Source: an uncultured Candidatus Saccharibacteria bacterium | GTDB taxonomy: Bacteria > Patescibacteriota > JABMPQ01 > JAQVVF01 | Direction of reading: 5' to 3' | Length of the DNA stretch: 64,000 bases | Assembly (NCBI GenBank): GCA_964574655.1 | Contig: CAZNOH010000001.1 | Span: 535,020 to 599,019, forward strand | In this document: positions 1 through 64,000 of the stretch, piece by piece | How the letters are laid out: every line of letters starts with the position of its first letter | How positions within the stretch are numbered: the stretch's first letter is position 1 | Notes under the pieces: model-generated | Seen by the model: the letters and a program-made list of their open reading frames with translations, nothing else | Database searches by the model: none | What the model was told of the DNA's origin: nothing | Made by a program: the position numbers and the translations under genes

Positions 1-141
1 TTAAAAGCACAGAGCAATATTGATCCAATAGCTGAATATGAAAATTGCGCTACTCTATATGACAAGGATAATGAATATTTAAAAGAAAAAAATCCTAAAA
101 AGAATTGGGTTAATTATGAATATGAAGATGTTAATAGCTTT

Positions 142-1134
142 ATGAATGATATTCCTAAAACTATGCAGAATGAAAAAATTTGCTATTTTAATATTGACGG
201 ACTTTACGATTTAGCTAAAGTGTGGGATTACTCTGCTGCTTCCGAAACAAATAGTTTTGATTATTCATTTAAAGGCTTTGCAGCGATCAAAACATATTTG
301 GCAGAAGAAGATCTAAATTTTAGTTTTGATTATCAAGACTTAAACAGCTTGCAAGAAAAGAGTGATTTTAATGTTTTTGTTTTTAAGGGCGATGAAAAGA
401 TTTTAGAAAAAAATATTTCTGATGATGGTAATGAAAATGGCGATGAAGTTTTTTCTGATATTAAAAATTTAAGTATTATAATTCCTAATTTGCAAGCAGG
501 TCTTTATAATATCTATCTTGACGCAAATGATGATGTTGAATTTAATTCTTTTACAACAAAACAAAAATATTGGGTTTTTGTTAATACATTGAATCTTTCT
601 GATCCTGAAAAAAGTGTCGATTTGTATTCTAATAGTGGAAATATGGCATTTACTGCTTTACATGATTCATCTCTGCAAACTATTTTAATTAATAAAGAAA
701 AAGGAATGGTTACTGAATCTGGTCCTGAATTTCAAAAAAAGGAATTGGATATCATAAAAATTGATAAGCCTTATATTTTTAGCAGAAATATTTATTCTAA
801 AATATCTTTGCCAAAAGCAGATTTAAATATTAATTTCAACAATTTAGTTTCGACAAACATTGAATCTTTACAAGCATTAAGTACAAATAATTTAGTTAAT
901 TTTTCTGATTTTGCAAAATTCAATGAAGAAAGTTGTAATTATATAATTTCAGATTATTTTGAAAAGCCTGATGAAAAAAACGGCACAATAACAGCTTCAG
1001 TTGATTTCGATGTTAAAGACTTGTTTCTTGATGAAAATAATAATTTTAATTTGTTGCTGGTATTTCCTCAATACAATCGCAATGATGCTGGTGATGTTAA
1101 AATTAGTAGAATTGATTTAAAATATAGCCGTTAA
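142..1134 (+). CDS. hypothetical protein, N/D/K-rich, host-like AT-rich codon usage
   Basis: Long ORF from the track; no recognisable motif; composition matches the host genes. Confidence 0.4.
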   Translation: MNDIPKTMQNEKICYFNIDGLYDLAKVWDYSAASETNSFDYSFKGFAAIKTYLAEEDLNFSFDYQDLNSLQEKSDFNVFVFKGDEKILEKNISDDGNENGDEVFSDIKNLSIIIPNLQAGLYNIYLDANDDVEFNSFTTKQKYWVFVNTLNLSDPEKSVDLYSNSGNMAFTALHDSSLQTILINKEKGMVTESGPEFQKKELDIIKIDKPYIFSRNIYSKISLPKADLNINFNNLVSTNIESLQALSTNNLVNFSDFAKFNEESCNYIISDYFEKPDEKNGTITASVDFDVKDLFLDENNNFNLLLVFPQYNRNDAGDVKISRIDLKYSR

Positions 1135-1138
1135 AATT

Positions 1139-1567
1139 ATGGAAAAATCTGCATCAAAGTCAAATAATTATTTTGAAATATCAAAAAATATTTGCGAACA
1201 GATATTTGGAATTTTTTTGATTGGTTATTTATTTTTCTTTTTAATTGATCAAATATTTGATGATTTTGTTAGCAATTTTATCAATTTGAATTATATTCTA
1301 GCAACTGTATTAGTTTTTGGAATTCTAACTGTTTTGCTAAAAGAAAATAATGAAGTTAAAAAAGATGTTTCTGATAATCAACAAAATTCTTGGAAATATT
1401 CTATTCTTTCTTTTTTCTTGGGTTTTATTGCTGCGATTGTAATATTTATTCAAATTTTGAGCCTAGGAATTTTACTGAGCTTATTTATTTCTATAATTTC
1501 AGGATTACTGATTGCCCTAATTTCTTTTCTGCTTCTTGATTTCAAGGAATCAAAAAACGAGCTTTAA
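1139..1567 (+). CDS. hypothetical small membrane protein
   Basis: ORF 4 nt after the previous one; several hydrophobic helices. Confidence 0.4.
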   Translation: MEKSASKSNNYFEISKNICEQIFGIFLIGYLFFFLIDQIFDDFVSNFINLNYILATVLVFGILTVLLKENNEVKKDVSDNQQNSWKYSILSFFLGFIAAIVIFIQILSLGILLSLFISIISGLLIALISFLLLDFKESKNEL

Positions 1568-1582
1568 AAGCTCGTAGTTTGT
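1557..1582 (+). terminator. Rho-independent terminator (ACGAGC-TTTAAAA-GCTCGT hairpin) overlapping the stop codon
   Basis: Perfect inverted repeat ACGAGCTTT/AAAGCTCGT followed by a T-rich tract; similar CGAG/CTCG hairpins recur after other host genes (e.g. 19915-19945). Confidence 0.45.
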
Positions 1583-1622
1583 ATTTGTGAAATTGGTGTT
1601 AAATTTGTGTAAATTAGCGATT

Positions 1623-2912
1623 CTATGCTCGGCCGATTCCAAAATATTGAAAGCCGAGTTTTTTAATTATAACAGAATTCAATAAGTTTCGCCCGTCAAT
1701 TATGATTGGCTTTTTTAATAAACTTTTAATTTTGTGAAAATCTAGATTGGCAAATTCCGGCCACTCTGTTGCGATTACTAACGCGTCAGCATTTTTCATT
1801 GCTTCATATGGATCATTTGTTATCTTAACGCCTGAATTTAAAATTTCCTTTGCATTATTATTTGCTTTTGGATCATAGGCTTTTACTCTTGCGCCGACAC
1901 CTGTCAACATTCTAATGATATCAATTGAAGCTGATTCTCTGACATCGTCAGTATTATTTTTAAAAGCAAGACCAAGAACAGCAATTCTTTTGTTTTTTAG
2001 ATTGCCAAAAATTTGTTCAAGCTTGTCAATTACTGATTGTCTCTGCCTCGTATTTACCTCAATAACTGCTTTTAACAATCTAAAATCATAGCCTTTTGTG
2101 CCGGCAATTTGATTCAGGGCTGATGTGTCTTTAGGAAAACATGATCCGCCGTAACCAATTCCAGCGCATAAAAAACTCTTGCCTATTCTCTTATCAAGAC
2201 CCATTCCATGAGAAACTTCTTTGACATCAGCATTAACTTTTTCACATAAGTTAGCAATTTCATTAATGAATGATATCTTTGTTGCTAAAAAAGCATTAGA
2301 TGCATATTTGATCATTTCTGCGCTTTGCACTGTTGTAAAAACTTTTTTACCTAAAACTTTCTTATATATTTCTTGCATTACTTTCTTAGCTTGCTTGTCA
2401 TCGCAACCCATTACAATGCGATCTGGCCTCATAAAATCAGAAACAGCATAACCTTCTTTTAAAAATTCTGGATTTGAAACTACAGCAAATTTTCCTTTGT
2501 ATGTTTTTAAAATAATATTTCTAACTTCGTTTGCTGTGCCAACTGGCACTGTACTTTTATTAATAATGACTTTGAAATCTTTAATGTTTTCACCAATTTC
2601 TTTAGCAACTGCATGGACATATTGTAAATCTGCTTTGCCGTCTTTTTTAGCTGGCGTGCCAACAGCAATAAATATCGCTTGAACATCTGGTAAAACTTTT
2701 TTTAAAGATAATTCAAAAGCTAGTTTGCCTTTCTTGACTACATCTTTAACAACTTTGTCTAGGCCTGGTTCATAGATTGGAATAATTCCCTTTTTTAATT
2801 TTGTAATTTTTTCTTTATCAATATCTACACAAGAAACTATGTGACCAACCTTTGCTAAGCAAGCGCCAGTAACAAGTCCTACATATCCTGTGCCGACAAC
2901 TGCTATTCTCAT
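1623..2912 (-). CDS. ugd: UDP-glucose 6-dehydrogenase / nucleotide-sugar dehydrogenase
   Basis: N-terminal Rossmann motif GTGYVGLVTGACLA and a central catalytic Cys region typical of the UDP-glucose/GDP-mannose dehydrogenase family. Confidence 0.8.
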   Translation of the reverse strand: MRIAVVGTGYVGLVTGACLAKVGHIVSCVDIDKEKITKLKKGIIPIYEPGLDKVVKDVVKKGKLAFELSLKKVLPDVQAIFIAVGTPAKKDGKADLQYVHAVAKEIGENIKDFKVIINKSTVPVGTANEVRNIILKTYKGKFAVVSNPEFLKEGYAVSDFMRPDRIVMGCDDKQAKKVMQEIYKKVLGKKVFTTVQSAEMIKYASNAFLATKISFINEIANLCEKVNADVKEVSHGMGLDKRIGKSFLCAGIGYGGSCFPKDTSALNQIAGTKGYDFRLLKAVIEVNTRQRQSVIDKLEQIFGNLKNKRIAVLGLAFKNNTDDVRESASIDIIRMLTGVGARVKAYDPKANNNAKEILNSGVKITNDPYEAMKNADALVIATEWPEFANLDFHKIKSLLKKPIIIDGRNLLNSVIIKKLGFQYFGIGRA

Positions 2913-3000
2913 ACAAGCGCTGATTTAACGCTGATTTCTAACGCTGATACAACGCTGACATGCGTTTTTATAATCAACAAGAAACAACGTTAATCAATAA

Positions 3001-4155
3001 TTATATTTTTGCTAATTTCTTAATGTCCTTAATTTTGTCTGTTTTTTCCCAAGTAAAATCCTTATCATTTCGACCAAAGTGTCCGTAAGCTGCTGTTTTT
3101 TTATAAATTGGTCGTTTTAATTTCAAAGTTTCGATTATTCCTTCTGGAGTTAAATCAAAAACTTGTCTGATTATTTTTTCAATTTGTTCGCTACTTATTT
3201 TGGAGGTTCCGTGAGTATTGACTAAAATACTGATTGGATCAGCTACTCCGATGACATAAGCAATCTGGATTTCGCAACGATCTGCCAAGCCAGATGCAAC
3301 AATATTTTTGGCAATATATCTGGCCATATAAGAACCTGAACGATCAACCTTTGATGGATCCTTGCCAGAGAAACAACCACCGCCATGGCTTCCATGACCG
3401 CCATATGTATCGACGATAATTTTTCTACCTGTCAAACCACAGTCTGCAGGAGGACCGCCTTTGATAAATTTACCTGTAGCATTGACAAAAAATTTAGTTT
3501 TTCTTGTAAGCCATTTTTCGCAAACTGGTTTAATTACTTTTTCAATGATATCTTTTCTAATTTGAGCAAGCTTGACTTCAGGATTGTGCTGAGCAGCAAT
3601 TACAACAGTATTAATTCTTTTTGGTTTTCCGTCTTCATATTCAATAGCTACTTCGGATTTGCCATCTGGCCTTAGATAGCTAAGTGTTTTATTTTTTCTA
3701 ACTTCTGCTAATTTTTGACTAAGTTTATGAGCTAGAATAATTGGAAGAGGCATTAATTCTGGCGTTTCGTTTGTAGCGTAACCGAACATTAATCCTTGAT
3801 CGCCTGCTCCTTGTTTTTTCTTTTTAGTTTTGTTGACACCAATTGCGATGTCAGGACTTTGTTCATCTATGCTAACAATGATACCGCAGTCATCATGATG
3901 AAAACCGTAATCATGTTTCGTATATCCAATCTCTTTAATTGTTTTTCTAGCAATTTTTGCAATGTCAACATAGGCTTTTGTTGTAATCTCGCCAGCAACA
4001 ACAACTAATCCTGTTGTGACTAAAGTTTCACAACCAACTCTTGAATCTGGATCTTGTTTTAATAATTCATCTAGAATTGAATCTGAAATTTGATCTGCTA
4101 CTTTGTCAGGATGACCCTCTGTTACTGATTCGGATGTAAAGATGTACTTGTTCAT
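3001..4155 (-). CDS. metK: S-adenosylmethionine synthetase
   Basis: N-terminus [20 protein letters not shown] and the [16 protein letters not shown] motif are diagnostic of MetK. Confidence 0.9.
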
Positions 4156-4175
4156 TATTTTAAGTTAATTTATTT

Positions 4176-5099
4176 TTATTTACTTTTAAACCATTCATAA
4201 GTCATTTTAAGCCCGTCTTCTAATTTTACTTTTGGCTCCCAATTTAATTCTTGTTTAATCTTTGTGTTGTCTATGGCACTTGTTTTTTGATCACCTAGTC
4301 TTGCCTCTCCATGTTTTTCAGAAATACTTTGACCTGAAATTTTGGTTAGATTCTGAAAGATAGCATTAATATCTGTTTGAATTCCTGTGCCGACATTATA
4401 AATATTTTGTGATTTTTCGCTTTTTAAAGCTAGCAGATTTGCGTTTGCAACATCTTTGACAAAAACATAGTCTCTTGTACATTTGCCATCGCCGTTGATT
4501 ATTGGTTGTTCATTATTCACAATCTTTTGGCAAAAAATTGCAACAACTCCTGCTTCACCAAAAGGATCTTGCTTTGGACCATAAACATTGGCATAACGTA
4601 GAATAGTATAGTTTAACTTATTTAGAAAATTGAAGCAATATAAATATTTTTCAACGGCTAATTTTGTGACACCATAAGGAGAGACAGGTTTTGCTTCGTA
4701 ATTCTCTGGAGTTGGTAAAACATCAGCATCGCCATAAAGAGCGCCGCCTGTTGAAGCGAAAATTAGCTTTTTGATATTATGTTTTATTGCTAATTTAAAA
4801 ATATTTATTGATCCTAAAATATTATTTTCAGCATCACTGATTGGATCTTTGACAGATTCTGGGACTGAGGCATGAGCTGCCTGATGGCAAATGTATTCTG
4901 GCTTTTCTTGTTCGAAAATCTTTTCTATTTCATCAAAATTCTTAATATCTGCTTGATAAAATTTTGCTTTTTCATTTAAGTTTTCTTTTTTGCCAGTTGA
5001 TAAATTATCAATAATAACTACCTCATTGTTTTCTTCAATTAGTTTATCAGCAATGTGCGAGCCAATAAACCCCGCACCACCTGTAATTAATATTTTCAT
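4176..5099 (-). CDS. NAD-dependent epimerase/dehydratase (GalE-like UDP-sugar 4-epimerase family)
   Basis: GGAGFIGSH Rossmann motif plus a YxxxK catalytic region (YGVTK); sits inside the sugar-nucleotide cluster. Confidence 0.7.
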   Translation of the reverse strand: MKILITGGAGFIGSHIADKLIEENNEVVIIDNLSTGKKENLNEKAKFYQADIKNFDEIEKIFEQEKPEYICHQAAHASVPESVKDPISDAENNILGSINIFKLAIKHNIKKLIFASTGGALYGDADVLPTPENYEAKPVSPYGVTKLAVEKYLYCFNFLNKLNYTILRYANVYGPKQDPFGEAGVVAIFCQKIVNNEQPIINGDGKCTRDYVFVKDVANANLLALKSEKSQNIYNVGTGIQTDINAIFQNLTKISGQSISEKHGEARLGDQKTSAIDNTKIKQELNWEPKVKLEDGLKMTYEWFKSK

Positions 5100-5140
5100 A
5101 GTTTTATTTTTATGGTTAAAGATTAAAGATAATAGTAATT

Positions 5141-6502
5141 TTATATTTTGACCTTTTTTCCTGTTTCATGCATTTTTCTAATCTTATAGGGCGCACCGAT
5201 TACGTTCTCATATTTATATCCCATTTTTTCAAACATTTCTTTTGAGATTGGCCTTTTCTTGCCATATTCAACGACGTATAAATTTTCAGCGCCATCTTTA
5301 ATTAGTGTTCCGTCTCTAAATAAAACTGGACTGCCTGTTTTTAATTTGTTTAATGTCTGTTGAGATACTGCAACTAAATTATTTGGATCAAATTGATTAT
5401 TATAAATTATATTACTAATGATCGACCTTTTTTGGCTATTTTCTAATAAATATTTTATATTAGATTTTTTTTCATAGACAACAGTACCATCGATTGGAAA
5501 AACTGTGATTTTTGTAATACGTGAGCCTTTTTTGTAGAATTTTTTTCCGTTGGCATCAATTGGTTGAGCGTTTTTTTTATGATATCCGAGTATTTTAAAT
5601 ACTTTTTCTGATTGAAAGCGCCTAATAGTTTGATGACTAATAATAAAATAATTATTGTTTTGATCATACAATAATGTGCCATCTGGAAAAATTGTTGGTT
5701 TGCCGGTTAAATACTTGTCTTGACCTGTTGAAATTGTTATTGCTTGGGTCTCTTTATATTTTGATGCAAACGTAATTCTGTCAGAAAGAAAAGGCTTTTT
5801 CTTTTCATTTTGCAAAATGTAAAGAGTATTGTCGCCTTCTACTTTTAATAAGGTTCCATTTGGATAGTAATTTGCAAACCAATTTGTCCAAATCTGCCAG
5901 AACAGAAAATTGCCGTTGCCTGAGTCATCAATAGTTGCACCTTTGCCTGCTCCAGCATGTGGAGTGTAATTATATAATCCGGCTGTTGCATCATTCTTCG
6001 GAGTGATAGTGTAGCCGTCTGAAGTTGTTTTTGTGACTCCTTTTTGATAGCCATAGTATTCTGGATGATCAATGTACTGTCTGAATTGCCAAGTAGCACT
6101 GTCAATTTGCTTGAAAACGCCTTGATATTTGTATTGGATAGGATTAAATCGATCAAATACAGCATAGCCCATTAAATATTTCTTTTGATAATCTGTTAAA
6201 CTTGAATCAGTGATTGCACTTTGTTCTTTTTGAGCTGTAGCAATTATTAATTTCGGATTTATTTCATATTTTTGCGCTGAATCATAAATAATTTTTGCAA
6301 CGCTTTTGCCATTATATTTTAGCACTGCCAATTCACTTCCTTTTTTAATCAAGAATTTTTGGATTGCTGATTTTGTAAGTGATTTGGAATTTGTATATTC
6401 TTCATCTGTTAAAACATTGTCTGGATTAAAATATGCAGCCATTGAATTATGGGCTGAGATAAAAAAAAGGAATAGTGCGACAATTATTGTTTTTGTTTTC
6501 AT
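5141..6502 (-). CDS. secreted hypothetical protein with repeated (F)PDGTLL beta-strand motifs
   Basis: N-terminal signal peptide (MKTKTIIVALFLFFISAHNSMA); PDGTLLKV / PDGTLLYD / RDGTLIKD repeats; no known catalytic motif. Confidence 0.4.
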   Translation of the reverse strand: MKTKTIIVALFLFFISAHNSMAAYFNPDNVLTDEEYTNSKSLTKSAIQKFLIKKGSELAVLKYNGKSVAKIIYDSAQKYEINPKLIIATAQKEQSAITDSSLTDYQKKYLMGYAVFDRFNPIQYKYQGVFKQIDSATWQFRQYIDHPEYYGYQKGVTKTTSDGYTITPKNDATAGLYNYTPHAGAGKGATIDDSGNGNFLFWQIWTNWFANYYPNGTLLKVEGDNTLYILQNEKKKPFLSDRITFASKYKETQAITISTGQDKYLTGKPTIFPDGTLLYDQNNNYFIISHQTIRRFQSEKVFKILGYHKKNAQPIDANGKKFYKKGSRITKITVFPIDGTVVYEKKSNIKYLLENSQKRSIISNIIYNNQFDPNNLVAVSQQTLNKLKTGSPVLFRDGTLIKDGAENLYVVEYGKKRPISKEMFEKMGYKYENVIGAPYKIRKMHETGKKVKI

Positions 6503-6520
6503 TTTTTATTTAATATAATA

Positions 6521-6616
6521 CAAATAAACGTACGAATAATGCAAATGATACGAATTACGAATCGACGAATTTGCAATTCGCAACATTCGCATTATTCGTA
6601 TTTTCATTCGTATTTT
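6521..6616. repeat. ACGAAT-word palindromic intergenic element
   Basis: Inverted arms built from acgaat/attcgt words around a tcGACGaattt centre; related blocks at about 12160-12200, 24925-24990 and 27995-28065. Confidence 0.5.
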
Positions 6617-6617
6617 G

Positions 6618-7496
6618 TTAAAATAATGTTTTTTCGTTGGCAATTTTTATCAAATACTGGCCATACTGATTTTTGCTAAGAGGTTCAGCTAATTTTAGCA
6701 ATTGTTTTTTATTAATATAGCCATTGCTGAAAGCAATTTCTTCAAGACATGAAACTTTTAGTCCTTGTCTTTTTTCAATAGTTTGAATGAAATTTGATGC
6801 ATCTAAAAGACTTTCATGAGTGCCGGTATCTAACCAAGCGAATCCACGTCCTAGCATTTCTAGTTTTAATTTTTTTTCATTCAAATATAATCTGTTTAAA
6901 TCTGTTATTTCCAACTCACCTCTTGGCGATGGTTTTAATGATTTAGCTTTTTTAACTACGCTATTATCGTAAAAATAAAGTCCGGTAATTGCATAATTTG
7001 ATTTTGGATGTTCTGGTTTTTCTTCAATGCTCAAAACTTTGCCTTTTTTATCAAATTCAGCGATACCATATCTTTCTGGATCGTTAACATAATAGCCAAA
7101 AATTACTGCACCTTTTTTTATGCGAGCTGCTTTTCTCAGCATATCTTGAAAACCGTGACCATAAAATACATTATCGCCTAAAATTAGACTGACACTATCT
7201 TTGCCGATGAATTTTTCACCAATTATAAATGCTTGCGCCAATCCATCTGGAGATGGTTGAATTGCATAAGAAATTTTTAGGCCAAACTTTTTTCCATTGC
7301 CTAATAAATCTTTATAAGTACTGATGTCTCTTGGAGTTGAAATGATTAAAATTTCGCGTATCCCTGACAGCATTAAAATAGACAAAGGGTAATAAATCAT
7401 CGGCTTGTCGTAAATCGGCATGATCTGTTTTGAGATGCTCTGGGTGAGCGGATATAATCTTGTTCCTGATCCTCCTGCTAGAATAATGCCTTTCAT
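6618..7496 (-). CDS. rmlA: glucose-1-phosphate thymidylyltransferase
   Basis: [17 protein letters not shown]-terminus characteristic of RmlA/RfbA. Confidence 0.85.
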
Positions 7497-7518
7497 ATAT
7501 TTAGTGTTATCGCTAAAA

Positions 7519-7650
7519 ATTCAAAACTCTAAATCCTAAATTCTAAATAAACTCAAATTTCCAAAATCAAAATGCTAAACTTGACGATGGTTTTCTTTAT
7601 TTTGAATTTAGAATTTATAATTTATTTAGAGTTTAGGATTTAGGATTTTC
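7519..7650. repeat. long imperfect palindromic element (CTAAAT/ATTTAG-word family) overlapping the rmlD 3' end
   Basis: Left arm aaactctaaatcctaaattctaaataaactcaaatt pairs with right arm aatttagaatttataatttatttagagtttaggatttagg; homologous copies at about 22134-22280 and 42086-42199. Confidence 0.55.
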
Positions 7651-8472
7651 TAGGTAGTCTGCTAATGCTTCTTTCCAATTCCTCATTGCTGGTAATTTTG
7701 TATTAATAAGTGCCGAATATTCTGGTCTTTTAGCAGGTCTTGGAAATTCAGAAGTTTTGCATGGCGTAACTTTTATTTTTATGCCTTTAATTTTAAATAT
7801 TTCGTTAGCAAAATCAAACCATGTAGCCTCGCCTTCATTAGTGACATGATAGATGCCTGGCGCTAACTTTTTATCTAGAATTTCTTTTGTTCTTTTGGCT
7901 AAATCAACAGTATATGTTGGTTTGCCATGCTGATCGTTTACTACCTTCAAAGTATCATTTTCTTTGGCTAATTGCAACATTGTATCAACAAAGTTTTTGC
8001 CATTTTTGCCATAAAGCCAGGCTGTTCTTAAAATATAATATTTCTTACAATTATTTTTAATTAATTTTTCTCCCAATGCTTTTGTTTTGCCATAAGCATT
8101 GATTGGATCTACTTTATTATAGTTTTCACGATAGCCATCTTTTTTTAGGCCATTAAAGATATAGTCAGTACTATAATGAAAAAAAGGAATTTTTAATTTA
8201 TTGCAAGCCTTGGCTAAATTACCTGGACCAATACCATTTACTTTTTTAGCAATTGCTTTTTTGTCTTTGTCTTCACAGCCGTCAACATCTGTAAAAGCAG
8301 CACAATTGATTATTGCATCTGGATTTAATTTAGCAACAATTTTGTTGACCATTTTGGCATTGGTAATGTCTAGTTCCTCGCGATCATATTTAATTAACTC
8401 GTTATCTTTTTCTAGTAAGACGCATAAATCTTTACCTAGCATGCCTCGAGCACCGGTTATTAATATTTTCAT
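7633..8472 (-). CDS. rmlD: dTDP-4-dehydrorhamnose reductase
   Basis: MKILITGARGMLG N-terminus, length and position between rmlA and rmlB. Confidence 0.8.
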   Translation of the reverse strand: MKILITGARGMLGKDLCVLLEKDNELIKYDREELDITNAKMVNKIVAKLNPDAIINCAAFTDVDGCEDKDKKAIAKKVNGIGPGNLAKACNKLKIPFFHYSTDYIFNGLKKDGYRENYNKVDPINAYGKTKALGEKLIKNNCKKYYILRTAWLYGKNGKNFVDTMLQLAKENDTLKVVNDQHGKPTYTVDLAKRTKEILDKKLAPGIYHVTNEGEATWFDFANEIFKIKGIKIKVTPCKTSEFPRPAKRPEYSALINTKLPAMRNWKEALADYLENPKS

Positions 8473-8488
8473 AGTTTTTAATTAATCG

Positions 8489-8603
8489 TAAAAAACAAAT
8501 TCCAAATTCCAAACAAATTGCAAACCACAAATTACAAAAATTTTAGTAAATAGTTTTGTGTTTTGTAATTTAGAATTTGTTTGGTATTTGTGATTTGTGA
8601 TTT
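8489..8603. repeat. long imperfect palindromic element (CAAATT/ACAAA-word family)
   Basis: Arms aaacaaattccaaattccaaacaaattgcaaacc... and ...ggtatttgtgatttgtgattt; a related copy at about 28960-29088 shares ccaaattacaaaa. Confidence 0.5.
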
Positions 8604-8609
8604 CGAAAA

Positions 8610-9626
8610 TTATCTTTGGACATATTGCTTTTTGTAATAATTCAAGTACTCACCAGTCTTAATTTTTTTCCACCAATCTAAATTATTTTTGTACCAAGAA
8701 ATAGTTTGAGCAATACCTGAATCAAAAGAATACATAGGCTCCCAGCCTAATTCTGCTTTTATTTTTGCAACATCAACTGCGTAACGGCGATCATGACCAG
8801 CGCGATCTTTGACATATTCAATTGATTTTTCGTCTTTATTGCAAGCGCTAACGATTCTTTTTGTTAAATCTAAATTTGGAATTTCTGGATTTTGATTTGC
8901 ACCAATATTATAAATCTCTCCGTCCTTGCCCTTATGCAAAACTAAATCAATCGCAAAACAATGATCATCAACGTGCAACCAATCACGAATTTGCTGACCA
9001 TCGCCATAGACAGGGACAGTCTTGCCTTCTAAAAGATTTGTAATAAATAATGGAATAATTTTTTCTGGATATTGGTAAGGTCCATAATTATTAGTGCATC
9101 TTGTAATCATTACTGGCAAGTTGTAAGTTCTGCTGAATGCTAAAACTTGCAAGTCTCCGCCAGCTTTTGAGGCAGCATATGGTGATGACGGCCTTAGAAG
9201 ATCTGTTTCTTTGGCAAATCCACCATTATCAAAATCACCATAAACTTCATCTGTTGAAATTTGAATATAGCGCTTTATATTATGATCTTTGACAGCATTA
9301 AGTAAAATGTGAGTGCCAAAAACATCCGTATTAATAAAATCACCAGGATTCATAATTGACCGGTCAACATGCGTCTCTGCGGCAAAGTTAATGATGCTAT
9401 CTGGCTTTTGGACTGAAATTAAACTATTGACTAATTTGTCATCAGCAATATCACCTTTGAAAAATTGATAACGAGGATCTTTATCAATGCCTTTTAAATT
9501 TTCAAAATTACCAGCATAAGTAACTTTGTCAAAATTTACAATTTGATAACTTTCATATTTTGCAAGCATGTAGCGAATAAAATTGCTACCGATAAAACCT
9601 AGACCTCCTGTAATTAGGATTTTCAT
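8610..9626 (-). CDS. rmlB: dTDP-glucose 4,6-dehydratase
   Basis: GGLGFIGSNF Rossmann motif, YAASKAGGD catalytic region, length about 340 aa. Confidence 0.85.
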   Translation of the reverse strand: MKILITGGLGFIGSNFIRYMLAKYESYQIVNFDKVTYAGNFENLKGIDKDPRYQFFKGDIADDKLVNSLISVQKPDSIINFAAETHVDRSIMNPGDFINTDVFGTHILLNAVKDHNIKRYIQISTDEVYGDFDNGGFAKETDLLRPSSPYAASKAGGDLQVLAFSRTYNLPVMITRCTNNYGPYQYPEKIIPLFITNLLEGKTVPVYGDGQQIRDWLHVDDHCFAIDLVLHKGKDGEIYNIGANQNPEIPNLDLTKRIVSACNKDEKSIEYVKDRAGHDRRYAVDVAKIKAELGWEPMYSFDSGIAQTISWYKNNLDWWKKIKTGEYLNYYKKQYVQR

Positions 9627-9648
9627 AATATTAAATTAGTTTTTGTTT

Positions 9649-9777
9649 AATAAATAATTACCAAGAAACAAGATACAAACAAATTAGAATATTCAATAAT
9701 CAAACCTTTTCGACGGACGAGTTTGGTTATTTTAATTTGAAATTTGTTTGTTTCTTGTCTCTTGGTTATTTATTTTA
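9649..9777. repeat. long palindromic element, CCAAGAAACAAG family
   Basis: ccaagaaacaagatacaaacaaatt ... aatttgaaatttgtttgtttcttgtctcttgg with a central caaac-cttttcgacggacgag-gtttgg mini-hairpin; a half copy lies at 52382-52465. Confidence 0.6.
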
Positions 9778-10185
9778 TAATACTTTTTTAATTTTCTTAA
9801 TAATTTTTTCAGCTTCTGTTGCTCGGTATCCTTGTCTTTGTGGCCAAAGCTTTAAACCATCTTTCGCTAATCTTGGAATAACATGAAAATGGACATGATT
9901 AATTTTTTGGCCAGCAACTTTGCCATTATTTATGCTCAAGTTAAATCCTTTAACTTTCAGGCTTTTCATAATTGCCTTGCCGACTTTTTTAGAAACTAAA
10001 ATCATTTCTGACAATACTTTGTCTTGAACATCAACCATTGTATCAAAATGCTTTTTAGTGACAACTAAAATATGTCCAGGATTTACTGGCATAATATCTA
10101 AAATTGCCATCAAATTTTTATTCTCAAAAATGATGTCTGATGGAATTTCCTTTTTTGCTATTTTACAAAAAATACAATCTTTCAT
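9775..10185 (-). CDS. HIT-family (histidine triad) nucleotide hydrolase/transferase
   Basis: HVHFHVIPR histidine-triad motif near the C-terminus. Confidence 0.7.
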   Translation of the reverse strand: MKDCIFCKIAKKEIPSDIIFENKNLMAILDIMPVNPGHILVVTKKHFDTMVDVQDKVLSEMILVSKKVGKAIMKSLKVKGFNLSINNGKVAGQKINHVHFHVIPRLAKDGLKLWPQRQGYRATEAEKIIKKIKKVL

Positions 10186-10188
10186 AAA

Positions 10189-10668
10189 TTATAATTTTGC
10201 CCAATTAAAACCAATCTTTGGATCATTGTGCGGGATTCTTTGTTCGTCTGGCTTTTTAGGATTATACGGTCTCGTTGTATGATAAAAAAGCAAAACTGGT
10301 TTTCTTCCTTGCGCTTTATAGCCATGAGCAACGCCGATTGGAATTAAAACTAGCTTTGGATCTTTTTCTGCATTGCATTCGATGATTTGAGTATTACCAA
10401 AAGTTTTTGATTTTTTGCGAGTGTCATATAAAACAATAGTTGCCTTACCTGTTGCAAAAAACCAAAGATCGTCTTGTTTTTTGTGCCAGTGAAAAGCTTT
10501 GATTGTGCCTGGGTGCGCAACTGTAAAAGTTGTTTGACCAAACTTGGTTAATAACTTTTCATCTGCTCGTAGAATTTCCATTAAATGCCCTGCCTTTACT
10601 TTTTTCTGATCTAAGTCTGGCTGATCTTTCCAAATTTTTATTTGTTTGATTCTCACTCCGCTTATCAT
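10189..10668 (-). CDS. rmlC: cupin, dTDP-4-dehydrorhamnose 3,5-epimerase-like
   Basis: Cupin core with FHWHKKQ, IPIGVAHGY and DPKIGFNW resembling RmlC GLHFQ / IPPGFAHGF / DPELGIDW; follows rmlABD in the same orientation. Confidence 0.55.
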   Translation of the reverse strand: MISGVRIKQIKIWKDQPDLDQKKVKAGHLMEILRADEKLLTKFGQTTFTVAHPGTIKAFHWHKKQDDLWFFATGKATIVLYDTRKKSKTFGNTQIIECNAEKDPKLVLIPIGVAHGYKAQGRKPVLLFYHTTRPYNPKKPDEQRIPHNDPKIGFNWAKL

Positions 10669-10982
10669 AACATTTGACAGTTAATAGTTGACAATTAACA
10701 ATTAAATAAACTGCTAATGTTGCTGTTAACCAAATTTTATTTTCTTATAACTTATTCAGCCATGTTTTAGCTTATTTAAAGTATAAAACATATTTATCAA
10801 CAGGGCTAGATTATTTTTCATTATTCTTCTTTTTTAATTCTCGTGTAATATAAAAGCAGGGTGACATAGAAGCGCCACACCTGCTTTAAGGAGATGAACT
10901 CGATTTTGGAGTTTATCTCCTGAAATATAATTTTAATACTTTAAACTTAAAATTAGCTTAAAATTACATTTCAGGAAATAAT

Positions 10983-12161
10983 CTAAATTTCTATTTTACG
11001 TAAATTAAAAGATAACTCTTCTCTATTTTGAAGAGTTTTTTCATATATAATTTCTGTTTCTAAACTTAGGATATCCCAATTATAATTCTCTAGAGCATAA
11101 GCTTTAGCTTTTTCGCCTTTTTCAATTATCAAATCTGTTCTTTTATTTAAGATTTCTAATTTTGAAGCAAGGTCAGAAATATTTTTGTTCATAAATAAGT
11201 AACCTAATCCTGCGAATGCTTCAATGTTTTCTGGAATATTAGAAACTAGAACACATCTTCCATGGCTCATTGCTTCTAAGACAGTAGTTGGCAAACCTTC
11301 AGCTTCTGAAGGCTGTACGTAAAGATAGGCTTTTTTATAAAGCATATGTAAATCTTTGCCAAATACAGCACCGGTTAAAATAATGTTTGGATTGCTTCTA
11401 GCTTTTTCTTTAATGAATTTTACATAATCATCTGTGCATGCTGAATCACCGACAATAACTAATTTTTTGTCAGTTTTAATTTTGTTGAATGCATCAATAA
11501 GATAGTGAATGCCTTTGTGTTTAACTAAACGGCCAACAGTCAAAATGTATTTGTTCTGTTCTAAATTTAATTTTTCTAAAACATCACTTTCTTGATTTTT
11601 AAGATCTAAAAAGTTAATTCCGTTTGGAATATAAACTGTCTTGGTGTTGTATCTTTCTTTGGCAATTTGCCTTAGAATTTTTGAGACAACAATTGTCTGA
11701 TGAGCAAATTTGCATATTGCCCATTCACCAAATTTTAAATATTTGCGAGCTACGAAGCCCCATTTTTGATGATATTGATCTTGGCAGTGAAATGTTGAGA
11801 TAATTTTTGATTTTGTAAATAATCTAGCAATAAAAGCTAGCGTTGATGGTCCAACACCTTGATAATGAATAATATCGTATTTTTGAAATAAAGCGTGAAA
11901 TGTAGAAATTATGGTATGCGAAATCGCGTCAAAATTTTTTGAGTTGATTGAAGGCAAGGAAATTAATCTGACGTTTTTGTAGAATTTAATGTTTGGGTCA
12001 GAATAATTTGGTCTTGAGTAAGCAAAAACTTCATGGCCTTGCTTGGCCAATCTAGTTGCTAAATCTTCTACGTGTCTTTCAACACCGCCCGATTTAGCTG
12101 GAAGTCCTTTTTGTCCGATAAATGCGATTTTCATAAATATAATACGAATATACGAATGCAT
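10983..12161 (-). CDS. glycosyltransferase family 4
   Basis: N-terminal GT4 fold (KGLPAKSGGVERHV) and a C-terminal EAEGLP-type motif. Confidence 0.7.
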   Translation of the reverse strand: MHSYIRIIFMKIAFIGQKGLPAKSGGVERHVEDLATRLAKQGHEVFAYSRPNYSDPNIKFYKNVRLISLPSINSKNFDAISHTIISTFHALFQKYDIIHYQGVGPSTLAFIARLFTKSKIISTFHCQDQYHQKWGFVARKYLKFGEWAICKFAHQTIVVSKILRQIAKERYNTKTVYIPNGINFLDLKNQESDVLEKLNLEQNKYILTVGRLVKHKGIHYLIDAFNKIKTDKKLVIVGDSACTDDYVKFIKEKARSNPNIILTGAVFGKDLHMLYKKAYLYVQPSEAEGLPTTVLEAMSHGRCVLVSNIPENIEAFAGLGYLFMNKNISDLASKLEILNKRTDLIIEKGEKAKAYALENYNWDILSLETEIIYEKTLQNREELSFNLRKIEI

Positions 12162-12503
12162 GCTAATCTACGAATATGCAAATATTCTGATACAAATTTA
12201 GCCCTGCATAACATATATTGAATTTTTGGGTTATTTTGTAAGTCTTATTACAGACCTATAAATATAGCACTTTTTGTATGTTCCGTCAAGGCTTTTTTGT
12301 AAATCTTTGTTTTTTTGGCTTGTTTAAGACATTTCCATTTGGACTGAATATCTTAGCAAATTGTAGTTCTAGTGTCAAGGTTTACTGTGGATAAAACACT
12401 TTAACTAATAAAAAAAGCGTACAAAAGTTGTACGCGATGAACAAGATTGTTATTCAGCAACATTTTTATATAACATATTTATATCTTGCTAATTTCATTT
12501 TGT

Positions 12504-12512
12504 TGGTATAAT
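12504..12512 (+). promoter_or_regulatory. extended -10 promoter element (TGgTATAAT) for the 12551 ORFan
   Basis: tggtataat lies 39-47 nt upstream of the ATG; a TTGCTA-like -35 sits 15 nt upstream. Confidence 0.4.
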
Positions 12513-12550
12513 ATAACTTGAAGTTTGCACCTTAAAGAAGGAGGGACAGA

Positions 12551-13054
12551 ATGACATTAAAAGTCGGGCAAGCTGTTATAATTCGAATATTGGAAGAAGG
12601 TGTTTGTCAGCGCCTGCTTGATGCTTTTGTAGAACGACTTGAGCCACTGACGTTCAGAGTTGCAACTACAGGTAGCTATTGGCACAAAAAATTTCAATTA
12701 TCTCAATGCGAATTTATTGCTCTAGGCCGTATGGAACCGAAGATCTACTGGTTCTGCAGACATACTATTCCTGATCCTCAAGGATTAGGTCAAAAACTAG
12801 ATCTTCGTCTTGTTGCCATTTCAGCATTGTGCGAGGTAACTGCTTGGGAAATTCTTTTCAGATCCCAGGGTGCCAAAATCGGTGATGCTGACTGTGACTT
12901 GCCTACTTTTAAGCAACATTTTCATATTGAAGCTACGACCAGCAACATGGACACTGAAGGAGTGTTGATCATCCACGATTGCTCCTTAGTCGCACCTTTT
13001 TGGATTGCTGATTCTGAGCCTTGCTATACGATTGAGAATATGAAACTGCGTTGA
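12551..13054 (+). CDS. ORFan protein (167 aa) in an intermediate-GC, strong-RBS cassette
   Basis: AAGGAGGG 6 nt before the ATG; G+C and codon usage clearly richer than neighbours; no recognisable domain. Confidence 0.5.
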   Translation: MTLKVGQAVIIRILEEGVCQRLLDAFVERLEPLTFRVATTGSYWHKKFQLSQCEFIALGRMEPKIYWFCRHTIPDPQGLGQKLDLRLVAISALCEVTAWEILFRSQGAKIGDADCDLPTFKQHFHIEATTSNMDTEGVLIIHDCSLVAPFWIADSEPCYTIENMKLR

Positions 13055-13083
13055 TATATTGCACAAGTTTTTTTAAAAAAAAT

Positions 13084-13108
13084 AATCAGCTTTCTAGGCT
13101 GATTTTTC
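13084..13108. terminator. bidirectional intrinsic terminator (ATCAGC-tttctagg-GCTGAT flanked by an A-run and a T-run)
   Basis: Perfect 6 bp stem followed by TTTTT on the plus strand with an A-run before it; lies between convergent genes. Confidence 0.55.
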
Positions 13109-13128
13109 TTGCTTGTTTTATTATATAA

Positions 13129-14343
13129 TTATTTTAATCCCCTGTAAATTTTGATTATTTGTTGATAATGGTCTTCTGAACTATATTTTTGTTCAACAAG
13201 CTTTTTGGCATTATCGCCCATTTTTTTAGCTAGTTCTCGATTGCTGGCTAAGTCGTTTATTTTGCTTGCTAAATCCTGACTATCACCTGTTTTGAATAAT
13301 AAGCCAGTTTGTTTATCTTTGACTATCTCTGGCAAGGCGCCTAAGTTAGATGCAATTACAGGTTTTGCTAAAGCGTAATTTTCTAGAATTGATAAACCAA
13401 AAGTTTCATAAACTTCTGAGGGATGAATTATGAATTGAGAATTGTTAATTTCTTGCTGTATTTTTTCTTGATCCAAAAAACCTAAATACTTAATGTTATT
13501 TAGATTCTCTTTTTTAGCTAAATTCTTAAATTCTTGTTCATCTAGTCCTGATCCTGCGATATGTAATTCAATATTTTTAACATTTTTCATGGCTTTGATC
13601 AAAGTCTTGATTCCTTTTTCTTTAATTAAACGGCCGAAATATAAAATATAGTTTTGCTGATTTTGTGGTTGAATCTCATTATACTCTGTAAAAATAAATT
13701 CAGGCAAAATAGTAATTTGATCAGGCTTAATGATGCCAAATTCTAGAATTTTGTCATAAACAAATTTGCTTGGAGCTAAAAATAAATTAACATTATTTTC
13801 ATAAATTCTGATTAGCTTGTGAAAATACATTTCTTTAGACGCAAGCGCGCTTTGCCAAAATTTGTTTTTAATGCATTTTCTAAATGTGCATTTGTAATAG
13901 CGATATTTTTTGCATTGCTCGCAAAGTTCATTCTTTGAATATAGCGTGTAATTTGGACAAATTAATTTAAAATCATGCAGAGTTTCAACAACTGGAATTT
14001 TGTATTTTTTCGCGACTGTCAAAATTGATGGCGAAATTTGATGGTAAATATTATGAATATGAATTAGATCTGGCTTGGTATCAATAATTAATTGCTCAAA
14101 CTTTTTCTTAGCTTCAAATGAATACAATACTCTTCTGGCTTTTTTAAAATTATAGCCTGGCTTTTCAAAATTAATGTTGCTTACAAAATATTTAGAATAT
14201 TTGCTTGGATAATTTTTTTCATCTTGCATTGAAAAAGGAATGACTTCATGACCCTTTGATTCAAGCAATTTTGTTAAATTAAAATAGTAGCGTTCTGCAC
14301 CGCCTTTTACATAATGAAACTTATTGGCTTGGATTATCTTCAT
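13129..14343 (-). CDS. glycosyltransferase family 4
   Basis: GT4-like N-terminal domain and a conserved C-terminal E-x7-E region (EVYETFGLSILE). Confidence 0.7.
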   Translation of the reverse strand: MKIIQANKFHYVKGGAERYYFNLTKLLESKGHEVIPFSMQDEKNYPSKYSKYFVSNINFEKPGYNFKKARRVLYSFEAKKKFEQLIIDTKPDLIHIHNIYHQISPSILTVAKKYKIPVVETLHDFKLICPNYTLYSKNELCEQCKKYRYYKCTFRKCIKNKFWQSALASKEMYFHKLIRIYENNVNLFLAPSKFVYDKILEFGIIKPDQITILPEFIFTEYNEIQPQNQQNYILYFGRLIKEKGIKTLIKAMKNVKNIELHIAGSGLDEQEFKNLAKKENLNNIKYLGFLDQEKIQQEINNSQFIIHPSEVYETFGLSILENYALAKPVIASNLGALPEIVKDKQTGLLFKTGDSQDLASKINDLASNRELAKKMGDNAKKLVEQKYSSEDHYQQIIKIYRGLK

Positions 14344-14360
14344 ATGTTACTTTTTATATC

Positions 14361-14432
14361 GTCATCTCGAGCGAAGCGAGAGATCCCGTAATTCTATAAA
14401 TTCACGGAATTCCTCACTTCGTTCGGAATGAC
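14361..14432. repeat. palindromic repeat GTCATCTCGAGCGAAGCGAG...CGTTCGGAATGAC (REP/MITE-like)
   Basis: Roughly 30 bp imperfect inverted arms; second copy at 19831-19907; partial cgaagcgaag motif also at about 38215-38235. Confidence 0.55.
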
Positions 14433-14437
14433 ATGTG

Positions 14438-15886
14438 CTATTTTTGGTCTAGCTGATACATTTTATACAAGCTGACAATTAACCCCATAGCTATCCAATA
14501 AAATATATTAAGCATATTTGTAACTAAATACAAGGAGAAAAGCAGGCCAACACAGGTTGCAACGTAAAATGCAAATAAAGCAATTAATTCAGGCATTTCT
14601 TCAATTTTGGTTTTGTAGAGCTTAATAAAATATTTTATTAAATAATAATTGATAAATAAAAATGGAATAAGACCGATGATTCCAGCTTGAATTAAGACTC
14701 CCAATAGCTCATTATGCAAAGCACGCATTTCTACAGTTGAAACAAATCCTTTGAATTCGACATTAAGCATTTTTCCAAAACCAATACCTAGAATTGGATT
14801 TTTGGCATATTGCACTAATCCTTCTTGCCAGGCTTTCAAACGCCAGCCAGCTGCTTCCTCGATGTTGCCAGATTTTAGAGTAAATAAAGACTGAACTCTT
14901 TCTGTAAATCTTTGCGCATAAGTAGAGGCTTTAATATTTATATCTGCATTTAACATGGCTGTAATCCAGATGAACAATGAAAAAACAATTAGGACAACGA
15001 GCAAAATTCCAAAAATATTTTTCAAAGCAACTTTTCTTTTTTCTTTGTCTGATAAGAGAAAAATTGTGGCAAGGCCGGATAAAAATCCAAGCCAAAGATG
15101 TCGATGCATACCAGCAACAATGCCAACTGATTGGACTAAAATGACTGCTTGAGTTTTGATGTGGCCATAAATTTCTTTGCCATATATTAAAAAGACTATT
15201 GCAATAAAGACTGGCAGTAAAAGATAATAGGTATGCGTCTGAGCTAAGAATCTTGTTCCTGGAGTAAATTCACTCCACAAACCATTTCCAGTAGCTAAGC
15301 CATAAATAACAAAGCCAATTAAAATAATACCGCCTGCAAGAAAAACTTTGATAATTCTTTTGAACTGAACTTTTGTTCTAATTATAAATATTGTTAAAAA
15401 TAAAATTAATAAATAGCTGTAGTTCTTAAATGTTGCTAAAGCTAATTCTTTGTCAGGATTTTTGATAATGCTATAAACTAGAGCTGCTATCAAGGCTAGA
15501 AAAAAGATGAATGTTGCTTTTTCTAATCTGGTGTATCTTATTTCTTTACTATTGAGATTTCCAAAATGATGAATCAAAAAACTGATAAAAGTAATAATTA
15601 GCAAAACGTCAATTGGATAAATCTTGTAGATATTAATGTCTAGAATAATTGGCTGCAAGGTAAAGAATCTTTCATAAATCATTGTACAAAGGATAATTGT
15701 GTACAAGCCAACTTCTGGGACTTTTAGAATAAATAACGAGGCAAATCCAATTCCGAAAAGATATAAATAAATATTAAAAGGTATAAAAAGGGTTGGTAGG
15801 ATAAAAATGCTGACATAAATAAAACAAAGCACAGTATAGATTGTGGATTTTGATAAATTCTGAATTTTGTTTTTGATTGATGCCAT
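14438..15886 (-). CDS. O-antigen ligase/polymerase-like polytopic membrane protein (Wzy_C-like)
   Basis: About 10-12 predicted TM helices with a large loop; context among GT4 genes. Confidence 0.5.
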   Translation of the reverse strand: MASIKNKIQNLSKSTIYTVLCFIYVSIFILPTLFIPFNIYLYLFGIGFASLFILKVPEVGLYTIILCTMIYERFFTLQPIILDINIYKIYPIDVLLIITFISFLIHHFGNLNSKEIRYTRLEKATFIFFLALIAALVYSIIKNPDKELALATFKNYSYLLILFLTIFIIRTKVQFKRIIKVFLAGGIILIGFVIYGLATGNGLWSEFTPGTRFLAQTHTYYLLLPVFIAIVFLIYGKEIYGHIKTQAVILVQSVGIVAGMHRHLWLGFLSGLATIFLLSDKEKRKVALKNIFGILLVVLIVFSLFIWITAMLNADINIKASTYAQRFTERVQSLFTLKSGNIEEAAGWRLKAWQEGLVQYAKNPILGIGFGKMLNVEFKGFVSTVEMRALHNELLGVLIQAGIIGLIPFLFINYYLIKYFIKLYKTKIEEMPELIALFAFYVATCVGLLFSLYLVTNMLNIFYWIAMGLIVSLYKMYQLDQK

Positions 15887-15957
15887 ATCAGTATATGTTT
15901 TTAGATTAACATAATTTTTGAATAAAAAAAAGCAGTATTAAATTGGTAACTGCTTGA

Positions 15958-16024
15958 TGGTGCCCGGAGCGGGATTCGCCCTGCCATGAAGGCAGGGCGC
16001 CCCGCCCTTGTGGCGGGGCGAACC
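15958..16024 (-). pseudogene. partial duplicate of the tRNA-Leu 3' end interrupted by two GC-rich mini-hairpins
   Basis: tggtgcccggagcgggattcg (identical to the tRNA 3' terminus), then ccctgccatgaaggcagggcg and ccccgcccttgtggcggggcg, then aacc. Confidence 0.5.
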
Positions 16025-16066
16025 CAAATTATAAGCAAAAAAAACAGCACATTACTATGCTGTTGA

Positions 16067-16150
16067 TGGTGCCCGGAGCGGGATTCGAACCCGCATGTCT
16101 TGCGACGGAGGATTTTAAGTCCCCTGCGGCTACCTTTTCGCCATCCGGGC
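16067..16150 (-). tRNA. tRNA-Leu (anticodon TAA), long variable arm, CCA encoded
   Basis: Reverse complement folds as a cloverleaf: acceptor GCCCGGA/TCCGGGC, anticodon loop CTTAAAA, long variable arm, T-arm GGTTCGAATCC. Confidence 0.8.
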
Positions 16151-16272
16151 TGAAGGAACAGAAGGTACGCGTTTTTTGTAACATTGCATTATACTACAAT
16201 GGCCAAATTTGTCAATGTTTTGTGCTTACAAATCTCACGAATGCCTTAAGCTCGAATAACACTAATATACGA

Positions 16273-16554
16273 AACTCGGTTTTTTCTTGTTTAAGGCTCG
16301 GCTTTTTACTTAAAGATTTAATGTATTTTTATATTATTTTTGCTAGATAATTATAATTTTGAAACATGTGCAAAGCCGAGCCTTTTAAATCAATGCTCTT
16401 ACTATAAATTAAAAGGTTCGGCCTTATCAAAAATCCATATCTAAATTGCTTAACAAAATTATTCTAAGATATGTATTGTTTTCTTCAATCAAAAGACCGA
16501 ACCTTGTACTAAAAAATTCATTCTTTAACTCTCATTCTTTGAACTCGGTTTTCG
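16273..16554. repeat. nested inverted-repeat pairs bounded by a direct repeat, between tRNA-Leu and the high-GC block
   Basis: AACTCGGTTTT at 16273 and 16542; AAGGCTCGGCTTT (16293) vs AAAGCCGAGCCTT (16372); AAGGTTCGGCCTT (16411) vs AAGaCCGAACCTT (16491). Confidence 0.45.
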
Positions 16555-16691
16555 AAAAAGCATTGGAGTGAGCACAAAAAAAGAGCCCACTGAAAGTGAA
16601 CTCTTGAAGGAACGAACGCTGAAAGAACTGGAATTGTTGGAGAGAAGCCGCACCCGACGCACTTGCGTTTGTCGGATGGGAACTGAAGATT

Positions 16692-17276
16692 CTAGGGGAG
16701 CTTGAGGTAGTGGCCGCCGGAGGGATCCGACATGATCTTGAGACCATCGTAGACGTTGCATCCGACGACGGTCAGCCAGTCTTCGCCACTCCGAGGCCAC
16801 GCGGAATCGACACCAGCAGGAATCATCGCGCAAGCACCGTTGTTCGCCGTCTGCAGAGCGCAGACCGGCTCGACCCCAGGAGGCATGCACCCGAAGGTCC
16901 ACGCACCGAGGCCGACGATGTTGCCGCAGATCTGGCCGTTGTCGATCCACACCTCGCATATATCGGTGTCGGGCGGATTGTTGGGCACGCACTGGGTCTG
17001 GCCCGCCTGGCACTCGTTGCCACCTTCGCCTTCGCCCTCGCAGCCGCAGTCGCACCCCTCGCCCTCGCCTTCGCCACCGTCCACCACGCCACTGTCCGTC
17101 TCACCCTCGCCCTCGTTGCCCTCACCTTCTCCTTCTCCCTCACCTTCACCCTCGCCCTCGACGCCCTCACCCTCGCCCTCGTTGCCGTTGTCCTCCATGT
17201 CCTTCTCGCGCAGGGCGCAGTTCGTGTTGATGATCGTCAGGCCGAACAGGATCCACATCGTCGCGCGCTTCATCAC
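16692..17276 (-). CDS. secreted protein with (EG)n repeat and Cys-rich C-terminal domain, in the high-GC island
   Basis: GGAGGAGG RBS; N-terminal signal peptide; GEGEGEGEG tract; 14 cysteines; GC-rich codon usage unlike the host. Confidence 0.5.
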   Translation of the reverse strand: MMKRATMWILFGLTIINTNCALREKDMEDNGNEGEGEGVEGEGEGEGEGEGEGNEGEGETDSGVVDGGEGEGEGCDCGCEGEGEGGNECQAGQTQCVPNNPPDTDICEVWIDNGQICGNIVGLGAWTFGCMPPGVEPVCALQTANNGACAMIPAGVDSAWPRSGEDWLTVVGCNVYDGLKIMSDPSGGHYLKLP

Positions 17277-17351
17277 AGCACCTCCTCCTCTCTCGTTGAC
17301 TCACCCGAACCGGGCGCTCGACTCCTTGCGAAGCCGAGCGCCCGGACGACT

Positions 17352-18416
17352 CTAGAACCGCACGCCGAAGTTACCGGCGCCGGACTTGATCATCTGCCAC
17401 CCACGCCGGTCCTCCACGTCACCCTTGAGCTCGCCACGCATCTCGTAGATGAACGACCAGCCCTCGAGCTTCGCGAGTTCTCCGACGAATCCCACGCCAC
17501 CACCGACCTCACCGCGACCGAAGTACATGTGGGTGTCGAGGTCGAACGTCCTGCCGATCAGACAGAAGTGTGGCTTGATCCACTGCTTCCAGTCGTACTC
17601 GGCGTTCAGCTCGAACCCGGCAGCACCGACCTCGTTGGCCTTGCCGTACTGCGCGCCCACCCCGATGGTCCAGCTCTCGCTGACCGGGAAGTTGACACGG
17701 AGCATGGCTCCGACGAAGTTGTCGCGCTCGGGGCTCCAGAGGTACTGTCCGACCAGGTCGTAGGTGATGTTCACCTTGGCCTCGCCGTCGTCACCCCTGC
17801 AATCCATCACGTCGCACTTCGTGTCCTTGTTCACGTCCTCATCACCATCACACTTGTAGTTTTCATTGCTGTCCCAGCACTGGACCGACGGCTTGGGCAG
17901 GCAGTCTTCCACGAGCCGGATGATAGCACCGCGCTGCCCTTCCTGGGCTCGCGTGAACATCGTCCCCTCGCGGATTCTGTTGCCGTTGACACCGATCTCC
18001 ATCAGCTTGTTCATCATGTAGCTCGCCCGCGCCCGCGCCCGAACAGCCCTGAGCGGATCCTGACCCCCAGCAGCGCGCACCTCTGCGGTGCCGCCGAACG
18101 GGGTCACGTCCTCCACCCCGCTGACTTCCAGGCATCCGAACTGAGCGGTATCCAGAGTAGCCTTGGCGCCGTTGAGGGCGTCGGTCCACTCCGTCTTCCA
18201 GCTCACGTTCTGCCCGGTCAGGTCGGCGTTGAGGAACGTCCAGATCTTCTTCTGCGCGGTTGCCCGGTCTTCCTCGGCCACGGGGGCCTCGGGAGCCGGC
18301 TGCGCGTAGGCGATCTGTCCCTCCTCGTCGTCCATCCAGAAGTAGTTGTAGGGGTTGATGTTGAAGAAACCGCAGATGAAAACCACCACCATCAGCCAGT
18401 TGATCTTGCGCTTCAT
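17352..18416 (-). CDS. outer-membrane-protein-like protein (OmpA-like segment, Asp-rich Ca-binding-like motif, C-terminal Phe), in the high-GC island
   Basis: RBS GAGGAGG; signal peptide; segment RAVRARARASYMMNKLMEIGVNGNRIR resembles the OmpA C-terminal domain; CDGDEDVNKDTKCDVMDCRGDDGE; alternating beta-strand-like C-terminal half ending GVRF. Confidence 0.45.
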   Translation of the reverse strand: MKRKINWLMVVVFICGFFNINPYNYFWMDDEEGQIAYAQPAPEAPVAEEDRATAQKKIWTFLNADLTGQNVSWKTEWTDALNGAKATLDTAQFGCLEVSGVEDVTPFGGTAEVRAAGGQDPLRAVRARARASYMMNKLMEIGVNGNRIREGTMFTRAQEGQRGAIIRLVEDCLPKPSVQCWDSNENYKCDGDEDVNKDTKCDVMDCRGDDGEAKVNITYDLVGQYLWSPERDNFVGAMLRVNFPVSESWTIGVGAQYGKANEVGAAGFELNAEYDWKQWIKPHFCLIGRTFDLDTHMYFGRGEVGGGVGFVGELAKLEGWSFIYEMRGELKGDVEDRRGWQMIKSGAGNFGVRF

Positions 18417-18674
18417 CGTCTTGCCCTCCTCATCCTCGTTCTCTCGTGTTGTAGGGTCCTAACCCTGTTGTCGGAATCTGTAGAAAGTAACATTGAATAC
18501 TAGCACAATTGAAAAAATTTGTCAACAGGATTTGATGGTTTTACCTTATATAAGCCAAAATTTAACTCTAATTTGTTATAATTATGTTTATTTGGTAAAA
18601 TAGAAGCATTAAGTTATAAGCTATAAGCTATATTTTCTTATTGCTTACAGCTTTTAGCTATAGCTCAAAAAAAC

Positions 18675-19829
18675 ATGAAAAAATCATTATTTCTCACCTT
18701 CTTTTTTCCGCCAGAACGAGGTGGAATTCAAAATTATCTGTATAATATTTGCAAAAGATTGCCTAAAGAATCAGTCGTTGTTTGGGCACCAATTAATTCG
18801 AATTCTTTCGATTTTGACAAAAAACAAGGCTTCAAAATTGTCCGAAAAAGTTATAATAGCGCATTGCGAATGTTTGGTTTGAGCAGTCTGGAATATTTTT
18901 TTACAGTCCGAAAATTAGTTAAACAAAATAAGATAAATATTATTCATTGCGGGCATATTCATCCAATGGGCATGACTGCTTATTTGATTAAAAAGATTTT
19001 GCATATCCCCTACATTGTTTATACTTATGGAACTGAGATGAAAGAAATAGAAAGCAAGTCTGGATTCACAAAGAAGATGATGAAAAAGGTATTAGATTCC
19101 GCGCAAAATATTGTTGTGACAACTGATTATATGCAAGATTATATAGTGTCCAAATTCAATTTTTCTAGAGACGAAAAAATTCTAGATAAAAAATTTATTA
19201 AAATTTGTCCTGGCGTTAATTCTGATCTTTTTCATCCTTTAGATTCTTTCAAAATTAAACAAAGATTTGGACTAGAAGATCAAAAGATTATCTTGACTTG
19301 CGGAAGATTGGTGCCTCGCAAGAATCATGAAATGGTAATCAAGGCAATGCCAAATGTTTTGAAGCGCGTGCCAAATGCAAAGTATTATATTGTCGGCAAT
19401 GGTCCGACTTTAGAAAAATTAAGGCTGTTAATTAGAAATTTAAGGCTTGATGATAAAGTAAAAATTTTTACTAAAGTTTCTGATAAGGATTTGAATTTTT
19501 ATTATAATGTTGCAGATGTATTCATAATGGCATCTAAAGAAATTGACAATAAAAAGGATATTGAAGGATTTGGGCTTGTTTACTTGGAGGCCAATGCATG
19601 CAAAAAGCCAGTTATTGCTGGCAATACTGGAGGCGTAGCTGAAGCTGTACTTGATGGTCAAACTGGGATTTTAGTCAATCCAGAAAACATAAAAGAAATT
19701 ACTGATGCGTTAGTTAAGATATTGCGAAATGATGAGCTGGCAAGAGACTTGGGTGAATTTGGATATGAACGAGCTGTAAATGAATTTAGTTGGGACAAAT
19801 TGGTGCAAAAATTAATGAGAATATTATAA
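18675..19829 (+). CDS. glycosyltransferase family 4
   Basis: GT4 architecture with a C-terminal EGFGLVYLEANACKKPVIAG motif. Confidence 0.7.
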   Translation: MKKSLFLTFFFPPERGGIQNYLYNICKRLPKESVVVWAPINSNSFDFDKKQGFKIVRKSYNSALRMFGLSSLEYFFTVRKLVKQNKINIIHCGHIHPMGMTAYLIKKILHIPYIVYTYGTEMKEIESKSGFTKKMMKKVLDSAQNIVVTTDYMQDYIVSKFNFSRDEKILDKKFIKICPGVNSDLFHPLDSFKIKQRFGLEDQKIILTCGRLVPRKNHEMVIKAMPNVLKRVPNAKYYIVGNGPTLEKLRLLIRNLRLDDKVKIFTKVSDKDLNFYYNVADVFIMASKEIDNKKDIEGFGLVYLEANACKKPVIAGNTGGVAEAVLDGQTGILVNPENIKEITDALVKILRNDELARDLGEFGYERAVNEFSWDKLVQKLMRIL

Positions 19830-19830
19830 C

Positions 19831-19907
19831 TGTCATCCCGAACCGCTGTGAGGGATCCCGTGTTTTTAGAACAATCACGGGATTCCTCGTTGCGACTCGG
19901 AATGACA
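19831..19907. repeat. palindromic repeat TGTCATCCCGAACCGCTGTGAGGGATCCCGTG...CACGGGATTCCTCGTTGCGACTCGGAATGACA
   Basis: Second copy of the family seen at 14361-14432. Confidence 0.55.
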
Positions 19908-19958
19908 ACAAAAAAAACGAGTCTCTTTTGAAACTCGTTTTTATATCAAAATATTATT

Positions 19959-20783
19959 CTATTTATTAAAACGTCCTGTCTTCACCCATTCATCAACTTT
20001 GCTTTCTGAATATTCTTCGCCAGTATAGCCCTTTTTTTCTTCTGCTTTTTCTGACTTTTTGGCTATTGGCAAGTTATTAGGAACTGTTGAAGTAATTTTT
20101 TTATATTGATGGCTAGATTTATTTTCTTTAGGTTTTACTTTTTTCTGCTCCTTTTTTTCAGGCAGCAAGAATATAATTCCGATAGAAGCGAATAAACCAG
20201 CAATAAATCCAAGTATAGTATTTAGATAAATATTTGGGCTAACAGGCTTTGTTGAAGTAATTGGTTTTTCAACCATTTTGACATCAACTTGCTGTCCGCC
20301 ACCATGGTATTCGCTGCCATTCGTGACTGAGATATAAGCAATACCATAAGCGATTTTTTCAGCTTGATCTCTATTTTTGTCTCTAACAATAATTTGAAAG
20401 TTTCCAGCTTCTAAAAGCCTTGCATTAATCTCTTTTTTCCAAGCTTTTTTTCTTTCCTTAAGATCTTTTGGAAAATTGTCAGCAATATCAAGCGGAGCGC
20501 TCAAAACCTGTCTCATAAATGAGCTTGTGTAAACAACACTTGATAATGTTTCAGCGACTGTTTCAGCTGATCTTTTAGCTGTAAAAGCATCAAATTGATC
20601 ACCATATTTTTGAATAACCAAAAGTTGAACAGTTGATTCATATTTTGGTGTTTGAACAATAGATGCAACAAAACCAATCACACTAAAAATTAGAGTGAAT
20701 GAGATCAAAATCAGCCAATATTTTTTTAGATTAAGTAAGTTTTTCATACAGGTCAATATAACATAACGATAATAATTTGTCAA
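19959..20783 (-). CDS. Wzz-like polysaccharide chain-length determinant protein
   Basis: N-terminal TM helix, periplasmic-type domain starting TPKYESTVQLLVIQ, second TM near the C-terminus; polysaccharide context. Confidence 0.5.
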   Translation of the reverse strand: MTNYYRYVILTCMKNLLNLKKYWLILISFTLIFSVIGFVASIVQTPKYESTVQLLVIQKYGDQFDAFTAKRSAETVAETLSSVVYTSSFMRQVLSAPLDIADNFPKDLKERKKAWKKEINARLLEAGNFQIIVRDKNRDQAEKIAYGIAYISVTNGSEYHGGGQQVDVKMVEKPITSTKPVSPNIYLNTILGFIAGLFASIGIIFLLPEKKEQKKVKPKENKSSHQYKKITSTVPNNLPIAKKSEKAEEKKGYTGEEYSESKVDEWVKTGRFNK

Positions 20784-20913
20784 CGTTTTTTAGCAGATAT
20801 CTAGTTATTTTGTTTGAATTAAGCCCTAATTGCTCAATTGCTAAATGGCTGAATTGTTAGCTATAATTAACGTTAAACAATTTAACAATGGGGCAATTTA
20901 GCAATTACGTGAT

Positions 20914-21669
20914 TTAGAATTCCCACTGCGTTGTTAGTAATGCTAGCAAAAGGATTATAATACTGATTATTACTATATTCCTAACAACCTTCTTGTTCAG
21001 AGTCTTATTGAAATTATGCTTGGAAAGATTAGTAAATGCGTAAAAAACCGTGAATAGAACCATTGCTCTTGGCATAAAACCTGTTGGCCAAAGTGTTAGA
21101 GCCCAGCTAATTTCTGAAATTACTAATGTCAGAATAATAGAATAAACAATATGCTTTTGCAGTAGCATATTATGCCAAAAAAATTCGTAAGTCAGAATGA
21201 ATGTGACAAATGCTAGAAGGATCAGAAATATCCAAGACGGCCATAACAAGAGAAGATAAAGTCCAAATATACTTGCATATAGCAAAAAAGCAGAAATTGT
21301 TATTATAAAATCGCAAGCTTGGAATGATTTTCGGCTATTGATATCCTTGCATATTTTGTCAACTAAATTTATTGTTGCAAGGAAAAGAATAACTATTATA
21401 GCAAGATAAATCTGCTGAAGATAATATAATTCTGGAATAAATAATAAAAAGACTGTTGCACTCAGAATGTATGATAAGGGTAAAATCGAAATATTTACTT
21501 GTCCCCAAAAACCAATTTTGTGCAGAACCTTTAGACGGACTGACGACAACAAAGAAAGCAGAAATAACGTGATAGAAGCAATAATAATAACAACGCTTGA
21601 TTTCTGGAAATAAATAATTGATTCCAATGAACCTAAAAATATGATGCCTAAAACTAATTTCTTGATCAT
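20914..21669 (-). CDS. polytopic membrane protein, hypothetical
   Basis: Multiple hydrophobic helices; no motif recognised. Confidence 0.4.
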   Translation of the reverse strand: MIKKLVLGIIFLGSLESIIYFQKSSVVIIIASITLFLLSLLSSVRLKVLHKIGFWGQVNISILPLSYILSATVFLLFIPELYYLQQIYLAIIVILFLATINLVDKICKDINSRKSFQACDFIITISAFLLYASIFGLYLLLLWPSWIFLILLAFVTFILTYEFFWHNMLLQKHIVYSIILTLVISEISWALTLWPTGFMPRAMVLFTVFYAFTNLSKHNFNKTLNKKVVRNIVIISIIILLLALLTTQWEF

Positions 21670-21849
21670 AATGTTTTTCTAATTTGATTATATCAGTATT
21701 TATCTGCATCCGTCTATAAATTTTTTAACGACGCAGAAAAACGCAAAAGCTAACGCAGAAAGACGCAGAAACCTATTTATATTATTTTATTGCAAATTAA
21801 AAAAGAGCTTTACGCTCTTTTTTATGATTACACAGAAATGGTGTTGAAA

Positions 21850-21993
21850 TTATTTAGCTTTTCCAATTCTGAACATCTTTGTTCCGCATTTTGGGCATTT
21901 GCCAGTTGTTGCTGGTCTGCCATTCTTCATCTTGATTTCTTTTGCTTCTAACATTTCTTGTTTCGCTTTACATTTTACACAATATGCTTCCAT
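21850..21993 (-). CDS. 47-aa zinc-ribbon protein (MEAYCVKCKAK...KCPKCGTKMFRIGKAK)
   Basis: Absent from the ORF track (<60 aa); AGGAGA RBS 6 nt upstream; two CxxC pairs; looks like a small conserved zinc-ribbon protein. Confidence 0.5.
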   Translation of the reverse strand: MEAYCVKCKAKQEMLEAKEIKMKNGRPATTGKCPKCGTKMFRIGKAK

Positions 21994-22133
21994 TGTTTTC
22001 TCCTGGTCCCCTTTTCGGATCTTAATTGATTCAAAAATTAGGGATGATTAAATATTAATAAATTAAACTCAAATTCAATTTCATTAGAATATTAGCAAAA
22101 TTAGGCTCAAAAGTAAATTAAGTTATACACAGA

Positions 22134-22280
22134 CGAAAACTCTAAATCCTAAACTCTAAACTCTAAACAAACTCAAAATTCCAATATCCAAATTTCAGGA
22201 AACTCCGAAGCCATGCTTTTGAATTTTATATTTTAGTAATTTGTATTTATTTAGAGTTTAGTATTTAGAGTTTAGGATTT
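22134..22280. repeat. long palindromic element, CTAAAT family copy
   Basis: aaactctaaatcctaaactctaaactctaaacaaactcaaaattcc ... atttagagtttagtatttagagtttaggattt. Confidence 0.5.
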
Positions 22281-23667
22281 ATTCGTGGATCACAACTGGA
22301 TTTCCAATATCTGCCCAATTGTAAAGTTGCTCTGCAAAAGGCGTTGGTAAATTTACACAACCATGGCTCATACGGTTGCCAAAATTATTATGCCAATAAG
22401 TGCCATGAATTGTATATGGACCTAGAAATGATAAAACATAAGGAACTCCTGGAAGATAATAGCCTGGTCCTGCCATTAACACTGAAACTCTTTTTGAAAA
22501 AACATTAAAGATACCCAGTGGCGTGTCTGTGCCATAATTACCAGTCGATGTTAATGAATAACCAATCTTGCGCGTGTTCTCAAAATATTTTAACCATTGT
22601 TCACTAATATCTACTTCAATATATTTTTGATAAGGATAGCCGCCTCTTTCACCTTTGTAGTTGGCAATTGATACTTCAATTTTATTTTTTCCTGTCTTTG
22701 TCAATTTGCCACTGGCAACATTAATTCCACCTTTATAATTTTGATCAAAAGCAAAAAAATCTTTTCCCAATGAACGGCCTGAGGCAGTAAAAATTTTGAC
22801 TTGCGGACCACCGCCATATCCTGCGCCAGTAATTATTTCGGCTTTCTTATCATTATTAACATCTATTGCTGAAACAGTTGTTCCGCCTTTGAAATTCGAG
22901 CTGTAGGCTAAAAAATTACCTAAAACAGTAACGTCTTTATTTGCTTTAAAAACCTTAACCCAAGCTTGGCCTTCTGATGCTTGGCTGGCAATTATTTCAT
23001 CTTTCAAATCTTTATCAACGTCTCCGACGGCAACATTAACTCCGCCATTAAACTCAGAATCAAATGGATAGGAAGAAAATAAGACATCGCCCTTTTTATT
23101 GAAAACCCTGACTTGCGGACCGCCACCATATCCTGCGCCAACAATTATTTCGTCTTTTAAATCACCATTGATGTCGCCAGAAGCAATATTTGCTCCACCC
23201 TTAAAGCCAGATGGAAAAGCTAGGAAATTTGATAAAACTTTTTTTCCTGTTTTATCATAAATTTTAATCCAAGCCTGACCAGAGCTTGCTTGAGAGCAAA
23301 TTATTTCATCATAGCCATCCTTGTTTAGATCTCCGGCAGCAACATTGACTCCACCTTTAAAACTTTCGGAAAAAGCGAAAAAAGAAAATTTTTCGTTGCC
23401 TAGTTTATCAAAAATTTTTACTTGCGGGCCACCGCCATATCCTGCGCCGGTAATGATAAAATTATTGTTGCTATCATCGAGCTTGGCAAATGCAACACTT
23501 GCACCGCCTTTGAAATTCTTGTCATAAGCATAAAACGCCTTATTTAATCTTAATGTTTTGGCATTATAGATTTTTACTTCTGGAGAGGAGGCATCATAAG
23601 CTAATGCTTGATTAAAACAGATGCACAAACTAATAAGCGCTAGAGCGCCGACAAGAATTTTTTTCAT
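22279..23667 (-). CDS. secreted FG-GAP-repeat protein with C-terminal L,D-transpeptidase (YkuD) domain
   Basis: Signal peptide; repeated D-x-N/D-x-D-G-x-x-E-I-I motifs with GAGYGGGPQV; C-terminal HGT...SHGCVNL catalytic motif. Confidence 0.65.
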   Translation of the reverse strand: MKKILVGALALISLCICFNQALAYDASSPEVKIYNAKTLRLNKAFYAYDKNFKGGASVAFAKLDDSNNNFIITGAGYGGGPQVKIFDKLGNEKFSFFAFSESFKGGVNVAAGDLNKDGYDEIICSQASSGQAWIKIYDKTGKKVLSNFLAFPSGFKGGANIASGDINGDLKDEIIVGAGYGGGPQVRVFNKKGDVLFSSYPFDSEFNGGVNVAVGDVDKDLKDEIIASQASEGQAWVKVFKANKDVTVLGNFLAYSSNFKGGTTVSAIDVNNDKKAEIITGAGYGGGPQVKIFTASGRSLGKDFFAFDQNYKGGINVASGKLTKTGKNKIEVSIANYKGERGGYPYQKYIEVDISEQWLKYFENTRKIGYSLTSTGNYGTDTPLGIFNVFSKRVSVLMAGPGYYLPGVPYVLSFLGPYTIHGTYWHNNFGNRMSHGCVNLPTPFAEQLYNWADIGNPVVIHE

Positions 23668-23700
23668 TATTATTTAAGTTATAATTAAATACAAAATACT

Positions 23701-24372
23701 CTACACCTGTTTTTTAGCAACCTGCCTAAGAATCAAATTAAATACTATTATCAACACCAAATAAATAATCCAAAAGAAATTATCATCATTTGCCTGCCAG
23801 ATATAGATAGAAGAAATTATAAAAGCTAATGCAATATTAAGTCCGCCAAAAGAATTATAAAGAAATATTTTTCTATCTATTCCAGGATGGTGCATTTCTT
23901 TATGAAAATAGAGATAGAGCCAAATAATAAAAGACATTATTGACACAAAACTGATGCTTAAAGCAAAAATTATTGTGGTTGTGATTTTATCAAAATGAGT
24001 ACTGAATAGATCTGACGGAAAAGGCAAAAAAGTGATTGATAACAACATTACGCAGATGAGATACAAAAAGGTCCTGTTAACTAGCTTTATATAACTAAAT
24101 AAATGGAGATGGCTAATCCAATACTTGATAATTACATAAAAACAAATTAGATAGCCAAGTATTTGAGGCCAAATAATTTGAAATTCGTCAACTAATGAAT
24201 TTTCAGTCCAGTCTATAGGAACTTCAATTTGAATAATTAATAAAGTTAGAGAGAAAGCAAAAATAGCGCTCGAAAAATCCATGATACGCTCAGTATTTTT
24301 AACATTTTTTATCCACAAATCACTTTCTTCTAAAACGTCTTTAAGCTTGTGAGGCTTGATTATTCCTTGCAT
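23701..24372 (-). CDS. polytopic membrane protein, hypothetical
   Basis: Hydrophobic helices throughout. Confidence 0.4.
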   Translation of the reverse strand: MQGIIKPHKLKDVLEESDLWIKNVKNTERIMDFSSAIFAFSLTLLIIQIEVPIDWTENSLVDEFQIIWPQILGYLICFYVIIKYWISHLHLFSYIKLVNRTFLYLICVMLLSITFLPFPSDLFSTHFDKITTTIIFALSISFVSIMSFIIWLYLYFHKEMHHPGIDRKIFLYNSFGGLNIALAFIISSIYIWQANDDNFFWIIYLVLIIVFNLILRQVAKKQV

Positions 24373-24375
24373 ATT

Positions 24376-24915
24376 TTATGAATCAATTTTTTTTATTTGT
24401 ACACCAAACATCATCAATAGAATACCAAATATCAAAGCATAAATTCCTAATAACCAAGACAGAACTAACAGACTTCCTGATGGATATAAATATATGAATA
24501 CACCTAAAATAATTGAAGCAAGTCCTGCTAAGCCAATTAATAATTTTGTTGGCTCATCCCAACCTGATGAAAAAACTGCAATGATTTCCATTAAGCCTGT
24601 AATCACTGCCCATGCAGCAATGACATAAAGCAAAACAAATAATGTTACTTCTGGTAAAATTAAAGCAAAAATACCAGCAGCAATTCCTAAAATACCTTCA
24701 AGCAAAAATGCCCACCATTGTTTGTGATGCTTGATTGAGCTGATGGCAGCGATGATTGCAATAATGCCGTCAAACAAAACGTAAAAAGCAAAAAGAAAAA
24801 CCAAAAGCTCTAAAGTTATGTCTGGCCAAAACAATGCCAAGACGCCGAATAGAATTGCAATGATACCTCTAATAATCATTGCCCATGAATAACGAGACAA
24901 TGCACCTGTTTTCAT
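24376..24915 (-). CDS. HdeD/DUF308-family membrane protein
   Basis: Repeated GxxxxxxG-rich TM pairs; N-terminus RGIIAILFGVLALFWP typical of the family. Confidence 0.55.
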   Translation of the reverse strand: MKTGALSRYSWAMIIRGIIAILFGVLALFWPDITLELLVFLFAFYVLFDGIIAIIAAISSIKHHKQWWAFLLEGILGIAAGIFALILPEVTLFVLLYVIAAWAVITGLMEIIAVFSSGWDEPTKLLIGLAGLASIILGVFIYLYPSGSLLVLSWLLGIYALIFGILLMMFGVQIKKIDS

Positions 24916-25063
24916 AAATTTTATTTTTTATTTTTAAATATATAATACGAATGACGATACAAATAATGCGAATGTTACGAATTACGAATACGTCAAATAT
25001 TTTTTGTTTAGTTTAGTATAGCATAATTTTTTGTTTTTGGGCAAATAAAAAAGTGAGAGTAAC

Positions 25064-25423
25064 TCACTTAGGATGAACTTCAATGTCAAAATCTTTTTGA
25101 GACGCAGAGAGCTTGCTTTCGAGACGATGTACACAACTATCAAGAATCCTGTGAATCCAATCCTCATACTCTACTAAAAATAGGGGCGCTCTTTCAGAGA
25201 AGAAATTTGTTCTATCGAGATCGTGTACTACCTTTCTCGCATGTTCAGGCTTTAGCGATGCATTTTCCAACATAAAACAAATCCTACGGATGATCTCAAG
25301 GTACACTTCTCTTGCTTCATTAGGATAATCGTCATCTTCACTAAAGATTCCTTGTATGAGAATCAGATTTCGAAGCTCATCAATCAAAAGTTCGTGCAAC
25401 AATTTTTCTTTTGAATCTGCCAT
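25064..25423 (-). CDS. ORFan protein (119 aa from MADSKEK), second gene of a self-contained cassette
   Basis: GGAGGAAAAC RBS before ATGGCAGAT; intermediate G+C; a terminator hairpin AAGTGAG-agtaa-CTCACTT plus T-run overlaps the stop. Confidence 0.45.
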   Translation of the reverse strand: MADSKEKLLHELLIDELRNLILIQGIFSEDDDYPNEAREVYLEIIRRICFMLENASLKPEHARKVVHDLDRTNFFSERAPLFLVEYEDWIHRILDSCVHRLESKLSASQKDFDIEVHPK

Positions 25424-25458
25424 GTTTTCCTCCTGTCTCAAGGTACGGCCAACTCTTT

Positions 25459-25713
25459 TTAGAGTCGGCAGCTAGGACAAATTTTCATTGTAGCATCATT
25501 GACAGTTTTACCGGCTGGAATGTCATCTGAATGGCAGAGAGCAACATGACTGATTTTGCCTCTTTTCCCGCATTTATCACATTTTTCAATATATCTTTGC
25601 AAAATCATGTCCCAAAGTCCTATCAGAGGCACAAAAAGAATGAGAACGAGGAATATAAACAGCGTTGCTAATAACATACAAATTACTATTAAGAAGTCTT
25701 TTACTGTTTTCAT
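25459..25713 (-). CDS. small membrane-anchored zinc-ribbon protein (84 aa), first gene of the cassette
   Basis: GGGAGG RBS; N-terminal TM helix; C-terminal CDKCGK...C...CPSC. Confidence 0.5.
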   Translation of the reverse strand: MKTVKDFLIVICMLLATLFIFLVLILFVPLIGLWDMILQRYIEKCDKCGKRGKISHVALCHSDDIPAGKTVNDATMKICPSCRL

Positions 25714-25766
25714 TCTTTTTCCTCCCTTTGAGTTGGTTGGTTACTGAAAAGAGCTTAACTGGATTA

Positions 25767-25795
25767 AATATATTCTTTTTTGCCTTGAAAGTCAA
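25767..25795 (-). promoter_or_regulatory. near-consensus sigma70 promoter TTGACT-17-TATATT driving the 25713 to 25064 operon
   Basis: Read on the minus strand: ttgactttcaaggcaaaaaagaatatatt; the RBS and ATG lie about 50 nt downstream. Confidence 0.5.
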
Positions 25796-25826
25796 CAAAA
25801 AAACCGCGTAAGGCGGTTTTTATTTT
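25796..25826. terminator. bidirectional terminator AAACCGC-gtaag-GCGGTTT flanked by A and T runs
   Basis: Hairpin with an A-run on one side and a T-run on the other, between the kamA-like gene end and the cassette promoter. Confidence 0.5.
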
Positions 25827-25858
25827 ATTAGTGAAGTATTCGTGATATTAGCGTGTTA

Positions 25859-26974
25859 TTAGTGTATAGTGTGTTTTTTCTTTTTGAAATCTATGAATGA
25901 ATCATAGTTTACTTTCCAAGCATTGCCTTCTGGAATTGGAATTTTGCCATAACCATGAGGAGTGTCAATTACGAATCTAGCTGTTGCAGCGATGCCTGAT
26001 AGTCTTGAACGAAGTTTTGACCAAATCGCGAGTGCTTTTTTAAATGGCACTGTAAAATGTTGAGCCCAATAGACTGGATCATTTTGATACATGTAGTAAG
26101 GTCTGATTCCTTCTTTGACCATTTTTATAAATAGTTGGTATAAAGTTTCAACATTATCATTTACGCCTTTTAACAATACTGTCTGACTGTAAATTGTTGC
26201 TAAGCTTTTTTTTCTAAAATTATATAAAACATCTGATGACTGTTCTGTAATCTCAGCAGGATTATTGATGTGTACCATTAAATTTAAGTTTCTGATTTTG
26301 GCTAACAATTCATAATGCCATTCTTGGATAGCCATTGGATTAACTATTGGCAATCTTGTACCTAATCTTACAACATCAATATAGCCTTGCTCTTGTAATT
26401 TTGCCAGGCTCGTAATTATTTTTATTAAATAATCTTTTGGAGCAATTAAAGGATCACCACCTGATAAAATAATTTCGTTGATTTCTTTGTGATCTTTGAT
26501 GAATTTAAAAACTTCATTAATTTGTTTGTCAGTCAAAAAAGCGTTGTTAGCAATTGTACCTTTTGTCTTGCCACAAGATCCAGCTGGAATACCGATTTCT
26601 CGGCCACGCGTACAAAAACGGCAATAAGTAGCGCAAAATCTAGTTACAGTCCACAAAACTCGGCCATAAGTTACAACTTTACCTTTTTTTAATTTACCTT
26701 CATATTTGTAAATTAAGCCAGGAGCAACTTCATGTTCATCTTCGGATAATGGATCAAGATTATTTGTCTTTGAAAATCTTTTTTCCTTTTCAGGCTGAGC
26801 AACAAATTGCTTGCCTAACGGTCCATCAATTCCGCCATTTTTGGAAATTAAATCAGCCATGTAAGGAGAGATGATTTCTGGCAAACCTCCATGTGGCAAC
26901 ATGACTTTCATTCCACGAGAAATAAGTTTTTGTTTTGGGAACAAAAACTTTTGTTCCCTACTATTTTTTTGCAT
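25859..26974 (-). CDS. KamA-family radical SAM aminomutase (lysine 2,3-aminomutase-like)
   Basis: CATYCRFCTR CxxxCxxC radical-SAM motif in the KamA context; length about 370 aa. Confidence 0.75.
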   Translation of the reverse strand: MQKNSREQKFLFPKQKLISRGMKVMLPHGGLPEIISPYMADLISKNGGIDGPLGKQFVAQPEKEKRFSKTNNLDPLSEDEHEVAPGLIYKYEGKLKKGKVVTYGRVLWTVTRFCATYCRFCTRGREIGIPAGSCGKTKGTIANNAFLTDKQINEVFKFIKDHKEINEIILSGGDPLIAPKDYLIKIITSLAKLQEQGYIDVVRLGTRLPIVNPMAIQEWHYELLAKIRNLNLMVHINNPAEITEQSSDVLYNFRKKSLATIYSQTVLLKGVNDNVETLYQLFIKMVKEGIRPYYMYQNDPVYWAQHFTVPFKKALAIWSKLRSRLSGIAATARFVIDTPHGYGKIPIPEGNAWKVNYDSFIDFKKKKHTIH

Positions 26975-27995
26975 ATCTTTGTAAGGATGTATTAATAATT
27001 TGTGTTAATAATTTTTCGTAATCGATTCCGGCTGTTCTTGCGGCTAATGAAAAATAGGATGTTGTTGATACTTCTGGCGGAATCATGCCGGCTGGAGAAT
27101 TAACTTCCAAAACATATGGATTATTTTTTGAATCACACCTGATATCAATTCGGCACCAATCTCTAAGGTTTAAGGCATTCCAGGTTTTTAGACAAAGTGA
27201 TTCAATTTTATTTTCAAATGATTTTGAAATTTTTGCTGGGCAAATTAAGTGTTCTGATGCGCCTTTTTGATCTTCTTGTTCTTCAAAAAACCATTTAACT
27301 TCTAATGAATCAATTGGCAAATAATTTTTTGGCAATTTGCTATGATCAGCTTCAATTATTGGTAAAATTCTTGGTGGATTGCCTAACAATGCAACTGAAA
27401 ATTCTCGGCCTGTCAAAAAAGGCTCAATGATTGCTTCTTGATGGTATGTTTTTACAACTTGGGTAATTTGTTTTTTAAGTTGTGTCTGATTAAAAACAAC
27501 ACTTTTGTTAGTGATTCCTCCAGACGAACCTTGTCCAATTGGTTTGACAATTAAAGGGAATTTTAAATTTTTATCTAATTTTTCTTTACCAGTTTTGAAT
27601 AACTGATGGATTGTTGTTGGTACTTTATTGGCGACTAAAATTTCTTTAGCCTTGGCTTTGTTCAAAGCTAATGCTTGAGTCAGAGGAGTTGAACCAGTGT
27701 ATGGAATTTGAAGCATCTCTAACATTGATGGCAAATGAGTTTCGCGATCATGGCCATTCTTTCCTTCAGAATAATTAAAAACTAAATCAATATTTTCTTT
27801 ATTTTTATATAATTTTAAATATGCTTTTTCATCAGCTTCTATTGGTAAAACTTCAAAACCAGCATTTTTAAAATGCTTAATCATTGTCTTGATAGTAATT
27901 GGGTCGTCAAAATCAATTTCAGCGTGAGTGCTCAAATCTTTTTGATCAAGATATTTGTGTCTTACGTTGTATAAAAACGCGATTCGTTTCTTCAT
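26961..27995 (-). CDS. ATP-grasp ligase, D-Ala-D-Ala ligase-like
   Basis: FNYSEGKNGHDRETHLPSMLEMLQIPYTGS resembles Ddl HGxxGEDG...GIPYVGS; ATP-grasp C-terminal half; overlaps the kamA-like start by 14 nt. Confidence 0.55.
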   Translation of the reverse strand: MKKRIAFLYNVRHKYLDQKDLSTHAEIDFDDPITIKTMIKHFKNAGFEVLPIEADEKAYLKLYKNKENIDLVFNYSEGKNGHDRETHLPSMLEMLQIPYTGSTPLTQALALNKAKAKEILVANKVPTTIHQLFKTGKEKLDKNLKFPLIVKPIGQGSSGGITNKSVVFNQTQLKKQITQVVKTYHQEAIIEPFLTGREFSVALLGNPPRILPIIEADHSKLPKNYLPIDSLEVKWFFEEQEDQKGASEHLICPAKISKSFENKIESLCLKTWNALNLRDWCRIDIRCDSKNNPYVLEVNSPAGMIPPEVSTTSYFSLAARTAGIDYEKLLTQIINTSLQRYAKK

Positions 27996-28507
27996 ATTTT
28001 CTTTGCTTACGAATATCTCGAATGGCTTAGGCCCTCGAATAAGACGAATAATTCTATTCGCGTAATTTGTGGCCGTAAGGCATTAGTGAGATTCGCAAGC
28101 ATTAAAAAAGAAGCCCAAAAACTAGTGACTTCTGTTAGTAGCTATTAAATTTGTTGAAACTCTGCTTACTTGATTAGCATCCTCGGGTAGAGGAACATCG
28201 TCGTTTTGCATCATTATTTTATTGGGACTGCTTTGTTAAAAATTAATTATTTTAGTATAGCAGTTACCTTGTTTTCTGTCAATAGATTATAATATTTTAC
28301 AAAAACTTGATTCGTAAAAAATTGATACATAGCTAAGTATAACAACATTTTTTCTAGTGTAAAGAAGATTTTATTGTGGATAAATAAAAAGACAAAATAA
28401 TATAAAGTTTCATGATTTTTTTCAACAATAAAACCGCCTTTTACAGCGGCTTTATTATCTTCAACCTTCGTTGAGACTTCGGTTGATAAAAAAGACTGAA
28501 GACTTAA

Positions 28508-28825
28508 TTAGAATCTTGCAGGTCTTTTTGCTTTCCAGCAATCCTTGCAATGTACTGGTCTATCACCTGAAGGTTGAAATGGCAATTCTGTGATTTCTTT
28601 GCCACATTCTGAACATGTCCAATTTCCTGACACCATTTGTCTAGGAGCTCTTTCTTGGAAATTTGATCTACCTTCTGATCTTTTCTTTGACCAACAATCT
28701 TTGCAATGTACTGGTCTGTCTCCTGAAGGCTGAAATGGCAATTCTGTGATTTCTTTGCCACATTCCGAGCATGCCCAATTACCTTGGAACATTTGTCTTG
28801 GAGCACCACTATCGTTATTAAACAT
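28508..28825 (-). CDS. tandem-duplicated zinc-ribbon protein (two CSECGKEITELPFQPSGDRPVHCKDCW units)
   Basis: Near-identical internal repeat of about 45 aa, each with a CxxC...CxxC pair; intermediate G+C. Confidence 0.5.
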   Translation of the reverse strand: MFNNDSGAPRQMFQGNWACSECGKEITELPFQPSGDRPVHCKDCWSKKRSEGRSNFQERAPRQMVSGNWTCSECGKEITELPFQPSGDRPVHCKDCWKAKRPARF

Positions 28826-28959
28826 CGTGTTTTGTAGTTACAATTTAATATAAACGGCCTACTCGACCTCAAGCCGTTCTATATAAAATATATACGACTT
28901 GTAAGCTTAAATATAGTATACAGTATAATTAATTTTTGTAAATAGATTTTCTTTTAAAA

Positions 28960-29088
28960 GAACAAAAACACAAAAAGACAAAAAAACAAACAAAAACCAA
29001 ATTACAAAATACAAAATCGACAGTTTGTTTTCTTTGTAATTTGGTTTTTGTAATTTGTTTGTTTTTTGTTTTTTTAGGTTTTTATTTT
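28960..29088. repeat. long palindromic element (ACAAA/CAAATT family) overlapping the typA 3' end
   Basis: caaacaaaaaccaaattacaaaatacaaaatcgacagtttgttttctttgtaatttggtttttgtaatttgtttg. Confidence 0.5.
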
Positions 29089-30887
29089 CTGATTTTTCTT
29101 CTTCTATCATTTTCATCAAGAAATTCTTTTCTAATCCTGATATTTTGTGGAGTAACTTCTACTAATTCATCATCGCTAATATATTCCAATGCATCTTCTA
29201 AATCCATGGTCATTGGCGCATTAAAATGGACAGCAACGCCTTCACCCTTGGAACGCATATTTGATAATTTTTTTTCTTTGCAGACATTAACAACTAAATC
29301 ATTTGATCTAGAATTTTGACCAACAACTTGGCCGACATAAACTGTAATGCCAGGTCCTAAAAACAAAGCGCCTCGGTCTTGGACATTAGACAAACCGTAT
29401 AAACATGTTTTACCTTGTTCGTTAGAAATTAATGATCCCTGATCTCTTTCCTTCCAAACGAAATTATCTGGCTGGTATTTGTAAAAACAAGAGTTAATAA
29501 TACCTAATCCACGCGTATCAGTTTTGAATTTGCTTCTATATCCAAACAAGCCTTTTGTTGGAATGGTAAATTCAAGATAAACTATGCCATTATCAATTCT
29601 CATATCAACTAATTCAGCGTGGCGACTGCCAAGCTTTTGAATAATTGTACCTTGATATGTTTCTGGCGCTTCAATGAATATTCTTTCATATGGAGCCATT
29701 TTTTGACCGTCAATTTCTTTGTAAATTACTTGCGGACGAGAGACTTGGAATTCGTAACCTTCTCTCCTCATTCTTTCAATTAAAATGGCCAAGTGAAGTT
29801 CACCGCGTCCTGATACAACCCAATCCCCCTCTGCAGTATCCACAACTCTTAGAGCCATGTCAGTTTTTAATTCTTTGTGTAAACGTTCGGCTATTTGACG
29901 AGAAGTGGTGTATTTTCCTTCATCTCCCGCAAAAGGAGAATCGTTAATGCTAAAAGTCATTTTGATTGTTGGCTCTTCAATATTCAAAACTGGCAATGCT
30001 TTTGGATTAATTGGATCAGCAATAGTTTCGCCAATTTTCACATTTGGAATTCCGCCAACTGCAACGATATCACCAACCTGAGCCTCTTCTGCTTCAACTC
30101 TTTCTAGGCCATCAAAAGTTAATAAAGAAGTAAGCCACGCTTTTTCCTGCTTTCCGTCTCTAGCGATATGCATTACTTCTTGCTTGTTTTTTAATGAACC
30201 ATTGCTAATTCTACCAACAGCAATTCTGCCCTTGAAATTGTCTTCGCTAACTGTTGTTACTAACATTTGCAACGGCGCTTTTTCATCGCCTGAAGGCTCT
30301 TTGATATATTTCAAAATTGCATCAAACAATGGCGTGATATTTTCCATTTTTTCTAGCTCTGGAGTATTGCCTGCCTTACCTTGTTTTGCAGATGCATAGA
30401 TAACTGGAAAATCAGCTGATTCATCATCAGCTCCCAATTCTAAAAATAACTCAAAAGTCTTGTCCAAAACATATGCTGGTCTAGCAAAAGGTTTATCAAT
30501 CTTATTTATAACAACAATGATTTTGTGTTTCATCTCTAATGCCTTTTTTAGCACAAATCTTGTTTGTGGCATCGGACCTTCTTGAGCATCAACTAGCAAC
30601 AAACAGCCATCAGCCATTTTTAAAACTCTTTCTACTTCACCGCCAAAATCAGCGTGTCCAGGAGTGTCAATAATATTAATCTTTGTATCGTTGTAATGAA
30701 TTGAAGCGTTTTTGGAGAAAATAGTAATACCTCTTTCGCGCTCTAGTTCGTTACTATCCATAATACAAGTTTTTTCGGAAACTTCTTTTTTTAGATGCGT
30801 TTTTGATTGACGCAAAAGAGCATCAACTAAAGTTGTTTTACCGTGATCTACGTGAGCAATAATCGCGATATTCCTGATATTTATCAT
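29082..30887 (-). CDS. typA: translational GTPase TypA/BipA
   Basis: IRNIAIIAHVDHGKTTLVD G1 motif, about 600 aa, EF-G-like domain order. Confidence 0.85.
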   Translation of the reverse strand: MINIRNIAIIAHVDHGKTTLVDALLRQSKTHLKKEVSEKTCIMDSNELERERGITIFSKNASIHYNDTKINIIDTPGHADFGGEVERVLKMADGCLLLVDAQEGPMPQTRFVLKKALEMKHKIIVVINKIDKPFARPAYVLDKTFELFLELGADDESADFPVIYASAKQGKAGNTPELEKMENITPLFDAILKYIKEPSGDEKAPLQMLVTTVSEDNFKGRIAVGRISNGSLKNKQEVMHIARDGKQEKAWLTSLLTFDGLERVEAEEAQVGDIVAVGGIPNVKIGETIADPINPKALPVLNIEEPTIKMTFSINDSPFAGDEGKYTTSRQIAERLHKELKTDMALRVVDTAEGDWVVSGRGELHLAILIERMRREGYEFQVSRPQVIYKEIDGQKMAPYERIFIEAPETYQGTIIQKLGSRHAELVDMRIDNGIVYLEFTIPTKGLFGYRSKFKTDTRGLGIINSCFYKYQPDNFVWKERDQGSLISNEQGKTCLYGLSNVQDRGALFLGPGITVYVGQVVGQNSRSNDLVVNVCKEKKLSNMRSKGEGVAVHFNAPMTMDLEDALEYISDDELVEVTPQNIRIRKEFLDENDRRRKIRK

Positions 30888-30928
30888 AAATATTTATTTT
30901 TTGTGGTCAAGGTTTTAGCCCCGAACTT

Positions 30929-30946
30929 CCCGGCCTAAAGGCCGGG
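30929..30946. other. GC-rich mini-hairpin CCCGGCC-taaa-GGCCGGG in the typA leader
   Basis: Same CCCNGCC-N-GGCNGGG architecture as the two hairpins at 15979-16018. Confidence 0.45.
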
Positions 30947-30983
30947 CCACGATTTAACTAGAATTATATTTTATTCAAATAAA

Positions 30984-31009
30984 AATTCTACTGAAAATTC
31001 AGTAGAATT
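30984..31009. terminator. 12-bp perfect hairpin AATTCTACTGAA-aa-TTCAGTAGAATT with an upstream A-run (terminator/insulator before the 31132 cassette)
   Basis: Read directly; the T-run follows on the minus strand. Confidence 0.45.
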
Positions 31010-31057
31010 TCTTAGAATAAGTATAACAAATAATTATAATTGTGTCAAACTTTTATA

Positions 31058-31086
31058 TTGACAGTTAGATGATTACATATTATATT
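31058..31086 (+). promoter_or_regulatory. consensus sigma70 promoter TTGACA-17-TATATT
   Basis: ttgacagttagatgattacatattatatt about 45 nt upstream of ATG 31132; 5'UTR hairpin TGCCAC-aaaaa-GTGGCA then AAGGAGGA. Confidence 0.5.
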
Positions 31087-31131
31087 TATTTGATCTGAAA
31101 GGTGCCACAAAAAGTGGCAAGGAGGAAGATA

Positions 31132-31548
31132 ATGGGAATGGTACGCGCATGCACTGGACAGCAATCTGAAAAAACAATCGGAAGTGTTCTAAAAAGTGTA
31201 ACTCCTTTTGTTGGATCTGATCGCGAAGGTGAAATTTCGCAATTGGGCATTGGATTGATTGATGGTACTTCTGCGTCTTTTTGGGGTTTGCTAGTACCAC
31301 ATCTGGTTATCAGATCATGGCGTGCAATGAAGATTTTGGAGCAACTGCAAACTATTCAGGCAGACTCTCTATGCGCATGCTACTATGCAGCAAGGCGTGA
31401 AATTGATGATACAAATAAAAACTTGATTGAGAGTCTTGCTAATCTTTTCGGCGGTATCAATAAATTCGAGGCAGTTCGCAGAACAGTTCTGGCAAGCGCT
31501 CCTAGCGCTGATGAACTGAATGAAATGCTAGCAATTTTCCATGCATAA
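31132..31548 (+). CDS. ORFan protein (138 aa), first gene of a two-gene intermediate-GC cassette
   Basis: Strong RBS AAGGAGGA 6 nt upstream; the track ORF begins at a GTG at 31102 inside the UTR hairpin, but ATG 31132 is better supported. Confidence 0.45.
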   Translation: MGMVRACTGQQSEKTIGSVLKSVTPFVGSDREGEISQLGIGLIDGTSASFWGLLVPHLVIRSWRAMKILEQLQTIQADSLCACYYAARREIDDTNKNLIESLANLFGGINKFEAVRRTVLASAPSADELNEMLAIFHA

Positions 31549-31551
31549 GGC

Positions 31552-32181
31552 GTGGATGTTAGCTGTCATGAACTGAAGGAAGAGATCGAGTCTAAAAGAA
31601 TTTCTACTTCTCCTCTGATTGAGTCCTTGATTCGCGAAGCAGAAGAACGCAGTGTCGCCTATCAACGTCAGGAAGAGGAAATTAACAGACCATTGCCTCG
31701 CGAGGAAAGTCTTGGCGCTTTTTTTGAAGATCTTCAGATTGGCAATTTCATCATTGGCAGTGGAATTGGCGGATATGGCATGGACTGGGGACATATCGAA
31801 TTGTCAAATCTGGATAAGATAGCCAAACAAGCTAGTTTAAGCAAACACTGTCCCGATGGACACAGGCTGGAGCATACTACTAAAGGTCCATATACGCGTA
31901 TTGTAAAGGGGTCTGGCATTACTATGTACACGACTTCGTTTGGTGAAATCGAACAGCCTTGGTTTGTTGCCAAAGACGGCACTCATTATACTTTCCTGTT
32001 TGCCAAATTCCGTGAAGGATATTTTCATGTCAGAGTGGCAATCACAAGACCTGGAAACGAGGAAGTTCTCAAAGAAGAACATACTCTTGTTGAACTGCGA
32101 GCCATGATTGGAGAACTACCGCCAAGGCCCGTGATGAAATCTGGCTTGCTATCTAGGTTTGCATCTTTGATTGGCCTGTAA
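31552..32181 (+). CDS. ORFan protein (209 aa), second gene of the cassette
   Basis: Starts 4 nt after the upstream stop; no recognised domain. Confidence 0.45.
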   Translation: MDVSCHELKEEIESKRISTSPLIESLIREAEERSVAYQRQEEEINRPLPREESLGAFFEDLQIGNFIIGSGIGGYGMDWGHIELSNLDKIAKQASLSKHCPDGHRLEHTTKGPYTRIVKGSGITMYTTSFGEIEQPWFVAKDGTHYTFLFAKFREGYFHVRVAITRPGNEEVLKEEHTLVELRAMIGELPPRPVMKSGLLSRFASLIGL

Positions 32182-32200
32182 ATCATTTTGTACTTTTTCT

Positions 32201-32232
32201 AATTCCTACTGATGTGGGAATTTTTTTATTTT
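32201..32232 (+). terminator. intrinsic terminator ATTCCTAC-tgat-GTGGGAAT plus T8
   Basis: Hairpin followed by tttttttatttt. Confidence 0.5.
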
Positions 32233-32759
32233 ATTTCTAGTAATTCAATTTCAAAAATCAACACTGCATTCGGAGGAATAACGTTGCCTGCTCCTCGCTC
32301 ACCATATCCTAAAGATGATGGTATAGTAAGTTTTCTTTTTTCTCCTACCTTCATGCCAACTAAACCTAAATCCCAGCCCTTGATAACTTCACCTGCGCCA
32401 ACTGTAAATTCAAATGGTTGATTATATTTGTAGCTAGAATCAAATTCTGTGCCATTTTCTAATATGCCTTTGTAATGTACAGAAACTAAATCGCCATTTT
32501 TAACTTGTTTGTCACTTGTTCCTTGTTTTAGAATTTCAGTTTTTAAGCCATTAGCATTTTCTTTTTTTACATCGCTATTTTTGTTAGTTACGTTAACTTT
32601 TTGAGATCCATTTACTTCATTATTTTCGACAACTGTTTGATTAACATCTTCTTGATTTTGATTTTCATTTGTTGTTTTGTTGTTGTTCATTTTTGTTGAA
32701 ATAAAAAATAAAATAATTGAGATAATAACGACTGCGATTGCGATGTAAATTTTTTTCAT
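32226..32759 (-). CDS. FKBP-type peptidyl-prolyl cis-trans isomerase with N-terminal membrane anchor and low-complexity linker
   Basis: C-terminal FKBP domain motifs GDLVSVHYKGILENGTEFDSS and LIFEIELL. Confidence 0.8.
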   Translation of the reverse strand: MKKIYIAIAVVIISIILFFISTKMNNNKTTNENQNQEDVNQTVVENNEVNGSQKVNVTNKNSDVKKENANGLKTEILKQGTSDKQVKNGDLVSVHYKGILENGTEFDSSYKYNQPFEFTVGAGEVIKGWDLGLVGMKVGEKRKLTIPSSLGYGERGAGNVIPPNAVLIFEIELLEIK

Positions 32760-32787
32760 AAATTTAAATTAAATTATTTTTAATTTT

Positions 32788-32879
32788 TTCTACTTGGCTT
32801 TAGCCAAAGGGTCAAAAAGCTTTAGCTTTCGTCGCCGAGAACTAAAGTTCTTTAACCCCTCAGCTAAAGCTGGGTAGAA
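32788..32879. repeat. REP/MITE-like palindromic element (TTCTACTTGGCTTTAGCCAAAGGG ... CCCTCAGCTAAAGCTGGGTAGAA), copy 1
   Basis: Terminal inverted repeats with GCTTTAGC/GCTAAAGC sub-hairpins; the right end supplies the last 5 codons and the TAG stop of the 32864..34108 gene. Confidence 0.6.
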
Positions 32880-34108
32880 ACGACACTTTCTCCAGCTAAA
32901 TATCCAGTACTCCAGCAAACCTGTAAATTATAGCCACCAGTTGGGCCGTCCAGATCTAATATTTCGCCAGCGAAATAAAGGTTGTCAATTATTTTTGACT
33001 TCATTGTTTTTGGATCTATTTCTTTCAAATCAATTCCGCCAGAAGTTACAATTGCTTTTTTGAAACCAGCAAGTCCCTGAATTTCTAGTTTAAATTCTTT
33101 TAATAAATGAACTAAGCTTTTTCTTTCATCTTTAGAGATTACATTCACCTTTTTATATGGATCAATATTTGAGAGTTTAATAATAACAGGAATTAATTTT
33201 TGAGGCAACAAATCATCTAAGCTATTCTTAAAGTATTTGCCATTAAATTTTTGAAAATCTCTGATAATCCTTAAATCTAATTTTTTGAAATCTAGAGCTG
33301 GCTTAAAATCAATTTGCATAGTAACTTTTTCGATCTTTAACAGTTCGCCAATTTTTTTACTCATGTCTAAAATTATTGGACCACTCACGCCTTCATGAGT
33401 AAACAAAGCCTCGCCGAATCTTTCATCCTGTTTTTTGTTATTTTGGTAAATGCTGATATTAACATTTTCTAAATTAAGACCTTGCAGATCTTTAATCCAT
33501 GATTCTCTAATTAAAACTGGAGTCAAGGCTGGCATTGGAGAAATGACGTTATGTCCTAGATCTTTAGCGAATTCAAAGCCCTCGCCTGTTGCGCCTGTTT
33601 CTGGATAAGACAAACCTCCGGTTGTTAATATGTAATTTTTGGCGTAAAAATCACCTTGCGATGTTTTTATTTTTACGATTTTATTTCCTTCTTTAATAAT
33701 TTTAGAAGCTTTTGCGTTTCCTAGAAATTTTACTTTATTTTTCATTAAATATTTTTCTAAAGCTTTTACAACACTTAATGCTGAATCAGTTGTTGGAAAA
33801 ATTCGGTTGCCATGCTCTACTTTTGTTTCAATTCCTAATTTCTTAAAAAAATCTAATGTGTCTTGAATGTTAAATCTGTTTAGCGCTTTATATAAAAATT
33901 TACCATTTTTTCCAAATTGATTAATAAAATTTTTAATATCTTCTTCTTGATGAGTGATGTTGCATCTGCCCTTGCCAGTTAATAGTAATTTGGCGCCAAC
34001 TTTTGGATTTTTTTCAATCAAAAGGACCTTGACACCAAGCTCAGCTGCTCTTCCTGCAGCCATGATGCCAGCGGGACCTGCACCGATTACTATTAGATCG
34101 TATATCAT
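32864..34108 (-). CDS. HI0933/BaiN-like FAD-dependent oxidoreductase (flavoprotein)
   Basis: N-terminal GAGPAG dinucleotide-binding motif, about 410 aa. Confidence 0.7.
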   Translation of the reverse strand: MIYDLIVIGAGPAGIMAAGRAAELGVKVLLIEKNPKVGAKLLLTGKGRCNITHQEEDIKNFINQFGKNGKFLYKALNRFNIQDTLDFFKKLGIETKVEHGNRIFPTTDSALSVVKALEKYLMKNKVKFLGNAKASKIIKEGNKIVKIKTSQGDFYAKNYILTTGGLSYPETGATGEGFEFAKDLGHNVISPMPALTPVLIRESWIKDLQGLNLENVNISIYQNNKKQDERFGEALFTHEGVSGPIILDMSKKIGELLKIEKVTMQIDFKPALDFKKLDLRIIRDFQKFNGKYFKNSLDDLLPQKLIPVIIKLSNIDPYKKVNVISKDERKSLVHLLKEFKLEIQGLAGFKKAIVTSGGIDLKEIDPKTMKSKIIDNLYFAGEILDLDGPTGGYNLQVCWSTGYLAGESVVSTQL

Positions 34109-34111
34109 AAA

Positions 34112-35059
34112 TTATTCAATTGAATCTTGAAACTCAAAAATTTGCTTAGAAATTTTAGCAATTGCAATTTCGGCAATATCTTGTTTTAATGTTTTCTTAG
34201 AATAAACACTTATAACGTACGGCCTTTGTTTCAAAAACACTATGCCAACATCACTGATTTTGTCCTCATACATTCCAATCTTGTGAGCAATGATAACATT
34301 AGCAGGAATTCCAGGTACTAAACGATTATCGCCAATTGAATTAATCATTAAATAAATCAGTTTGTCTGCTGATTCTTTGGAGATTATTTCGTTATTATAT
34401 ATTTTCTGTAGTAATGCTGACATAGCTCTTGGAGTAGTAGTATTGTTTAGAATATTCATGCCCGTTATTCCAGAATTATTAACGAAATTTTGAATGTTTG
34501 CCGTTCCCAAATAATTTAATAATATATTTGTAGCAATATTATCGCTTTTCTGAATCATCAGTTCATTCAGATAACTAATCTTGTATGACTTTCCTGCTTC
34601 TTTATATTGTAAAATACCGGTTCCTTCTTCAAAGAATTTTTTTTGATTAACTAGTTTTTTGTCTGGATTGATTTTACCTGAATCAATTTGATTATACAAA
34701 TAAGCAGAGACAGCAACTTTGAAAGTGCTGGCCATAAGGTAGCTACTGTATTCTCTCGCACCATATGTCTTACCACTACTTATATCAACAACAGAGTAGC
34801 CATATTTGCCTGACAAATTTGTTATATAATTCTCAAGAGTTGCCACTGTCTGGCTTGGATCGAATTCTACTAATTTTGCTGCTGGTTCTATCACAACTGA
34901 TTCTGCCTCAACTTCTTTTGTTACGCTTAGATCTTTTTTATTAATATAATTATTTTTTATTGAAAATGAACTTATTGCCAATATAAAAAGCGCCAAGAAG
35001 CATTGGATTATTTTTCGTCTGACAAGACTTGATTTTTTATTAGATTTATTTGAATTCAT
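34112..35059 (-). CDS. class A beta-lactamase-like serine hydrolase
   Basis: S-T-F-K (SxxK) and S-D-N motifs at the right spacing; N-terminal anchor/signal. Confidence 0.55.
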   Translation of the reverse strand: MNSNKSNKKSSLVRRKIIQCFLALFILAISSFSIKNNYINKKDLSVTKEVEAESVVIEPAAKLVEFDPSQTVATLENYITNLSGKYGYSVVDISSGKTYGAREYSSYLMASTFKVAVSAYLYNQIDSGKINPDKKLVNQKKFFEEGTGILQYKEAGKSYKISYLNELMIQKSDNIATNILLNYLGTANIQNFVNNSGITGMNILNNTTTPRAMSALLQKIYNNEIISKESADKLIYLMINSIGDNRLVPGIPANVIIAHKIGMYEDKISDVGIVFLKQRPYVISVYSKKTLKQDIAEIAIAKISKQIFEFQDSIE

Positions 35060-35218
35060 GGTTTTTATAATATGGATTCTTTCTGATAATAAGCTTAAAA
35101 TTTTAATAAATTATTATACCATATTATCTTGATTTGACAATGCTTTTTGGTAAATTAGTTTTGGGATTTAAAAAAAGACTAATATCTGAATACTAGCCTT
35201 TTAAAATTTTTTGTTAAT

Positions 35219-35371
35219 TTATTGATTGAATAATTCGAGAAGTGCTCTGCCGAATGTTGCTTTTTTTACACCGACAATTTTACCTCCAATCCAAAAGAAT
35301 AATGCGCTAATAATCGCTGTAATAGCAGCAACTGCCAGCATTATTCCAAGAATTGATGCTAAGATTTCCAT
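35219..35371 (-). CDS. 50-aa small membrane protein (not in track)
   Basis: ATG start and TAA stop read directly; single hydrophobic helix; 8 nt downstream of the 35379 gene in the same orientation. Confidence 0.35.
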   Translation of the reverse strand: MEILASILGIMLAVAAITAIISALFFWIGGKIVGVKKATFGRALLELFNQ

Positions 35372-35378
35372 TTTGTTT

Positions 35379-35675
35379 TTAATTAATTGTTAACTTTTTT
35401 TGATTTTTAAATTTTTGAATTAGTATTGCAATTAGCCATATTAAAATTACAGGAACTATCATTATTATTCCAAGCAAGGTGCCATTTTCTATCAACCCAT
35501 CAGTTTTTGTTTCAAAAAATATGCCGCCTTCATATCCTAGAACATGGTCAACTAATATCATTATGGTTGCACCCCAAAGCATTAAGCTTAATAGTCCTAA
35601 TTTATATTTCTTTTTAAAGATAAACCATAATGAAGTTGCCACTACCGCAGTAATAAAAGTAGTTAATAACCACAT
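35379..35675 (-). CDS. small two-TM membrane protein, paralog of the upstream gene
   Basis: Shares the L(S/T)MLWGxxxMxLV(D/E)H motif with 35680..36027. Confidence 0.45.
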   Translation of the reverse strand: MWLLTTFITAVVATSLWFIFKKKYKLGLLSLMLWGATIMILVDHVLGYEGGIFFETKTDGLIENGTLLGIIMIVPVILIWLIAILIQKFKNQKKLTIN

Positions 35676-35679
35676 ATAC

Positions 35680-36027
35680 TTAGGTTGTTAAATTCTTAAT
35701 TTTGTCTTTACGCATCTTTAATATCTTAGGCATATTATTTACAACTAAAACCATTAATGCCCAAACAAAAAAAATTGCGATTGTCATTCCTACGCCAATT
35801 GTTGTAATTTCTTGCAACATAACAGGAATATCAGCAGGATCTTTCATTGCCGTTAAAAATGGCGGATAAAATACAACTTCTTGATGAGCAATATGCTCTA
35901 CTATTAACATTGCAACGCCACCCCAGAGCATTGTAATCAACCAATCAATATGATATCTTGCTGGAACTCTTTTTCTCACAGAAGAAACAACAATTACTGC
36001 TGCTGTTGGTGCTAAAAAACATGCCAT
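35680..36027 (-). CDS. small two-TM membrane protein (paralog pair member)
   Basis: WLITMLWGGVAMLIVEHIAHQE vs LLSLMLWGATIMILVDHVLGYE in the neighbour. Confidence 0.45.
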   Translation of the reverse strand: MACFLAPTAAVIVVSSVRKRVPARYHIDWLITMLWGGVAMLIVEHIAHQEVVFYPPFLTAMKDPADIPVMLQEITTIGVGMTIAIFFVWALMVLVVNNMPKILKMRKDKIKNLTT

Positions 36028-36144
36028 AATATTTTGATTAATTTATTATAAATTTATTTTAATACATTTCATGCTTCTTGACAAACAAGCTTTTGCATAA
36101 TTCGCAGCTTTAATTCAGATTTTAATTATGCTAAAATATATTTT

Positions 36145-36798
36145 ATGATACAAAAAATATTTTCTGCTGATGATTTCGGAAAATTTAAAGATGGAGATAA
36201 CTTAATATTAAAGTCAGGAATTAATCGAATTTCGGTAATGGTAAATCGAGGCACTGATTTTTCTGGATTAAACGGAAAAACGCTAGGACTTCATGCTGAT
36301 TTTGGCGGAGAGAATCTGTCTGATTTTTTTGTACTAATGTTTAAAAGAAAATATGTTAAACAACAACTTGAACAGCAGATTGAAAAATTTGTTAAAATTT
36401 TTGGCAAAAAACCAAATCATTTAGATACACATCGCTATTTGCATTTGCATCCTTTTTTGTTTTCTCTTTTTTTGAATGCTTGCGATAAATACAAAATTCC
36501 ATATTTGCGAATAACTCGAAAAGGCGTTGTTAAAATTAGCAACATGACTTCTTTTATTGTACATAGCATGGTAAAAATGGATAACCTTTTTTATGGCAAG
36601 AGAATTGATAAGTTTGTTGAAGCTGATTACTTTTTATCTCTAGATTGGTATAAAAATTTAGACTTCAAAATTCCTGATGCCATTATTAAAGTCATTTATC
36701 ATCCAGAAAATGATATCAATTTGTTGAAACAATTACAAGATAAATCGCAGAATGACGCAGAAGCTAACGCAGAAAACGCAGAAGACTTTAATAAATAA
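36145..36798 (+). CDS. YdjC/ChbG-family carbohydrate deacetylase-like protein
   Basis: N-terminal SADDFG and HLDTHRYLHLHP (HxDxHxxxHxHP) motifs; the C-terminal 15 aa are encoded by ACGCAGAA repeat DNA. Confidence 0.55.
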   Translation: MIQKIFSADDFGKFKDGDNLILKSGINRISVMVNRGTDFSGLNGKTLGLHADFGGENLSDFFVLMFKRKYVKQQLEQQIEKFVKIFGKKPNHLDTHRYLHLHPFLFSLFLNACDKYKIPYLRITRKGVVKISNMTSFIVHSMVKMDNLFYGKRIDKFVEADYFLSLDWYKNLDFKIPDAIIKVIYHPENDINLLKQLQDKSQNDAEANAENAEDFNK

Positions 36799-36801
36799 AT
36801 T

Positions 36802-38124
36802 ATGATGAAGAAAAAAATTGATTGGATTATCGCTTTAGGTTTAGTGGCAATAACATTGTTAACAAGAATTCCATATGCTACAAAATTTCTATTTGCTTGG
36901 GATTCAGGAACCGTAGCATTAGGAACTCAACATTATAATTTGGCTTTGCATGAACCACATCCGCCTGGCTATGTTTTATATGTCTTGTTAGCAAAAATTG
37001 TTAATTATTTTGCTAACGATATTAATGCTGTCTTGGTTTGGATCAGCATTATCTCTTCTATCTTAGCAGTCGTATTCTTGTATTTACTTGGAAAAGAAAT
37101 GTTTGGCAGATCAGTTGGTTTGATTGCTGCTTTAGTTTTGATTTTTAGTAAAATATTTTGGGCTTATTCTGAAGTTGCTTTTAGCTATACTTTGCAATGT
37201 TTTTTAGCAACTCTGATTGCCTATCTTGGATATAAATATATTAAGAATACTGATCAAAAAAAATATTTATATCTTGGCAGTATTGCGCTTGGAATTGCTG
37301 GCGGTTTTAGACAGGATTTAATTGTTTTTATGATTCCGCTCTGGTTATTTGTAACTTGGAAATTTGCGAAAAATGAATTTTGGAAAAACTGGTTGATAAT
37401 AGGTGGAATTTGTGTTGCTTGGATGTTAGGAATGATTTTTTGGGATGGCGGTTTTAAGGCTTATTTTAGTGCCTTATTTAATCAGTTTGAATATGTTTCA
37501 GGATTCTCTGCTGAAAAAAGGGGCATGTTGGGCTTGATTGATAATTACAAAACAATGCTTTTGTTTTTGAATGAAGCAATTCAGCCTTTTACAGCTGTTA
37601 TCTTTTTTAGCGCCTATATGTTTTTGCCAAAGAAGATTAGAGATGATAATCGTTCTCAAGTTTTGTTGCTCTGGCTTTTGCCTTCATTAATATTTTATAT
37701 CTTTGTTCACATTGGTGAGCGCGGATATTTACTAACTTTTATTCCGGTCTTGATGTTGATTTTGGATTATGGATTGGTTTGGTTTGTAACTGAAATTTGC
37801 TTGCTTTTCAAATTTAATAGATTTGTTAAACCGATCGTTTTAACTATTTTAACTTTATTGCTTATTGCATTTAACGGATATTATTTTGTTAAAACTAAAG
37901 ACTTTTTATCTTTGTATCATTTGCAAACACAAGATAAAGCGACTGAAGAAAAGATAAATTTCATTGAACAACACAAAACAGGCGATAAAAATTTTGTTGA
38001 TCGAGAAAATTACAAGCAATTACATTATTATTTACCTGAGCAAAATATTTTTCCTGAAGCTGACAAAGTTCCAGATAATAGAAAAGAGACAATTGATTTG
38101 ATGAAGAAATTTCCAGTATTATAA
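36802..38124 (+). CDS. GT-C-fold polytopic membrane glycosyltransferase-like protein (PMT/ArnT-like)
   Basis: About 11 TM helices with an early loop containing an acidic motif (FAWDSG); family assignment tentative. Confidence 0.4.
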   Translation: MMKKKIDWIIALGLVAITLLTRIPYATKFLFAWDSGTVALGTQHYNLALHEPHPPGYVLYVLLAKIVNYFANDINAVLVWISIISSILAVVFLYLLGKEMFGRSVGLIAALVLIFSKIFWAYSEVAFSYTLQCFLATLIAYLGYKYIKNTDQKKYLYLGSIALGIAGGFRQDLIVFMIPLWLFVTWKFAKNEFWKNWLIIGGICVAWMLGMIFWDGGFKAYFSALFNQFEYVSGFSAEKRGMLGLIDNYKTMLLFLNEAIQPFTAVIFFSAYMFLPKKIRDDNRSQVLLLWLLPSLIFYIFVHIGERGYLLTFIPVLMLILDYGLVWFVTEICLLFKFNRFVKPIVLTILTLLLIAFNGYYFVKTKDFLSLYHLQTQDKATEEKINFIEQHKTGDKNFVDRENYKQLHYYLPEQNIFPEADKVPDNRKETIDLMKKFPVL

Positions 38125-38302
38125 AATTATTAAAATAAAAACGGAATTGATATCCGTTTTTTATTTAGTAAATATTTAAATTCTAATTTTTGTGAACAAA
38201 AACTCCGGAACACACCTTCGCTTCGCTCCGGTGGGTAAACTTGGATTTTCTTTTTATATTTTGCAAATGAAGAGAGCGTTTCTAAAATTTTGCCAACAAA
38301 AA

Positions 38303-38373
38303 CTCCGGGGCTTGGATTCGAACCAAGATAAGCAGCTTCAAAGGCTACTGTCCTACCATTAGACGACCCCGGA
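38303..38373 (-). tRNA. tRNA-Gln (anticodon TTG), CCA not encoded
   Basis: Reverse complement TCCGGGGTCGTCTAATGGTAGGACAGTAGCCTTTGAAGCTGCTTATCTTGGTTCGAATCCAAGCCCCGGAg: 7-bp acceptor stem, anticodon loop CTTTGAA; an 12-nt direct repeat of the 3' flank (caaaaactccgg) lies about 100 bp away at 38196. Confidence 0.7.
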
Positions 38374-38523
38374 ACATTGCGAATTATAAATTATAAATGA
38401 AAAATTCAAAATTTACTAGAAATTTAACATTACAAATATTTTATCCTTGCTTTAAAATATTGTCAAATATGCTATAATAAATATATTGATTTTTTTAAAA
38501 ATTTAAAAATTAAAAACAAAAAT

Positions 38524-39153
38524 ATGGCAATTGGAAAATATGAACTAAAAAAGGCAATGAAAGGCACAAAAACATCATGGTCGCAACGCGGAGGACAAAC
38601 TGCAAAAAATATTATGAAGCAAGCTCCGGGCCACAAAATGTCAACTTATGAAACCAAGCAATTTTTGAATGAATCAGGAATGAGTAAATCCGGTGTAAAA
38701 GAAGTAATGGGAACGTTGAATCAGCCTACTCAGCCAAAACAAGAATCTTTCCAGAAACCAGATGCGCCAAAAACAAGAGAAATAAAAGGACAGGAACCGC
38801 AAAAAGGCGGCGTGAAAACGCCAGGATGGGTGGAAAAAGTGGAAAAACAAGGCGAAATAGCACCGCAAAAAACTTTTGGCAAGCAAATACAAGAAGATGT
38901 TAGATTACAAAAAGCGGGACAGCCGCAGCAAGGCGGACAAAGACAACCAAGCTCTGATGTTGATCGCAGTCGATATACACAAGAAGAAGTTGATAGATTA
39001 GAGCAAAAAGGGCAAACAGAATATTATGATAAAGCTTCGCAATCAAGCAAATTTGATAAATTAGACGAAGCAGAAGATGCCAATGCTGCAAAGATTGATG
39101 CGATGCTAGGCGGAGGAGGCGGGGGCGAAAATTCTGGGAGTAGAGAAAAATAA
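38524..39153 (+). CDS. low-complexity Q/K/G-rich, probably disordered protein
   Basis: Long ORF without hydrophobic core; TTTAAA-16-TATAAT promoter-like sequence upstream; intermediate G+C. Confidence 0.4.
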   Translation: MAIGKYELKKAMKGTKTSWSQRGGQTAKNIMKQAPGHKMSTYETKQFLNESGMSKSGVKEVMGTLNQPTQPKQESFQKPDAPKTREIKGQEPQKGGVKTPGWVEKVEKQGEIAPQKTFGKQIQEDVRLQKAGQPQQGGQRQPSSDVDRSRYTQEEVDRLEQKGQTEYYDKASQSSKFDKLDEAEDANAAKIDAMLGGGGGGENSGSREK

Positions 39154-40749
39154 TTAGACATTTTCACCAAAAGCCGAAACAGCAGCATTATAAAGTTCTG
39201 CTGTTTTTTGTTTTTCTTTTTGTTTTTTTTCTTTATCAATATTTTCTTGTATTTCTTTGGGTAAGTCTTTTGTTAAAATAAGTTTTGTGGAAATTTTTGC
39301 TTGGCAAATTTTAGAAATTGCTTCTTCTAATAAAATTTTATTTTTCATTTCATGGATAATTTCTTGATGAAAAGGATATTGACAAGCAATAGTTAAGCAA
39401 TTATTTTCTAAGCTAATTAATTTCAGAGAATTTAGCATTCCGGCTAAAGAAAAATTTGCTTTTTTAATTTCTGAAAGTATAGTTTGCCATTGTAATTTGA
39501 TTTTAGAAATATTTAAATCAGCTGATATTTGATTTTGATTAGACAAATTTTCTTGAATAACTGGCTGTGCGATTTCTACTTTAGGTTGTGCGTTGATTAT
39601 TGGCTTTTGCATTGGCTGTTCTGCTGGATTCTGTAAACTAGGCTGAATATTATTTTGAACTGGTAAATTTTCAATAATAGCTAATTCTAAAGATAATTGT
39701 ATAAAAGGCGTGTCATTAATTTCCTTACTTCTTTTAATAACTGAATCAATAAACTTTAATAAGAAAATCTGGTCAATCTTTAAAGCTTGCTCTTGCATCT
39801 TTTTTGTTTGTTCATCTGAAAAACTGAAATTGTAGAGTTTTGATAATTCGTTGCTAACTTTTAGAAGCATTATCTTTCTTAAATAATCAATTAGATCTAA
39901 ACAGAATTGATTCATATTGACGCCATTTTCAACTAATTCGTTGACTTGCCTTATCGCTTGAGTCTGGTCCTTATTGATGATGTAATCGACGAACTTTGTT
40001 AAAGTAATTTGATCAGTAATTCCTAAAATTTCTTTTACTTTTTCATATGTGATATCAGAATCAGCAAAAGACGATAAACTGCCCAGCAAGCTTAAAGCAT
40101 CTCTAGATGAACCGCTGGAGTTAGCAGAAATTAGTTTTAGAGAATTGTCATCAATTTTAATATTTTCTTTTTGAGAAATAATTTTTAAATGCGGGATTAG
40201 GTCATTGATTGAAATTTTCTTTAAGTCAAAACGTTGGCAACGAGATTTTATTGTATCCGGCACTTTGTGATGTTCTGTTGTGGCTAAGATAAAAAGAATA
40301 TGGGCTGGTGGCTCTTCTAAAGTTTTAAGAAGCGCATTAAAGGCTTCTTTAGTCAGCATATGAACTTCGTCAATAATAAAGACTTTAAATTTTAATTTAG
40401 TTGGCGTGTATCTGGAGGAATCTCGAAGCTCTCTGATTTCATCAATGCCTCTATTTGATGCTGCATCAACTTCGATAATATCTAAACTATTTCTTTGAAT
40501 CTCCTTGCAATTTTCACATTCCAAACATGGCTCGCCTGTTTTTTTTAGGTTTTCTAAATCTAAGCAGTTGACTGCCTTGGCAATAATTCTAGCTAAGCTT
40601 GTTTTTCCAGTTCCTTTTGGACCACAAAAAAGATAGGCATGTTGCATTTTGCCCATCTTCAAAGAATTGATTAAAGTTTGAGTAATATGATCCTGACCAA
40701 TTACCTCCTTGAACTGATTAGGTCTGTATTTTCGGTAAAGCGCCAACAT
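39154..40749 (-). CDS. dnaX: DNA polymerase III subunit gamma/tau
   Basis: YRPNQFKEVIGQ, Walker A GPKGTGKTS and the zinc module CLECENCKE. Confidence 0.85.
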   Translation of the reverse strand: MLALYRKYRPNQFKEVIGQDHITQTLINSLKMGKMQHAYLFCGPKGTGKTSLARIIAKAVNCLDLENLKKTGEPCLECENCKEIQRNSLDIIEVDAASNRGIDEIRELRDSSRYTPTKLKFKVFIIDEVHMLTKEAFNALLKTLEEPPAHILFILATTEHHKVPDTIKSRCQRFDLKKISINDLIPHLKIISQKENIKIDDNSLKLISANSSGSSRDALSLLGSLSSFADSDITYEKVKEILGITDQITLTKFVDYIINKDQTQAIRQVNELVENGVNMNQFCLDLIDYLRKIMLLKVSNELSKLYNFSFSDEQTKKMQEQALKIDQIFLLKFIDSVIKRSKEINDTPFIQLSLELAIIENLPVQNNIQPSLQNPAEQPMQKPIINAQPKVEIAQPVIQENLSNQNQISADLNISKIKLQWQTILSEIKKANFSLAGMLNSLKLISLENNCLTIACQYPFHQEIIHEMKNKILLEEAISKICQAKISTKLILTKDLPKEIQENIDKEKKQKEKQKTAELYNAAVSAFGENV

Positions 40750-40813
40750 AATTAACAGTTAATGGCTAACAGCTAACAGAAATCTGCTAATTGCTAACTG
40801 CCAAGTGTTAATC
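40748..40813. repeat. TAACAG/GCTAAC-word palindromic intergenic element
   Basis: cataattaacagttaatggctaacagctaacagaaatctgctaattgctaactgccaagtgttaatcg; related copy at 10667-10732. Confidence 0.45.
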
Positions 40814-41263
40814 GTCTTTCTTGAATGCCCACAATTTGTAGCCCGTAAAATTCCAGATCCATGAAACCGCAGTTGCGGAAATTGCGCCAATATTTGCCCA
40901 TAAATGCTCACTGATACCAAATTGCGCGCCAATTATGTTTACAATCAATGAAGCGACTCCGACATTGACTCCAAAACCAACTAAACTGATTAGAATGAAT
41001 TTACCAAATTGAGCAGCTGGATTTTTTTCTTGTCTGTCTTTGAATGTCCAAAATCTATTGAAGAAATAGCTATTAATGACTGCTACAGTAAAGGACATTC
41101 CCTTGAAGATTGAAAAATATATTCCTGATGATTTATCAGTAGCAAAAATTAATAAATTCAGAACACCAAAATCTAATATTGTATTAATGAACCCGGTAAC
41201 AGCAAATTTGAAAAACTGATAAGCTGTTGGATATTTTTCGGTAATTTTATTTATGAAAGACAT
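40808..41263 (-). CDS. GtrA-family polysaccharide-synthesis membrane protein
   Basis: Four-TM, about 150 aa, N-terminus FKFAVTGFINTILDFGVLNLL. Confidence 0.7.
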   Translation of the reverse strand: MSFINKITEKYPTAYQFFKFAVTGFINTILDFGVLNLLIFATDKSSGIYFSIFKGMSFTVAVINSYFFNRFWTFKDRQEKNPAAQFGKFILISLVGFGVNVGVASLIVNIIGAQFGISEHLWANIGAISATAVSWIWNFTGYKLWAFKKDD

Positions 41264-41307
41264 AATTATTTTTATTTTTTGCGAAATACAGTATTCTATA
41301 GTTTTTT

Positions 41308-41410
41308 ATTTCTACTTGGCTTCAACGCAGAATTACGCGGAATTGAACGCGGAATGTGCGGAAAATGCTTCTGCGTTTTTCTGCGTTAGCTTCTGCGTTT
41401 TTTTGCGTAA
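41308..41410. repeat. ACGCAGAA/TTCTGCGTT tandem-word repeat block fused to a partial REP end (ttctacttggctt)
   Basis: ttctacttggcttcaacgcagaattacgcggaattgaacgcggaatgtgcgg...ttctgcgtttttctgcgttagcttctgcgtttttttgcg; related blocks at 21728-21772, 36747-36790 and 44796-44812. Confidence 0.5.
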
Positions 41411-41413
41411 GAG

Positions 41414-42004
41414 TTAGATATCTAAATCATCTCCCAATTTCGCAACATCGCCGTTTGATTTCTTAATAACGTTTTCAACTGCAGCCCATGTACTTTCTTT
41501 GTCTTTTGGAACGATGATTGTTACTTGATCGCTCTCTTCAGCCTTGAAATATGTCAAAGATGCAGTTAGGACTTTGTATTTTTTTCCTTCTGCTGAGACT
41601 TTTACTTCGCCATCTTCTTTTATAAGAGAACCAATAATTTTTTTGCGTTCAATCGGACCAATTTGCTTGTACATAAAAGTACCGTCAGCTGCAATTGTTA
41701 ATTTCAGAACATCGCCTTCAACAAGCTTTGATTTTGAGGCATAATTTGCTGGAATTGGATATTGTTTTTCGTCTGGACCAATCATATTCTGGCCATCAAA
41801 AATTCCTTCAATTATTTTATCTTTTTCCAATATTGAAAGTTTTTTAGCTTTTTTCTTAAAATCGCTGTCTCTTCTTTCCAATTGCTTCATTTCAGAAGAC
41901 GTCAGCTCTGTTTTATCCTCTAACAAACGCATTGCGCTCTGAATATTGCGTTCTGCGCTTGATAACATTTGTTTTAAAAAATCAATGTCTATTTGTTTTG
42001 GCAT
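41414..42004 (-). CDS. hypothetical protein
   Basis: Host-like composition; no motif recognised. Confidence 0.4.
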   Translation of the reverse strand: MPKQIDIDFLKQMLSSAERNIQSAMRLLEDKTELTSSEMKQLERRDSDFKKKAKKLSILEKDKIIEGIFDGQNMIGPDEKQYPIPANYASKSKLVEGDVLKLTIAADGTFMYKQIGPIERKKIIGSLIKEDGEVKVSAEGKKYKVLTASLTYFKAEESDQVTIIVPKDKESTWAAVENVIKKSNGDVAKLGDDLDI

Positions 42005-42085
42005 ATATTTGTTTTTGTTTTAATTAGTTAGATTAGTAAATATAATTTAACATTATTTATTAGAATAAGCAAGATTTTTTGTTAT

Positions 42086-42199
42086 AAAATCCTAAATCCA
42101 AAATTCTAAAACCAAATTTTAAGACAATGACGTCTGCTTTAGATTTTTTATTTTGAAATTTGAATTTATTTAGAATTTATAATTTGGGATTTAGAATTT
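42086..42199. repeat. long palindromic element, CTAAAT family copy with an aatGACGtctg centre
   Basis: aaaatcctaaatccaaaattctaaaaccaaatttt ... gaaatttgaatttatttagaatttataatttgggatttagaattt. Confidence 0.5.
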
Positions 42200-44721
42200 C
42201 ACAACGTCTTTACTCCTGCTACTTCTAATGCTTTTTTTTCAGATTCAGCAATTTGAGCTCTCTCCATTATCTCGCCTGCAACGATTGACTTACTGCGTCC
42301 ATATTGTAAGCGTGATAATTCTCTAACTGCATTCGCGATCTTCATGTTTGCACCTTCGGCTGGCGGATATGTTGCCATTGTAAATGCTTTTGATTTTGCG
42401 CTATCAATCATTAATCTAAGATAAGCGTGATATTTCTCAATATTAATAACATCATTTTCAGTGAAAACTGGCTCAAGCTCCTTGGCTACGATTTCTGCAT
42501 CTTCAACACCAACACGAAATGAGGTAAACGTACCGACGTTTCCAAAAACTGCATCTCTTATTTTTTCTTCAAGCTGTTTTATGTACTGGTGAGCGACGAT
42601 CAAATTGAGTTTGTATTTTCTAGCTTCAGACAAAATTGAAGCAAAGCTATCTGTAGCAAAATTTTGGAACTCATCAACGTATAAATAAAAATCCTTTCTT
42701 TCAGATTCTGGAATATCAGCGCGTGAATACGCTGCCATCTGAATCTTAGAAACAATAATCAAACCTAACAAAGACGAATTCGTCTCACCGATCTTGCCTT
42801 TAGAAAGATTTACAAGCAGAACTTTGCCTTCATCCATTATTTTTCTTAAATCAAACGACGAATGGCTCTGACCAATTATATTTCTCATCATTTCATTTTC
42901 CACAAAACGACCAACTTTAGAGATTATGTAACCCAACATTTCTGATTTATGAAAGTCTGAAGTTTTTGCCATTTCTTTTTCCCAGAAAGCTCGAACAACT
43001 GGATCTTTTAATTTTGCAATCCATTCTTTTGCATATTCAGTGTCTGTGAACATTCTCGGAATTTCTGCTAAAGTGCCTGGATTTTCTTTATCAGACATCA
43101 AAGTCAGCATAACATTTCTCATTTGGTGTTCGAACATCGGACCGATCATCTCTGGCGGAAATAATTTGAAGAAAATTTGCATCATCTCCTGTACAGCAAA
43201 ATCTTTTTGATCTTCTGTTTTAAATTCAAGCATATTTAAACCCATCGGACGATCAATATCAAAAGGTTCAAACAAAATAACATCGTCAACTCTTTCTTTT
43301 GGAATGAAAGGCAAAATACTTTCAACTAAATCACCATGCGGATCAACAACGCAGATGCCTTTGCCAGCTTTGATATCCTGGATAATCATATTTTGCAAAA
43401 GATTGGATTTACCAACACCGGTTTGACCAATAACATACATATGCCTTCTTCGATCATCATCTTTGATGTGAATAGGAGTTTCGATTCCACGATAGACATT
43501 TTTTCCTAATAGCAAGCCTTGTTTTGGAGTATTGTGCGGAGCTGGAGCATCACGAGCCAATAGCCAATGGACATTTGGAGTTTCGGTGAATTTTGTTGGA
43601 AGATGGAATATTGATGCTAACTCTTCAGTATTAAGAATACACTTTTTTTTATTGTCAAAACTGCGGAATATAAAATCCTGAATTAATTTTGATAAGCGAA
43701 CTTTGCGCTTAAAGAATTTGTTTGATGATGGGTCTGCATATTGCGAAAAAGCGCCAATAATGCTTTCTAAAGTTTCTTCTGCTTTAGTCTCTTGATCTGA
43801 GCAAGCGATGATTCTAATATTTGTGAAAAAGCCGAGCTTGTTTGATTTTATTTCTAAAGCTTTGATTCTTTCTTGGACCAAAGGTGACAAATTTGGCAGT
43901 CCTCCTGATTGTGATTGTTCTGGTCCAGACATAGGGTTGACTGCTTGTTCTAGAACACTTCTTTCTTCTTCTTTTTTTCGACGGAAAAGTTTGCCAATAA
44001 GATTTGCAGAGGCATGCTCATATGTTTCGCCACGTTGCATTTTTCTAGCAATGTGCGGTCCTTCTTTCATCCAAGACTTGCCTGCAGGACGAATTAGATA
44101 TTGAATTGCTGCACCTTCTGTTTTTTCATTTAATTTACTCAAAGCATTTGTAATGCCGTTCAATGGATCTGATTCAATGGTCTGATAGGTCTTGATTGGC
44201 AGAAAATCTTGGTTTTCAGTTGTTAACATGGCGCCTCTAATCTTGCACTTTGGAGTAAAAATATTATACTCACCCTCTTCAGAAATGAAAGCTTTAGGAA
44301 ATTGAGAGTGGATAACTTTTTCAACATATTGTTGCAATCTCCTTGGCACTGCAACATAAAAACGAATTTCTCCTTTTAACGAGACTATTTCAAAAGATAT
44401 ATATTCTTTTCCATAAAAACTTGCCAACAAACCCTTAGTAACTGATTCAATAGAATGAAGATTGGCAAACATAGTTTCAGCAACAGAAATCATTTCTTTT
44501 TCTTCTTTCTTGGCTTCTTCAGCAACTGGCTTGGTTTCTTTTGGAACAGAAATGAGCAAGGTAACCATATCAAGAGAATGCGGTATTATGTTTCTTTTTT
44601 TGAGAGCAGAAATTACTAAAAGATATAATAATATAGCCAAAGCTAAAAGAGTTATTACAAAAATAATGCTAACAAACGGTTCAGAACTAGAACTGAATAA
44701 ATTAATATAATTACTTATCAT
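42199..44721 (-). CDS. membrane-anchored VirD4/TraG/TrwB-like (type IV coupling protein / DUF87-type) P-loop ATPase
   Basis: N-terminal TM helix; Walker A VIGQTGVGKSN; Walker B region DEFQNF ... LIVAHQ. Confidence 0.55.
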   Translation of the reverse strand: MISNYINLFSSSSEPFVSIIFVITLLALAILLYLLVISALKKRNIIPHSLDMVTLLISVPKETKPVAEEAKKEEKEMISVAETMFANLHSIESVTKGLLASFYGKEYISFEIVSLKGEIRFYVAVPRRLQQYVEKVIHSQFPKAFISEEGEYNIFTPKCKIRGAMLTTENQDFLPIKTYQTIESDPLNGITNALSKLNEKTEGAAIQYLIRPAGKSWMKEGPHIARKMQRGETYEHASANLIGKLFRRKKEEERSVLEQAVNPMSGPEQSQSGGLPNLSPLVQERIKALEIKSNKLGFFTNIRIIACSDQETKAEETLESIIGAFSQYADPSSNKFFKRKVRLSKLIQDFIFRSFDNKKKCILNTEELASIFHLPTKFTETPNVHWLLARDAPAPHNTPKQGLLLGKNVYRGIETPIHIKDDDRRRHMYVIGQTGVGKSNLLQNMIIQDIKAGKGICVVDPHGDLVESILPFIPKERVDDVILFEPFDIDRPMGLNMLEFKTEDQKDFAVQEMMQIFFKLFPPEMIGPMFEHQMRNVMLTLMSDKENPGTLAEIPRMFTDTEYAKEWIAKLKDPVVRAFWEKEMAKTSDFHKSEMLGYIISKVGRFVENEMMRNIIGQSHSSFDLRKIMDEGKVLLVNLSKGKIGETNSSLLGLIIVSKIQMAAYSRADIPESERKDFYLYVDEFQNFATDSFASILSEARKYKLNLIVAHQYIKQLEEKIRDAVFGNVGTFTSFRVGVEDAEIVAKELEPVFTENDVINIEKYHAYLRLMIDSAKSKAFTMATYPPAEGANMKIANAVRELSRLQYGRSKSIVAGEIMERAQIAESEKKALEVAGVKTL

Positions 44722-44767
44722 ATGAATGTTGTCTTAAAAATTTACCTTGTTTTTTACGTTAAACTAT

Positions 44768-44790
44768 GCGAAACCTTACCTGCCTGCCGG
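44768..44790. promoter_or_regulatory. 22-bp perfect GC-rich palindrome ACCTGCCTGCCGGCAGGCAGGT about 50-70 nt upstream of the ATPase gene
   Basis: Read directly; same CCTGCC/GGCAGG arm type as the hairpins at 15979 and 53592. Confidence 0.45.
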
Positions 44791-44885
44791 CAGGCAGGTG
44801 CAAAAAAACGCAGAAAGTCGTATTTCTTTACTATGTCTGTGAATTATTGCAAGTTTTAAGGTTTGTTTTTTTAATCTCTGAAAAA

Positions 44886-45338
44886 TTAGAGTTTCTTTTT
44901 TTCTTTTAACTTTTCGTGAAGTTCACCTACCAGTATACCACGAAATTCTGCTAATGCAGACGGGTCGTTCATTTTTCTGGCAATTTCCATAGCATAAGGC
45001 ACTCCTTTTTCAAAAGCGCGATAAGCCAATTGAACGACTTGTGGTGATGCGCCTGATTCTATAACTCCTTTTAATTCTTTAAGAATTTCTGGATCGTTCA
45101 TGCTTTCAGACAATGCTGTTGGAACTTTTTCTTCTTTTTGTGTTTCAGCTTTAATTTCTTTTTTAGCTTCAGCAATTTCTTCTGGTTTTGATTTTTCTTC
45201 TTTTTTAGTAATTTCTGTTTTAGGCTTAACTTCTTTTTGCTCGCCAAGCATTTTTTCTTTTTCTGCTAGTTGAGCTTTTAATCTCTCGATTTCTGATTCA
45301 ACATTGGCTGGAGCCTTTTCTTGTGGGTTTTTTACCAT
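44886..45338 (-). CDS. hypothetical K/E-rich protein with structured C-terminal region
   Basis: ORF track only. Confidence 0.4.
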   Translation of the reverse strand: MVKNPQEKAPANVESEIERLKAQLAEKEKMLGEQKEVKPKTEITKKEEKSKPEEIAEAKKEIKAETQKEEKVPTALSESMNDPEILKELKGVIESGASPQVVQLAYRAFEKGVPYAMEIARKMNDPSALAEFRGILVGELHEKLKEKKKL

Positions 45339-45497
45339 AATATAAAATATTAACTTATAATTATATTAACATATTTTTATTATGCAACAAATATTTTATT
45401 TTTTTAATGTTTTGTTATATAATGTTTCTATGAATTAGTTTTCTAATAATTTTATAATTAAAAGATTTAAAAATCAAATTTAAAATCAAAAAATAAT

Positions 45498-46604
45498 ATG
45501 ACAACAAGTATTTGGGCTATCATTTTTTTAGTTGCAGTTGCTATTGCTTATTTGATTTGGCTGAATCGCGATCGCTTCAAAGGAGTTGGCAGAAAAACTT
45601 CTGGAGGCGGAAAAACTCCGATTCTTGATTCTTATTCTAGAGATGTAACTACAGATGCAAGAGAAAAAAGATTAGATCCTGTTATTGATCGCGAATCTGA
45701 AATTGAAAGAATTACGCAAATATTATCAAGAAGAACTAAAAATAATCCAATTCTATTAGGAAAGGCTGGCGTTGGCAAAACAGCAATTGTGGAAGGATTG
45801 GCGCAAAGAATTGTAGAAAAAAAAGTACCAGAAAGTTTGCAAAACAAAAGAGTGTTGGCATTGAATGTCAGCAGTTTAATTGCTGGCACAAAATACAGAG
45901 GCGAATTTGAACAGAGATTAAGAAAAGTAATGGATGAACTTAAAGCTTCAAATAGAACTATTATATTATTTATTGATGAAGTGCATTTGATCGTCCAATC
46001 AAAGGGCGCTGAAGGCGCTTTAGATCCATCTGATATTCTTAAACCGGCATTATCAAGAGGAGATTTGCAAGCTGTTGGCGCAACAACTTTAGATGAATAT
46101 AATCAATATATCAAGCCAGAAGCAAGTTTGGAAAGGCGTTTTCAACCTGTTATGGTTGAACCGCCAGACTTGGAAATGACAGTAAAAATTTTAGAGGGCT
46201 TAAAAAAAGTTTATGAAGACCATCATAAAGTAACTATTACTCCTGAAGCAATCTCTGCAGCAGTAAAATTATCTGACAAATATATTAAGAATAGATATTT
46301 GCCGGACAAAGCAATTGATTTGATTGATGAAGCTTCAGCAATGGTTAGATTGCAAATTATTGATGCGCCTGGAAAAATAAAGCAATTAGAAGCAAAGCTT
46401 TTAGAAGTTCAACAAAAAAGAGAAAAAACGACTAATGAAATAGAAATTAAAAATTTGTCACAGAAGGAATTAGAAATTAACGAAAAAATTGAGCGATTAC
46501 AATTATCCGCACAAGAAGAAAAATCTGGGACAAAAGTTCCTGAAGTTAAGGCAATTGATATTAAAGAAGTGCTGGAAGAATGGATTGGCAAAGATGTCGA
46601 ATAA
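45498..46604 (+). CDS. membrane-anchored Clp/Hsp100-like AAA+ ATPase consisting of a D1 module only
   Basis: N-terminal TM helix; ILLGKAGVGKTAIVEGLAQRIV Walker A, FIDEVH Walker B, and the sensor of ClpB/ClpC D1 plus the start of the coiled-coil M-domain; no D2. Confidence 0.6.
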   Translation: MTTSIWAIIFLVAVAIAYLIWLNRDRFKGVGRKTSGGGKTPILDSYSRDVTTDAREKRLDPVIDRESEIERITQILSRRTKNNPILLGKAGVGKTAIVEGLAQRIVEKKVPESLQNKRVLALNVSSLIAGTKYRGEFEQRLRKVMDELKASNRTIILFIDEVHLIVQSKGAEGALDPSDILKPALSRGDLQAVGATTLDEYNQYIKPEASLERRFQPVMVEPPDLEMTVKILEGLKKVYEDHHKVTITPEAISAAVKLSDKYIKNRYLPDKAIDLIDEASAMVRLQIIDAPGKIKQLEAKLLEVQQKREKTTNEIEIKNLSQKELEINEKIERLQLSAQEEKSGTKVPEVKAIDIKEVLEEWIGKDVE

Positions 46605-46636
46605 CTAAATTATAAATAACAAAATAACAAAATTAT

Positions 46637-48043
46637 ATGGCGGAAACACTAATAAAAACAACAACTAAAGTCCGCGTTGGCACATTGATTGGCGTCTTAT
46701 TTGCTGGCGCTGCAATGATGGCAGCAATGGGCTACACGGTTTATAAAGGCGCCTACAAAAATGAGTCAATTATTCCCCAATCAATTGTAGAGAAAAAAAG
46801 TACGGGTCCAAATATTCAGGATTTGTTCCCAGTTCTAGCTTATAAAGCTGGCTGGCCGAGAAGCATTAGCGGTGTTCCTTCAAGAACAACTGTTGGTGAT
46901 ATTGACAATGATAAAAAGCCAGAAATTATTTTTGGTACAAGCGAACATTTGATTTATGCTTTGAATGATGATGGATCTGAAGTTCCGAATTGGCCGATTA
47001 AAATTGATGAATATTTGGGAAAATCTGTTCCTTCTATTGCAGATCTGAATCTTGATGGCAAGCTTGAAGTTATTATTGGAACAAGCAATTCTGTTTATGC
47101 ATTTTCAGGCAATGCTGGAATTATGAATGGCTGGCCGAAAGCTTTGGAAAATTTAGGTAACGAAAATACGCCTGTGATAGCTGATATTACTTCTGATAAT
47201 AAAATGGAAATTATTGTTTATGGCGACAGAATTATTTATGCTTTATCTGATAATGGATCAATTATTTCTGGCTGGCCGAAAGAAACAAGCGAAAAAATCA
47301 CTTCTGCCGTAGCTTCAGGAGATTTAAATGGAGATTTTAAGTCTGAAATTGCTTATACTGTTTTAGAATCTGGCAAGACTAAATTATATGCTTTGAAAAA
47401 TGATGGTCAAGTTTTGGCTGGCTTTCCAAAAGAAATTGATTCTACTTCTCCTGAAATGGAAATTGTATTAGGAAATGTGATGAATGCAACTGACACAAAT
47501 ATTATTGTTAGCACAAAAGAAAAAGATATTTTAGTTTATGCTACAGACGGAAGACAGCTTTTATCTGTAAATTTTGAAGATGGCGTTTCTGATCTTGCAT
47601 TAGGCGATGTTGATAATGATGGAAAAGCAAATATTGCTTTTGCAAATAAATCTGGCGTTCATGTCTTAGGTAACTTGGGAGTTGATATTAGCGGCTGGCC
47701 AAAAAATTCTGAAAAAGGCATTAGGTTTGTTAATTTAGCTGATCTTGATAATGATGGCAATTGCGAGATTTTAGGAACTGCTGATGACAGAATTTACGCT
47801 TGGAAAAATAATGGCGAGATACTAAAAAATAACTGGCCTCTTGCTGTTGAATCTTCTGGCGGAAATTTTTTAACCTATCCAACATTATCTGATGTTGATA
47901 ATAATAAAGTTTTGGAAGTTATTTCAAGCCTAACTGATAATTCTGTTTACATTTGGAATCTCTCTGATTTTTATGATAAATCTGGAAAATCTTGGTGGCC
48001 GATGGAAAGAGCTGATGTGAGAAATTCTGGGAGCTTGAGATGA
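46637..48043 (+). CDS. FG-GAP/beta-propeller repeat protein with N-terminal anchor
   Basis: Seven repeats of the D-x-D/N-x-D-G-x-x-E-I-I type with adjacent NGWP motifs. Confidence 0.55.
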   Translation: MAETLIKTTTKVRVGTLIGVLFAGAAMMAAMGYTVYKGAYKNESIIPQSIVEKKSTGPNIQDLFPVLAYKAGWPRSISGVPSRTTVGDIDNDKKPEIIFGTSEHLIYALNDDGSEVPNWPIKIDEYLGKSVPSIADLNLDGKLEVIIGTSNSVYAFSGNAGIMNGWPKALENLGNENTPVIADITSDNKMEIIVYGDRIIYALSDNGSIISGWPKETSEKITSAVASGDLNGDFKSEIAYTVLESGKTKLYALKNDGQVLAGFPKEIDSTSPEMEIVLGNVMNATDTNIIVSTKEKDILVYATDGRQLLSVNFEDGVSDLALGDVDNDGKANIAFANKSGVHVLGNLGVDISGWPKNSEKGIRFVNLADLDNDGNCEILGTADDRIYAWKNNGEILKNNWPLAVESSGGNFLTYPTLSDVDNNKVLEVISSLTDNSVYIWNLSDFYDKSGKSWWPMERADVRNSGSLR

Positions 48044-48084
48044 TGGGAAATGTGATGCTAGAAATTGAATATTAAATATTAAAA

Positions 48085-48116
48085 TAAAAAAACCGGTAGA
48101 TTAAATGCCGGTTTTT
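48085..48116. terminator. bidirectional terminator AAAAAAACCGG-tagattaaatg-CCGGTTTTT
   Basis: Hairpin flanked by an A-run and a T-run between convergent genes. Confidence 0.5.
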
Positions 48117-48145
48117 GATTGAGCGAAATTTTTTAAGGTTCTTTT

Positions 48146-48496
48146 TTATGGACATTTTCCGTCTGATCTCCAAACTACTTCTCCGTCACAAACCATCGAT
48201 TTCGCAGGAAAAGGACTAATGGAATCTAAAACGCCATATGGAACATTATTGCATGCAACATATACATGATTGCAGGCTCCGGTTGAAAAGAAAAGGATAG
48301 TCAAAACCAGAGCAAAAATGCCAACGGTTGCGCGAATACTGCCCTCTTCAGCATTCGCAATAATAAATCCAGCGACTATCCAGATAAAAGCGACAACGCT
48401 GAGAACTCCTAGGATTCCGCCGATTGCAGCGCCAAGAACAAAAAGGACTCCAAAAAAAAGAATGATGACAACAATAATTCCAACTATCAGTCCCAT
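48146..48496 (-). CDS. small membrane protein (116 aa) with Cys-containing C-terminal tail, intermediate-GC
   Basis: GGAGGGAAAGAAG RBS before the ATG; three hydrophobic helices; divergent from the LOG-like gene. Confidence 0.45.
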   Translation of the reverse strand: MGLIVGIIVVIILFFGVLFVLGAAIGGILGVLSVVAFIWIVAGFIIANAEEGSIRATVGIFALVLTILFFSTGACNHVYVACNNVPYGVLDSISPFPAKSMVCDGEVVWRSDGKCP

Positions 48497-48584
48497 CTTC
48501 TTTCCCTCCTGCTTGGGTTTAAAAGAGCTATGAAATAGTTTAATCTTTTATCTAAAAAAACACAAGAGTATACGCTTTTTTTCT

Positions 48585-48613
48585 TTGACAAAAATTATTT
48601 ATTATGCTATGTT
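48585..48613 (+). promoter_or_regulatory. sigma70-like promoter TTGACA-17-TATGTT for the LOG-like gene
   Basis: ttgacaaaaattatttattatgctatgtt about 40 nt upstream of RBS AAGGAGGAGG. Confidence 0.5.
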
Positions 48614-48653
48614 TAAAAATTGAATTTGCACCTGAGAGAAGGAGGAGGAAAAG

Positions 48654-49184
48654 ATGGCGAGGATCGCAATCATCGGTGGCTCAGCAGATGAAAAGATTCG
48701 CGATGAATTGGTAGAAAAAATCACTCGCGAACTGGTTGCAAGAAAACATCAAGTATTCCATGGCGGATTGGATTTTGGAGTCATGCTTGCCTGTCATAAA
48801 GGTGGCGGTATTGGCATTACTCACCAAGATCAAATTGACGGTGGCTTTGCTTTAGCTGATGCCATGAACGTTAGCGTGTTGAAACATCAATTTCCTGGAT
48901 TCAATGAAATTGATTTTGGACGCGCAATTCGTCATCAGCTGTTGACACAAGAGTGCGATTTGGTAATTGCTTTCGGAGGTGGAATCAGAACTTTTGACGA
49001 GCTGATTGGAGCAATCATGACAAAGAGAAAGATTGTTCTTGTAGGACACGATTGGTCGCCTTTGCTATATGTTTTGTTTGGAAAAATCGAGATCGAGCAT
49101 GAAAAAACCTTGCTATGCAAAGTTTTACCTCACCATCCAATTGAAACCATTGTGTCTGCAATCGAAGCTCATTTGAAGAAATAG
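48654..49184 (+). CDS. LOG/TIGR00725-like (SLOG Rossmann) nucleotide-binding protein
   Basis: IAIIGGS ... GGLDFGVMLACHKGGGIGIT ... VIAFGGGIRTFDELIGA matches the GGGxGxM ... PGGxGTxxEL pattern of LOG-family proteins; strong RBS. Confidence 0.55.
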   Translation: MARIAIIGGSADEKIRDELVEKITRELVARKHQVFHGGLDFGVMLACHKGGGIGITHQDQIDGGFALADAMNVSVLKHQFPGFNEIDFGRAIRHQLLTQECDLVIAFGGGIRTFDELIGAIMTKRKIVLVGHDWSPLLYVLFGKIEIEHEKTLLCKVLPHHPIETIVSAIEAHLKK

Positions 49185-49206
49185 AGACTGTTAGTCTCTT
49201 TTTTAT
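49183..49206 (+). terminator. intrinsic terminator AGAGACT-gtt-AGTCTCT plus T7
   Basis: Perfect 7-bp stem then ttttttatt, overlapping the stop codon. Confidence 0.55.
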
Positions 49207-49300
49207 TGACTCACACTAATACCACACGAATTACACTAATGCTTTTTTCGAATAAGCTATTTGTAAATTTGGTTAAAAAATGATAATTTATAAATATAGT

Positions 49301-49412
49301 TTCTACTTGGCTTTAGCCAAAGGGTCGAAGAGCTTTAGCTCTTTTTATGGCTAAAGTTCATTAAAAATTTTGCAATCCAAAATTTTTAATCCCCAGCTAA
49401 AGCTGGGTAGAA
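49301..49412. repeat. REP/MITE-like element copy 2 (full length), immediately upstream of cysS
   Basis: ttctacttggctttagccaaagggtc ... ccccagctaaagctgggtagaa. Confidence 0.6.
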
Positions 49413-49425
49413 ATCTAAAAAGACT

Positions 49426-50850
49426 ATGCTAAAAATATACAATACATTATCAAGAAAAACTGAAGAATTTAAATCGTTGAAAGATAATCAAGTTGGGCTA
49501 TATACATGTGGTCCGACTGTTTATAATTATGCTCATATTGGAAATTTAAGAACTTATGTTTTTGAGGACGTTTTAAAACGTGTTTTAATTTATAATAATT
49601 TTGAAGTAAGGCATGTTATGAATATTACTGATGTTGATGACAAGACAATAAAAGCTGCTAACGGAAATAAAAATGAATTGGCTAAATTGACAAAAGATTA
49701 TGAAAATAAATTTTTTGAAGATTTGGATAAACTAAATATTATCAAGCCTGATGTTGTTACAAATGCCGTAAAATATATTGAAAAAATGGTTTTATTTATT
49801 CAGGAATTAATTGATAAAGACTTTGCCTATAAAACAGAAGATGGATCAGTTTATTTTAAAATTGAGAAATTTAAAGATTATGGAAAATTAGCCAAGCTAG
49901 ATAAATCAGGATTGAAAGTTGGAGCTCGAGTAAATAATGATGATTATGAAAAAGAGAATTTGTCTGATTTTGTTTTGTGGAAAAGTTATGACAGCGATGA
50001 TGGCGAAATTTATTGGGAAACAAAATTAGGAAAAGGCAGACCAGGCTGGCATATTGAATGTTCAACAATGGCGCAAGATATTCTTGGCGATACTTTAGAT
50101 ATTCATGCTGGTGCTGTTGATTTGATTTTTCCTCATCATGAGAATGAAATTGCTCAAGCTGAAAGCAAAACAGGAAAGCCATTTGCAAATTATTTTATTC
50201 ATGGTGAACATCTTTTGGTAGAAGGCAAGAAAATGTCAAAAAGCTTGAATAATTTTTACACGCTAAAAGATATTGTTGGCAAAGGCTTCTCCCCTCTTGA
50301 TTTTCGTTATTTGGTTTTAGGCTGTCATTATCGAACAAAATTGGATTTTAGTTTTGATAATTTGAAATCAGCTCAGAATGCTTTGAATAAACTTTATGAG
50401 AGAATTAGAGATTTTAAAGATTCAGGCGAAATTTCTGAAGAATTTAAGGTTAAATTTTTAGAAGCAATTAATAATGATTTAGACATGCCAAAAGCATTGG
50501 CTGTTGTTTGGGAAATGCTGAAGTCTGATTTAGATGATGGAATTAAAAAAGCAACACTAGAGGATTTCGATAAAGTACTTGGACTTGGATTATCTTACGT
50601 AGAAGTTGAAGGACCTGAAGGGTCTGAACAGCTTTTGACAAAGATTGATGAATTACGATCAGACAAAAAATTTAAGGAATCGGATAACTTAGCTAGGAAA
50701 ATTGAAGAACATGGTATTGAGCTTGAGGATTCTCGTACTGGAACGAAAATAAAGATTGCTGGAGGCAATAAAGTAAAATTTGGTGACGGAGTAAAAATAG
50801 TAATTGGAAAAAATGTTAAGATAAATTTTCCTGACAAAAAAGATAATTAG
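49426..50850 (+). CDS. cysS: cysteinyl-tRNA synthetase
   Basis: HIGN and KMSKS motifs plus the CysRS N-terminus YTCGPTVYNYAHIGN. Confidence 0.9.
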   Translation: MLKIYNTLSRKTEEFKSLKDNQVGLYTCGPTVYNYAHIGNLRTYVFEDVLKRVLIYNNFEVRHVMNITDVDDKTIKAANGNKNELAKLTKDYENKFFEDLDKLNIIKPDVVTNAVKYIEKMVLFIQELIDKDFAYKTEDGSVYFKIEKFKDYGKLAKLDKSGLKVGARVNNDDYEKENLSDFVLWKSYDSDDGEIYWETKLGKGRPGWHIECSTMAQDILGDTLDIHAGAVDLIFPHHENEIAQAESKTGKPFANYFIHGEHLLVEGKKMSKSLNNFYTLKDIVGKGFSPLDFRYLVLGCHYRTKLDFSFDNLKSAQNALNKLYERIRDFKDSGEISEEFKVKFLEAINNDLDMPKALAVVWEMLKSDLDDGIKKATLEDFDKVLGLGLSYVEVEGPEGSEQLLTKIDELRSDKKFKESDNLARKIEEHGIELEDSRTGTKIKIAGGNKVKFGDGVKIVIGKNVKINFPDKKDN

Positions 50851-51014
50851 TGTTTTTTAACTATTTGTTCTTGTCTAGCGTACAAATTATCATTAATATC
50901 TTGAAAGTTAATTTTAAAAGAGCTCGCATACACAGCTCTTTTATATTATCCTCAGCCTTGAGGATTGTTTTTTTATGTTAAAATGATATATTGATATGAC
51001 TACTAAAATTTGTC

Positions 51015-52367
51015 ATGGAAAACCAAAGCGAAAATTTTGAAAAATTACCGCCGAGAAATAAGGAAGCTGAACAATCAGTGTTGGGCTCTCTTTTGATTGA
51101 TAAAGATGCAATTATTAAAGTATCTGATTTTTTGCGATCAGAAGATTTTTATGAAGAAAAAAATAGCATTATCTTTTCTTCAATGCTGGAATTATACGAA
51201 AAGCGCGAGCCAATTGATGTCGTAAGCTTGGCTAATTCTTTGACTGACAAAGACCATTTGGATTTAATCGGCGGACGAAGTTATTTAGTTTCATTGGCTA
51301 ATATAGTACCAACTGCTGGAAATATTATTCATTATGCTAAGATTGTTCAGAAAAAATCGACTTTAAGAAAACTAATTTCTACGGCTGGCGATATATCAAG
51401 ATTAGGATATCAAGAAGGAAAAGATATTGAAAAATTGTTAGATGAAGCTGAGCAAAAATTGTTTGGCATTTCACAAAAATATTTAAAGCAAAATTTTATT
51501 GTTATTAAAGATGTTCTAACTGATGCTTTTGAAAGAATTGATGAATTGCACAGAGATGGCAGTAAACTTCGAGGAATTCCAACTGGCTTTCCTGCTTTAG
51601 ATAATGTTTTGGCTGGTTTCCAAAAATCTGATTTGATAATTTTAGCAGCTAGGCCATCTATGGGTAAAACATCTTTAGCGCTAGACTTTGCAAAAAATAT
51701 CGCAAAGCAAAAAATACCTGTTGGCATATTCAGCCTGGAAATGTCTAAAGAACAGCTAGTTGACAGAATCCTTTGCTCAGAAGCAAATGTTGACTTGTGG
51801 CGAATGAGAACAGGAAAATTGTCGGACCGCGAAGAGGATGATGACTTTCCGAGAATCGGTCATGCCATGGGCGTTCTTTCAGAGGCTCCAATATATATTG
51901 ATGACTCCCCTTCTTCAAACATCATGGAGATGAGAACAAAAGCGCGAAGATTACATTCTGAACATGGCTTAGGTTTTTTGGTTGTTGACTATTTGCAATT
52001 GATGGAAGGCCGTTCAACAGAAAATAGAGTGCAGGAAGTTTCAGAAATATCACGCGCATTAAAAGGAATTGCTCGCGAGCTTAATATTCCTGTTTTAGCT
52101 TTATCTCAGTTGTCACGTGCAGTAGAAAATAGATCTCCCCAGATTCCTCAATTGTCGGATTTAAGAGAAAGTGGTAGCATAGAACAGGATGCGGACGTGG
52201 TAATGTTTATCTATCGCGAAGAGGTTTATAAAAAAGATACGGAGAAAAAGAATATAGCAGAAATTCATATTAAAAAGCAACGAAATGGACCGACTGGTGT
52301 TATTGAATTGTTTTTTGAACAAAATGTTGCAAGCTTCCGTAATTTGGAAAAAAGAAGAGAAATTTAA
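51015..52367 (+). CDS. dnaB: replicative DNA helicase
   Basis: DnaB N-terminal domain (EQSVLGSLLID), Walker A AARPSMGKTS, RecA-fold C-terminal motifs. Confidence 0.9.
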   Translation: MENQSENFEKLPPRNKEAEQSVLGSLLIDKDAIIKVSDFLRSEDFYEEKNSIIFSSMLELYEKREPIDVVSLANSLTDKDHLDLIGGRSYLVSLANIVPTAGNIIHYAKIVQKKSTLRKLISTAGDISRLGYQEGKDIEKLLDEAEQKLFGISQKYLKQNFIVIKDVLTDAFERIDELHRDGSKLRGIPTGFPALDNVLAGFQKSDLIILAARPSMGKTSLALDFAKNIAKQKIPVGIFSLEMSKEQLVDRILCSEANVDLWRMRTGKLSDREEDDDFPRIGHAMGVLSEAPIYIDDSPSSNIMEMRTKARRLHSEHGLGFLVVDYLQLMEGRSTENRVQEVSEISRALKGIARELNIPVLALSQLSRAVENRSPQIPQLSDLRESGSIEQDADVVMFIYREEVYKKDTEKKNIAEIHIKKQRNGPTGVIELFFEQNVASFRNLEKRREI

Positions 52368-52381
52368 AAAATTGCTAATTA

Positions 52382-52465
52382 CCAAGAAACAAGAAACAAA
52401 CAAATTAAAAATTAAAATATTCAATAACCAAACTTGACGAGTTTGAATATTATAATTTGGTTATT
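52382..52465. repeat. half copy (left arm plus centre) of the CCAAGAAACAAG palindromic element
   Basis: ccaagaaacaagaaacaaacaaatt ... caaacttgacgagtttg; the matching right arm is absent. Confidence 0.5.
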
Positions 52466-52499
52466 AAATATTGTTTTAATCAATTATTAAACTAAAAAC

Positions 52500-52793
52500 A
52501 TGTTCGAACAATTAAAAAATTTGGCAAGTTTAAGAAAGCAAGCTAGTGAAATGAAAAAACAATTAGAATCTGAATTAATCACTGGCGAGGCATTAAATGG
52601 TCAAGTAAAAATTTCGATGGATGGCAGTCAGCAAATTAAGGAAGTTTTTATTGATGAATCATTATTGGTGTCTGGAAATCAAGACAAATTACAGAATGCA
52701 ATTAAAGATGCTTTTTCAAAAGCTAATAAAGAGTTGCAGATGATGATGGTTAGAAAAATGCAAGCTGGTGAAATCCAAATGCCGCAATTATAA
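52500..52793 (+). CDS. ybaB: YbaB/EbfC-family nucleoid-associated protein
   Basis: About 97 aa; MFEQLKNLASLRKQASEMKKQLE start typical of YbaB; lies upstream of recR as in the conserved dnaX-ybaB-recR arrangement. Confidence 0.8.
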   Translation: MFEQLKNLASLRKQASEMKKQLESELITGEALNGQVKISMDGSQQIKEVFIDESLLVSGNQDKLQNAIKDAFSKANKELQMMMVRKMQAGEIQMPQL

Positions 52794-52899
52794 ATATGAT
52801 GCCAATATGCGAATCTTATGCCAATTATGCTAATTGCTAATGCTATTATTCGCAATTTGTAGATTGGCATAAAATTAGTAGATTTGCATCATTTTTTTT

Positions 52900-53502
52900 A
52901 TGAATATTTTACCAATTCCCCTACAAAATTTAATTATAGAATTCTCAAAACTTCCTGGAATAGGTCCAAAAACTGCTTCTAGGTTGTCTTTTTATTTGTT
53001 AAAATCAAAATCTGTTGATGTTGAGGCTTTTGCCAGAGCTTTGTTTGAACTTAAAAAAACAGTAACTTTTTGTTTAAATTGCTATAATCTGACTGAAAAA
53101 AATCCTTGTCCAGTATGTTCTGATATGAGGCGAGATAAATCATTGATTTGCATTGTTGAAGAACCAATGGATATTGTTGCTATAAATTCTTCTGGTGAGT
53201 TTAATGGACTTTATCATGTTTTGCATGGTTCGATTTCTCCGATAAATAATGTTGGACCAGAAGATCTTAAAATAAATGAATTATTAGGACGCTTAAAACA
53301 AGATTCTGGAATTAAAGAAATTATATTGGCAACTAATCCAAACTTAGAAGGCGAGGCTACAGCAATGTATATTGCAAAATTAATTAAGCCTCTGGGCATA
53401 AAAACAACAAGAATTGCTCGCGGTCTTCCTTCTGGCGGAGATTTGGAATATGCTGATGAAGTAACATTAAGCAATGCAATGAAAGGCCGGAAAGAATACT
53501 AA
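52900..53502 (+). CDS. recR: recombination protein RecR
   Basis: C4 zinc finger CLNCYNLT..CPVC, Toprim domain, 200 aa. Confidence 0.9.
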   Translation: MNILPIPLQNLIIEFSKLPGIGPKTASRLSFYLLKSKSVDVEAFARALFELKKTVTFCLNCYNLTEKNPCPVCSDMRRDKSLICIVEEPMDIVAINSSGEFNGLYHVLHGSISPINNVGPEDLKINELLGRLKQDSGIKEIILATNPNLEGEATAMYIAKLIKPLGIKTTRIARGLPSGGDLEYADEVTLSNAMKGRKEY

Positions 53503-53539
53503 AGATATATATAAAGCCGAAAGGCTTTTTTTGTCAGGT

Positions 53540-53568
53540 TTGACTTTAAATTATAAATTTGCTAAATT
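53540..53568 (+). promoter_or_regulatory. sigma70-like promoter TTGACT-17-TAAATT for the 53623 ORFan
   Basis: Preceded by the recR terminator (aaagccgaaaggcttttttt); followed by 5'UTR hairpin CCTGCCG-agaa-CGGCAGG (53592-53609) and a GGAGG RBS. Confidence 0.45.
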
Positions 53569-53622
53569 AGATAATTGCACATTATATTTCACCTGCCGAG
53601 AACGGCAGGATTGGAGGTTAAA

Positions 53623-54189
53623 GTGAAACAGCCACTGATATTGAGAGTAGCGAAACAGCCATTGGAATGGGAGACAGGAGCTGTTTTTGAAGAATATCCG
53701 ATTGGCACAATGATCAGATTGCCGATAACAAAGCGATTTGGTCCTTTTTGGCTATTCAAGTATCATACTGATGTTACTGCAAAAGTTGTTGCTCAAGATG
53801 CTGAAATCGTGAAGAGAAAAAGCAATGGAAAAACAATTCCCTTTTTTCATAGTGTTGCGGAATTGTATATTGCACCATATGGCAAACGATGCTTGTTGGG
53901 AGTATTGGATAAGTTTATGATGGACGGATTTGCTGAAGTTCTTTCTGTACCAGATTGCGAGATGCATGATGAAGATGGGAAAAAAGTCTTCACGGAGCTT
54001 GCAGTTGGAGATTCTGTCAGAGCATACAGAGAAGACACTCGCATAGAAGGAAAGATTATTGCTATAACTGGATTGAATGTATATACAATTTCTGATCTTC
54101 GCGATCCAGACTGGACTCATTACCTTAATGTTTCGCTGAGAGATTTGCTTTGGTACAAGAGAGAGCCGAATAAGGGGCAACTGGTTTGA
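53623..54189 (+). CDS. ORFan protein (188 aa from GTG 53623; the track ORF starts at a TTG at 53575 inside the 5'UTR)
   Basis: GGAGG 5 nt before GTG; intermediate G+C; no recognised domain. Confidence 0.45.
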   Translation: MKQPLILRVAKQPLEWETGAVFEEYPIGTMIRLPITKRFGPFWLFKYHTDVTAKVVAQDAEIVKRKSNGKTIPFFHSVAELYIAPYGKRCLLGVLDKFMMDGFAEVLSVPDCEMHDEDGKKVFTELAVGDSVRAYREDTRIEGKIIAITGLNVYTISDLRDPDWTHYLNVSLRDLLWYKREPNKGQLV

Positions 54190-54203
54190 TTATCGTTCTT
54201 TTT

Positions 54204-54264
54204 TAGACATGAATTCATGTCTTTTTTTAATACAAAAAAAGACTGCATATCTTTGCAGTCTTTT
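54204..54264. terminator. two tandem bidirectional terminators (GACATGAATTCATGTC plus T-run; AAAAAAAGACTGC-atatcttt-GCAGTCTTTT)
   Basis: Perfect palindromes flanked by A and T runs between convergent genes. Confidence 0.55.
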
Positions 54265-54274
54265 AAAATATTAT

Positions 54275-54589
54275 TTAGGAAATTTTTGTGATTTTTACTT
54301 CAGTATATACTGGTCTGAAACCAACTGTTCTTTTGTATCTTTTTTTAGCCTTATATTTGACTGTTAGAACCTTGTCGCCTTTTACTTCTCCTCTTAGAAC
54401 TTCAGCTTCTACTTTTGTTCCAGAAATTCTTGGCGCGCCAATCTTAGTTGCTTTTTCATCTATGAACAAAAGCACTTCTTTAAACTCTATTGTCTTCTTT
54501 GGATCCATAATTTTGTCAATCAAAATAATGTCACCTTCAGAGACCTTGTATTGCTTACCGCCTGTTTTTATAATTGCAAATTTTGTCAT
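54275..54589 (-). CDS. rplU: 50S ribosomal protein L21
   Basis: MTKFAIIKTGGKQYKVSEGD N-terminus. Confidence 0.85.
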   Translation of the reverse strand: MTKFAIIKTGGKQYKVSEGDIILIDKIMDPKKTIEFKEVLLFIDEKATKIGAPRISGTKVEAEVLRGEVKGDKVLTVKYKAKKRYKRTVGFRPVYTEVKITKIS

Positions 54590-54596
54590 ATAAGTA

Positions 54597-54625
54597 AGTA
54601 TATGCTTGTTTTATGTTTTGGTCAA
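54597..54625 (-). promoter_or_regulatory. sigma70-like promoter TTGACC-17-TATACT for rplU (minus strand)
   Basis: Reverse complement reads ttgaccaaaacataaaacaagcatatact about 10 nt upstream of the start. Confidence 0.4.
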
Positions 54626-54743
54626 GTCTTTTCGTATTGACTTAATTTTATGTTTGTTGTTTGATTGTTAGAATATTTTTCGCTAGTAATTTGATAATAA
54701 AATAATTGAGTAACTACTTTTTGTTATCCCCAAAAAAATTATT

Positions 54744-54772
54744 TTGTGAAGTTATAAAAAATCTGGTAGACT
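54744..54772 (+). promoter_or_regulatory. promoter-like TTGTGA-17-TAGACT upstream of the 54807 gene
   Basis: Correct spacing to RBS GGAGGG at 54795-54800. Confidence 0.35.
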
Positions 54773-54806
54773 GAAATTGGGTAGCTAAGTGTCGGAGGGA
54801 AACAAC

Positions 54807-55208
54807 ATGCCAGCCAGAAAAGTCACCGAGAAGTCTGCTAGTAGCCAGGATCCTGGCAGTAAAAACGCAGGCTGCACTGACAAAAAAACGATGGTGCTGT
54901 TGATGGAGTGTGACGCGCAGAAATGTAGAGCCCTTTGTAAAGCATTGGAAGATGCGGGATTCGGTATTTTTGTTTGTAACGATTTGAGTTCCTGCATTCA
55001 CACAATTAGAGTTGGTTACGAAATTGGATTTGCTCTGATTGCTCCAACTATTGAAGGTCGCAATGGATACATGTTAACAGTTAGGAAGTTTTGCGCAGAA
55101 CAGAAAATCCCTCTTGAAGAAATTGATGACTATACTGTTGGCAAAATCAAAAGACACGGCATTCATTTCCAACAGCAAATTGCTCCACCGCAAATTATCA
55201 CACAATAG
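54807..55208 (+). CDS. small receiver(REC)-like protein lacking the canonical acid pocket (133 aa from ATG 54807)
   Basis: Alternating beta/alpha pattern MVLLMECD...GFGIFVCND...GFALIAPTIEGRNGYML resembling CheY-like receivers; GGAGGG RBS; intermediate G+C. Confidence 0.4.
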   Translation: MPARKVTEKSASSQDPGSKNAGCTDKKTMVLLMECDAQKCRALCKALEDAGFGIFVCNDLSSCIHTIRVGYEIGFALIAPTIEGRNGYMLTVRKFCAEQKIPLEEIDDYTVGKIKRHGIHFQQQIAPPQIITQ

Positions 55209-55218
55209 ATTGCTCATT

Positions 55219-55245
55219 AACAGACTATCCAGTCTGTTTTTTTTT
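55219..55245 (+). terminator. intrinsic terminator AACAGACT-atcc-AGTCTGTT plus T9, overlapping the convergent gene's stop
   Basis: Read directly. Confidence 0.55.
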
Positions 55246-56328
55246 GTAAAAAATTACTAGTAATATCGCAAGAATAGCCATCAATCCGATAAGGATAATG
55301 AAAGCTAGTATCTTTTCCTTTCCCTGAATAAATAGCGCAAAAAGCCCAAATAATGCCGAAATTGACCATAAGAAGATAACAGCACTCCGTTGCGAGAATC
55401 CTAAATCATAAAGACGAAAATGGAGATGCTGGCGATCAGCTTGAAAAGGAGATTTATGTTTAAATATTCTTCTCAAAATTACCCAGATTACATCAAGAAT
55501 TGGAATACCCATAATTAATAATGCTGTTGCTATTTTTCCGCCAGAAATTATGGCTAAAGCTCCTAGCATAAAACCGATAAAAGTACTGCCACCTTCTCCT
55601 AAAAATATTTTGGCAGGATGAAAATTAAAAATTAAAAATCCTAAAGATGCACCAGCTAAAATTATGCAAAGCAAGGCAGTTTCTGGTTGCATAACTTTTG
55701 TGCTTAAGCTTAAGAAAAATAAAATTATAGATGCAATTACTGATATTCCAGGAACAAGTCCGTCCATGCCATCTAAAAACTTTGTGGTATAGATCATGCC
55801 TAACAGCCAAATCATGGTGAAGATATCGGCAAAAACTGTAAAAAAGTAAGGAATATTATTAATCGTAAAAAGTCTGATTCTTATTTCATCTAAATTGATT
55901 GTATTACCAATTGGATTGCTGATAAAAGTAATACCAATGCCGGAAATTATAACAACAAGACAAGAAATAATTGGAAAAATAAATTGTTGTTTTGGACTTA
56001 AATTGTATTTGTCATCTATGATACCGCCAATAATTAAAATAAGTCCGCCAAGCGCTAAACCTAAAATATATTTTGGAAGCATATAACCGCTAAAGAAATC
56101 GCGATCAATTAAAATAAAATATCCTAGAGTAATAAAAAAGCCGATAAAAACGGCTAAACCTCCCATGAGCGGGATATTACTTTTGTGAATTTTTCTTTCC
56201 TTATTCGGGCGATCTACTATCTGGTATTGTAATGCTAATTTCCTGATTAAATATGTGAATAATAAAGTTATCAAAAAAGCCAAAGCAAAGGCTAAAATAA
56301 AATTAAATTTGGTGAATAAAATCTCCAT
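55225..56328 (-). CDS. MraY/WecA-family polyprenol-phosphate HexNAc-1-phosphate (or MurNAc-pentapeptide) transferase
   Basis: 10-11 TM helices; HKSNIPLMGG and DGMDGL motifs shared by the MraY/WecA family; adjacent to murI and alr. Confidence 0.65.
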   Translation of the reverse strand: MEILFTKFNFILAFALAFLITLLFTYLIRKLALQYQIVDRPNKERKIHKSNIPLMGGLAVFIGFFITLGYFILIDRDFFSGYMLPKYILGLALGGLILIIGGIIDDKYNLSPKQQFIFPIISCLVVIISGIGITFISNPIGNTINLDEIRIRLFTINNIPYFFTVFADIFTMIWLLGMIYTTKFLDGMDGLVPGISVIASIILFFLSLSTKVMQPETALLCIILAGASLGFLIFNFHPAKIFLGEGGSTFIGFMLGALAIISGGKIATALLIMGIPILDVIWVILRRIFKHKSPFQADRQHLHFRLYDLGFSQRSAVIFLWSISALFGLFALFIQGKEKILAFIILIGLMAILAILLVIFYKKKQTG

Positions 56329-57119
56329 TAATCAAGACTTACTTGTTTGACTTTTATTTTTTGATCTAATATCTTTTCCGAGAATTCTTGAAATTTGAAT
56401 GGAATGTCACTGACAAAAAATTTGTGCTTTTTACTTTTTACTAATCTTTTTTCAATTACTGGATGATTTTTTAAGAATAAATCAACTTCTTTTGCCACTT
56501 CTTCTCCTGGATCAATGATATTAATTTTTCTTTTGATCGCCTTTTTAATTGCTTCTTTTGCTAAAGGATAATGAGTGCAAGCTAAAACTAGAGTATCAAT
56601 TTTTTCTTTTCTAAAAGGCTTTAGATAAAACTTCACAATCTTTTTAGTTTCTGAACGATTGATCCAGTCCTCCTCAACTAAAGGCACAATCAATGGACAA
56701 GCCTCGGTATAAACTTTGATATCTTTGTTTAATTTCTTTAAATAGTTTTCATGGACCTGGCTTGCAATTGTCGCCCTTGTTCCGATAATGCCGACTTTCT
56801 TGTTTTTTGTTATTCTCTCTGCTTTGATTAAACCTGCTTTAACAACATCAAAAATTGGAGTTCCTGGAAACTTTTCACGCAATTCTTTTGAAGCAACTGC
56901 TGAAGCAGTATGGCAGGCAATAACAATTATCTTCGCGCCATTTCGCAATAAAAATTTTGTATCCTGGATAGCATACTTAATAATCGTTTCTTTGCTTTTG
57001 TTGCCATAAGGAGTCCTGGCAGTATCACCAAAATAAATAATTTGATATTCTGGTAGCTTTTTTATAATTTGGCGAGCAACTGTCAGTCCGCCGATGCCGG
57101 AATCGAAAATACCTATCAT
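56328..57119 (-). CDS. murI: glutamate racemase
   Basis: IGIFDSGIGGLTV N-terminus and the two catalytic Cys regions (ACHTAS, ACTHYP). Confidence 0.8.
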   Translation of the reverse strand: MIGIFDSGIGGLTVARQIIKKLPEYQIIYFGDTARTPYGNKSKETIIKYAIQDTKFLLRNGAKIIVIACHTASAVASKELREKFPGTPIFDVVKAGLIKAERITKNKKVGIIGTRATIASQVHENYLKKLNKDIKVYTEACPLIVPLVEEDWINRSETKKIVKFYLKPFRKEKIDTLVLACTHYPLAKEAIKKAIKRKINIIDPGEEVAKEVDLFLKNHPVIEKRLVKSKKHKFFVSDIPFKFQEFSEKILDQKIKVKQVSLD

Positions 57120-57120
57120 A

Positions 57121-57212
57121 GTTTAATTTTAAATTTTGAATTTAAAATTTTAAATTAATTTCGAAATTAGAATTTTAAAATTTATTTGAAATTTATAATT
57201 TAAAATTAGAGA
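57121..57212. repeat. AATTTTAAA-word palindromic intergenic element
   Basis: aattttgaatttaaaattttaaattaatttcgaaattagaattttaaaatttatttgaaatttataatttaaaatt. Confidence 0.45.
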
Positions 57213-58364
57213 TTATTCAACGACTACTCTTTTAATCAGCGGATTAATGCGTGTCACAATTTCATAATTAATTGTATTGATCTTTTTGGCAATTTCATCA
57301 GCTGTAATATATTCTTTGCCTTGCGTTCCTAATAAAACAACTTCATCTTCAGGCTTAATATTTTTAATGTGACTAACATCTACCACAATCATATTCATAC
57401 AAATACGGCCTAATATTTTGCATCTTCTGCCTTTTATTAAAACATTTCCAATACTTGATAATTTGCGATCAAAGCCATCATTATAACCAATTGGCAAAAT
57501 GGCGATTGTCGAATCTTTATGCAAAGTTTCTGTTAGTCCATAGCTAATTGGTGTTCCTGATTTAAGATTTTTAACTTGAGCGACAATTGTCTTCCAAGAT
57601 AATACAGGCTTGAGATCTAAATTAATCTTTTTGTGAGAAGCTGAAACTTTTGTTTCGCTAGATGACCAGAGACCATACATACTAATCCCAAGTCTTACTA
57701 AATCAAAATGTGTTTCTTGAAATAGTATGGTGGCAGCAGAACAAGCCGTGTGTTTTATTTCAATTTTTTGGCCATATTCTTTTTCTGCGATATTTATTAA
57801 TTGCTTAAAATTATTTAATTGTTTTTCAGCATAAGAATGATCAGTCGTATCTTCGATATTCGCAAAATGAGTAGATGCACCTTCTAAAACTAAATAAGGA
57901 TATTTCTTTATTAACTTTATAATTTTTGATAAATCTTTTTCTAGAACTCCTTGCCTTGATGTACCAGTTTCAAGTTTTATATGCAGATATGCTTTCTTTT
58001 TTAGCTTTGAAGAAAGCTCGCCAAGTTTTTTTATTGTCTCTAAATTATAAACTATTTGTCTAAATTCGTTCTTAACTACTTCAGCTAAACGGCTATAAAC
58101 AGTATATCCTAATATAATAATTTGTTTCTTTGTTTTTTTGCTTTCTTGCTTTATTGCGATTGCTTCATCAATTGAATCAACGCCAAACCAGTCAGCTTCA
58201 GAATTTTCTAAAATTTGGGCAGTTTCTAAAAGACCATGGCCATAGGCATTTGATTTAATTATGGCCGCTAGCTTTTTTTCTTGGCCAATTATTTTTCTGA
58301 ATTGCTTTAGATTAAAAATTAAAGCGCTCTGGCTTATTTCAACCCAGGTTTTGTGATTGATCAT
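57213..58364 (-). CDS. alr: alanine racemase
   Basis: PLP-lysine motif AIIKSNAYGHG; length about 380 aa. Confidence 0.8.
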   Translation of the reverse strand: MINHKTWVEISQSALIFNLKQFRKIIGQEKKLAAIIKSNAYGHGLLETAQILENSEADWFGVDSIDEAIAIKQESKKTKKQIIILGYTVYSRLAEVVKNEFRQIVYNLETIKKLGELSSKLKKKAYLHIKLETGTSRQGVLEKDLSKIIKLIKKYPYLVLEGASTHFANIEDTTDHSYAEKQLNNFKQLINIAEKEYGQKIEIKHTACSAATILFQETHFDLVRLGISMYGLWSSSETKVSASHKKINLDLKPVLSWKTIVAQVKNLKSGTPISYGLTETLHKDSTIAILPIGYNDGFDRKLSSIGNVLIKGRRCKILGRICMNMIVVDVSHIKNIKPEDEVVLLGTQGKEYITADEIAKKINTINYEIVTRINPLIKRVVVE

Positions 58365-59668
58365 CTTTTGATTTCTTTAATTCCGCAATATCCCCACAAA
58401 ACTTCTGGAATTTTTATAGAGCCGTCTTTTTGCTGATTATTTTCCATAATTGCAATCAGGATTCTGCCAATTGCAAAAGCAGTTGCGTCGTTTGTGTGAA
58501 CATATTTATACTCGCCTTTTTCATTTTGATATCTGGTGTTCAGACGGCGAGCTTGATAATCCGTCATTAAGTCTGACGTATGAGTTTCTCGGTATTTATT
58601 TTCACTCGGCAACCAACATTCGATATCAATTTGTCGAGCATCTGGATCTCCCATATCACCTGTGCAAATTTGGACAACCTGATAAGGAAGTTTTAATGAT
58701 TTTACTAAATATTCTTGGATTGCAACAAAAAAGTCTTGTTCTATTTTAGAATTCTCAGAAATCGAAAAACTTTCCATCTCGAGCTTGTCAAACTGGTGAA
58801 CTCTTAGGATGCCTTTTGTATCTTTGCCGTAGCTTCCGGCTTCTCGACGAAAGCTTGTTGAAAAGCCTAAATAACGAAGTGGCAAATTTTTCGCCTGCAA
58901 AACTTTATCTATGTGCATTGGACCAAGAGTATGTTCCGCACTGCCAATTAGGAAAACTTTATCTGAAGGAATATAATAGCGCTCTTCCTGTGGCTCAAGC
59001 CTGGCCATTTTTTCAAATATCTCAGGCCTAATCATGACTGGGGGGATAATCGGAATAAATGGCGTTGCACTATACCCTGGTTTTATACTATCAGCAATTT
59101 CTTTAAGTATTTTGGGGTCTGTAAGTGTTTTTATGGTATGTTGTATGATGGCAAATTCTAGAAGCACAGCTTCACTTTTTAGATAATTAAAACGCGTTCC
59201 AGAAATTTTTCCAGCTGTTTTGACATCAATAATGTCTAGTTTTTCACCAAGGTCAAGATGGTCTTTTGGTTTGAAATCAAATTTTGTCGGCTTGCCTATT
59301 TGGCGAATTGGTTTGTTTTCAGATTCATCTTTGCCAACAGGAACATCTGATAAAGGAATATTTGGAAACTTTAGTAGCATTGTTTTCCATTCTTTTTCCA
59401 TAATAGCAAGCTTGCTCTCGAGATCTTTTAGTCGTTCCGAAGTTCCTTTTATATCAAGAATTGCCTGCTGTTTTTCTAAATCAGATAATTTTGCGATTTT
59501 GTCAGAAGCTTGATTTTTTTTGGCTCTAAGCTCGTCAACTTTTAGTTGAAGACGCCTTTTTTTATTATCGAGATCAATAAAATAGTCCATGTCAAATTTT
59601 TTATTGCGATCTTTGATCGCTTTCATGACTATTTTTTTGTCTTTTCGAATTAAATTAATATCAAGCAT
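58361..59668 (-). CDS. serS: seryl-tRNA synthetase
   Basis: N-terminal coiled-coil (MLDINLIRKD...), class II motifs; overlaps alr by 4 nt. Confidence 0.9.
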   Translation of the reverse strand: MLDINLIRKDKKIVMKAIKDRNKKFDMDYFIDLDNKKRRLQLKVDELRAKKNQASDKIAKLSDLEKQQAILDIKGTSERLKDLESKLAIMEKEWKTMLLKFPNIPLSDVPVGKDESENKPIRQIGKPTKFDFKPKDHLDLGEKLDIIDVKTAGKISGTRFNYLKSEAVLLEFAIIQHTIKTLTDPKILKEIADSIKPGYSATPFIPIIPPVMIRPEIFEKMARLEPQEERYYIPSDKVFLIGSAEHTLGPMHIDKVLQAKNLPLRYLGFSTSFRREAGSYGKDTKGILRVHQFDKLEMESFSISENSKIEQDFFVAIQEYLVKSLKLPYQVVQICTGDMGDPDARQIDIECWLPSENKYRETHTSDLMTDYQARRLNTRYQNEKGEYKYVHTNDATAFAIGRILIAIMENNQQKDGSIKIPEVLWGYCGIKEIKR

Positions 59669-59769
59669 GTTTAAAAATTAAAAATTAAAAAGGAAAAAAC
59701 CTTTGTATCAGTTATAAGGTATAAGAAATTGCCGATTATGTCAAATATTAATTATCTCGCTAACAATCT

Positions 59770-60165
59770 TTATTCTTTTACTTCTTCCATTGCGGTATCT
59801 AATTTTAAGTCCGTAATCAGTCCTGGAAGTTCTTCTAAGAATTCTTTGTCCTCGCTATGAAAGACAATTCCGCCGGCTTTTTCTAATCTTTCTGTATTTG
59901 GATGTTTATAGTCCCATTCGATTCCCTCTAATTCAATATCTTTTGGAACCCAAAGTCGTCCTCTCCTTTCTCTGCCTTCAATCGATTTTAGTTCATCTTT
60001 TATATAGATAGGAACGCGTAACCATTCCTTTTTTGTTACTTGTGCCTGCTCATCTCCTGTAAGCCACCAAATCAGTAAGTTTTTTGGTAATTCTTTATCT
60101 TCTATGGAAAATCCTTCTTCTTCATCTAAGTTAGCTGGATTTTCTCCTTCTTGTTCTATATTCAT
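59770..60165 (-). CDS. hypothetical acidic protein
   Basis: ORF track only. Confidence 0.4.
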   Translation of the reverse strand: MNIEQEGENPANLDEEEGFSIEDKELPKNLLIWWLTGDEQAQVTKKEWLRVPIYIKDELKSIEGRERRGRLWVPKDIELEGIEWDYKHPNTERLEKAGGIVFHSEDKEFLEELPGLITDLKLDTAMEEVKE

Positions 60166-60175
60166 ACTGTGACTA

Positions 60176-60424
60176 TTAATTTAAAAGATTAATTATGCTT
60201 AATTCTTTGGAAATTAATTTAATTGCCTGATTAACTTTTTCTTTTTTTGTTTTTAATAATAACAAGGATTCTTTTTCATCAACAATCTTTCCATCCCACC
60301 AATAGATTGAATTGACCTTTTCTATTATATTAACACAAATTGCTAATTTTTGCTCGATCAATTTCCTGCCAATTTTTCTGGCTTCTTCTAAATTCTTGCA
60401 GGTTGTGTGGATATCGTAGAACAT
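60176..60424 (-). CDS. CutA1-like divalent-cation-tolerance protein, short (N-terminus possibly truncated by the adjacent repeat element)
   Basis: LAICVNIIEKVNSIYWWDGKIVDEKESLLLLKT matches the CutA core (ACvN...S.Y.W.G.i..e.E..L.lKT); the REP-like element abuts the start codon. Confidence 0.45.
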   Translation of the reverse strand: MFYDIHTTCKNLEEARKIGRKLIEQKLAICVNIIEKVNSIYWWDGKIVDEKESLLLLKTKKEKVNQAIKLISKELSIINLLN

Positions 60425-60434
60425 AGATTAGAGA

Positions 60435-60533
60435 TTCTACCTGGCTTTAGCCAGGGGGTTGGTGTGCTTTAGCTCTGGCCGTCGTCGACTTAGGACTAAA
60501 GTCCTTCGACCCTTTGGCTAAAGCCAAGTAGAA
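60435..60533. repeat. REP/MITE-like element copy 3 with left-type terminus at both ends
   Basis: ttctacctggctttagccaggggg ... gaccctttggctaaagccaagtagaa. Confidence 0.6.
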
Positions 60534-60536
60534 GTT

Positions 60537-61136
60537 CTACACGCCTTTAGGCAATGAGTTCGAAAATTTAGTGTTTGGTTTGATATTTGCAAGATCCTTA
60601 ATATTAATAAATCCTTTATTATCTTCTGATAAATCGATTACTGATCTAACTAATTCATGCATTTCTTTATCACTATATTTTTTTGCATAATAACCATAAC
60701 TTGAAAATTTGTTATTTTTTAATTCTTCAAAAGTGCTGACTTCTTTATGCTTTAATAAATTGCCAATAATATAACCAGTAACTCGCCAATCCATGATCTC
60801 GGATGCAATTTGTAAAAGTTTAGTACTCTGCCAAAGCTGTGTTTCTTTTATTACGTGCCAATATTTTTTCTTATACAAGAAAGATGTACCACCATGAAGA
60901 ATCTGTTTGATTTTTGGAATTAATAATCCATTCTTGAGATAAAATTTAATGTGAAAATGATTAATTGCGATGCTATAAGCGCTTATTTTAACATTATATT
61001 TAACTCTTAGTTTTTTGAATTGGTCATAAATGATTTGCTTTTGTTCTGGTTCGCTAAAATATGGAGTGTGTAAAAATGTGGAGGTTGTTAAAAAGTATAT
61101 GCAATCATTTGGCCAATATTGTTTTTGTTTGAACAT
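60537..61136 (-). CDS. putative HuH (Y1) transposase, RAYT-like, flanked by REP-like elements
   Basis: HuH-like motif AINHFHIKF, conserved downstream Tyr candidates, about 200 aa; flanked within 20 bp on both sides by the GCTTTAGC palindromic elements. Confidence 0.45.
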   Translation of the reverse strand: MFKQKQYWPNDCIYFLTTSTFLHTPYFSEPEQKQIIYDQFKKLRVKYNVKISAYSIAINHFHIKFYLKNGLLIPKIKQILHGGTSFLYKKKYWHVIKETQLWQSTKLLQIASEIMDWRVTGYIIGNLLKHKEVSTFEELKNNKFSSYGYYAKKYSDKEMHELVRSVIDLSEDNKGFINIKDLANIKPNTKFSNSLPKGV

Positions 61137-61151
61137 CTTTATAGAGAACTA

Positions 61152-61263
61152 GTGCTAAAGCCCATTAAAAATTTTGTAATCCAAAATTTTTAATCCCCTC
61201 AGCTAAAGCTGGGTAGAATATTTCTACCTGGCTTTAGCCAAGGGGTGTTGGAGCTTTAGCTCC
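61152..61263. repeat. REP/MITE-like element copy 4, circularly permuted (right half - tat - left half)
   Basis: gtgctaaagccc...cagctaaagctgggtagaa + tat + ttctacctggctttagccaaggggtgttggagctttagctcc. Confidence 0.55.
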
Positions 61264-61269
61264 ACGTTG

Positions 61270-61677
61270 TTAAAGCCGAAGTTTCAATTTTGATGATTTA
61301 TATTTTTCTGGTTTAAATGATTTTAATCTAACGGTTTTAGTTTTAAAGCCAAATTCTTTAATCTTGTCCTCTAATTCTTCTGTGTATGAATTTTGATCAT
61401 AGCCTAAAGCGATAATATCTGGTTTTTCCTGCTTAACTATCTTGTACGGATCATCTAAATTGCCTAGCTTTGCTTCATCAACAATTTTCTGATTTTTAAC
61501 ATTTGCTAATCTTTCTTTTTCATTAAATAATGTGCGATGTTTTTTGATCGCGCTAACTGTTTGATCTCGAGCAACGATTACTGTTAGATTATCGCCTAAT
61601 TTCTTTGCTTGCTTGAAAAAATCCAGATGGCCTGGATGCAAAAGATCAAATGTGCCGAAAATTAAAACTTTTTTCAT
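61270..61677 (-). CDS. cytidylyltransferase-like nucleotidyltransferase (HIGH-type; FAD synthetase RibL / GCT-like)
   Basis: IFGTFDLLHPGHLDFF (HxGH nucleotidyltransferase motif), about 135 aa. Confidence 0.6.
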   Translation of the reverse strand: MKKVLIFGTFDLLHPGHLDFFKQAKKLGDNLTVIVARDQTVSAIKKHRTLFNEKERLANVKNQKIVDEAKLGNLDDPYKIVKQEKPDIIALGYDQNSYTEELEDKIKEFGFKTKTVRLKSFKPEKYKSSKLKLRL

Positions 61678-61687
61678 AAATTTATTA

Positions 61688-62872
61688 TTAAGGCTTCATC
61701 CACATTACTAATCTTCTTTTTGTTTTTTCAGCGAAAATTTCTTCAACTTCTTTTGGAGTACCAGGAAGCTTCGGCAACCATAAAACATCTTCGTCTGTAT
61801 GTGTTGCAAGTGCTGTTGCTACTTCTGGAGTCAATTCTTTTAAGCCCTGTAAATTTAGAGCGCCTTTAACTTTTGCCAATTTTTTCGCCATATCAACCGA
61901 TATCGAAGTAAGTCCTGATAAAACTAAAGTACCTTCAATATGAGATAGCCCCTCAGCAACTTCTAATGAAATTTCAGTCAAAGATTCAAGATGCAAATCA
62001 CCTTTTAATTTGCCTAGATGTTCAGCAACTTCATCAGAAATATTTTTTAGCCCTAAACTAAGTTTTTTGTAGGGATTATAAACTAATTTTTTTGCGCTTT
62101 CAGCCGAAAGATCTTCTACTCCCGACAGATATAAAATATGAGTGTTATATTTATAACCGCCAAAACGACCTAATCCTTCAGCAACATCTTCGGGAAGAGT
62201 AGCTAATTTTTCTAAATAAAGATCAGACTCATGTGCTGATAATCTTGCGGCTGCTACTCCAGAAAGAGTGGTTACCCCGTTAAAAAATAGCCTGCTATTT
62301 CTGTTCATTCCAAACCATCTTGCAGCTTCATCAGAAATTTCGGTTAAGCCAGATAACCCTAAGGCACTCATATTACCCTTGTGTCTGGCAAGTCCTCTAG
62401 CAGCGCTGTCAGATAACGAGGTCAAACCCATGAGATTTAAATCTCGATCATGACGACCTAATATGCTCGCTGTCTCATCTGAAATTTCTGTAACTTTTGG
62501 AAATGCAAACCAACGATGGCTGTCAGCAATTATTTGCGCCATTTCTGGCGTAAGAATTGTTAATTCTTCATGATGTTCAAAATTTCTTTGTAGAAATTCA
62601 ATATATAATTTTCCTTTTGCTTTTGCTTCTTCAAGTGTCATTTCAATTCCAACGACATTAATTTTTATTTTGCCTAAAGCTTCATCTAAATTTAAGACAT
62701 CTTGTCCTGTAACTTTTTCATCTCGTTCAATTTTTCCAGTTAAATTGTTTGCAGACTCAATAACTCTTTCTGATTCAGGATTTTTTACAATTTCAAGACC
62801 TTCAACTTTATCTTGTTGAGGTTCTTTGACGTCGGCTAGTTTTTCATCAATTGGTTGTTCTGAATTTGGCAT
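61688..62872 (-). CDS. repeat-containing hypothetical protein (about 24-aa L-x-G-L-x-x-I-S-x-E-x-A repeats)
   Basis: Repeated LSGLTSIS../LQGLKELTPEVA.. units visible in the translation. Confidence 0.4.
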   Translation of the reverse strand: MPNSEQPIDEKLADVKEPQQDKVEGLEIVKNPESERVIESANNLTGKIERDEKVTGQDVLNLDEALGKIKINVVGIEMTLEEAKAKGKLYIEFLQRNFEHHEELTILTPEMAQIIADSHRWFAFPKVTEISDETASILGRHDRDLNLMGLTSLSDSAARGLARHKGNMSALGLSGLTEISDEAARWFGMNRNSRLFFNGVTTLSGVAAARLSAHESDLYLEKLATLPEDVAEGLGRFGGYKYNTHILYLSGVEDLSAESAKKLVYNPYKKLSLGLKNISDEVAEHLGKLKGDLHLESLTEISLEVAEGLSHIEGTLVLSGLTSISVDMAKKLAKVKGALNLQGLKELTPEVATALATHTDEDVLWLPKLPGTPKEVEEIFAEKTKRRLVMWMKP

Positions 62873-62986
62873 CTTTTTAAATTATTATATTTATATTCGC
62901 GTAGGTGACAAATCTTGTTTGTCACCTACCGCCCGCAAACAAGATTTGCGGGGCTACGCGAAAATTGATTACACAAAAATATTATA

Positions 62987-64000
62987 TTATAATACTAAAT
63001 CATCATTAATTTCTTGCATTGCTTTGATAGCTAAAGCAACAAAATCATTTAAACTAATTCCTAATTTCTCTACATCCTGAATATCTTGTCTGCTGATATT
63101 TCTGGCAAAAGATTTTTCTTTCATTTTTTTAATAACTGATTCTGGTTTTAATGATGATAATTTTTTGTCTGGCAAAACTAAAGTTGCAGAGACGATAAGA
63201 CCGCTAAGCTGTTCTGATGCTGACAAAGCAAAATCTAAATCTGTTTTTTTAGTTATTCCTGTATTTTCATAATTATGAGATTTAATAGCATCAATCATAT
63301 CTTCCGGTACATCATATTCGTCTAAAATATCTGCAGTCATCAAAGCATGCTTTTCTGGAATATTTTTTGTTTGATCAAAATCTAAATCATGAACTAGTCC
63401 AGTAATTCCCCAAGCTTCTTCTGGTTTATTTAATTTCTTGGCTAGTCCTTTCATGATTGCCTCTGATGCCAAACAATGTTTTATTAAATTTTCTGTTTTG
63501 ATATTTTGCTTTAACAACTCCCAAGCTGTTTTTCGGTCAATGACTGAATCTAAATTTTTGACTTCTTCAACATCAGAAGATTTTTTTGATTCTGCTTTAA
63601 CCTCTTGTCCTTTTTTTTCAGGACGCATTAATGGGAAGAAAATTACATCCCTAATATTTTCTGAATTTGTTAAAATTGCAAATAAACGATCAATACCAAC
63701 TCCAAATCCAGCTGTTGGAGGCATGCCATATTCCAAAGATTCTACAAAATCCTCATCCATCATTTGTGCTTCTGTATCGCCTTCTCTGCGTAATTTTGCT
63801 TGCTCTTCGAATCGCTGTCGTTGATCTAATGGATCATTTAATTCTGAAAAACCATTGCCTAATTCTGATCCGGCGATTAAAACTTGGAGACGTTGAGTTG
63901 TATTTTGATTTTCTTCATTCTTTTTGGCAAGTGGTGAAATCGCAACTGGCTGGTTGATTAAAAAGCATGGCTGTATTAATGATGGCCTGACTGTTTTTTT
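62987..64000 (-). CDS. lysS: lysyl-tRNA synthetase (5' end outside the window) with a C-terminal HD-domain extension
   Basis: Frame stays open to the window edge and reads ...GSELGNGFSELNDP...EYGMPPTAGFGVGIDRLFAILT (class II motif 2/3 region of LysRS), followed by about 170 aa containing H...HD-type motifs (LIKHCLASEAIMKGLA...GLVHDLDF). Confidence 0.75.
   Translation of the reverse strand, partial: KKTVRPSLIQPCFLINQPVAISPLAKKNEENQNTTQRLQVLIAGSELGNGFSELNDPLDQRQRFEEQAKLRREGDTEAQMMDEDFVESLEYGMPPTAGFGVGIDRLFAILTNSENIRDVIFFPLMRPEKKGQEVKAESKKSSDVEEVKNLDSVIDRKTAWELLKQNIKTENLIKHCLASEAIMKGLAKKLNKPEEAWGITGLVHDLDFDQTKNIPEKHALMTADILDEYDVPEDMIDAIKSHNYENTGITKKTDLDFALSASEQLSGLIVSATLVLPDKKLSSLKPESVIKKMKEKSFARNISRQDIQDVEKLGISLNDFVALAIKAMQEINDDLVL

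Follow-up and report, generated by a model that had tools for sequence, protein, structure and literature searches.

A hairpin-interrupted partial tRNA-Leu copy in a CPR genome as a likely member of a widespread tRNA-loop family linked to small GIY-YIG nucleases

Why should the 3' end of a leucine tRNA gene be repeated a short way downstream of the gene, in a copy that is itself interrupted by two GC-rich hairpins? The question arises from a single locus in the window, by which we mean the whole 64,000-nucleotide (64-kb) stretch of a CPR genome analyzed here (features in Table 1). The window contains TTGATGGTGCCCGGAGCGGGATTCG at two sites and no more, 15954-15978 and 16063-16087, which lie 109 nt apart, against a chance expectation of 0.00. 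The repeat comprises the last 21 nt of the tRNA (21/21 identical) together with 4 nt of its trailer, leaving a gap of only 84 bp. On the plus strand, the partial copy runs into two tandem hairpins, CCCTGCC-atgaa-GGCAGGG and CCCCGCC-cttgt-GGCGGGG, each with a 7-bp stem, a 5-nt loop, and a CG after it, and beyond this 42-bp insert the tRNA sequence picks up again as AACCC (16021-16025). The initial annotation, made from the letters alone, had described much of this, and our reading agrees with it on the exact 21 + 4 nt repeat, on the two hairpin-CG units followed by resumed tRNA sequence (15979-16025), and on a hairpin plus T-run after each copy on the minus strand—the first recovered by a terminator scan and the second by RNA folding, since its 12-nt loop caused the scanner to miss it. 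It had offered two readings of the arrangement, an attL/attR remnant and a tRNA-targeting mini-insertion, which fared differently in the analysis below.

Table 1. Coordinates of the tRNA-Leu gene, the interrupted partial copy, and their flanking signals in the window
Feature	Position	Strand	Basis or remark
Sigma-70-type promoter of tRNA-Leu, TTGACA-16-TATAAT	16188..16215	-	Consensus 12/12
Intact tRNA-Leu(UAA), encoded CCA, T arm GCGGG-TTCGAAT-CCCGC	16067..16150	-	ARAGORN; Rfam RF00005, 55 bits
TCAA trailer and first intrinsic terminator	16037..16066	-	Stem 16043-16064, T-run 16037-16044; terminator scan
AT-rich spacer gcttataattt, from terminator to module	16026..16036	-	Direct reading
GGGTTCG: 3 nt from the end of the 5' T-stem strand plus T-loop nt 1-4	16019..16025	-	Left flank of the hairpins
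GC hairpin, tRNA sense CCCCGCC-ACAAG-GGCGGGG	16000..16018	.	CG linker at 15998-15999 follows
GC hairpin, tRNA sense CCCTGCC-TTCAT-GGCAGGG	15979..15997	.	TTCAT loop also in L082, L128, L182, L189
psi-3' partial tRNA copy: CGAAT + CCCGC + TCCGGGC-A-CCA	15958..15978	-	Exact copy of 16067-16087
TCAA trailer and second intrinsic terminator	15924..15957	-	Stem 15932-15953, T-run 15924-15931; RNA fold

When read in the sense of the tRNA, the copy takes the form GGGTTCG-[HP]-CG-[HP]-CGAATCCCGCTCCGGGCACCA, and comparison of its frame, GGGTTCG-[42 nt]-AATCCC, with GGGTTCGAATCCC in the intact tRNA places the hairpins at TTCG^(CG)AA. The portion retained beyond the hairpins (psi-3') supplies the rest of the T loop, the 3' T-stem strand, the 3' acceptor strand, the discriminator base, and CCA. 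The TTCG of this module begins 44 nt past the end of tRNA-Leu, the family described below having a range of 9-272 nt for the same layout. The window has a base composition of ~31% GC and, going by the names attached to homologues of the neighboring protein, is of Patescibacteria (CPR) type; within its 64 kb the pattern CCCYGCC-N5-GGCRGGG matches these two hairpins only, versus 0.02 matches expected. Folded as RNA, the module is predicted to form a three-way junction (-51.8 kcal/mol, z = -6.15), and both hairpins form in a DNA fold too. In searches against Rfam 15, the tRNA alone reached threshold, with the module scoring at most 23 bits, well under the gathering scores, permissive thresholds included. 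The possibility that the GC hairpins are intrinsic terminators was ruled out, as they are followed by CG and tRNA sequence with no T-run; the two true terminators are separate hairpins, AT-richer than the GC pair.

Syntenic genomes were reached through homologues of the adjacent Wzy-like protein. In L002 (Patescibacteria, Wzy 93% identical), tRNA-Leu(UAA) is trailed by a pair of modules sharing 68 nt of identical sequence, with a different terminator behind each, and an independent Logan contig from another run (L003) starts inside the second L002-type module. L004 (Wzy 83% identical) encodes tRNA-Lys and tRNA-Leu with no module. Sequence comparison shows that the tRNA-Leu promoter is also conserved in both L002 and L004, and no tRNA was found near the gene in the more distant Wzy homologues L059 and L060. 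On the other side of the tRNA, a ~1.9-kb block of 60-65% GC is present in the window, L002, and L004; because all three genomes keep it, the block is real, older, and independent of the module. Delivery of the hairpins by this high-GC island, to which they had originally been tied by their composition, was rejected, as L004 has the island without the module, and the other module-bearing genomes were retrieved through the hairpin pattern or nuclease similarity, with the block not used. An exact-protein search with the Wzy of the window returned no other assembly, and of the high-GC island just the right edge was recovered, as L001.

The hairpin block itself differs between the window and L002 at 8 positions when compared in the same direction and at 6 when one of the two is reverse-complemented; these 6 amount to three compensated base-pair changes, none uncompensated, with both loops identical. 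The block may either have been inverted between its TTCG/CGAA flanks or have been acquired by the two lineages separately in opposite orientations. Despite the close synteny, the anticodon stem and variable arm of tRNA-Leu in L004 differ from those of the window and L002. The first window terminator resembles the one after the tRNA-Leu of L004, and the second resembles the final terminator of L002. We considered a long target-site duplication, as well as a simple model in which the newest module adjoins the tRNA and the native terminator comes last, but the resemblance of the first window terminator to its counterpart in the module-free L004 does not fit cleanly and is not what the simple model predicts.

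A reference scan covering one genome per species with the pattern GGGTTCGCCC-N(10-40)-GGGCGAATCCC returned 52 loci; true hairpin pairs make up about 35 of these, and the rest are chance matches in high-GC genomes. The hosts comprise several classes of Patescibacteria, uncultured Gammaproteobacteria, Syntrophaceae/Smithella, Bdellovibrionales, Chlamydiae, and Elusimicrobia. A metagenome scan using a looser pattern without the T-stem condition recovered at least 120 loci. A scan of viral contigs gave one match, on a 66% GC contig without a tRNA gene or a GIY-YIG match, and there was no sign that the elements are phage-borne. Among the matches listed, 104 distinct places have two perfect stems of at least 5 bp, and at 96 of these the T-loop-like sequence CGA-N-TC follows. 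The resulting architecture, TTCG[hairpin]CG[hairpin]CGA-N-TC, is firmly linked to tRNA genes: 79 of the 96 listed pairs adjoin one, across many phyla, with isotypes that include Ser, Leu, Tyr, Arg, Thr, Lys, Gly, Val, Pro, Asn, and Trp. The mini-insertion reading was therefore essentially right, with the hairpins sitting at TTCG^AA throughout these 96 listed loci, and the generic genome-wide REP that the annotation named as a refuting case was not what we found, with one pair in 64 kb and tRNA linkage of the copies elsewhere.

The listed pairs were segregated by their genomic context. The layout of the window, downstream of an intact tRNA and with a copy of its 3' end, accounts for 27 of the 96; a GIY-YIG gene lies between tRNA and copy in 3 of these and just after in 1, leaving 23 of the 27 listed modules of this layout with no adjacent nuclease gene. 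Another 19 of the 96 listed precede the intact tRNA and come after a copy of its 5' part; here a GIY-YIG gene follows in 12. A further 33 listed pairs are within 300 nt of a same-strand tRNA with no strict match to either layout (adjacent GIY-YIG gene in 7), 4 are at a contig edge (adjacent GIY-YIG gene in 0), and for the remaining 13 no tRNA was found (adjacent GIY-YIG gene in 3). GGG precedes TTCG in 58 of the 96 listed modules, and 7 places elsewhere share the 19 nt + 19 nt hairpin class of the window.

In the upstream layout, the associated ORF spans 78-103 codons, begins 10-50 nt past the interrupted 5' copy, typically with MYYVYIL, and terminates either where the intact tRNA starts or within it. 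Its product is a bare GIY-YIG domain (PF01541, E = 1e-14) whose closest solved structures are the uncharacterized UPF0213 proteins 1zg2 and 1ywl. Members of this large family of small, uncharacterized proteins currently carry only the labels 'GIY-YIG nuclease family protein' and 'putative endonuclease' or the erroneous 'excinuclease ABC subunit C'. The downstream layout is also found complete, in L028 (tRNA-Ser) and L082, where the order is tRNA, nuclease gene, and GGTTCG-hairpins-CGAxTCC-3' acceptor strand; the L082 element follows a tRNA-Leu and, like that of the window, has 7-bp stems and 5-nt loops (ATTAA/TTCAT). As a check on circularity, homologues of the L082 protein were picked by protein similarity alone (607 at E <= 1e-5), and in all five of the 607 that were looked up the gene is tRNA-adjacent and a hairpin-interrupted partial copy is present. 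Two of the five follow tRNA-Glu, whose T loop is TTCAAAT, and are flanked as TTCA-[hairpin]-TG-[hairpin]-CAAAT; two belong to tRNA-Ser(CGA), where the pair interrupts the anticodon loop at CTCG^AAA, and of these one is a tandem double unit; and one lies in the T loop of tRNA-Gln, with single hairpins also in the D and anticodon loops of the copy. The GIY-YIG link is thus observed in loci chosen without regard to hairpins.

Across these loci, the copy bearing the hairpins is always the truncated one, with the intact tRNA adjacent, and the flanking dinucleotide tracks the host loop, being CG at TTCGAAT and CA at TTCAAAT. Because anticodon-loop and TTCAAAT sites are used as well, the target appears to be a YTCG^AA-like motif in loop-coding sequence and not the T loop as such. 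The shared architecture and tRNA linkage make it very likely that the window feature belongs to this family of tRNA-loop double hairpins associated with GIY-YIG genes. A profile of 9 family nucleases found no GIY-YIG gene in any frame of the window and no match in the 21-kb L002 and L004 loci. Because no nuclease gene lies within the 64 kb, the window copy would be either the relic of a decayed element or a non-autonomous copy set in place by a nuclease whose gene lies elsewhere, for which the remainder of the 654-kb genome is a possible source in trans; the copy is probably inert now.

Several loci preserve traces of movement. In L033 and L113, flanking 5' and 3' copies have complementary acceptor strands (GGAGAGG/CCTCTCC and GGAAGGG/CCTTTCC) unlike those of the intact tRNA or tRNAs in between; since the outer copies pair together and not with the inner sequence, resident tRNAs have here been split by insertions that carried their own working tRNA, and in L113 the insertion is framed by two hairpin pairs of the same sequence. 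The D arm and anticodon stem of the 5' partial copy in L021 do not match those of the intact tRNA. Tandem pile-ups of units occur on either side of the tRNA (L002, L019, L094, L120, and L194), and L120 displays one hairpin pair after two different tRNA-Ser genes, with the local 3' end each time. In L041, the nuclease gene is reduced to its last ~35 nt, indicating that nuclease-less forms arise by deletion.

The hairpins are kept up almost entirely by Watson-Crick pairing. Across 45 distinct modules among the matches listed, 99.6% of cells are paired, although the filter demanding at least 5 perfect pairs, together with selection by pattern, inflates this pairing statistic for pairs 1-5; pairs six and seven, which are free of the filter, are paired in 43-45 of the 45 sequences. 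The same modules exhibit Watson-Crick covariation, both sides having changed at 8 pairs, with G-U in only 1 of 765 cells. The block is also the same in either orientation, and its loops ATNC and GNAT are mutually reverse-complementary. This scarcity of G-U and the orientation-neutral block argue that the constraint acts on DNA rather than RNA.

Taken as a whole, these observations lead us to favor the interpretation that 15924-16036 is a nuclease-less module of a widespread, tRNA-loop-targeting selfish family that moves by cut and repair. The mechanism itself, modeled on the architecture and on analogy with the phage enzyme SegB, we hold at roughly even odds. A complete element consists of a stand-alone GIY-YIG gene of ~80-100 codons, a quasi-palindromic hairpin pair of the form CCC...GGG-CG-CCC...GGG, and part of the target tRNA gene in duplicate. 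The hairpin pair always occupies TCG^A(A), usually as TTCG^AAT and sometimes as TTCA^AAT or in the anticodon loop CTCG^AAA of tRNA-Ser(CGA). In the proposed mechanism, the nuclease would cut the TCG^AA motif of the loop with a short stagger; a 2-nt stagger fits because CG (or CA) is duplicated on either side of the hairpins. Repair would use the element-bearing copy as template, with the two tRNA halves as homology arms, and would install the hairpins, the nuclease gene if present, and a duplicate tRNA half, thereby regenerating a working gene. The hairpins would destroy the target in the leftover half, rendering it uncuttable. The regenerated tRNA, by contrast, would remain a target, so that tandem stacks are expected, as with the one module of the window and the two of L002. 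The putative nuclease may recognize hairpin or cruciform DNA, the T arm and both hairpins all being palindromes. Several points count against this interpretation: the presumed target is kept in the intact tRNA, so that the element should cut its own host gene; the 80-100 aa protein is without a DNA-binding domain of the SegB or I-TevI kind; the window and the 21-kb L002 and L004 loci gave no match to the nuclease profile; and the first window terminator has the resemblance to that of L004 noted above.

An alternative that we think unlikely, though it has evidence in its favor, makes the hairpin pair itself the mobile entity: a miniature palindrome, comparable to double-hairpin elements (DHEs) or MITEs, entering TCGA with duplication of CG by some other enzyme or by replication error, with the GIY-YIG gene a frequent passenger and the partial tRNAs surviving insertions. 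The lack of an adjacent nuclease gene at most listed modules would follow naturally, as would the recurrence of one pair after two tRNA-Ser genes with local 3' ends in L120, the single hairpins of similar kind that L196 and L194 carry in D and anticodon loops of their partial copies, and the agreement of the flanking dinucleotide (CG or CA) with the host loop. Set against these are the five of five independently sampled nuclease homologues that have both hairpins and a partial tRNA copy, the origin of the nuclease-less L041 form by deletion, and the wider scatter that a mobile hairpin should produce, given that the window holds a single pair and a tRNA is missing at only 13 of the 96 listed pairs. 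That the host selects the module as a structured RNA—a stable three-way junction whose 3' end, ACCA, resembles that of a tRNA, produced by read-through from the tRNA promoter and acting, for example, as a processing signal, decoy, or small RNA—is improbable. Its very stable fold (z = -6.15), its own terminator, and the compensated changes that keep the hairpins between the window and L002 are compatible with such a role; however, the near absence of G-U (1/765 cells) and a block readable either way point to a DNA constraint, a terminator separates the tRNA from the module, there is no Rfam match, the module is absent in L004, and the link to a nuclease gene points to selfish DNA.

The 3' ends of tRNA genes are classic integration sites (see also 10.1101/2022.07.05.498093), and the exact 25-nt direct repeat of a tRNA 3' end invited the other reading of the initial annotation, in which an integrase-borne island entered the tRNA-Leu 3' end and was then almost wholly deleted, leaving attL/attR repeats 109 bp apart. 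We now regard this as highly improbable and have abandoned it. Only 84 bp separate the repeats, and the conserved hairpin pair breaks the repeat exactly in the T loop; the same architecture across many phyla is accompanied by a GIY-YIG nuclease gene, not an integrase, and there are further modules at the 5' side of tRNAs and within anticodon loops. Moreover, no integrase or recombinase Pfam domain is recorded within 10 kb on either side of Wzy in L002 and L004, no recombinase domain was detected in the six window proteins scanned directly, and no integrase-bearing island bounded by these repeats was seen in a related genome. That the structure is an assembly artefact or chance repeat is scarcely conceivable: the window does come from a metagenome-assembled genome, and no independent contig over its own module was recovered, but chance expectations are 0.00 to 0.02, a second genome, distinct at the species level, and an independent Logan contig have the structure at this locus as well, and it recurs in about a hundred unrelated assemblies among the matches listed.

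Returning to the cut-and-repair interpretation, we tentatively extend it, with somewhat less than even confidence, to a minimal selfish class spread over many phyla, with CPR prominent, in which a ~90-aa UPF0213-type nuclease and a double hairpin home to TCG^AA, sparing the host by carrying a replacement for part or all of the tRNA, and nuclease-less modules are moved in trans. The class is apparently undescribed, in that searches of the open-access literature, with subscription journals mostly falling outside it, turned up no account of hairpin-interrupted partial tRNA copies with UPF0213-type nucleases. Features that appear to be new are the minimal nuclease, the palindromic pair of hairpins, the tRNA repair built into the element, the use of anticodon-loop sites, and a distribution that is chromosomal and spans many phyla.

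If this interpretation is correct, a small feature of a single CPR genome opens onto a large tRNA-targeting family of broad taxonomic reach, and the uncharacterized UPF0213 family would gain a first, testable biological role. It would also explain recurrent partial tRNA genes that are not integrase scars, a matter of consequence for tRNA annotation, and would suggest a route for swaps of tRNA bodies between lineages, accounting for some replaced tRNA bodies. The SegB principle of a nuclease reading the universal T-psi-C motif would thereby be extended from phages to bacterial chromosomes, and a compact nuclease with a defined hairpin site could have practical interest.

The components of these loci resemble parts of several known systems. 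Mitochondrial DHEs of chytrids and fission yeast (reviewed in PMC10085805) likewise consist of two adjacent short GC-rich hairpins in AT-rich genomes; they are thought to be mobile, and their copies are near-identical across species. However, compared by description, they reside in mitochondria, mostly between genes or in rRNA genes, with no reported link to tRNA loops, nuclease gene, or tRNA duplication. REP/BIME-RAYT and IS200/IS605 systems share GC-rich palindromes that often form inverted pairs, many non-autonomous copies, and a small hairpin-flanked enzyme gene. They differ in their HUH/Y1 enzymes, their tens to hundreds of copies per genome, and the absence of a tie to tRNA loops; the window, with its one pair in 64 kb, has no dispersed copies of this kind. 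Integration into tRNA genes by tyrosine or serine recombinases also involves a partial copy that regenerates the tRNA and leaves a direct repeat of its 3' end. The elements described here, in contrast, lack a recombinase, measure 0.1-0.5 kb, have a loop-internal junction filled by conserved hairpins, and include 5'-side copies and anticodon-loop sites. In fractured genes (PMC2677866), a free-standing homing endonuclease gene lies between the halves of a split host gene, similar to the nuclease gene between two host-gene parts here. The host there is a protein gene and split inteins are involved, whereas an RNA gene and a DNA duplication are involved here.

The closest parallel in outline is offered by SegB, a free-standing homing endonuclease encoded within the tRNA cluster of phages T4/T6, where, as here, a GIY-YIG gene lies among tRNA genes. 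This enzyme recognizes a 27-bp site that includes an 11-bp T-psi-C stem-loop motif of tRNA genes, cuts to leave 2-nt 3' overhangs, and spreads together with neighboring tRNA genes (PMC2330249). Its cleavage motif, RAWTSGAAC, is the T loop reverse-complemented, and tandem amplification of tRNA and segB is SegB-dependent (PMC13096335). A T-psi-C-centered target, a 2-nt stagger, and co-spread of tRNA sequence are correspondingly proposed for the present elements, in which tandem units are observed. Unlike SegB, a phage protein with a DNA-binding region (cloned coding fragment 687 bp), the proteins here are bare UPF0213-type domains of 80-100 aa encoded on bacterial chromosomes, with an activity that is here only proposed; the window, moreover, differs from a SegB-like locus in having no GIY-YIG gene in cis, and SegB loci in turn are without the hairpin pair and the hairpin-interrupted partial tRNA copies. 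Conceptually, the family is a variant of those GIY-YIG homing elements, free-standing like SegB, whose recognition site is the T-psi-C motif.

Beside tRNA-Leu(UAA), we found a high-GC block at the same position in three genomes: that of the window and those of L002 and L004, two syntenic Patescibacteria loci. Its right junction is spanned by an independent Logan contig. Two ORFs are encoded within it, neither with a Pfam match; the larger begins with a hydrophobic, signal-peptide-like stretch (MKRKINWLMVVVFICGFF...), while the product of the smaller, with its Glu/Gly repeats and Cys-rich tail, resembles a lipoprotein. The window and L002 versions of the 354-aa protein share only 64% identity, against 93% for the flanking Wzy protein. 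A similarity of ~45 nt links the tRNA-Leu promoter region to the region upstream of the high-GC operon, reaching past the -35 and -10 hexamers (AAATTTGTCAA ... CAATGTTAC); a copy of the tRNA promoter may drive these foreign-looking genes.

Coordinates of features at the tRNA-Leu locus and in related or divergent loci
Feature	Location	Description
High-GC block	window 16620-18470; L002 ~4800-6800; L004 ~5700-7600	about 63% GC within 31% GC genome
ORF in high-GC block		354 aa, minus strand
ORF in high-GC block		194 aa, minus strand
tRNA-Leu promoter region	window 16178-16222	
Region upstream of high-GC operon	window 18487-18532	
tRNA-Leu(UAA)	window 16067-16150; L002 7034-7117	84 nt
tRNA-Leu(UAA)	L004 8087-8175	89 nt
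Moderate-GC genes, tRNA-Leu to Wzy	L002 7632-9880	two, 269 aa and 419 aa
Moderate-GC gene, tRNA-Leu to Wzy	L004 8578-9831	one, 417 aa
Inverted spacer motifs	window 16230-16560; L004 7640-7820 and 8260-8400	
Hairpin pair in tRNA-Ser(CGA) anticodon loop	L194 1000-1900; L199 1050-1520	
Single GC hairpins in D and anticodon loops	L196 1040-1140; L194 1040-1080	
Divergent GIY-YIG gene upstream of tRNA-Trp, with single long hairpin	L011 2200-2760	

The interval from tRNA-Leu to Wzy holds moderate-GC genes in both relatives and none of these in the window (compared at 15886-15924). Among them, the 419-aa product of L002 is paralogous to the 354-aa protein of the high-GC block, with which it shares 37% identity across 142 aa (E = 4e-24). 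The tRNA itself is longer in L004 than in the window and L002; its acceptor and T arms are identical to theirs, but it departs from them in the anticodon stem and in the variable arm, a pattern consistent with replacement of the tRNA-Leu body in one lineage. The AT-rich spacers around the tRNA carry recurring inverted motifs of the AAACTCGGTTTT / AAGGCTCGGCTTT / AAAGCCGAGCCTT type, which may be bound by a protein or make up a further small family of repeats.

Beyond this locus, L011 and L022 encode a more divergent GIY-YIG gene, accompanied by a different type of hairpin, single and long (CCCGCCTCTC-GC-GAGAGGCGGG), that replaces the tRNA segment running from anticodon loop to T loop; partial copies are repeated downstream of tRNA-Trp. 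At L008 and L013, on a Dehalococcoidia chromosome (OY762959.1, 67% GC), fragments of the tRNA-Ser 3' end form arrays whose T-loop frame holds very short hairpin pairs of 3 bp; these may be degenerate members of the tRNA-loop double-hairpin family in a high-GC genome.

Among loci reached through GIY-YIG nuclease homologues, the partial tRNA-Ser(CGA) copies of L194 and L199 carry the hairpin pair in the anticodon loop (CTCG^AAA) rather than the T loop, and L194 has two such units in tandem, with one nuclease gene per unit. At L196 and L194, partial tRNA copies contain GC hairpins of this kind singly (for example, TCCTGTC-ATCC-GACAGGA), placed within their D and anticodon loops; the basic insertion unit may be a single hairpin.

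Follow-up and report, generated by a model that had tools for sequence, protein, structure and literature searches.

An old, fast-evolving GC-rich operon co-inherited with its AT-rich neighbours in Patescibacteria

Escherichia coli OmpA and Pseudomonas aeruginosa OprF join an 8-stranded outer-membrane (OM) barrel to an OmpA-C-like peptidoglycan-binding domain, and the protein of gene A in the locus described here is predicted to combine the same parts. In A, however, the order is reversed: the OmpA-C-like domain comes first, followed by a Cys/Asp-rich module and then, at the C terminus, the barrel. A has no match to the Pfam OmpA (PF00691) or OMP_b-brl models at E≤1. In the diderm Terrabacteria (Negativicutes, Deinococcus, Cyanobacteria), the outer membrane is tethered to peptidoglycan by OmpM and the SLH-porins. 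In these proteins the wall-binding domain comes first and a C-terminal barrel last. A follows the same N-to-C logic, a likeness which implies no homology; its wall domain is OmpA-C-like and not SLH, and its barrel is 8-stranded, unlike the 16–28-stranded porins.

Under the amelioration model of Lawrence and Ochman, horizontally acquired islands of atypical composition reportedly should drift to the composition of their host. The GC-rich block which contains gene A resembles such islands in its foreign composition, its codon use and its tRNA neighbour. In contrast to them, it is unameliorated over a dS of at least 1–1.5 while its own paralogues, x1 and x2, have ameliorated, and it carries no mobility genes. 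Two forces acting on bacterial GC content have been described as genome-wide tendencies: selection on GC (Hildebrand et al. 2010; PMC2936529) and recombination-linked GC-biased gene conversion (gBGC) (Lassalle et al. 2015; PMC4450053). The block matches the pattern which Lassalle et al. described for recombining genes, since its excess of GC-ending codons consists of non-optimal codons and the locus recombines. Here, however, GC3 steps from 0.25 to 0.85 within the limits of one promoter and one terminator.

A GC-rich transcription unit in an AT-rich chromosome

In the window, by which we mean the whole 64 kb stretch of DNA analysed, GC is about 0.30 outside the block (0.27–0.41 per kb). Between positions 16600 and 18400 it is 0.56–0.70 in 200-nt windows, compared with 0.25–0.35 in the neighbouring sequence. 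Sliding-window GC thus confirmed the abrupt switch which an earlier, sequence-only reading had placed at ~16560–18480. The block is one minus-strand transcription unit, bounded by its promoter and its terminator (Table 1), and constitutes a two-gene unit of 62–65% G+C within a bacterial chromosome of 30% G+C. Both of the co-oriented minus-strand genes proposed earlier are present, as open reading frames of 354 aa (gene A) and at 16692–17276 (gene B), each with an upstream GGAGG; that of gene A lies 8 nt upstream of the ATG. The accompanying claim that host genes lack GGAGG held for almost all other long open reading frames of the window, but a few genes of intermediate GC (e.g. 12551–13054 and 48654–49184) carry AGGAGG.

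Codon use in the block is the inverse of the host's. GC3 is 0.72–0.86 in the block versus 0.18–0.31 in the flanks, and AAG, TTC, TAC and CAG account for 100% of their codon families, compared with ~20% in host genes. A (5%) and T (10%) are both depleted at third positions, and first and second positions have normal A content. GC is also raised in the transcribed non-coding sequence (0.63–0.70 in the spacer and 0.43–0.53 in the UTRs). The promoter itself is at 0.24–0.33, and the increase begins only downstream of it.

In a promoter scan, the promoter of the unit scored 10 of 12 matches plus the TG extension, and its TTGACA/TGTGCTAnTnT block was kept in 8 of 8 loci. We infer that transcription starts at ~18490. 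The intercistronic hairpin, also found as an inverted repeat, was kept in all six loci compared, and one of its pairs has changed in a compensatory way (UA↔CG). No part of the unit is better conserved than the 3′ UTR, at 65–96% nucleotide identity versus 47–79% for the coding sequences, and the terminator was invariant across 6 loci. The conserved downstream neighbour, tRNA-Leu(UAA), is outside the GC-rich unit, which lies on its 5′ side. An Rfam search over 15800–18800 at E≤1 returned the tRNA alone, with no known RNA family within the block.

Table 1. Features of the GC-rich unit and its neighbours, in window coordinates (aa, residues of the encoded protein)
Feature	Position	Strand	Remarks
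GT4 glycosyltransferase	18675–19829	+	divergently transcribed; GC3 0.28; upstream synteny anchor
Sigma-70-type promoter	18497–18525	−	TTGACA, 17 nt, TG-extended TAGTAT; AT-rich, host-like
5′ UTR	18417–18490	−	~70 nt, 51% GC; conserved CCCTACAAC..GAGAGA leader; GGAGG 18425–18429
Gene A	17352–18416	−	354 aa; GC 0.62, GC3 0.85
A, N-terminal hydrophobic segment	aa 7–19	−	
A, OmpA-C-like domain (predicted fold)	17901–18248 (~aa 57–172)	−	
A, Cys/Asp-rich CWDxN..DC module	17772–17879 (~aa 180–215)	−	one, 35-aa
A, 8-stranded beta-barrel (predicted)	17355–17768 (aa 217–354)	−	ends ..GVRF
Intercistronic GC hairpin	17310–17345	−	13-bp stem CCGGGCGCTCGGC...GTCGAGCGCCCGG; between A stop and B ribosome-binding site
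Gene B	16692–17273	−	193 aa from ATG; SD GGAGGAGG 17281–17288; GC 0.65, GC3 0.81
B, (EG)n acidic spacer	17100–17181	−	encoded by hexamer array
3′-UTR hairpin	16648–16680	−	CCCAYCCGAC..GTCGGGTGCGG; conserved, consensus fold
Intrinsic terminator	16572–16605	−	AAGAGTTCAC..GTGGGCTCTT plus T7; from terminator scan; end of GC-rich tract
tRNA-Leu(UAA)	16067–16150	−	own consensus promoter 16188–16215, terminator 16043–16064
597-aa “shadow” ORF	16710–18503	+	antisense to A and B with codons in exact register; no gene

Predicted architecture of the encoded proteins

Neither A nor B matched any Pfam or NCBIfam model at E≤1, the OmpA, TSP_3 and OMP barrel models included, and because of this their domains were assigned from predicted fold only. 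For A, the OmpA-C-like segment and the beta-barrel of the sequence-only reading agree with the predicted fold. The structure model of A, built on a 7-sequence alignment, is of moderate quality (pLDDT 62, pTM 0.43). It contains both the beta-alpha-beta-alpha-beta-beta arrangement of OmpA-C folds and an 8-stranded antiparallel up-and-down barrel of the class of the small OM barrels OmpA-TM, OmpX, OmpW and NspA, and A is predicted to consist of an OmpA-C-like fold plus an OM-type barrel. When a profile of 27 family members was compared with the PDB, YiaD and MotB were the best matches, yet at E = 0.23–0.5 only; in this sub-threshold alignment D103 and R130, which are invariant across the 27 members, pair with the Asp of TD and the Arg of QQRA in YiaD. 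OmpA-C domains contact the diaminopimelate of peptidoglycan through a conserved Asp and a conserved Arg. The OmpA-C-like domain probably binds peptidoglycan. At the C terminus, all seven A orthologues end in the beta-signal G[VL]RF, with G351, R353 and F354 invariant, and paralogue x1 ends IGIRF.

The Cys/Asp segment of A is not matched by the TSP_3 model at E≤1. It is an instance of an uncurated 35-aa repeat, CWDxNxNG..ED.NGD..DC.G, which makes up the bulk of 365 profile matches, often alternating with collagen-like GXX runs. When Pfam was applied to the remote relatives and to x1 and x2, it identified Collagen only, in the repeat proteins.

B had been described as a 194-aa secreted protein with an (EG)n repeat and a 14-Cys domain. 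The signal peptide, the repeat and a Cys-rich domain are all present, but we count 12 Cys, and the length is most likely 193 aa, with the ATG at 17273 as the most likely start on the basis of its 7-nt spacing from GGAGG (versus 4 nt for the GTG at 17276). The Cys-rich C-terminal domain is conserved and ends GGHYLKLP; the window's B lacks a ~50-aa Cys-rich module which other alleles have. In nearly all alleles the hydrophobic segment is followed by a Cys and then AL. Most alleles have G or S at position −1 of this putative lipobox (consensus [LVI][ASTVI][GAS]C), and the window has N (NTNC). B is, judging from this motif, a probable lipoprotein. The AF2 model of B was poor (pLDDT 49), and Foldseek found no fold match for it.

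Conservation, co-divergence and origin

Among 5.8 × 10^9 proteins, we found 7 homologues of A and 5 of B; those with a named source are from Patescibacteria. Two long contigs, JAQVVF010000001.1 (210 kb) and Ga0376277_0000067 (645 kb), and several shorter ones share the arrangement Wzz–GT4–A–B–tRNA-Leu–(x1, x2)–Wzy. Wherever flanks could be read, the contig is AT-rich and shows the GC step; none is GC-rich, and a single GTDB species representative has the block. With the GT4 glycosyltransferase gene as the neutral-clock control, dS was 0.47–1.7 for A and 0.42–2.8 for GT4 (Spearman 0.84), and the ranking of loci by A identity agreed with their ranking by flank identity. Synteny and co-divergence indicate that the operon is old and has been inherited together with its flanks.

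Strict vertical descent is blurred by recombination among alleles. Trees of different allele segments conflict with 92–100% bootstrap support, and mosaic alleles share segments of 91–97% identity between copies which are otherwise 60–75% identical. In a comparison of two loci (L001 and L005), the flanks were 98–99.6% identical at the amino acid level, while A was only 69% identical. The A and B proteins evolve 3–5 times faster than those of their neighbours (dN/dS ~0.3–0.4), and this fast evolution, together with recombination, is what one would expect of proteins exposed at the surface or at the interface with a host.

The foreign, diderm-derived appearance reported in the sequence-only reading is borne out by the inverse codon use, by the predicted OmpA-C-like and barrel fold and by the GC-rich sources of relatives. 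Two of these (P0167 and P0135) are on contigs of uniformly 62–67% GC, a third (P0164) is from a Polyangiaceae MAG, and a further alignment-based homology search added at least two GC-rich relatives. The remote relatives share A's architecture; the closest GC-rich ones are only 20–30% identical, and the direct donor is unsampled. An ancient diderm origin of the operon is supported. In a tree of A, x1, x2 and the GC-rich relatives, bootstrap values were ≤55%, and x1 and x2 could be duplicates of A or separate acquisitions.

As a whole, the explanation that we favour, and hold to be probable though well short of certain, is an old diderm-derived operon, co-inherited with its surroundings, whose GC is held by a local bias. 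The block would be a single SD-led two-gene operon for diderm-type envelope proteins, A uniting an OmpA-C-like domain, a Ca-binding-like Cys/Asp module and an 8-stranded OM-type barrel and B being a Cys-rich probable lipoprotein. An ancient transfer from a GC-rich diderm, probably Myxococcota-like, may have brought it under a host-type sigma-70 promoter in the Wzz/GT4/Wzy surface glycan locus of a small AT-rich Patescibacteria clade. It would then have been inherited together with its flanks, its alleles recombining between lineages, while a GC-favouring substitution bias limited to the transcription unit, with an effective B of ~2 and affecting UTRs, intergenic spacer and codons, kept GC3 at ~0.7–0.85 against AT pressure. 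Donor type, surface location, the function of A and B and the cause of the bias are, in this account, inferred.

Retention of GC and competing explanations

The abrupt composition step at either end of the block is what one would expect if it were an assembly chimera or a contaminant fragment joined to an AT-rich contig, as the sequence-only reading had allowed. However, assemblies made independently (NCBI, JGI, Logan and ENA-type) repeat the same block, junctions included, with the same AT-rich genes on either side, and the 210 kb and 645 kb contigs are among them; window positions 17229–19860, which contain the upstream junction, recur at 100% identity in another assembly (L016); and the bracketing promoter and terminator are both conserved. 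A chimera is extremely improbable. The alternative offered in the same reading, that a GC-rich diderm recently passed the block to this genome by horizontal transfer, would fit the host-inverse codon use, the SD sequences, the diderm-type predicted folds and the adjoining tRNA gene. Yet homologues of both proteins sit inside related AT-rich genomes, as orthologous GC-rich blocks at the same locus with flanks diverged to dS 1–2.8. Moreover, dS of A is about that of the flanking gene, the A tree agrees with the flank tree, GC3 is near stationary with no decay at the host rate, and the 5.8 × 10^9 proteins contain no close donor homologue. We found no integrase open reading frame, no flanking direct repeats and no att repeats bracketing the block, the sole tRNA-derived repeat (15954–15978) lying beyond the tRNA 3′ end; an integrative element at tRNA-Leu was therefore rejected. 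A phage origin was rejected because the IMG/VR viral contigs contained no relatives. We consider recent acquisition very unlikely; rather than a fault of assembly or an import of recent date, the block is a conserved, fast-evolving operon. It is also quite unlikely that each copy is young, with A–B alleles evolving in an unsampled GC-rich host bacterium, plasmid or phage and being repeatedly swapped in by homologous recombination via conserved promoter/5′-UTR and 3′-UTR anchors. Such cassette replacement would explain the conserved UTRs around divergent coding sequences (3′ UTR up to 96%, coding sequences 47–79%), the mosaic alleles and the disparity between A and its flanks in L001 and L005. 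It is opposed by the AT-richness of every contig with readable flanks, by the lack of viral-contig matches and the single GTDB species representative, by the presence of an AT-rich host-type promoter among the anchors, and by the way in which dS of A tracks flank dS (rho 0.84), which is unexpected for independent draws from a pool.

If the operon is old, its GC might simply be decaying slowly. Passive amelioration after a single acquisition in the clade ancestor, with no GC-favouring force and decay still incomplete, is an unlikely alternative, in which, for example, many GC→AT changes would have been purged as deleterious amino acid or RNA changes. We polarised third-position changes on the L001 and L005 branches by parsimony, which is biased in skewed sequences, and obtained rates in the block of 0.054/site for S→W and 0.122/site for W→S (implied equilibrium GC3 ~0.70), compared with 0.129/site and 0.078/site in the flanks (implied equilibrium ~0.38). 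In raw counts, S→W changes in the block outnumbered W→S changes (53 vs 27), the W→S excess alone was not significant (p = 0.12), and two loci, L006 and L009, have a GC3 of 0.72–0.73, below the other copies; these observations favour passive decay, and slow net loss of GC from the block is compatible with them. In contrast, on the same branches the odds of S→W change in the block were 0.38 times those in the flanks (p = 1.8 × 10^−5), while dS was equal or higher. G↔C changes are frequent at third positions, and therefore these sites are not frozen. By our calculation, a block that started all-GC and changed at flank rates since the L006 split would have fallen to a GC3 of ≤0.67, whereas every copy is at 0.72–0.86. 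The paralogues x1 and x2, adjacent in the same locus, have kept GGAGG but have ameliorated to GC3 0.27 and 0.34. A different way of accounting for the tract, as mainly a large structured non-coding RNA or with the plus-strand 597-aa frame as a real gene, draws on the fact that GC-rich islands of AT-rich genomes are often RNA genes and on the absence of stops over 597 codons. Rfam was nonetheless empty across the block, folding stability did not exceed that of synonymous shuffles, substitutions (position 3 > 1 > 2) and a dN/dS of 0.3 suit the minus-strand frames, and domain models were obtained for the minus-strand proteins. The plus-strand frame matched no Pfam or NCBIfam family at E≤1 and was not kept as a single frame in the homologous loci L001, L003, L005 and L009. 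TTA, CTA and TCA are missing from the sense codons to which it is antisense. The sequence-only reading had rightly dismissed it, and we judge this account highly improbable.

With regard to the cause of the bias, selection on mRNA structure is unsupported: against synonymous-codon shuffles, z was −1.55 for A and +0.81 for B, and the mRNA of the block is more stable by composition alone (−42 vs −18 kcal/mol per 120 nt). Translational selection for GC3 was rejected because the spacer and UTRs are also GC-rich and because AAG, CAG and GAG run counter to host usage. DGR-like adenine mutagenesis was rejected as well, given that A and T are both depleted, at third positions only; a search for repeats of the coding sequence gave none. 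We lean to selection at the level of nucleotides or mRNA, only slightly ahead of biased gene conversion linked to recombination.

Patescibacteria, the phylum of this genome, are considered to have no outer membrane (PMC12102498), and the OmpA-like, OM-barrel-type predicted proteins found here are candidates for the epibiont–host interface. It is conceivable, although we are doubtful, that presumed monoderm Patescibacteria use an OM-type barrel/OmpA-like tether (A, x1, x2) with a partner lipoprotein at their surface, and that a transcript-confined force holds GC3 at ~0.8 past dS 1. If so, the tether might pin the wall of the epibiont to a diderm host's outer membrane, or form an OM-like layer of the cell's own. 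The force might consist of selection favouring GC-rich mRNA or DNA, or of a hotspot of GC-biased gene conversion (B ~2), and the locus would be a natural gene-scale experiment on the maintenance of bacterial GC.

Lying beside ameliorated paralogues and AT-rich flanks, the block provides a rare within-locus contrast with which to tell apart mutation bias, GC selection and biased gene conversion. Its GC step, inverse codons, foreign ribosome-binding sites and tRNA neighbour form the textbook signature of recent transfer or contamination, and yet belong to an old co-inherited locus, which both composition-based cleaning of MAGs and the dating of horizontal transfer would misjudge. Gene callers are misled also: in L005, the public gene call is the antisense shadow ORF instead of gene B.

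The transcription unit and its signals

In 200-nt windows, GC content rose from 0.25–0.31 at 16300-16599 to 0.56–0.70 across 16600-18400 and returned to 0.25–0.35 by 18500, while per-kilobase GC was at most 0.41 everywhere else in the 64-kb window. These profiles bear out the abrupt GC-rich block described in the sequence-only reading. The two minus-strand ORFs it claimed are also present, gene A (17352-18416, 354 aa) and gene B (16692-17276), with GGAGG 5′ of both. Two details of B are corrected: its start is more likely the ATG at 17273, giving 193 rather than 194 aa, and it has 12 cysteines, not 14. A GGAGG-class ribosome-binding site, said to be missing from host genes, is indeed missing from nearly all other long ORFs, but a handful of genes with mid GC (0.41–0.44) carry AGGAGG (among them 25064-25441, 31102-32181, 53575-54189 and 54789-55208). 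Two further genes of this mid-GC set, unrelated to each other, have a common leader of identical length, TTTGCACCTNARAGAAGGAGG, at 12524-12544 and 48625-48645 (+).

From orthologue comparison, the coding strand of the block is the minus strand. Differences by codon position of the minus-strand frames follow the order 3 > 1 > 2 (e.g. 0.38, 0.27, 0.16), and dN/dS between orthologues is ∼0.3 for A and ∼0.4 for B. The 597-aa plus-strand ORF (16710-18503) exists as claimed and had been correctly dismissed as a gene. It is the exact codon-aligned antisense of A and B, which happen to be in the same frame, and no stop interrupts it, as TTA, CTA and TCA are absent from the sense codons of either gene. 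The frame is fragmented into pieces of 268–497 codons in the related loci L001, L003, L005 and L009 and has no family match in Pfam or NCBIfam; we reject it as a shadow ORF. The public annotation of L005 calls such an antisense shadow at 4748-5527 (-) as a gene, and the true gene B at 4832-5545 (+; 237 aa, P0009) was missed, a concrete annotation error due to the GC-rich block.

The GC-rich tract coincides with a single transcription unit, whose promoter and terminator are kept in every related locus. GC content is 0.24–0.33 in the promoter, 0.47–0.53 in the 5′ UTR, 0.58–0.62 in gene A, 0.63–0.70 in the intergenic spacer, 0.62–0.67 in gene B, 0.43–0.49 in the 3′ UTR and 0.29–0.42 downstream. 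The enrichment therefore begins past the inferred transcription start and stops at the terminator, covering codons and the transcribed non-coding parts alike. The 3′ UTR is the best-conserved part of the unit, and Rfam gave no match inside the block. Together, the data show A-B to be a strongly promoted, Shine-Dalgarno-dependent bicistronic mRNA encoding two exported envelope proteins.

Features of the A-B unit and related elements (window coordinates unless a related locus is named)
Feature	Location	Strand	Details
Sigma-70 promoter	18497-18525	-	near-consensus: TTGACA, 17 nt, TG-extended TAGTAT; promoter scan
Intrinsic terminator	16581-16605	-	followed by T7; terminator scan
GC hairpin in A-B spacer	17310-17345	-	13 bp; kept in 6/6 loci, one compensatory pair
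Second hairpin, in 3′ UTR	16648-16680	-	conserved among related loci
tRNA-Leu 3′-fragment element	15955-16032	-	window copy
tRNA-Leu 3′-fragment element	L001 12268-12334, 12384-12450; L007 2425-2491; L008 3384-3450		other copies
TTTGCACCTNARAGAAGGAGG-led gene	12551-13054	+	no family match
TTTGCACCTNARAGAAGGAGG-led gene	48654-49184	+	SLOG/LOG-like protein
x1 in L001	12740-13549		269 aa, ends IGIRF
x2 in L001	13729-14988		417–419 aa, = P0032
x1/x2, other coordinates	L003 12880-14133; L007 2926-3591		

The tRNA-Leu promoter and start (16178-16210) are 73% alike over 33 nt to those of A-B (18487-18519) in the same orientation. The likeness includes CAATGTTAC 3′ of the -10 element and is weaker in L001; the operon may have borrowed the tRNA promoter, or the likeness may be chance. 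The AT-rich spacer from the operon terminator to tRNA-Leu (16270-16560) is essentially unalignable between genomes and holds several AAGGYTCGGYCTT-like motifs, direct and inverted (e.g. 16410-16425 and 16493-16508). Just downstream of tRNA-Leu, several genomes carry one or two copies of an element made of the tRNA's T-stem and 3′ acceptor strand with two GC hairpins inserted in the T-loop. It shares 19 identical nt with the real tRNA at 16067-16085, is predicted to fold as a three-way junction (z = -3 to -4.3), has its own terminator in each copy and has no family in Rfam.

Synteny, age and recombination of the locus

Both explanations first offered for the block, a chimeric contig join and recent transfer, are refuted. 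Among 5.8 billion clustered proteins A has only 7 homologues, the 2 with names both ‘Patescibacteria group bacterium’, and the true homologues of B number 5. Two of the contigs carrying them measure 210 kb (GCA_028699085.1) and 645 kb. The window and the homologues' contigs have a common gene order: DUF5679, DUF5656, Wzz, a divergent GT4 glycosyltransferase, A, B, tRNA-Leu(UAA), Wzy_C and GT4. GC jumps from ∼0.30 to 0.58–0.72 in every contig with readable flanks, none of which is GC-rich beyond the block. Window 17229-19860, which crosses the upstream junction, is matched at 100% identity by Logan contig L016, and the window is otherwise ordinary chromosome (DnaB, DnaX, CysRS, SerRS, BipA). 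The block occurs in one GTDB species representative only, and no relatives were found in viral contigs. In L008, an IS-type transposase (HTH + rve_3; 3-902, -) lies directly upstream of A where others have GT4; the locus has therefore been rearranged in that lineage.

Homologues in related AT-rich genomes, named beforehand as an argument against recent transfer, were found for both A and B, and GC-rich copies are present in all lineages. Flank proteins share 82–99% identity among the window, L001, L003 and L005, and 66–72% with L006. A shares 46–77%, with its relatives ranked as in the flanks, and B 52–74%; block proteins evolve 3–5 times faster than flank proteins. Synonymous divergence of A tracks that of the divergent GT4 (0.84 vs 0.98 for window-L001, 1.25 vs 1.03 for window-L003, 0.70 vs 0.42 for L001-L005; Spearman 0.84 over 10 non-independent pairs). 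The block therefore diverged together with its flanks.

Judged by identity and clustering, A-B alleles are mosaic, and lineages recombine at this locus in the manner of surface-antigen loci. The window and L008 are 84–95% identical over the A N-terminal domain, 92–97% over the B C-terminal domain and 52–81% between. The window 3′ UTR clusters with L001 (95% identity, bootstrap 100); in L005, the barrel of A clusters with L001 (bootstrap 100) and B with L008 and the window (bootstrap 92). B alleles have gained or lost a Cys-rich module of ∼50 aa, and their (EG)n tract varies in length. These comparisons show an operon within a surface-glycan locus that is conserved in a narrow clade, fast-evolving and recombining.

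Four related loci (L001, L003, L007, L008) carry two extra genes, x1 and x2, between the tRNA and Wzy; both are absent from the window and L005. Both are paralogous to A, by tblastn against the window (E = 1e-15) and by profile (E = 1.5e-21). Although of the same family and locus as A and B, and still preceded by GGAGG, they have a composition near the host's (GC3 0.27 and 0.34). Lying 1–3 kb off in the same genomes, these paralogues have therefore ameliorated; A and B have not.

Retention of GC content

Across all lineages, GC3 is 0.72–0.86 in A and B vs 0.18–0.31 in the flanks, and codon choice is the inverse of the host's (AAG 100% vs 20%, TTC 100% vs 21%, CTC+CTG 100% vs 6%). Third-position changes were polarised by parsimony, a procedure biased in skewed sequences, on the L001 and L005 branches. 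Gene A showed 0.054 S→W (G/C to A/T) changes per S site and 0.122 W→S per W site, an implied equilibrium GC3 of ∼0.70; flanks showed 0.129 and 0.078, implying ∼0.38. S→W is reduced in gene A relative to flanks (odds ratio 0.38, p = 1.8e-5); the W→S excess by itself is not significant (p = 0.12). The ∼2.4-fold fall in S→W and ∼1.6-fold rise in W→S are those expected under a fixation bias B of ∼2. G↔C changes occur often at third positions, which are therefore not frozen. At flank rates and at the depth of the L006 split (at least 3.6 times that of the L001-L005 branch, by GT4 dS), even an ancestral GC3 of 1.0 would by now have fallen to ∼0.67, below every observed copy. Raw counts in the block still have S→W above W→S, and some slow net GC decay is possible.

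GC retention requires a GC-favouring bias limited to the A-B unit. We lean towards selection at the nucleotide or mRNA level, because the tract is bounded by the transcript, UTRs and spacer are also affected, and the mRNA has a much higher predicted stability than host mRNAs (-42 vs -18 kcal/mol per 120 nt). Biased gene conversion linked to recombination competes seriously with this view: recombination at the locus is demonstrable, the conserved UTRs could bound heteroduplex tracts, and the excess of non-optimal GC-ending codons in A and B matches the pattern that Lassalle et al. reported for recombining genes (PMC4450053). An operon of 0.85 GC3 persisting in a genome of 0.25 GC3 beside ameliorated paralogues is unusual and directly testable; we found no description of such an operon in the literature.

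Proteins A and B and their origin

No Pfam or NCBIfam model matches A or B; both are unannotated and represent new variants of known folds. The AlphaFold model of A (overall pLDDT 62, domains 68–84, from a 7-sequence alignment) places an alpha/beta domain at residues 58-170, followed by eight long strands (220-353), and Foldseek agreed weakly with the predicted domains. The proposed OmpA-C-like segment lacks a family match but fits the predicted fold and a sub-threshold profile alignment (E = 0.23), in which D103 and R130, invariant in 27 family members, align with the TD Asp and RA Arg of YiaD and MotB. All A orthologues end in G[VL]RF, which with the eight predicted strands upholds the beta-rich C-terminal half ending in Phe. 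About half of the barrel strands show clear hydrophobic alternation, and 8-stranded barrels of soluble proteins are matched too, at lower Z; membrane insertion is plausible on this model. By predicted fold, A is an OmpA-like protein with its domain order reversed. In B, the signal peptide contains a conserved Cys-Ala-Leu, the spacer is an acidic (EG)n tract and a Cys-rich domain is conserved. B is probably a lipoprotein; its predicted model was poor and gave no fold match.

Between the two domains of A lies one 35-aa CWDxNxNG..ED.NGD..DC.G module (17772-17879). The module is tandem in the bulk of 365 profile hits, often alternating with collagen-like GXX runs, and this widespread repeat has no Pfam model. 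It occurs in proteins P0014-P0160 and reaches 17 copies in proteins of 1200–2000 aa; A has a single one.

With a HMMER profile, ∼30 proteins sharing the A N-terminal domain were found among 1.84 billion representatives; Gly, Ala, Arg and Pro are abundant in most of them. In those inspected, the C-terminal half is barrel-like too, and its last residue is hydrophobic or aromatic. P0167 adjoins an RHS/Tc-toxin gene and giant ORFs on a 197-kb contig of 65% GC, P0135 lies on a contig of 62% GC, and P0164 comes from a Polyangiaceae MAG; the family thus belongs mainly to GC-rich diderms. These relatives support the foreign diderm origin proposed earlier. The donor may reasonably be guessed to have been Myxococcota-like. 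Identity between A and its nearest GC-rich relatives is only 20–30%, and deep branches of the family tree are poorly supported (bootstrap at most 55%).

A would bind peptidoglycan via its OmpA-like domain and display a small beta-barrel outward on the Ca-binding-like linker, with B as its lipid-anchored partner. Patescibacteria are considered to have no outer membrane (PMC12102498; see also PMC8871954), and therefore the barrel's target could be the membrane of a diderm host where the epibiont makes contact with it. If so, pressure from host or phage would account for the rapid evolution and the shuffling of alleles. Elsewhere in the window, a VirD4/TrwB-like type IV coupling protein (42199-44721, -; 840 aa) agrees with published reports of a monoderm-type T4SS in Patescibacteria (PMC12102498).

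Follow-up and report, generated by a model that had tools for sequence, protein, structure and literature searches.

An undescribed family of small Patescibacteria proteins encoded in recurring units with a conserved regulatory shell, and a probable orphan insert in one leader

Several described systems share features with the locus analysed here. Phage 'morons', as reportedly described by Hendrix and colleagues, are autonomous promoter–ORF–terminator units that lie between conserved genes. Four-helix bacteriocin immunity proteins often occur as extra 'orphan' copies. ZAS (zf-HC2) proteins have an N-terminal HxxxCxxC motif followed by a transmembrane (TM) segment, and a sigma factor gene adjoins theirs. 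In LITAF proteins, the zinc knuckles are split around a hydrophobic segment.

The window (the whole stretch of DNA analysed, 64 kb of a Patescibacteria chromosome) carries a self-contained unit on its minus strand, with genes for a KamA-like radical-SAM protein and an ATP-grasp protein upstream and a DUF308–TMEM175–L,D-transpeptidase series downstream. The first-pass annotation had described an insulated unit of two genes, and this architecture holds: the unit is preceded by a terminator and has its own promoter, two ORFs (A and B), each led by a Shine-Dalgarno (SD) site and not separated by a terminator, and a terminator at its end. The upstream terminator, both ORFs, both strong SD sites, the promoter TTGACT-17-TATATT and the terminator that overlaps the stop codon of ORF B were found exactly where they had been placed.

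A hairpin terminator at 25799..25821 (no strand assigned; AAAAACCGCC-TTA-CGCGGTTTTT, nine pairs, four of them G-C) delimits the unit on its upstream side. It had been called bidirectional, but the symmetry is one of form alone: it terminates the KamA-like gene and serves no convergent gene. In the related loci L003 and L007 the KamA-like gene likewise ends in such a hairpin, with altered loop and stem bases. The sigma-70-like promoter (25767..25795, minus strand; 10/12) abuts the T-run of this terminator. Its orthologue in L007, TTGACA-17-TATATT, lies ahead of the first B-family gene there; positions 26004..25759 of the window match positions 5..250 of L007 at 76% (blastn). The same promoter layout is present ahead of the other B-family units. 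Taken as a class, promoter-like sites show no enrichment (11 against 12.6 expected); the promoter of the window unit is itself conserved in relatives.

ORF A (84 aa; 25459..25713, minus strand) begins 7 nt after an SD site, GGGAGG, at 25721..25726 on the same strand. Between its stop codon and the start of ORF B lie 35 nt, and the two ORFs would be co-transcribed from the unit promoter. A hairpin typical of B-family unit leaders, GCCGACTCT-AAAA-AGAGTTGGC (25448..25469, minus strand), encompasses the final two codons and the TAA stop of ORF A. The 59-nt leader of the window unit has a minimum free energy of -18.9 kcal/mol (z = -3.0), and similar hairpins fold in 5/6 other leaders tested. These single-sequence folds are the sole support for the hairpin, as RNAalifold run on a MAFFT alignment gave no consensus structure because the hairpin arms are out of register in the alignment. 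ORF B (25064..25423, minus strand) encodes 119 aa from its ATG, or 125 aa in its longest version, which starts at TTG. The unit terminator, AGTGAGTTACTCTCAC-TTTTTT (25047..25068, minus strand), is specific to the family and overlaps the stop codon of ORF B; specifically, the TGA lies within the stem of the hairpin at 25069-25051. Its motif is unique in the window (0.01 expected). Outside the unit, in its flank, the DUF308 gene has its promoter, TTGCCC-18-TATACT, which includes an extended -10 TG (25015..25044, minus strand).

The product of ORF B is acidic and helical, as first described (pI 5.07, charge -9, four predicted helices), and AF2 models it as a four-helix bundle (pLDDT 74). When the 928-bp stretch of the window in whose place a relative without the unit has 87 bp (see below) is shuffled, an ORF of 119 aa or longer turns up in 0.75% of cases. 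A search of billions of proteins returned only about five clusters of relatives, distant ones that share motifs. Four bacterial relatives were recovered with phmmer E values of 4e-10 to 1.4e-4 and profile E values of 1e-36 or lower. The window protein matches the family profile at 4e-40, a profile that contains the window sequence, so that the phmmer matches are the independent evidence. The family signature is C49…(M/L)KPEH…R92-x3-S-C-x2-R-L, in fuller form C…(M/L)KPEH…R-[IL]-x-[ED]-S-C-x-x-R-L, and the window protein carries it. Residues R92, S96, C97, R100 and L101 are invariant in 8/8 members and C49 in 7/7, while E53, K58, P59, H61 and D88 are mostly kept. Members are encoded by ORFs of 105-141 aa, are acidic, have neither signal peptide nor TM segment, and are predicted to form four-helix bundles.

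No significant match to protein B was present in Pfam, NCBIfam, PADLOC, PHROGs or PDB, and the best hits of a PDB profile search were unrelated proteins at E = 0.03 or worse. A full-text search of the literature yielded nothing relevant. Two candidates were discarded: DUF6331 matched 2/8 members only (E ~0.03-0.05) and was inconsistent across the family, and P0005 (2512 aa), a eukaryotic SEA/mucin-type repeat protein, was a spurious relative matched through its seven repeats. In PADLOC the B relative P0008 gave weak matches to GajB (E = 8.5e-4, 16 bits), CasR and Csa3, which no other member shares. The B proteins are an undescribed small protein family, defined here together with a diagnostic DNA motif, the unit terminator.

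The family is confined to a narrow Patescibacteria clade, sampled here in four to five lineages. L001 and L002 do not differ from the window, nor L009-L012 from L008, leaving no polymorphism for population dN/dS, and a metagenome scan anchored on DUF308 yielded nothing beyond one further copy of the L008 type. In all five lineages B-family genes lie directly upstream of DUF308–TMEM175 in the same orientation. Their number varies: the window has one B unit at this site, L006 and L007 have at least two paralogues each (the first, B1, directly after the KamA-like gene in L007), and L008/L012 have three in tandem. L003 is fully syntenic and has no B unit, with 87 bp in place of the window's 928 bp; this absence could reflect either loss there or gain elsewhere. 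A divergent B-like unit is located at a different site in L008.

All units share a shell: a sigma-70-like promoter joined to the T-run of the terminator before it, then a leader hairpin and a strong SD site, the B ORF, and a terminator, AGTGAGnnAyyCTCAC-T6+. In all loci, each complete B-family gene at the main site is followed by exactly one copy of this terminator motif. It is identical at 18 fixed positions in every unit, with flanks 76-94% identical, whereas the B ORFs are only 30-38% identical between units. Furthermore, unit presence and absence breaks cleanly at the terminator T-runs, both at the main site and at the second site in L008. Copy number would probably change through recombination between the repeated terminator–promoter shells. 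On balance we favour, as the probable explanation of the locus, an autonomous unit of a recurring type, present in zero to three tandem copies per gap, with ORF A as an orphan insert in the leader of the window copy.

The conserved shell around divergent ORFs and the clean breakpoints at two sites, along with atypical codon usage and GC3, would also suit mobile moron- or cassette-like elements, with ORFs exchanged between genomes, shells serving as recombination handles, and the whole forming a diversity hotspot for interaction with a host or with phage. We regard such mobility as unlikely. dS is ~0.9 or more between genomes, and therefore the divergence of the ORFs needs no exchange, and the conserved shells may simply be regulatory signals under purifying selection. 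In addition, integrase, attC-like and transposase signals were not found, no convincing terminal direct or inverted repeats surround the unit or the insert that carries ORF A, and nothing similar was present in viral contigs, phages or plasmids; the viral contigs also lacked the terminator motif. Coding change is fast: dN is 0.6-0.8 for B against 0.04-0.09 for the DUF308 neighbour, a rate about ten times higher. Because dN is below dS in the family and dS is saturated, this may stem from a relaxation of constraint, or from old paralogues having been retained differentially, rather than from an arms race.

Like a phage moron, the B unit is a self-contained promoter–ORF–terminator segment directly after a resident terminator, is present or absent between otherwise syntenic relatives, and has atypical codon usage. 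In contrast to morons, it resides on a Patescibacteria chromosome among housekeeping-type neighbours with no phage genes nearby, forms tandem arrays of paralogues with a common shell, and has no match in phage or viral collections.

The constant position of the family immediately upstream of DUF308–TMEM175, in five of five lineages, might instead indicate accessory regulators or chaperone-like factors for these DUF308 (HdeD-like) and TMEM175-like membrane proteins. We find this improbable, since each unit is closed off by a terminator and DUF308 is served by a separate, conserved promoter, which stands behind the final unit in L005, L006 and L008 and follows the KamA terminator directly in L003. 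L003 also has DUF308–TMEM175 without any B gene, the divergent unit of L008 lies elsewhere, and the B proteins are acidic and without a DNA-binding motif.

The fold class of the B proteins, together with their dispensability, copy-number variation and fast evolution, is the reason for a tentative suggestion that they are accessory proteins of the cytoplasm with a binding or neutralising role, of an immunity-like or anti-defence-like kind; we offer this by analogy and with low confidence. A stripe formed by R92, S96 and R100 on helix 4, with K58, H61 and the two cysteines, would provide a putative binding or metal/redox site. Class IIa bacteriocin immunity proteins such as PedB (PDB 2ip6) are, like B, all-helical bundles of ~90-120 aa that are accessory and fast-evolving. 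However, Foldseek relates B to 2ip6 only at E = 0.49 (TM ~0.3), sequence similarity is lacking, and no bacteriocin, toxin or transporter gene lies near B. Toxin, secretion and phage genes were likewise not found near the unit. To our knowledge, two invariant cysteines with an R-x3-SC-x2-RL motif do not occur in bacteriocin immunity families.

HEPN-related bundles (bAvd of diversity-generating retroelements and the S23 family) resemble B in size and in their up-down four-helix fold. Foldseek against PDB and BFVD gave no E value below 0.18; among the better matches were 4dwl (probability 0.82, TM 0.45-0.48) and 2rld (0.80), at a non-significant E of 0.4, together with Avd-like phage proteins. 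The HEPN Rx4-6H motif on helix 4 has a counterpart in the window protein only (R-x6-H, R92…H99), other members having Y or S at the histidine. Moreover, B is acidic whereas Avd is basic, and reverse transcriptase and template/variable repeats are missing from its surroundings.

ORF A has a different history. Similarity to the L007 unit-1 leader ends at 25759 (blastn) and, as read by eye from the sequences, picks up again at the hairpin, ~25469; positions 25460..25378 match the L007 unit-2 leader (blastn). Between these boundaries, which are approximate, lies DNA of ~290 bp (25470..25758, minus strand) that holds the SD site and nearly all of ORF A and has no match in any locus except L001/L002, which belong to the same population as the window. 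Judged by these alignments, ORF A lies outside the conserved unit, in an apparently lineage-specific insert between promoter and leader hairpin. No A-like gene lies beside the B-family genes of the informative relatives (L006, L007, L008/L009-L012), in which B occurs alone or as tandem paralogues. The L005 contig is cut at the SD site of its B gene, so that an A-like gene may lie upstream of it. ORF A is most simply taken as a recent add-on and not an obligate partner of B.

The idea that ORF A is a B paralogue altered by divergence or a frameshift was dropped as unsupported. The B profile scored ~0 bits in all six frames of the A region, and a collinear, in-frame resemblance (…VICMLL… / …MKICPSC-RL in A, …RILESCIYRL in B) was not significant.

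Protein A itself agrees with its first description as an 84-aa protein with one TM helix and a C-terminal CxxC…C…CxxC arrangement. Its hydropathy peaks at 3.3 across residues ~7-30, and cysteines at 12, 45, 48, 60, 79 and 82 include two knuckles, CDKCG (45-49) and CPSC (79-82), with C60, H55 and H61 in addition; their spacing falls within the ~10-40 residues usual for the rubredoxin-like two-knuckle zinc ribbon. AF2 gives a confident N-terminal helix (block-mean pLDDT 85-98, residues 1-40) and values below 50 in the C-terminal half. By the positive-inside rule, A is predicted to be a single-pass membrane protein, N-out/C-in, with a putative cytoplasmic four-cysteine zinc ribbon. Homologues were absent from a word-indexed search of 5.8 billion protein clusters, from viral contigs, phages and plasmids (tblastn), and from the window and every related locus (tblastn). 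PDB sequences gave no match, and Pfam, NCBIfam, PHROGs and PADLOC none above threshold; far under the Pfam cut-off were Zn_ribbon_15 (E = 0.054; 14.7 bits where 28.9 are required) and zf-LITAF-like (E = 0.096).

The first-pass annotation had likened A and B to sensor, anti-sigma-like or abortive-infection-like pairs. In such a two-component module, a membrane zinc-ribbon sensor or toxin-like A would bind or release its soluble partner in the manner of anti-sigma, Abi or toxin–antitoxin systems. The 35-nt spacing and expected co-transcription are compatible with this, as are the opposite charges of the products (pI 8.8 for A, 5.1 for B) and the fact that both genes are SD-led in a window where such sites are rare. 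A dedicated pair nevertheless seems very doubtful given that B relatives never accompany an A-like gene in the related loci and that A has no homologue in them or in the protein-cluster, viral, phage and plasmid data searched. A type II-like toxin–antitoxin pair would co-occur, and ORF A is present in one population only. The anti-sigma-like version conflicts with the absence of an adjacent (ECF) sigma factor gene and of a zf-HC2 match. A shares with ZAS and LITAF-like membrane zinc-ribbon proteins its small size, cysteine-rich zinc motif and single hydrophobic helix, but the ZAS order is reversed in A (TM first, zinc ribbon last) and, in contrast to LITAF, both knuckles are C-terminal to the TM segment. 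The abortive-infection-like version found no backing in NCBIfam, in Pfam above threshold or in PADLOC, where the window's A and B had no match at E values up to 1.

It is also conceivable that ORF A is non-functional, a chance or decaying ORF in a leader insertion, with B as the sole functional product. The missing homologues and the low pLDDT of the C-terminal half fit this reading. Of the six frames, the annotated one scores highest on codons in both ORFs, but the value for A is -0.01 bits per codon, where the long genes of the window have 0.39±0.12, and one reverse frame is close behind at -0.10. One ORF of at least 84 aa occurs in 8% of the 928-bp shuffles (two in 0.3%), hydrophobic stretches are readily encoded by AT-rich DNA, and NCBI and Logan place the start of the gene differently (72 aa in NCBI, 84 aa in Logan). 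Arguing for a real gene are its ideally spaced SD site, in a window where only 1/41 long ORFs has an SD site at all, and the zinc motifs: a random 84-mer contains at least two CxxC motifs with a frequency of 0.3% (P ~0.003), and cysteine makes up 7.1% of A against 0.8% in the window's genes. The flanking charges suit a cytoplasmic zinc domain, and B, clearly a real gene, has an equally atypical codon score (0.03). We judge a non-functional A to be a minority possibility, though one with appreciable weight.

Patescibacteria have tiny genomes and yet keep many lineage-specific small genes, of which this locus is a clean and tractable example. It combines a family of few members, a conserved regulatory shell, a copy number of zero to three among syntenic relatives and fast coding change, with a strain-specific orphan apparently captured inside the leader of one unit. 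If the units act in interaction with a host or with phage, they would offer reduced genomes a simple route for turnover of accessory functions. A more speculative extension, to which we attach little likelihood, is a simple cassette system that needs no enzymes and is comparable to integron or moron arrays: a dedicated diversity hotspot of these ultra-small episymbionts, in which shells, as recombination handles, would amplify, delete and swap fast-evolving four-helix 'immunity/anti-defence' ORFs and occasionally capture foreign mini-genes such as A. If the units have no such role, a tempting 'sensor pair' annotation has been corrected and a new small protein family and its diagnostic DNA motif have been defined.

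The SD site of ORF B, AGGAGG (25434-25429, 5 nt before the ATG), forms part of a leader motif, TACCT-N6-AGGAGG (25429..25445, minus strand). A motif of this form, YACCT-N6-AGGAGG, also precedes two further SD-led genes in the window.

The first-pass annotation described an insulated two-gene cassette, and every sequence element in that description was found as stated. On the minus strand, a KamA-like radical-SAM gene (25859-26974) ends in a hairpin terminator (25799-25821), and immediately 3′ of the terminator's T-run lies the promoter TTGACT-17-TATATT (25795-25767). There follow ORF A (25713-25459; 84 codons), whose SD GGGAGG lies 7 nt 5′ of its ATG, a 9-bp hairpin containing A's stop codon, and ORF B (25423-25064; 119 codons), with the SD AGGAGG 5 nt 5′ of its ATG. 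A hairpin and T-run (25069-25045) terminate the unit, with B's stop codon inside the stem. The insulation is real, and the hairpin at the upstream edge, which had been called bidirectional, is simply the terminator of the KamA-like gene, conserved in relatives. The KamA-like gene (371 aa) and a D-Ala-D-Ala-ligase-like ATP-grasp gene (344 aa) overlap by 14 nt (25859-27995, minus strand) and have the appearance of a conserved operon of two genes preceding the B unit; the related locus L008 has an 830-aa double ATP-grasp protein in place of the pair.

Two ORFs, each 84 aa or longer, arose in 0.3% of shuffles of the 928-bp segment, and at least two CxxC motifs in 0.3% of random 84-mers with the composition of A, whose cysteine content is 7.1% versus 0.8% in the window's genes. 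For A and B alike, the annotated frame has the best codon score among the six frames. At -0.01 bits per codon for A and 0.03 for B, both scores fall unusually low against 0.39±0.12, and GC3 is 0.33, compared with about 0.23-0.28 in four comparison genes. Strong SDs are unusual in the window, where the usual leaders are pure A/T and an SD core at -18..-5 precedes 1 of 41 long ORFs; A and B are among about eight SD-led genes within the 64 kb.

A word-indexed search of 5.8 billion clusters returned only A and B themselves, their sources being a 654,272-bp NCBI contig and two Logan assemblies that are 100% identical to the window across 2.7 kb. An exhaustive phmmer search of 1.84 billion representatives recovered four small proteins related to B (P0004, P0006, P0007 and P0008; 121-141 aa, E 4e-10 to 1.4e-4); a eukaryotic repeat protein from the same search was discarded as spurious, and a profile search with the family added nothing new. 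The relatives share MKPEHIK and R-I-L-E-S-C-I-Y-R-L. In an alignment that also took in two further paralogues and one fragment read from loci, R92, S96, C97, R100 and L101 are invariant in all eight members and C49 in 7 of 7. B is acidic (pI 5.1, charge -9), has two cysteines and lacks a hydrophobic segment. AF2, given a five-sequence alignment, predicts four helices (2-26, 35-54, 59-78 and 84-113; pLDDT 73.8, pTM 0.57), the last of which bears the invariant R92, S96 and R100 on one face. Foldseek against PDB and BFVD matched only generic helical bundles (syntaxin Habc, Dps, designed bundles, Avd, the S23-IVP family and PedB), the best at E = 0.18. B belongs to a new family, tiny and clade-restricted, whose members are accessory cytoplasmic four-helix proteins. 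The family is fast-evolving: syntenic copies share 30-38% amino acid identity between lineages (dN 0.6-0.8), compared with 84-92% for DUF308 (dN 0.04-0.09) and 67-90% for TMEM175 (dN 0.15-0.23), rates that, with dS at least 0.9 and close to saturation, fall short of demonstrating positive selection.

Every B relative occupies the same site, with the DUF308-TMEM175(-L,D-transpeptidase) genes immediately downstream, and all B units have four elements in common: a promoter, a leader hairpin, CAGGAGGA and a terminator. The promoter (TTGACW-17-TAnAnT) is fused to the T-run of the preceding terminator. Leader hairpin arms include GCCAACC/GGTTGGC, ACCAACTC/GAGTTGGT and TGGCTC/GAGCCA among others; because a covariation test on a MAFFT alignment failed, the hairpin rests on single-sequence folds, in which five of the seven B-unit leaders have z between -1.7 and -4.2. 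The terminator, AGTGAGnnAyyCTCAC-T6+, occurs once after each complete B gene at the DUF308 site in every locus; the 64-kb window has a single copy (0.01 expected) and viral contigs have none.

The number of units varies between relatives, and B is carried in what are moron-like units. L008 (identical to L009-L012; five samples) has three tandem B paralogues of 116, 105 and 134 aa between its 830-aa ATP-grasp gene and DUF308, L006 has at least two copies upstream of DUF308, and L007 runs from the end of the KamA-like gene through B1 to the start of B2. In L005 the contig breaks off at the B gene's SD. L003, fully syntenic with an 88% identical KamA-like gene, has no unit (87 bp versus 928 bp in the window), and L004 is more distant, with different downstream genes. 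Between its zf_Tbcl_2 and ATP-grasp genes, L008 also has a divergent B-like unit (668-1110), which encodes 121 aa (E = 1e-3 against the B profile) and is complete with a separate promoter, hairpin, SD and terminator; the window lacks it at ~28380-28440, which makes this another presence/absence site. Downstream, the DUF308 leader (24944-25000, minus strand) carries TTCGTA/TTCGCA-type repeats between promoter and start codon, including the direct repeat TACGAATKACGA, 30 nt apart. L005, L006 and L008 have like repeats in the matching position, such repeats also lie near other intergenic regions, and TATTCGYA is weakly enriched in the window (9 versus 4 expected).

Window positions 26004 to 25759 align with L007 positions 5 to 250 (KamA end, terminator, promoter and first leader bases), and by eye the 47 nt from A's last codons to B's ATG (GCCGACTCTAAAAAGAGTTGGCCGTACCTTGAGACAGGAGGAAAAC) match the remainder of the same leader (GCCAATCAAAAAAAGGTTGGCGTGTACTTTGACAGGAGGAAC); by blastn, 25460..25378 matches the leader of the second L007 unit. 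Since L007 matches on both sides, A sits in a ~290-bp insert (~25758-25470) of a B-unit leader. The junction falls within A's final Cys codon, R-L-stop being supplied by the resident hairpin, and transposon-like ends are absent around the insert. Alternatively, and with no preference between the two origins, the A region might be the remnant of an earlier B unit, given that GTAACCAACCAACTCAA, just 5′ of A's SD, resembles the 5′ hairpin arm of unit 1 in L008. A is probably a real gene, a strain-specific ORFan riding on the promoter of the B unit. Its product (pI 8.8) is strongly hydrophobic at residues ~7-34 and has six cysteines, including CDKCG and CPSC; AF2 on A alone gave a confident N-terminal helix and left the C-terminal half unresolved. 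The positive-inside rule would place the basic zinc-ribbon half in the cytoplasm. A 15-nt inverted repeat (25633-25647/25706-25720; 93% complementary, 58 nt apart, AU-rich) could let a segment further along A's coding region base-pair with its spacer, start codon and first codons (AAAAAGAAUGAAAAC); it may occlude A's start, and it may be chance.

The membrane-anchored zinc-ribbon protein with a helical partner had been likened to sensor/anti-sigma-like or abortive-infection-like pairs. The observation is confirmed, and the interpretation holds in part. No relative of A was found in any collection or locus searched, including L003 to L008. A next to B is an accident of one lineage, and no test run supports an anti-sigma, Abi or TA role. 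For B we tentatively favour an accessory binding or neutralising role. What is new here is an uncharacterised small protein family; the general kind of arrangement that holds it is known.

Leader motifs recur elsewhere in the window. YACCT-N6-AGGAGG has exactly three exact sites, each directly 5′ of an SD-led gene: 25429-25445 (-), 12528-12544 (+) and 48629-48645 (+), the genes being B, orf167 and the SLOG-like orf176. With one mismatch allowed there are five sites (three exact) versus 0.43 expected. CACCT resembles the anti-SD, and the motif might thus fold into a mini-hairpin hiding the SD. In the orf138 leader, as in B units, AGGAGG immediately follows a hairpin (TGCCAC-AAAAA-GTGGCA). The SD-led minority class (AGGAGG 4-10 nt 5′ of ATG) comprises mostly small proteins without a Pfam match, plus one SLOG-like protein, with starts at 12551, 31132 and 48654 and, on the minus strand, 48496, 25713, 25423, 18416 and 17273.

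The last two of these starts lie in a GC-rich island (16600-18450; 58-67% GC versus ~31% for the genome) that adjoins tRNA-Leu(taa) (16067-16150), has long overlapping ORFs on both strands and gave no Pfam or Rfam matches. The SD-led ORFs, both on the minus strand, encode a 354-aa protein (18416-17352) with a signal-like N-terminus and the C-terminal end …GVRF, and a 193-aa protein (17273-16692) with the lipobox-like MKRATMWILFGLTIINTNC. The island is 77% conserved in L003 and is therefore not a misassembly.
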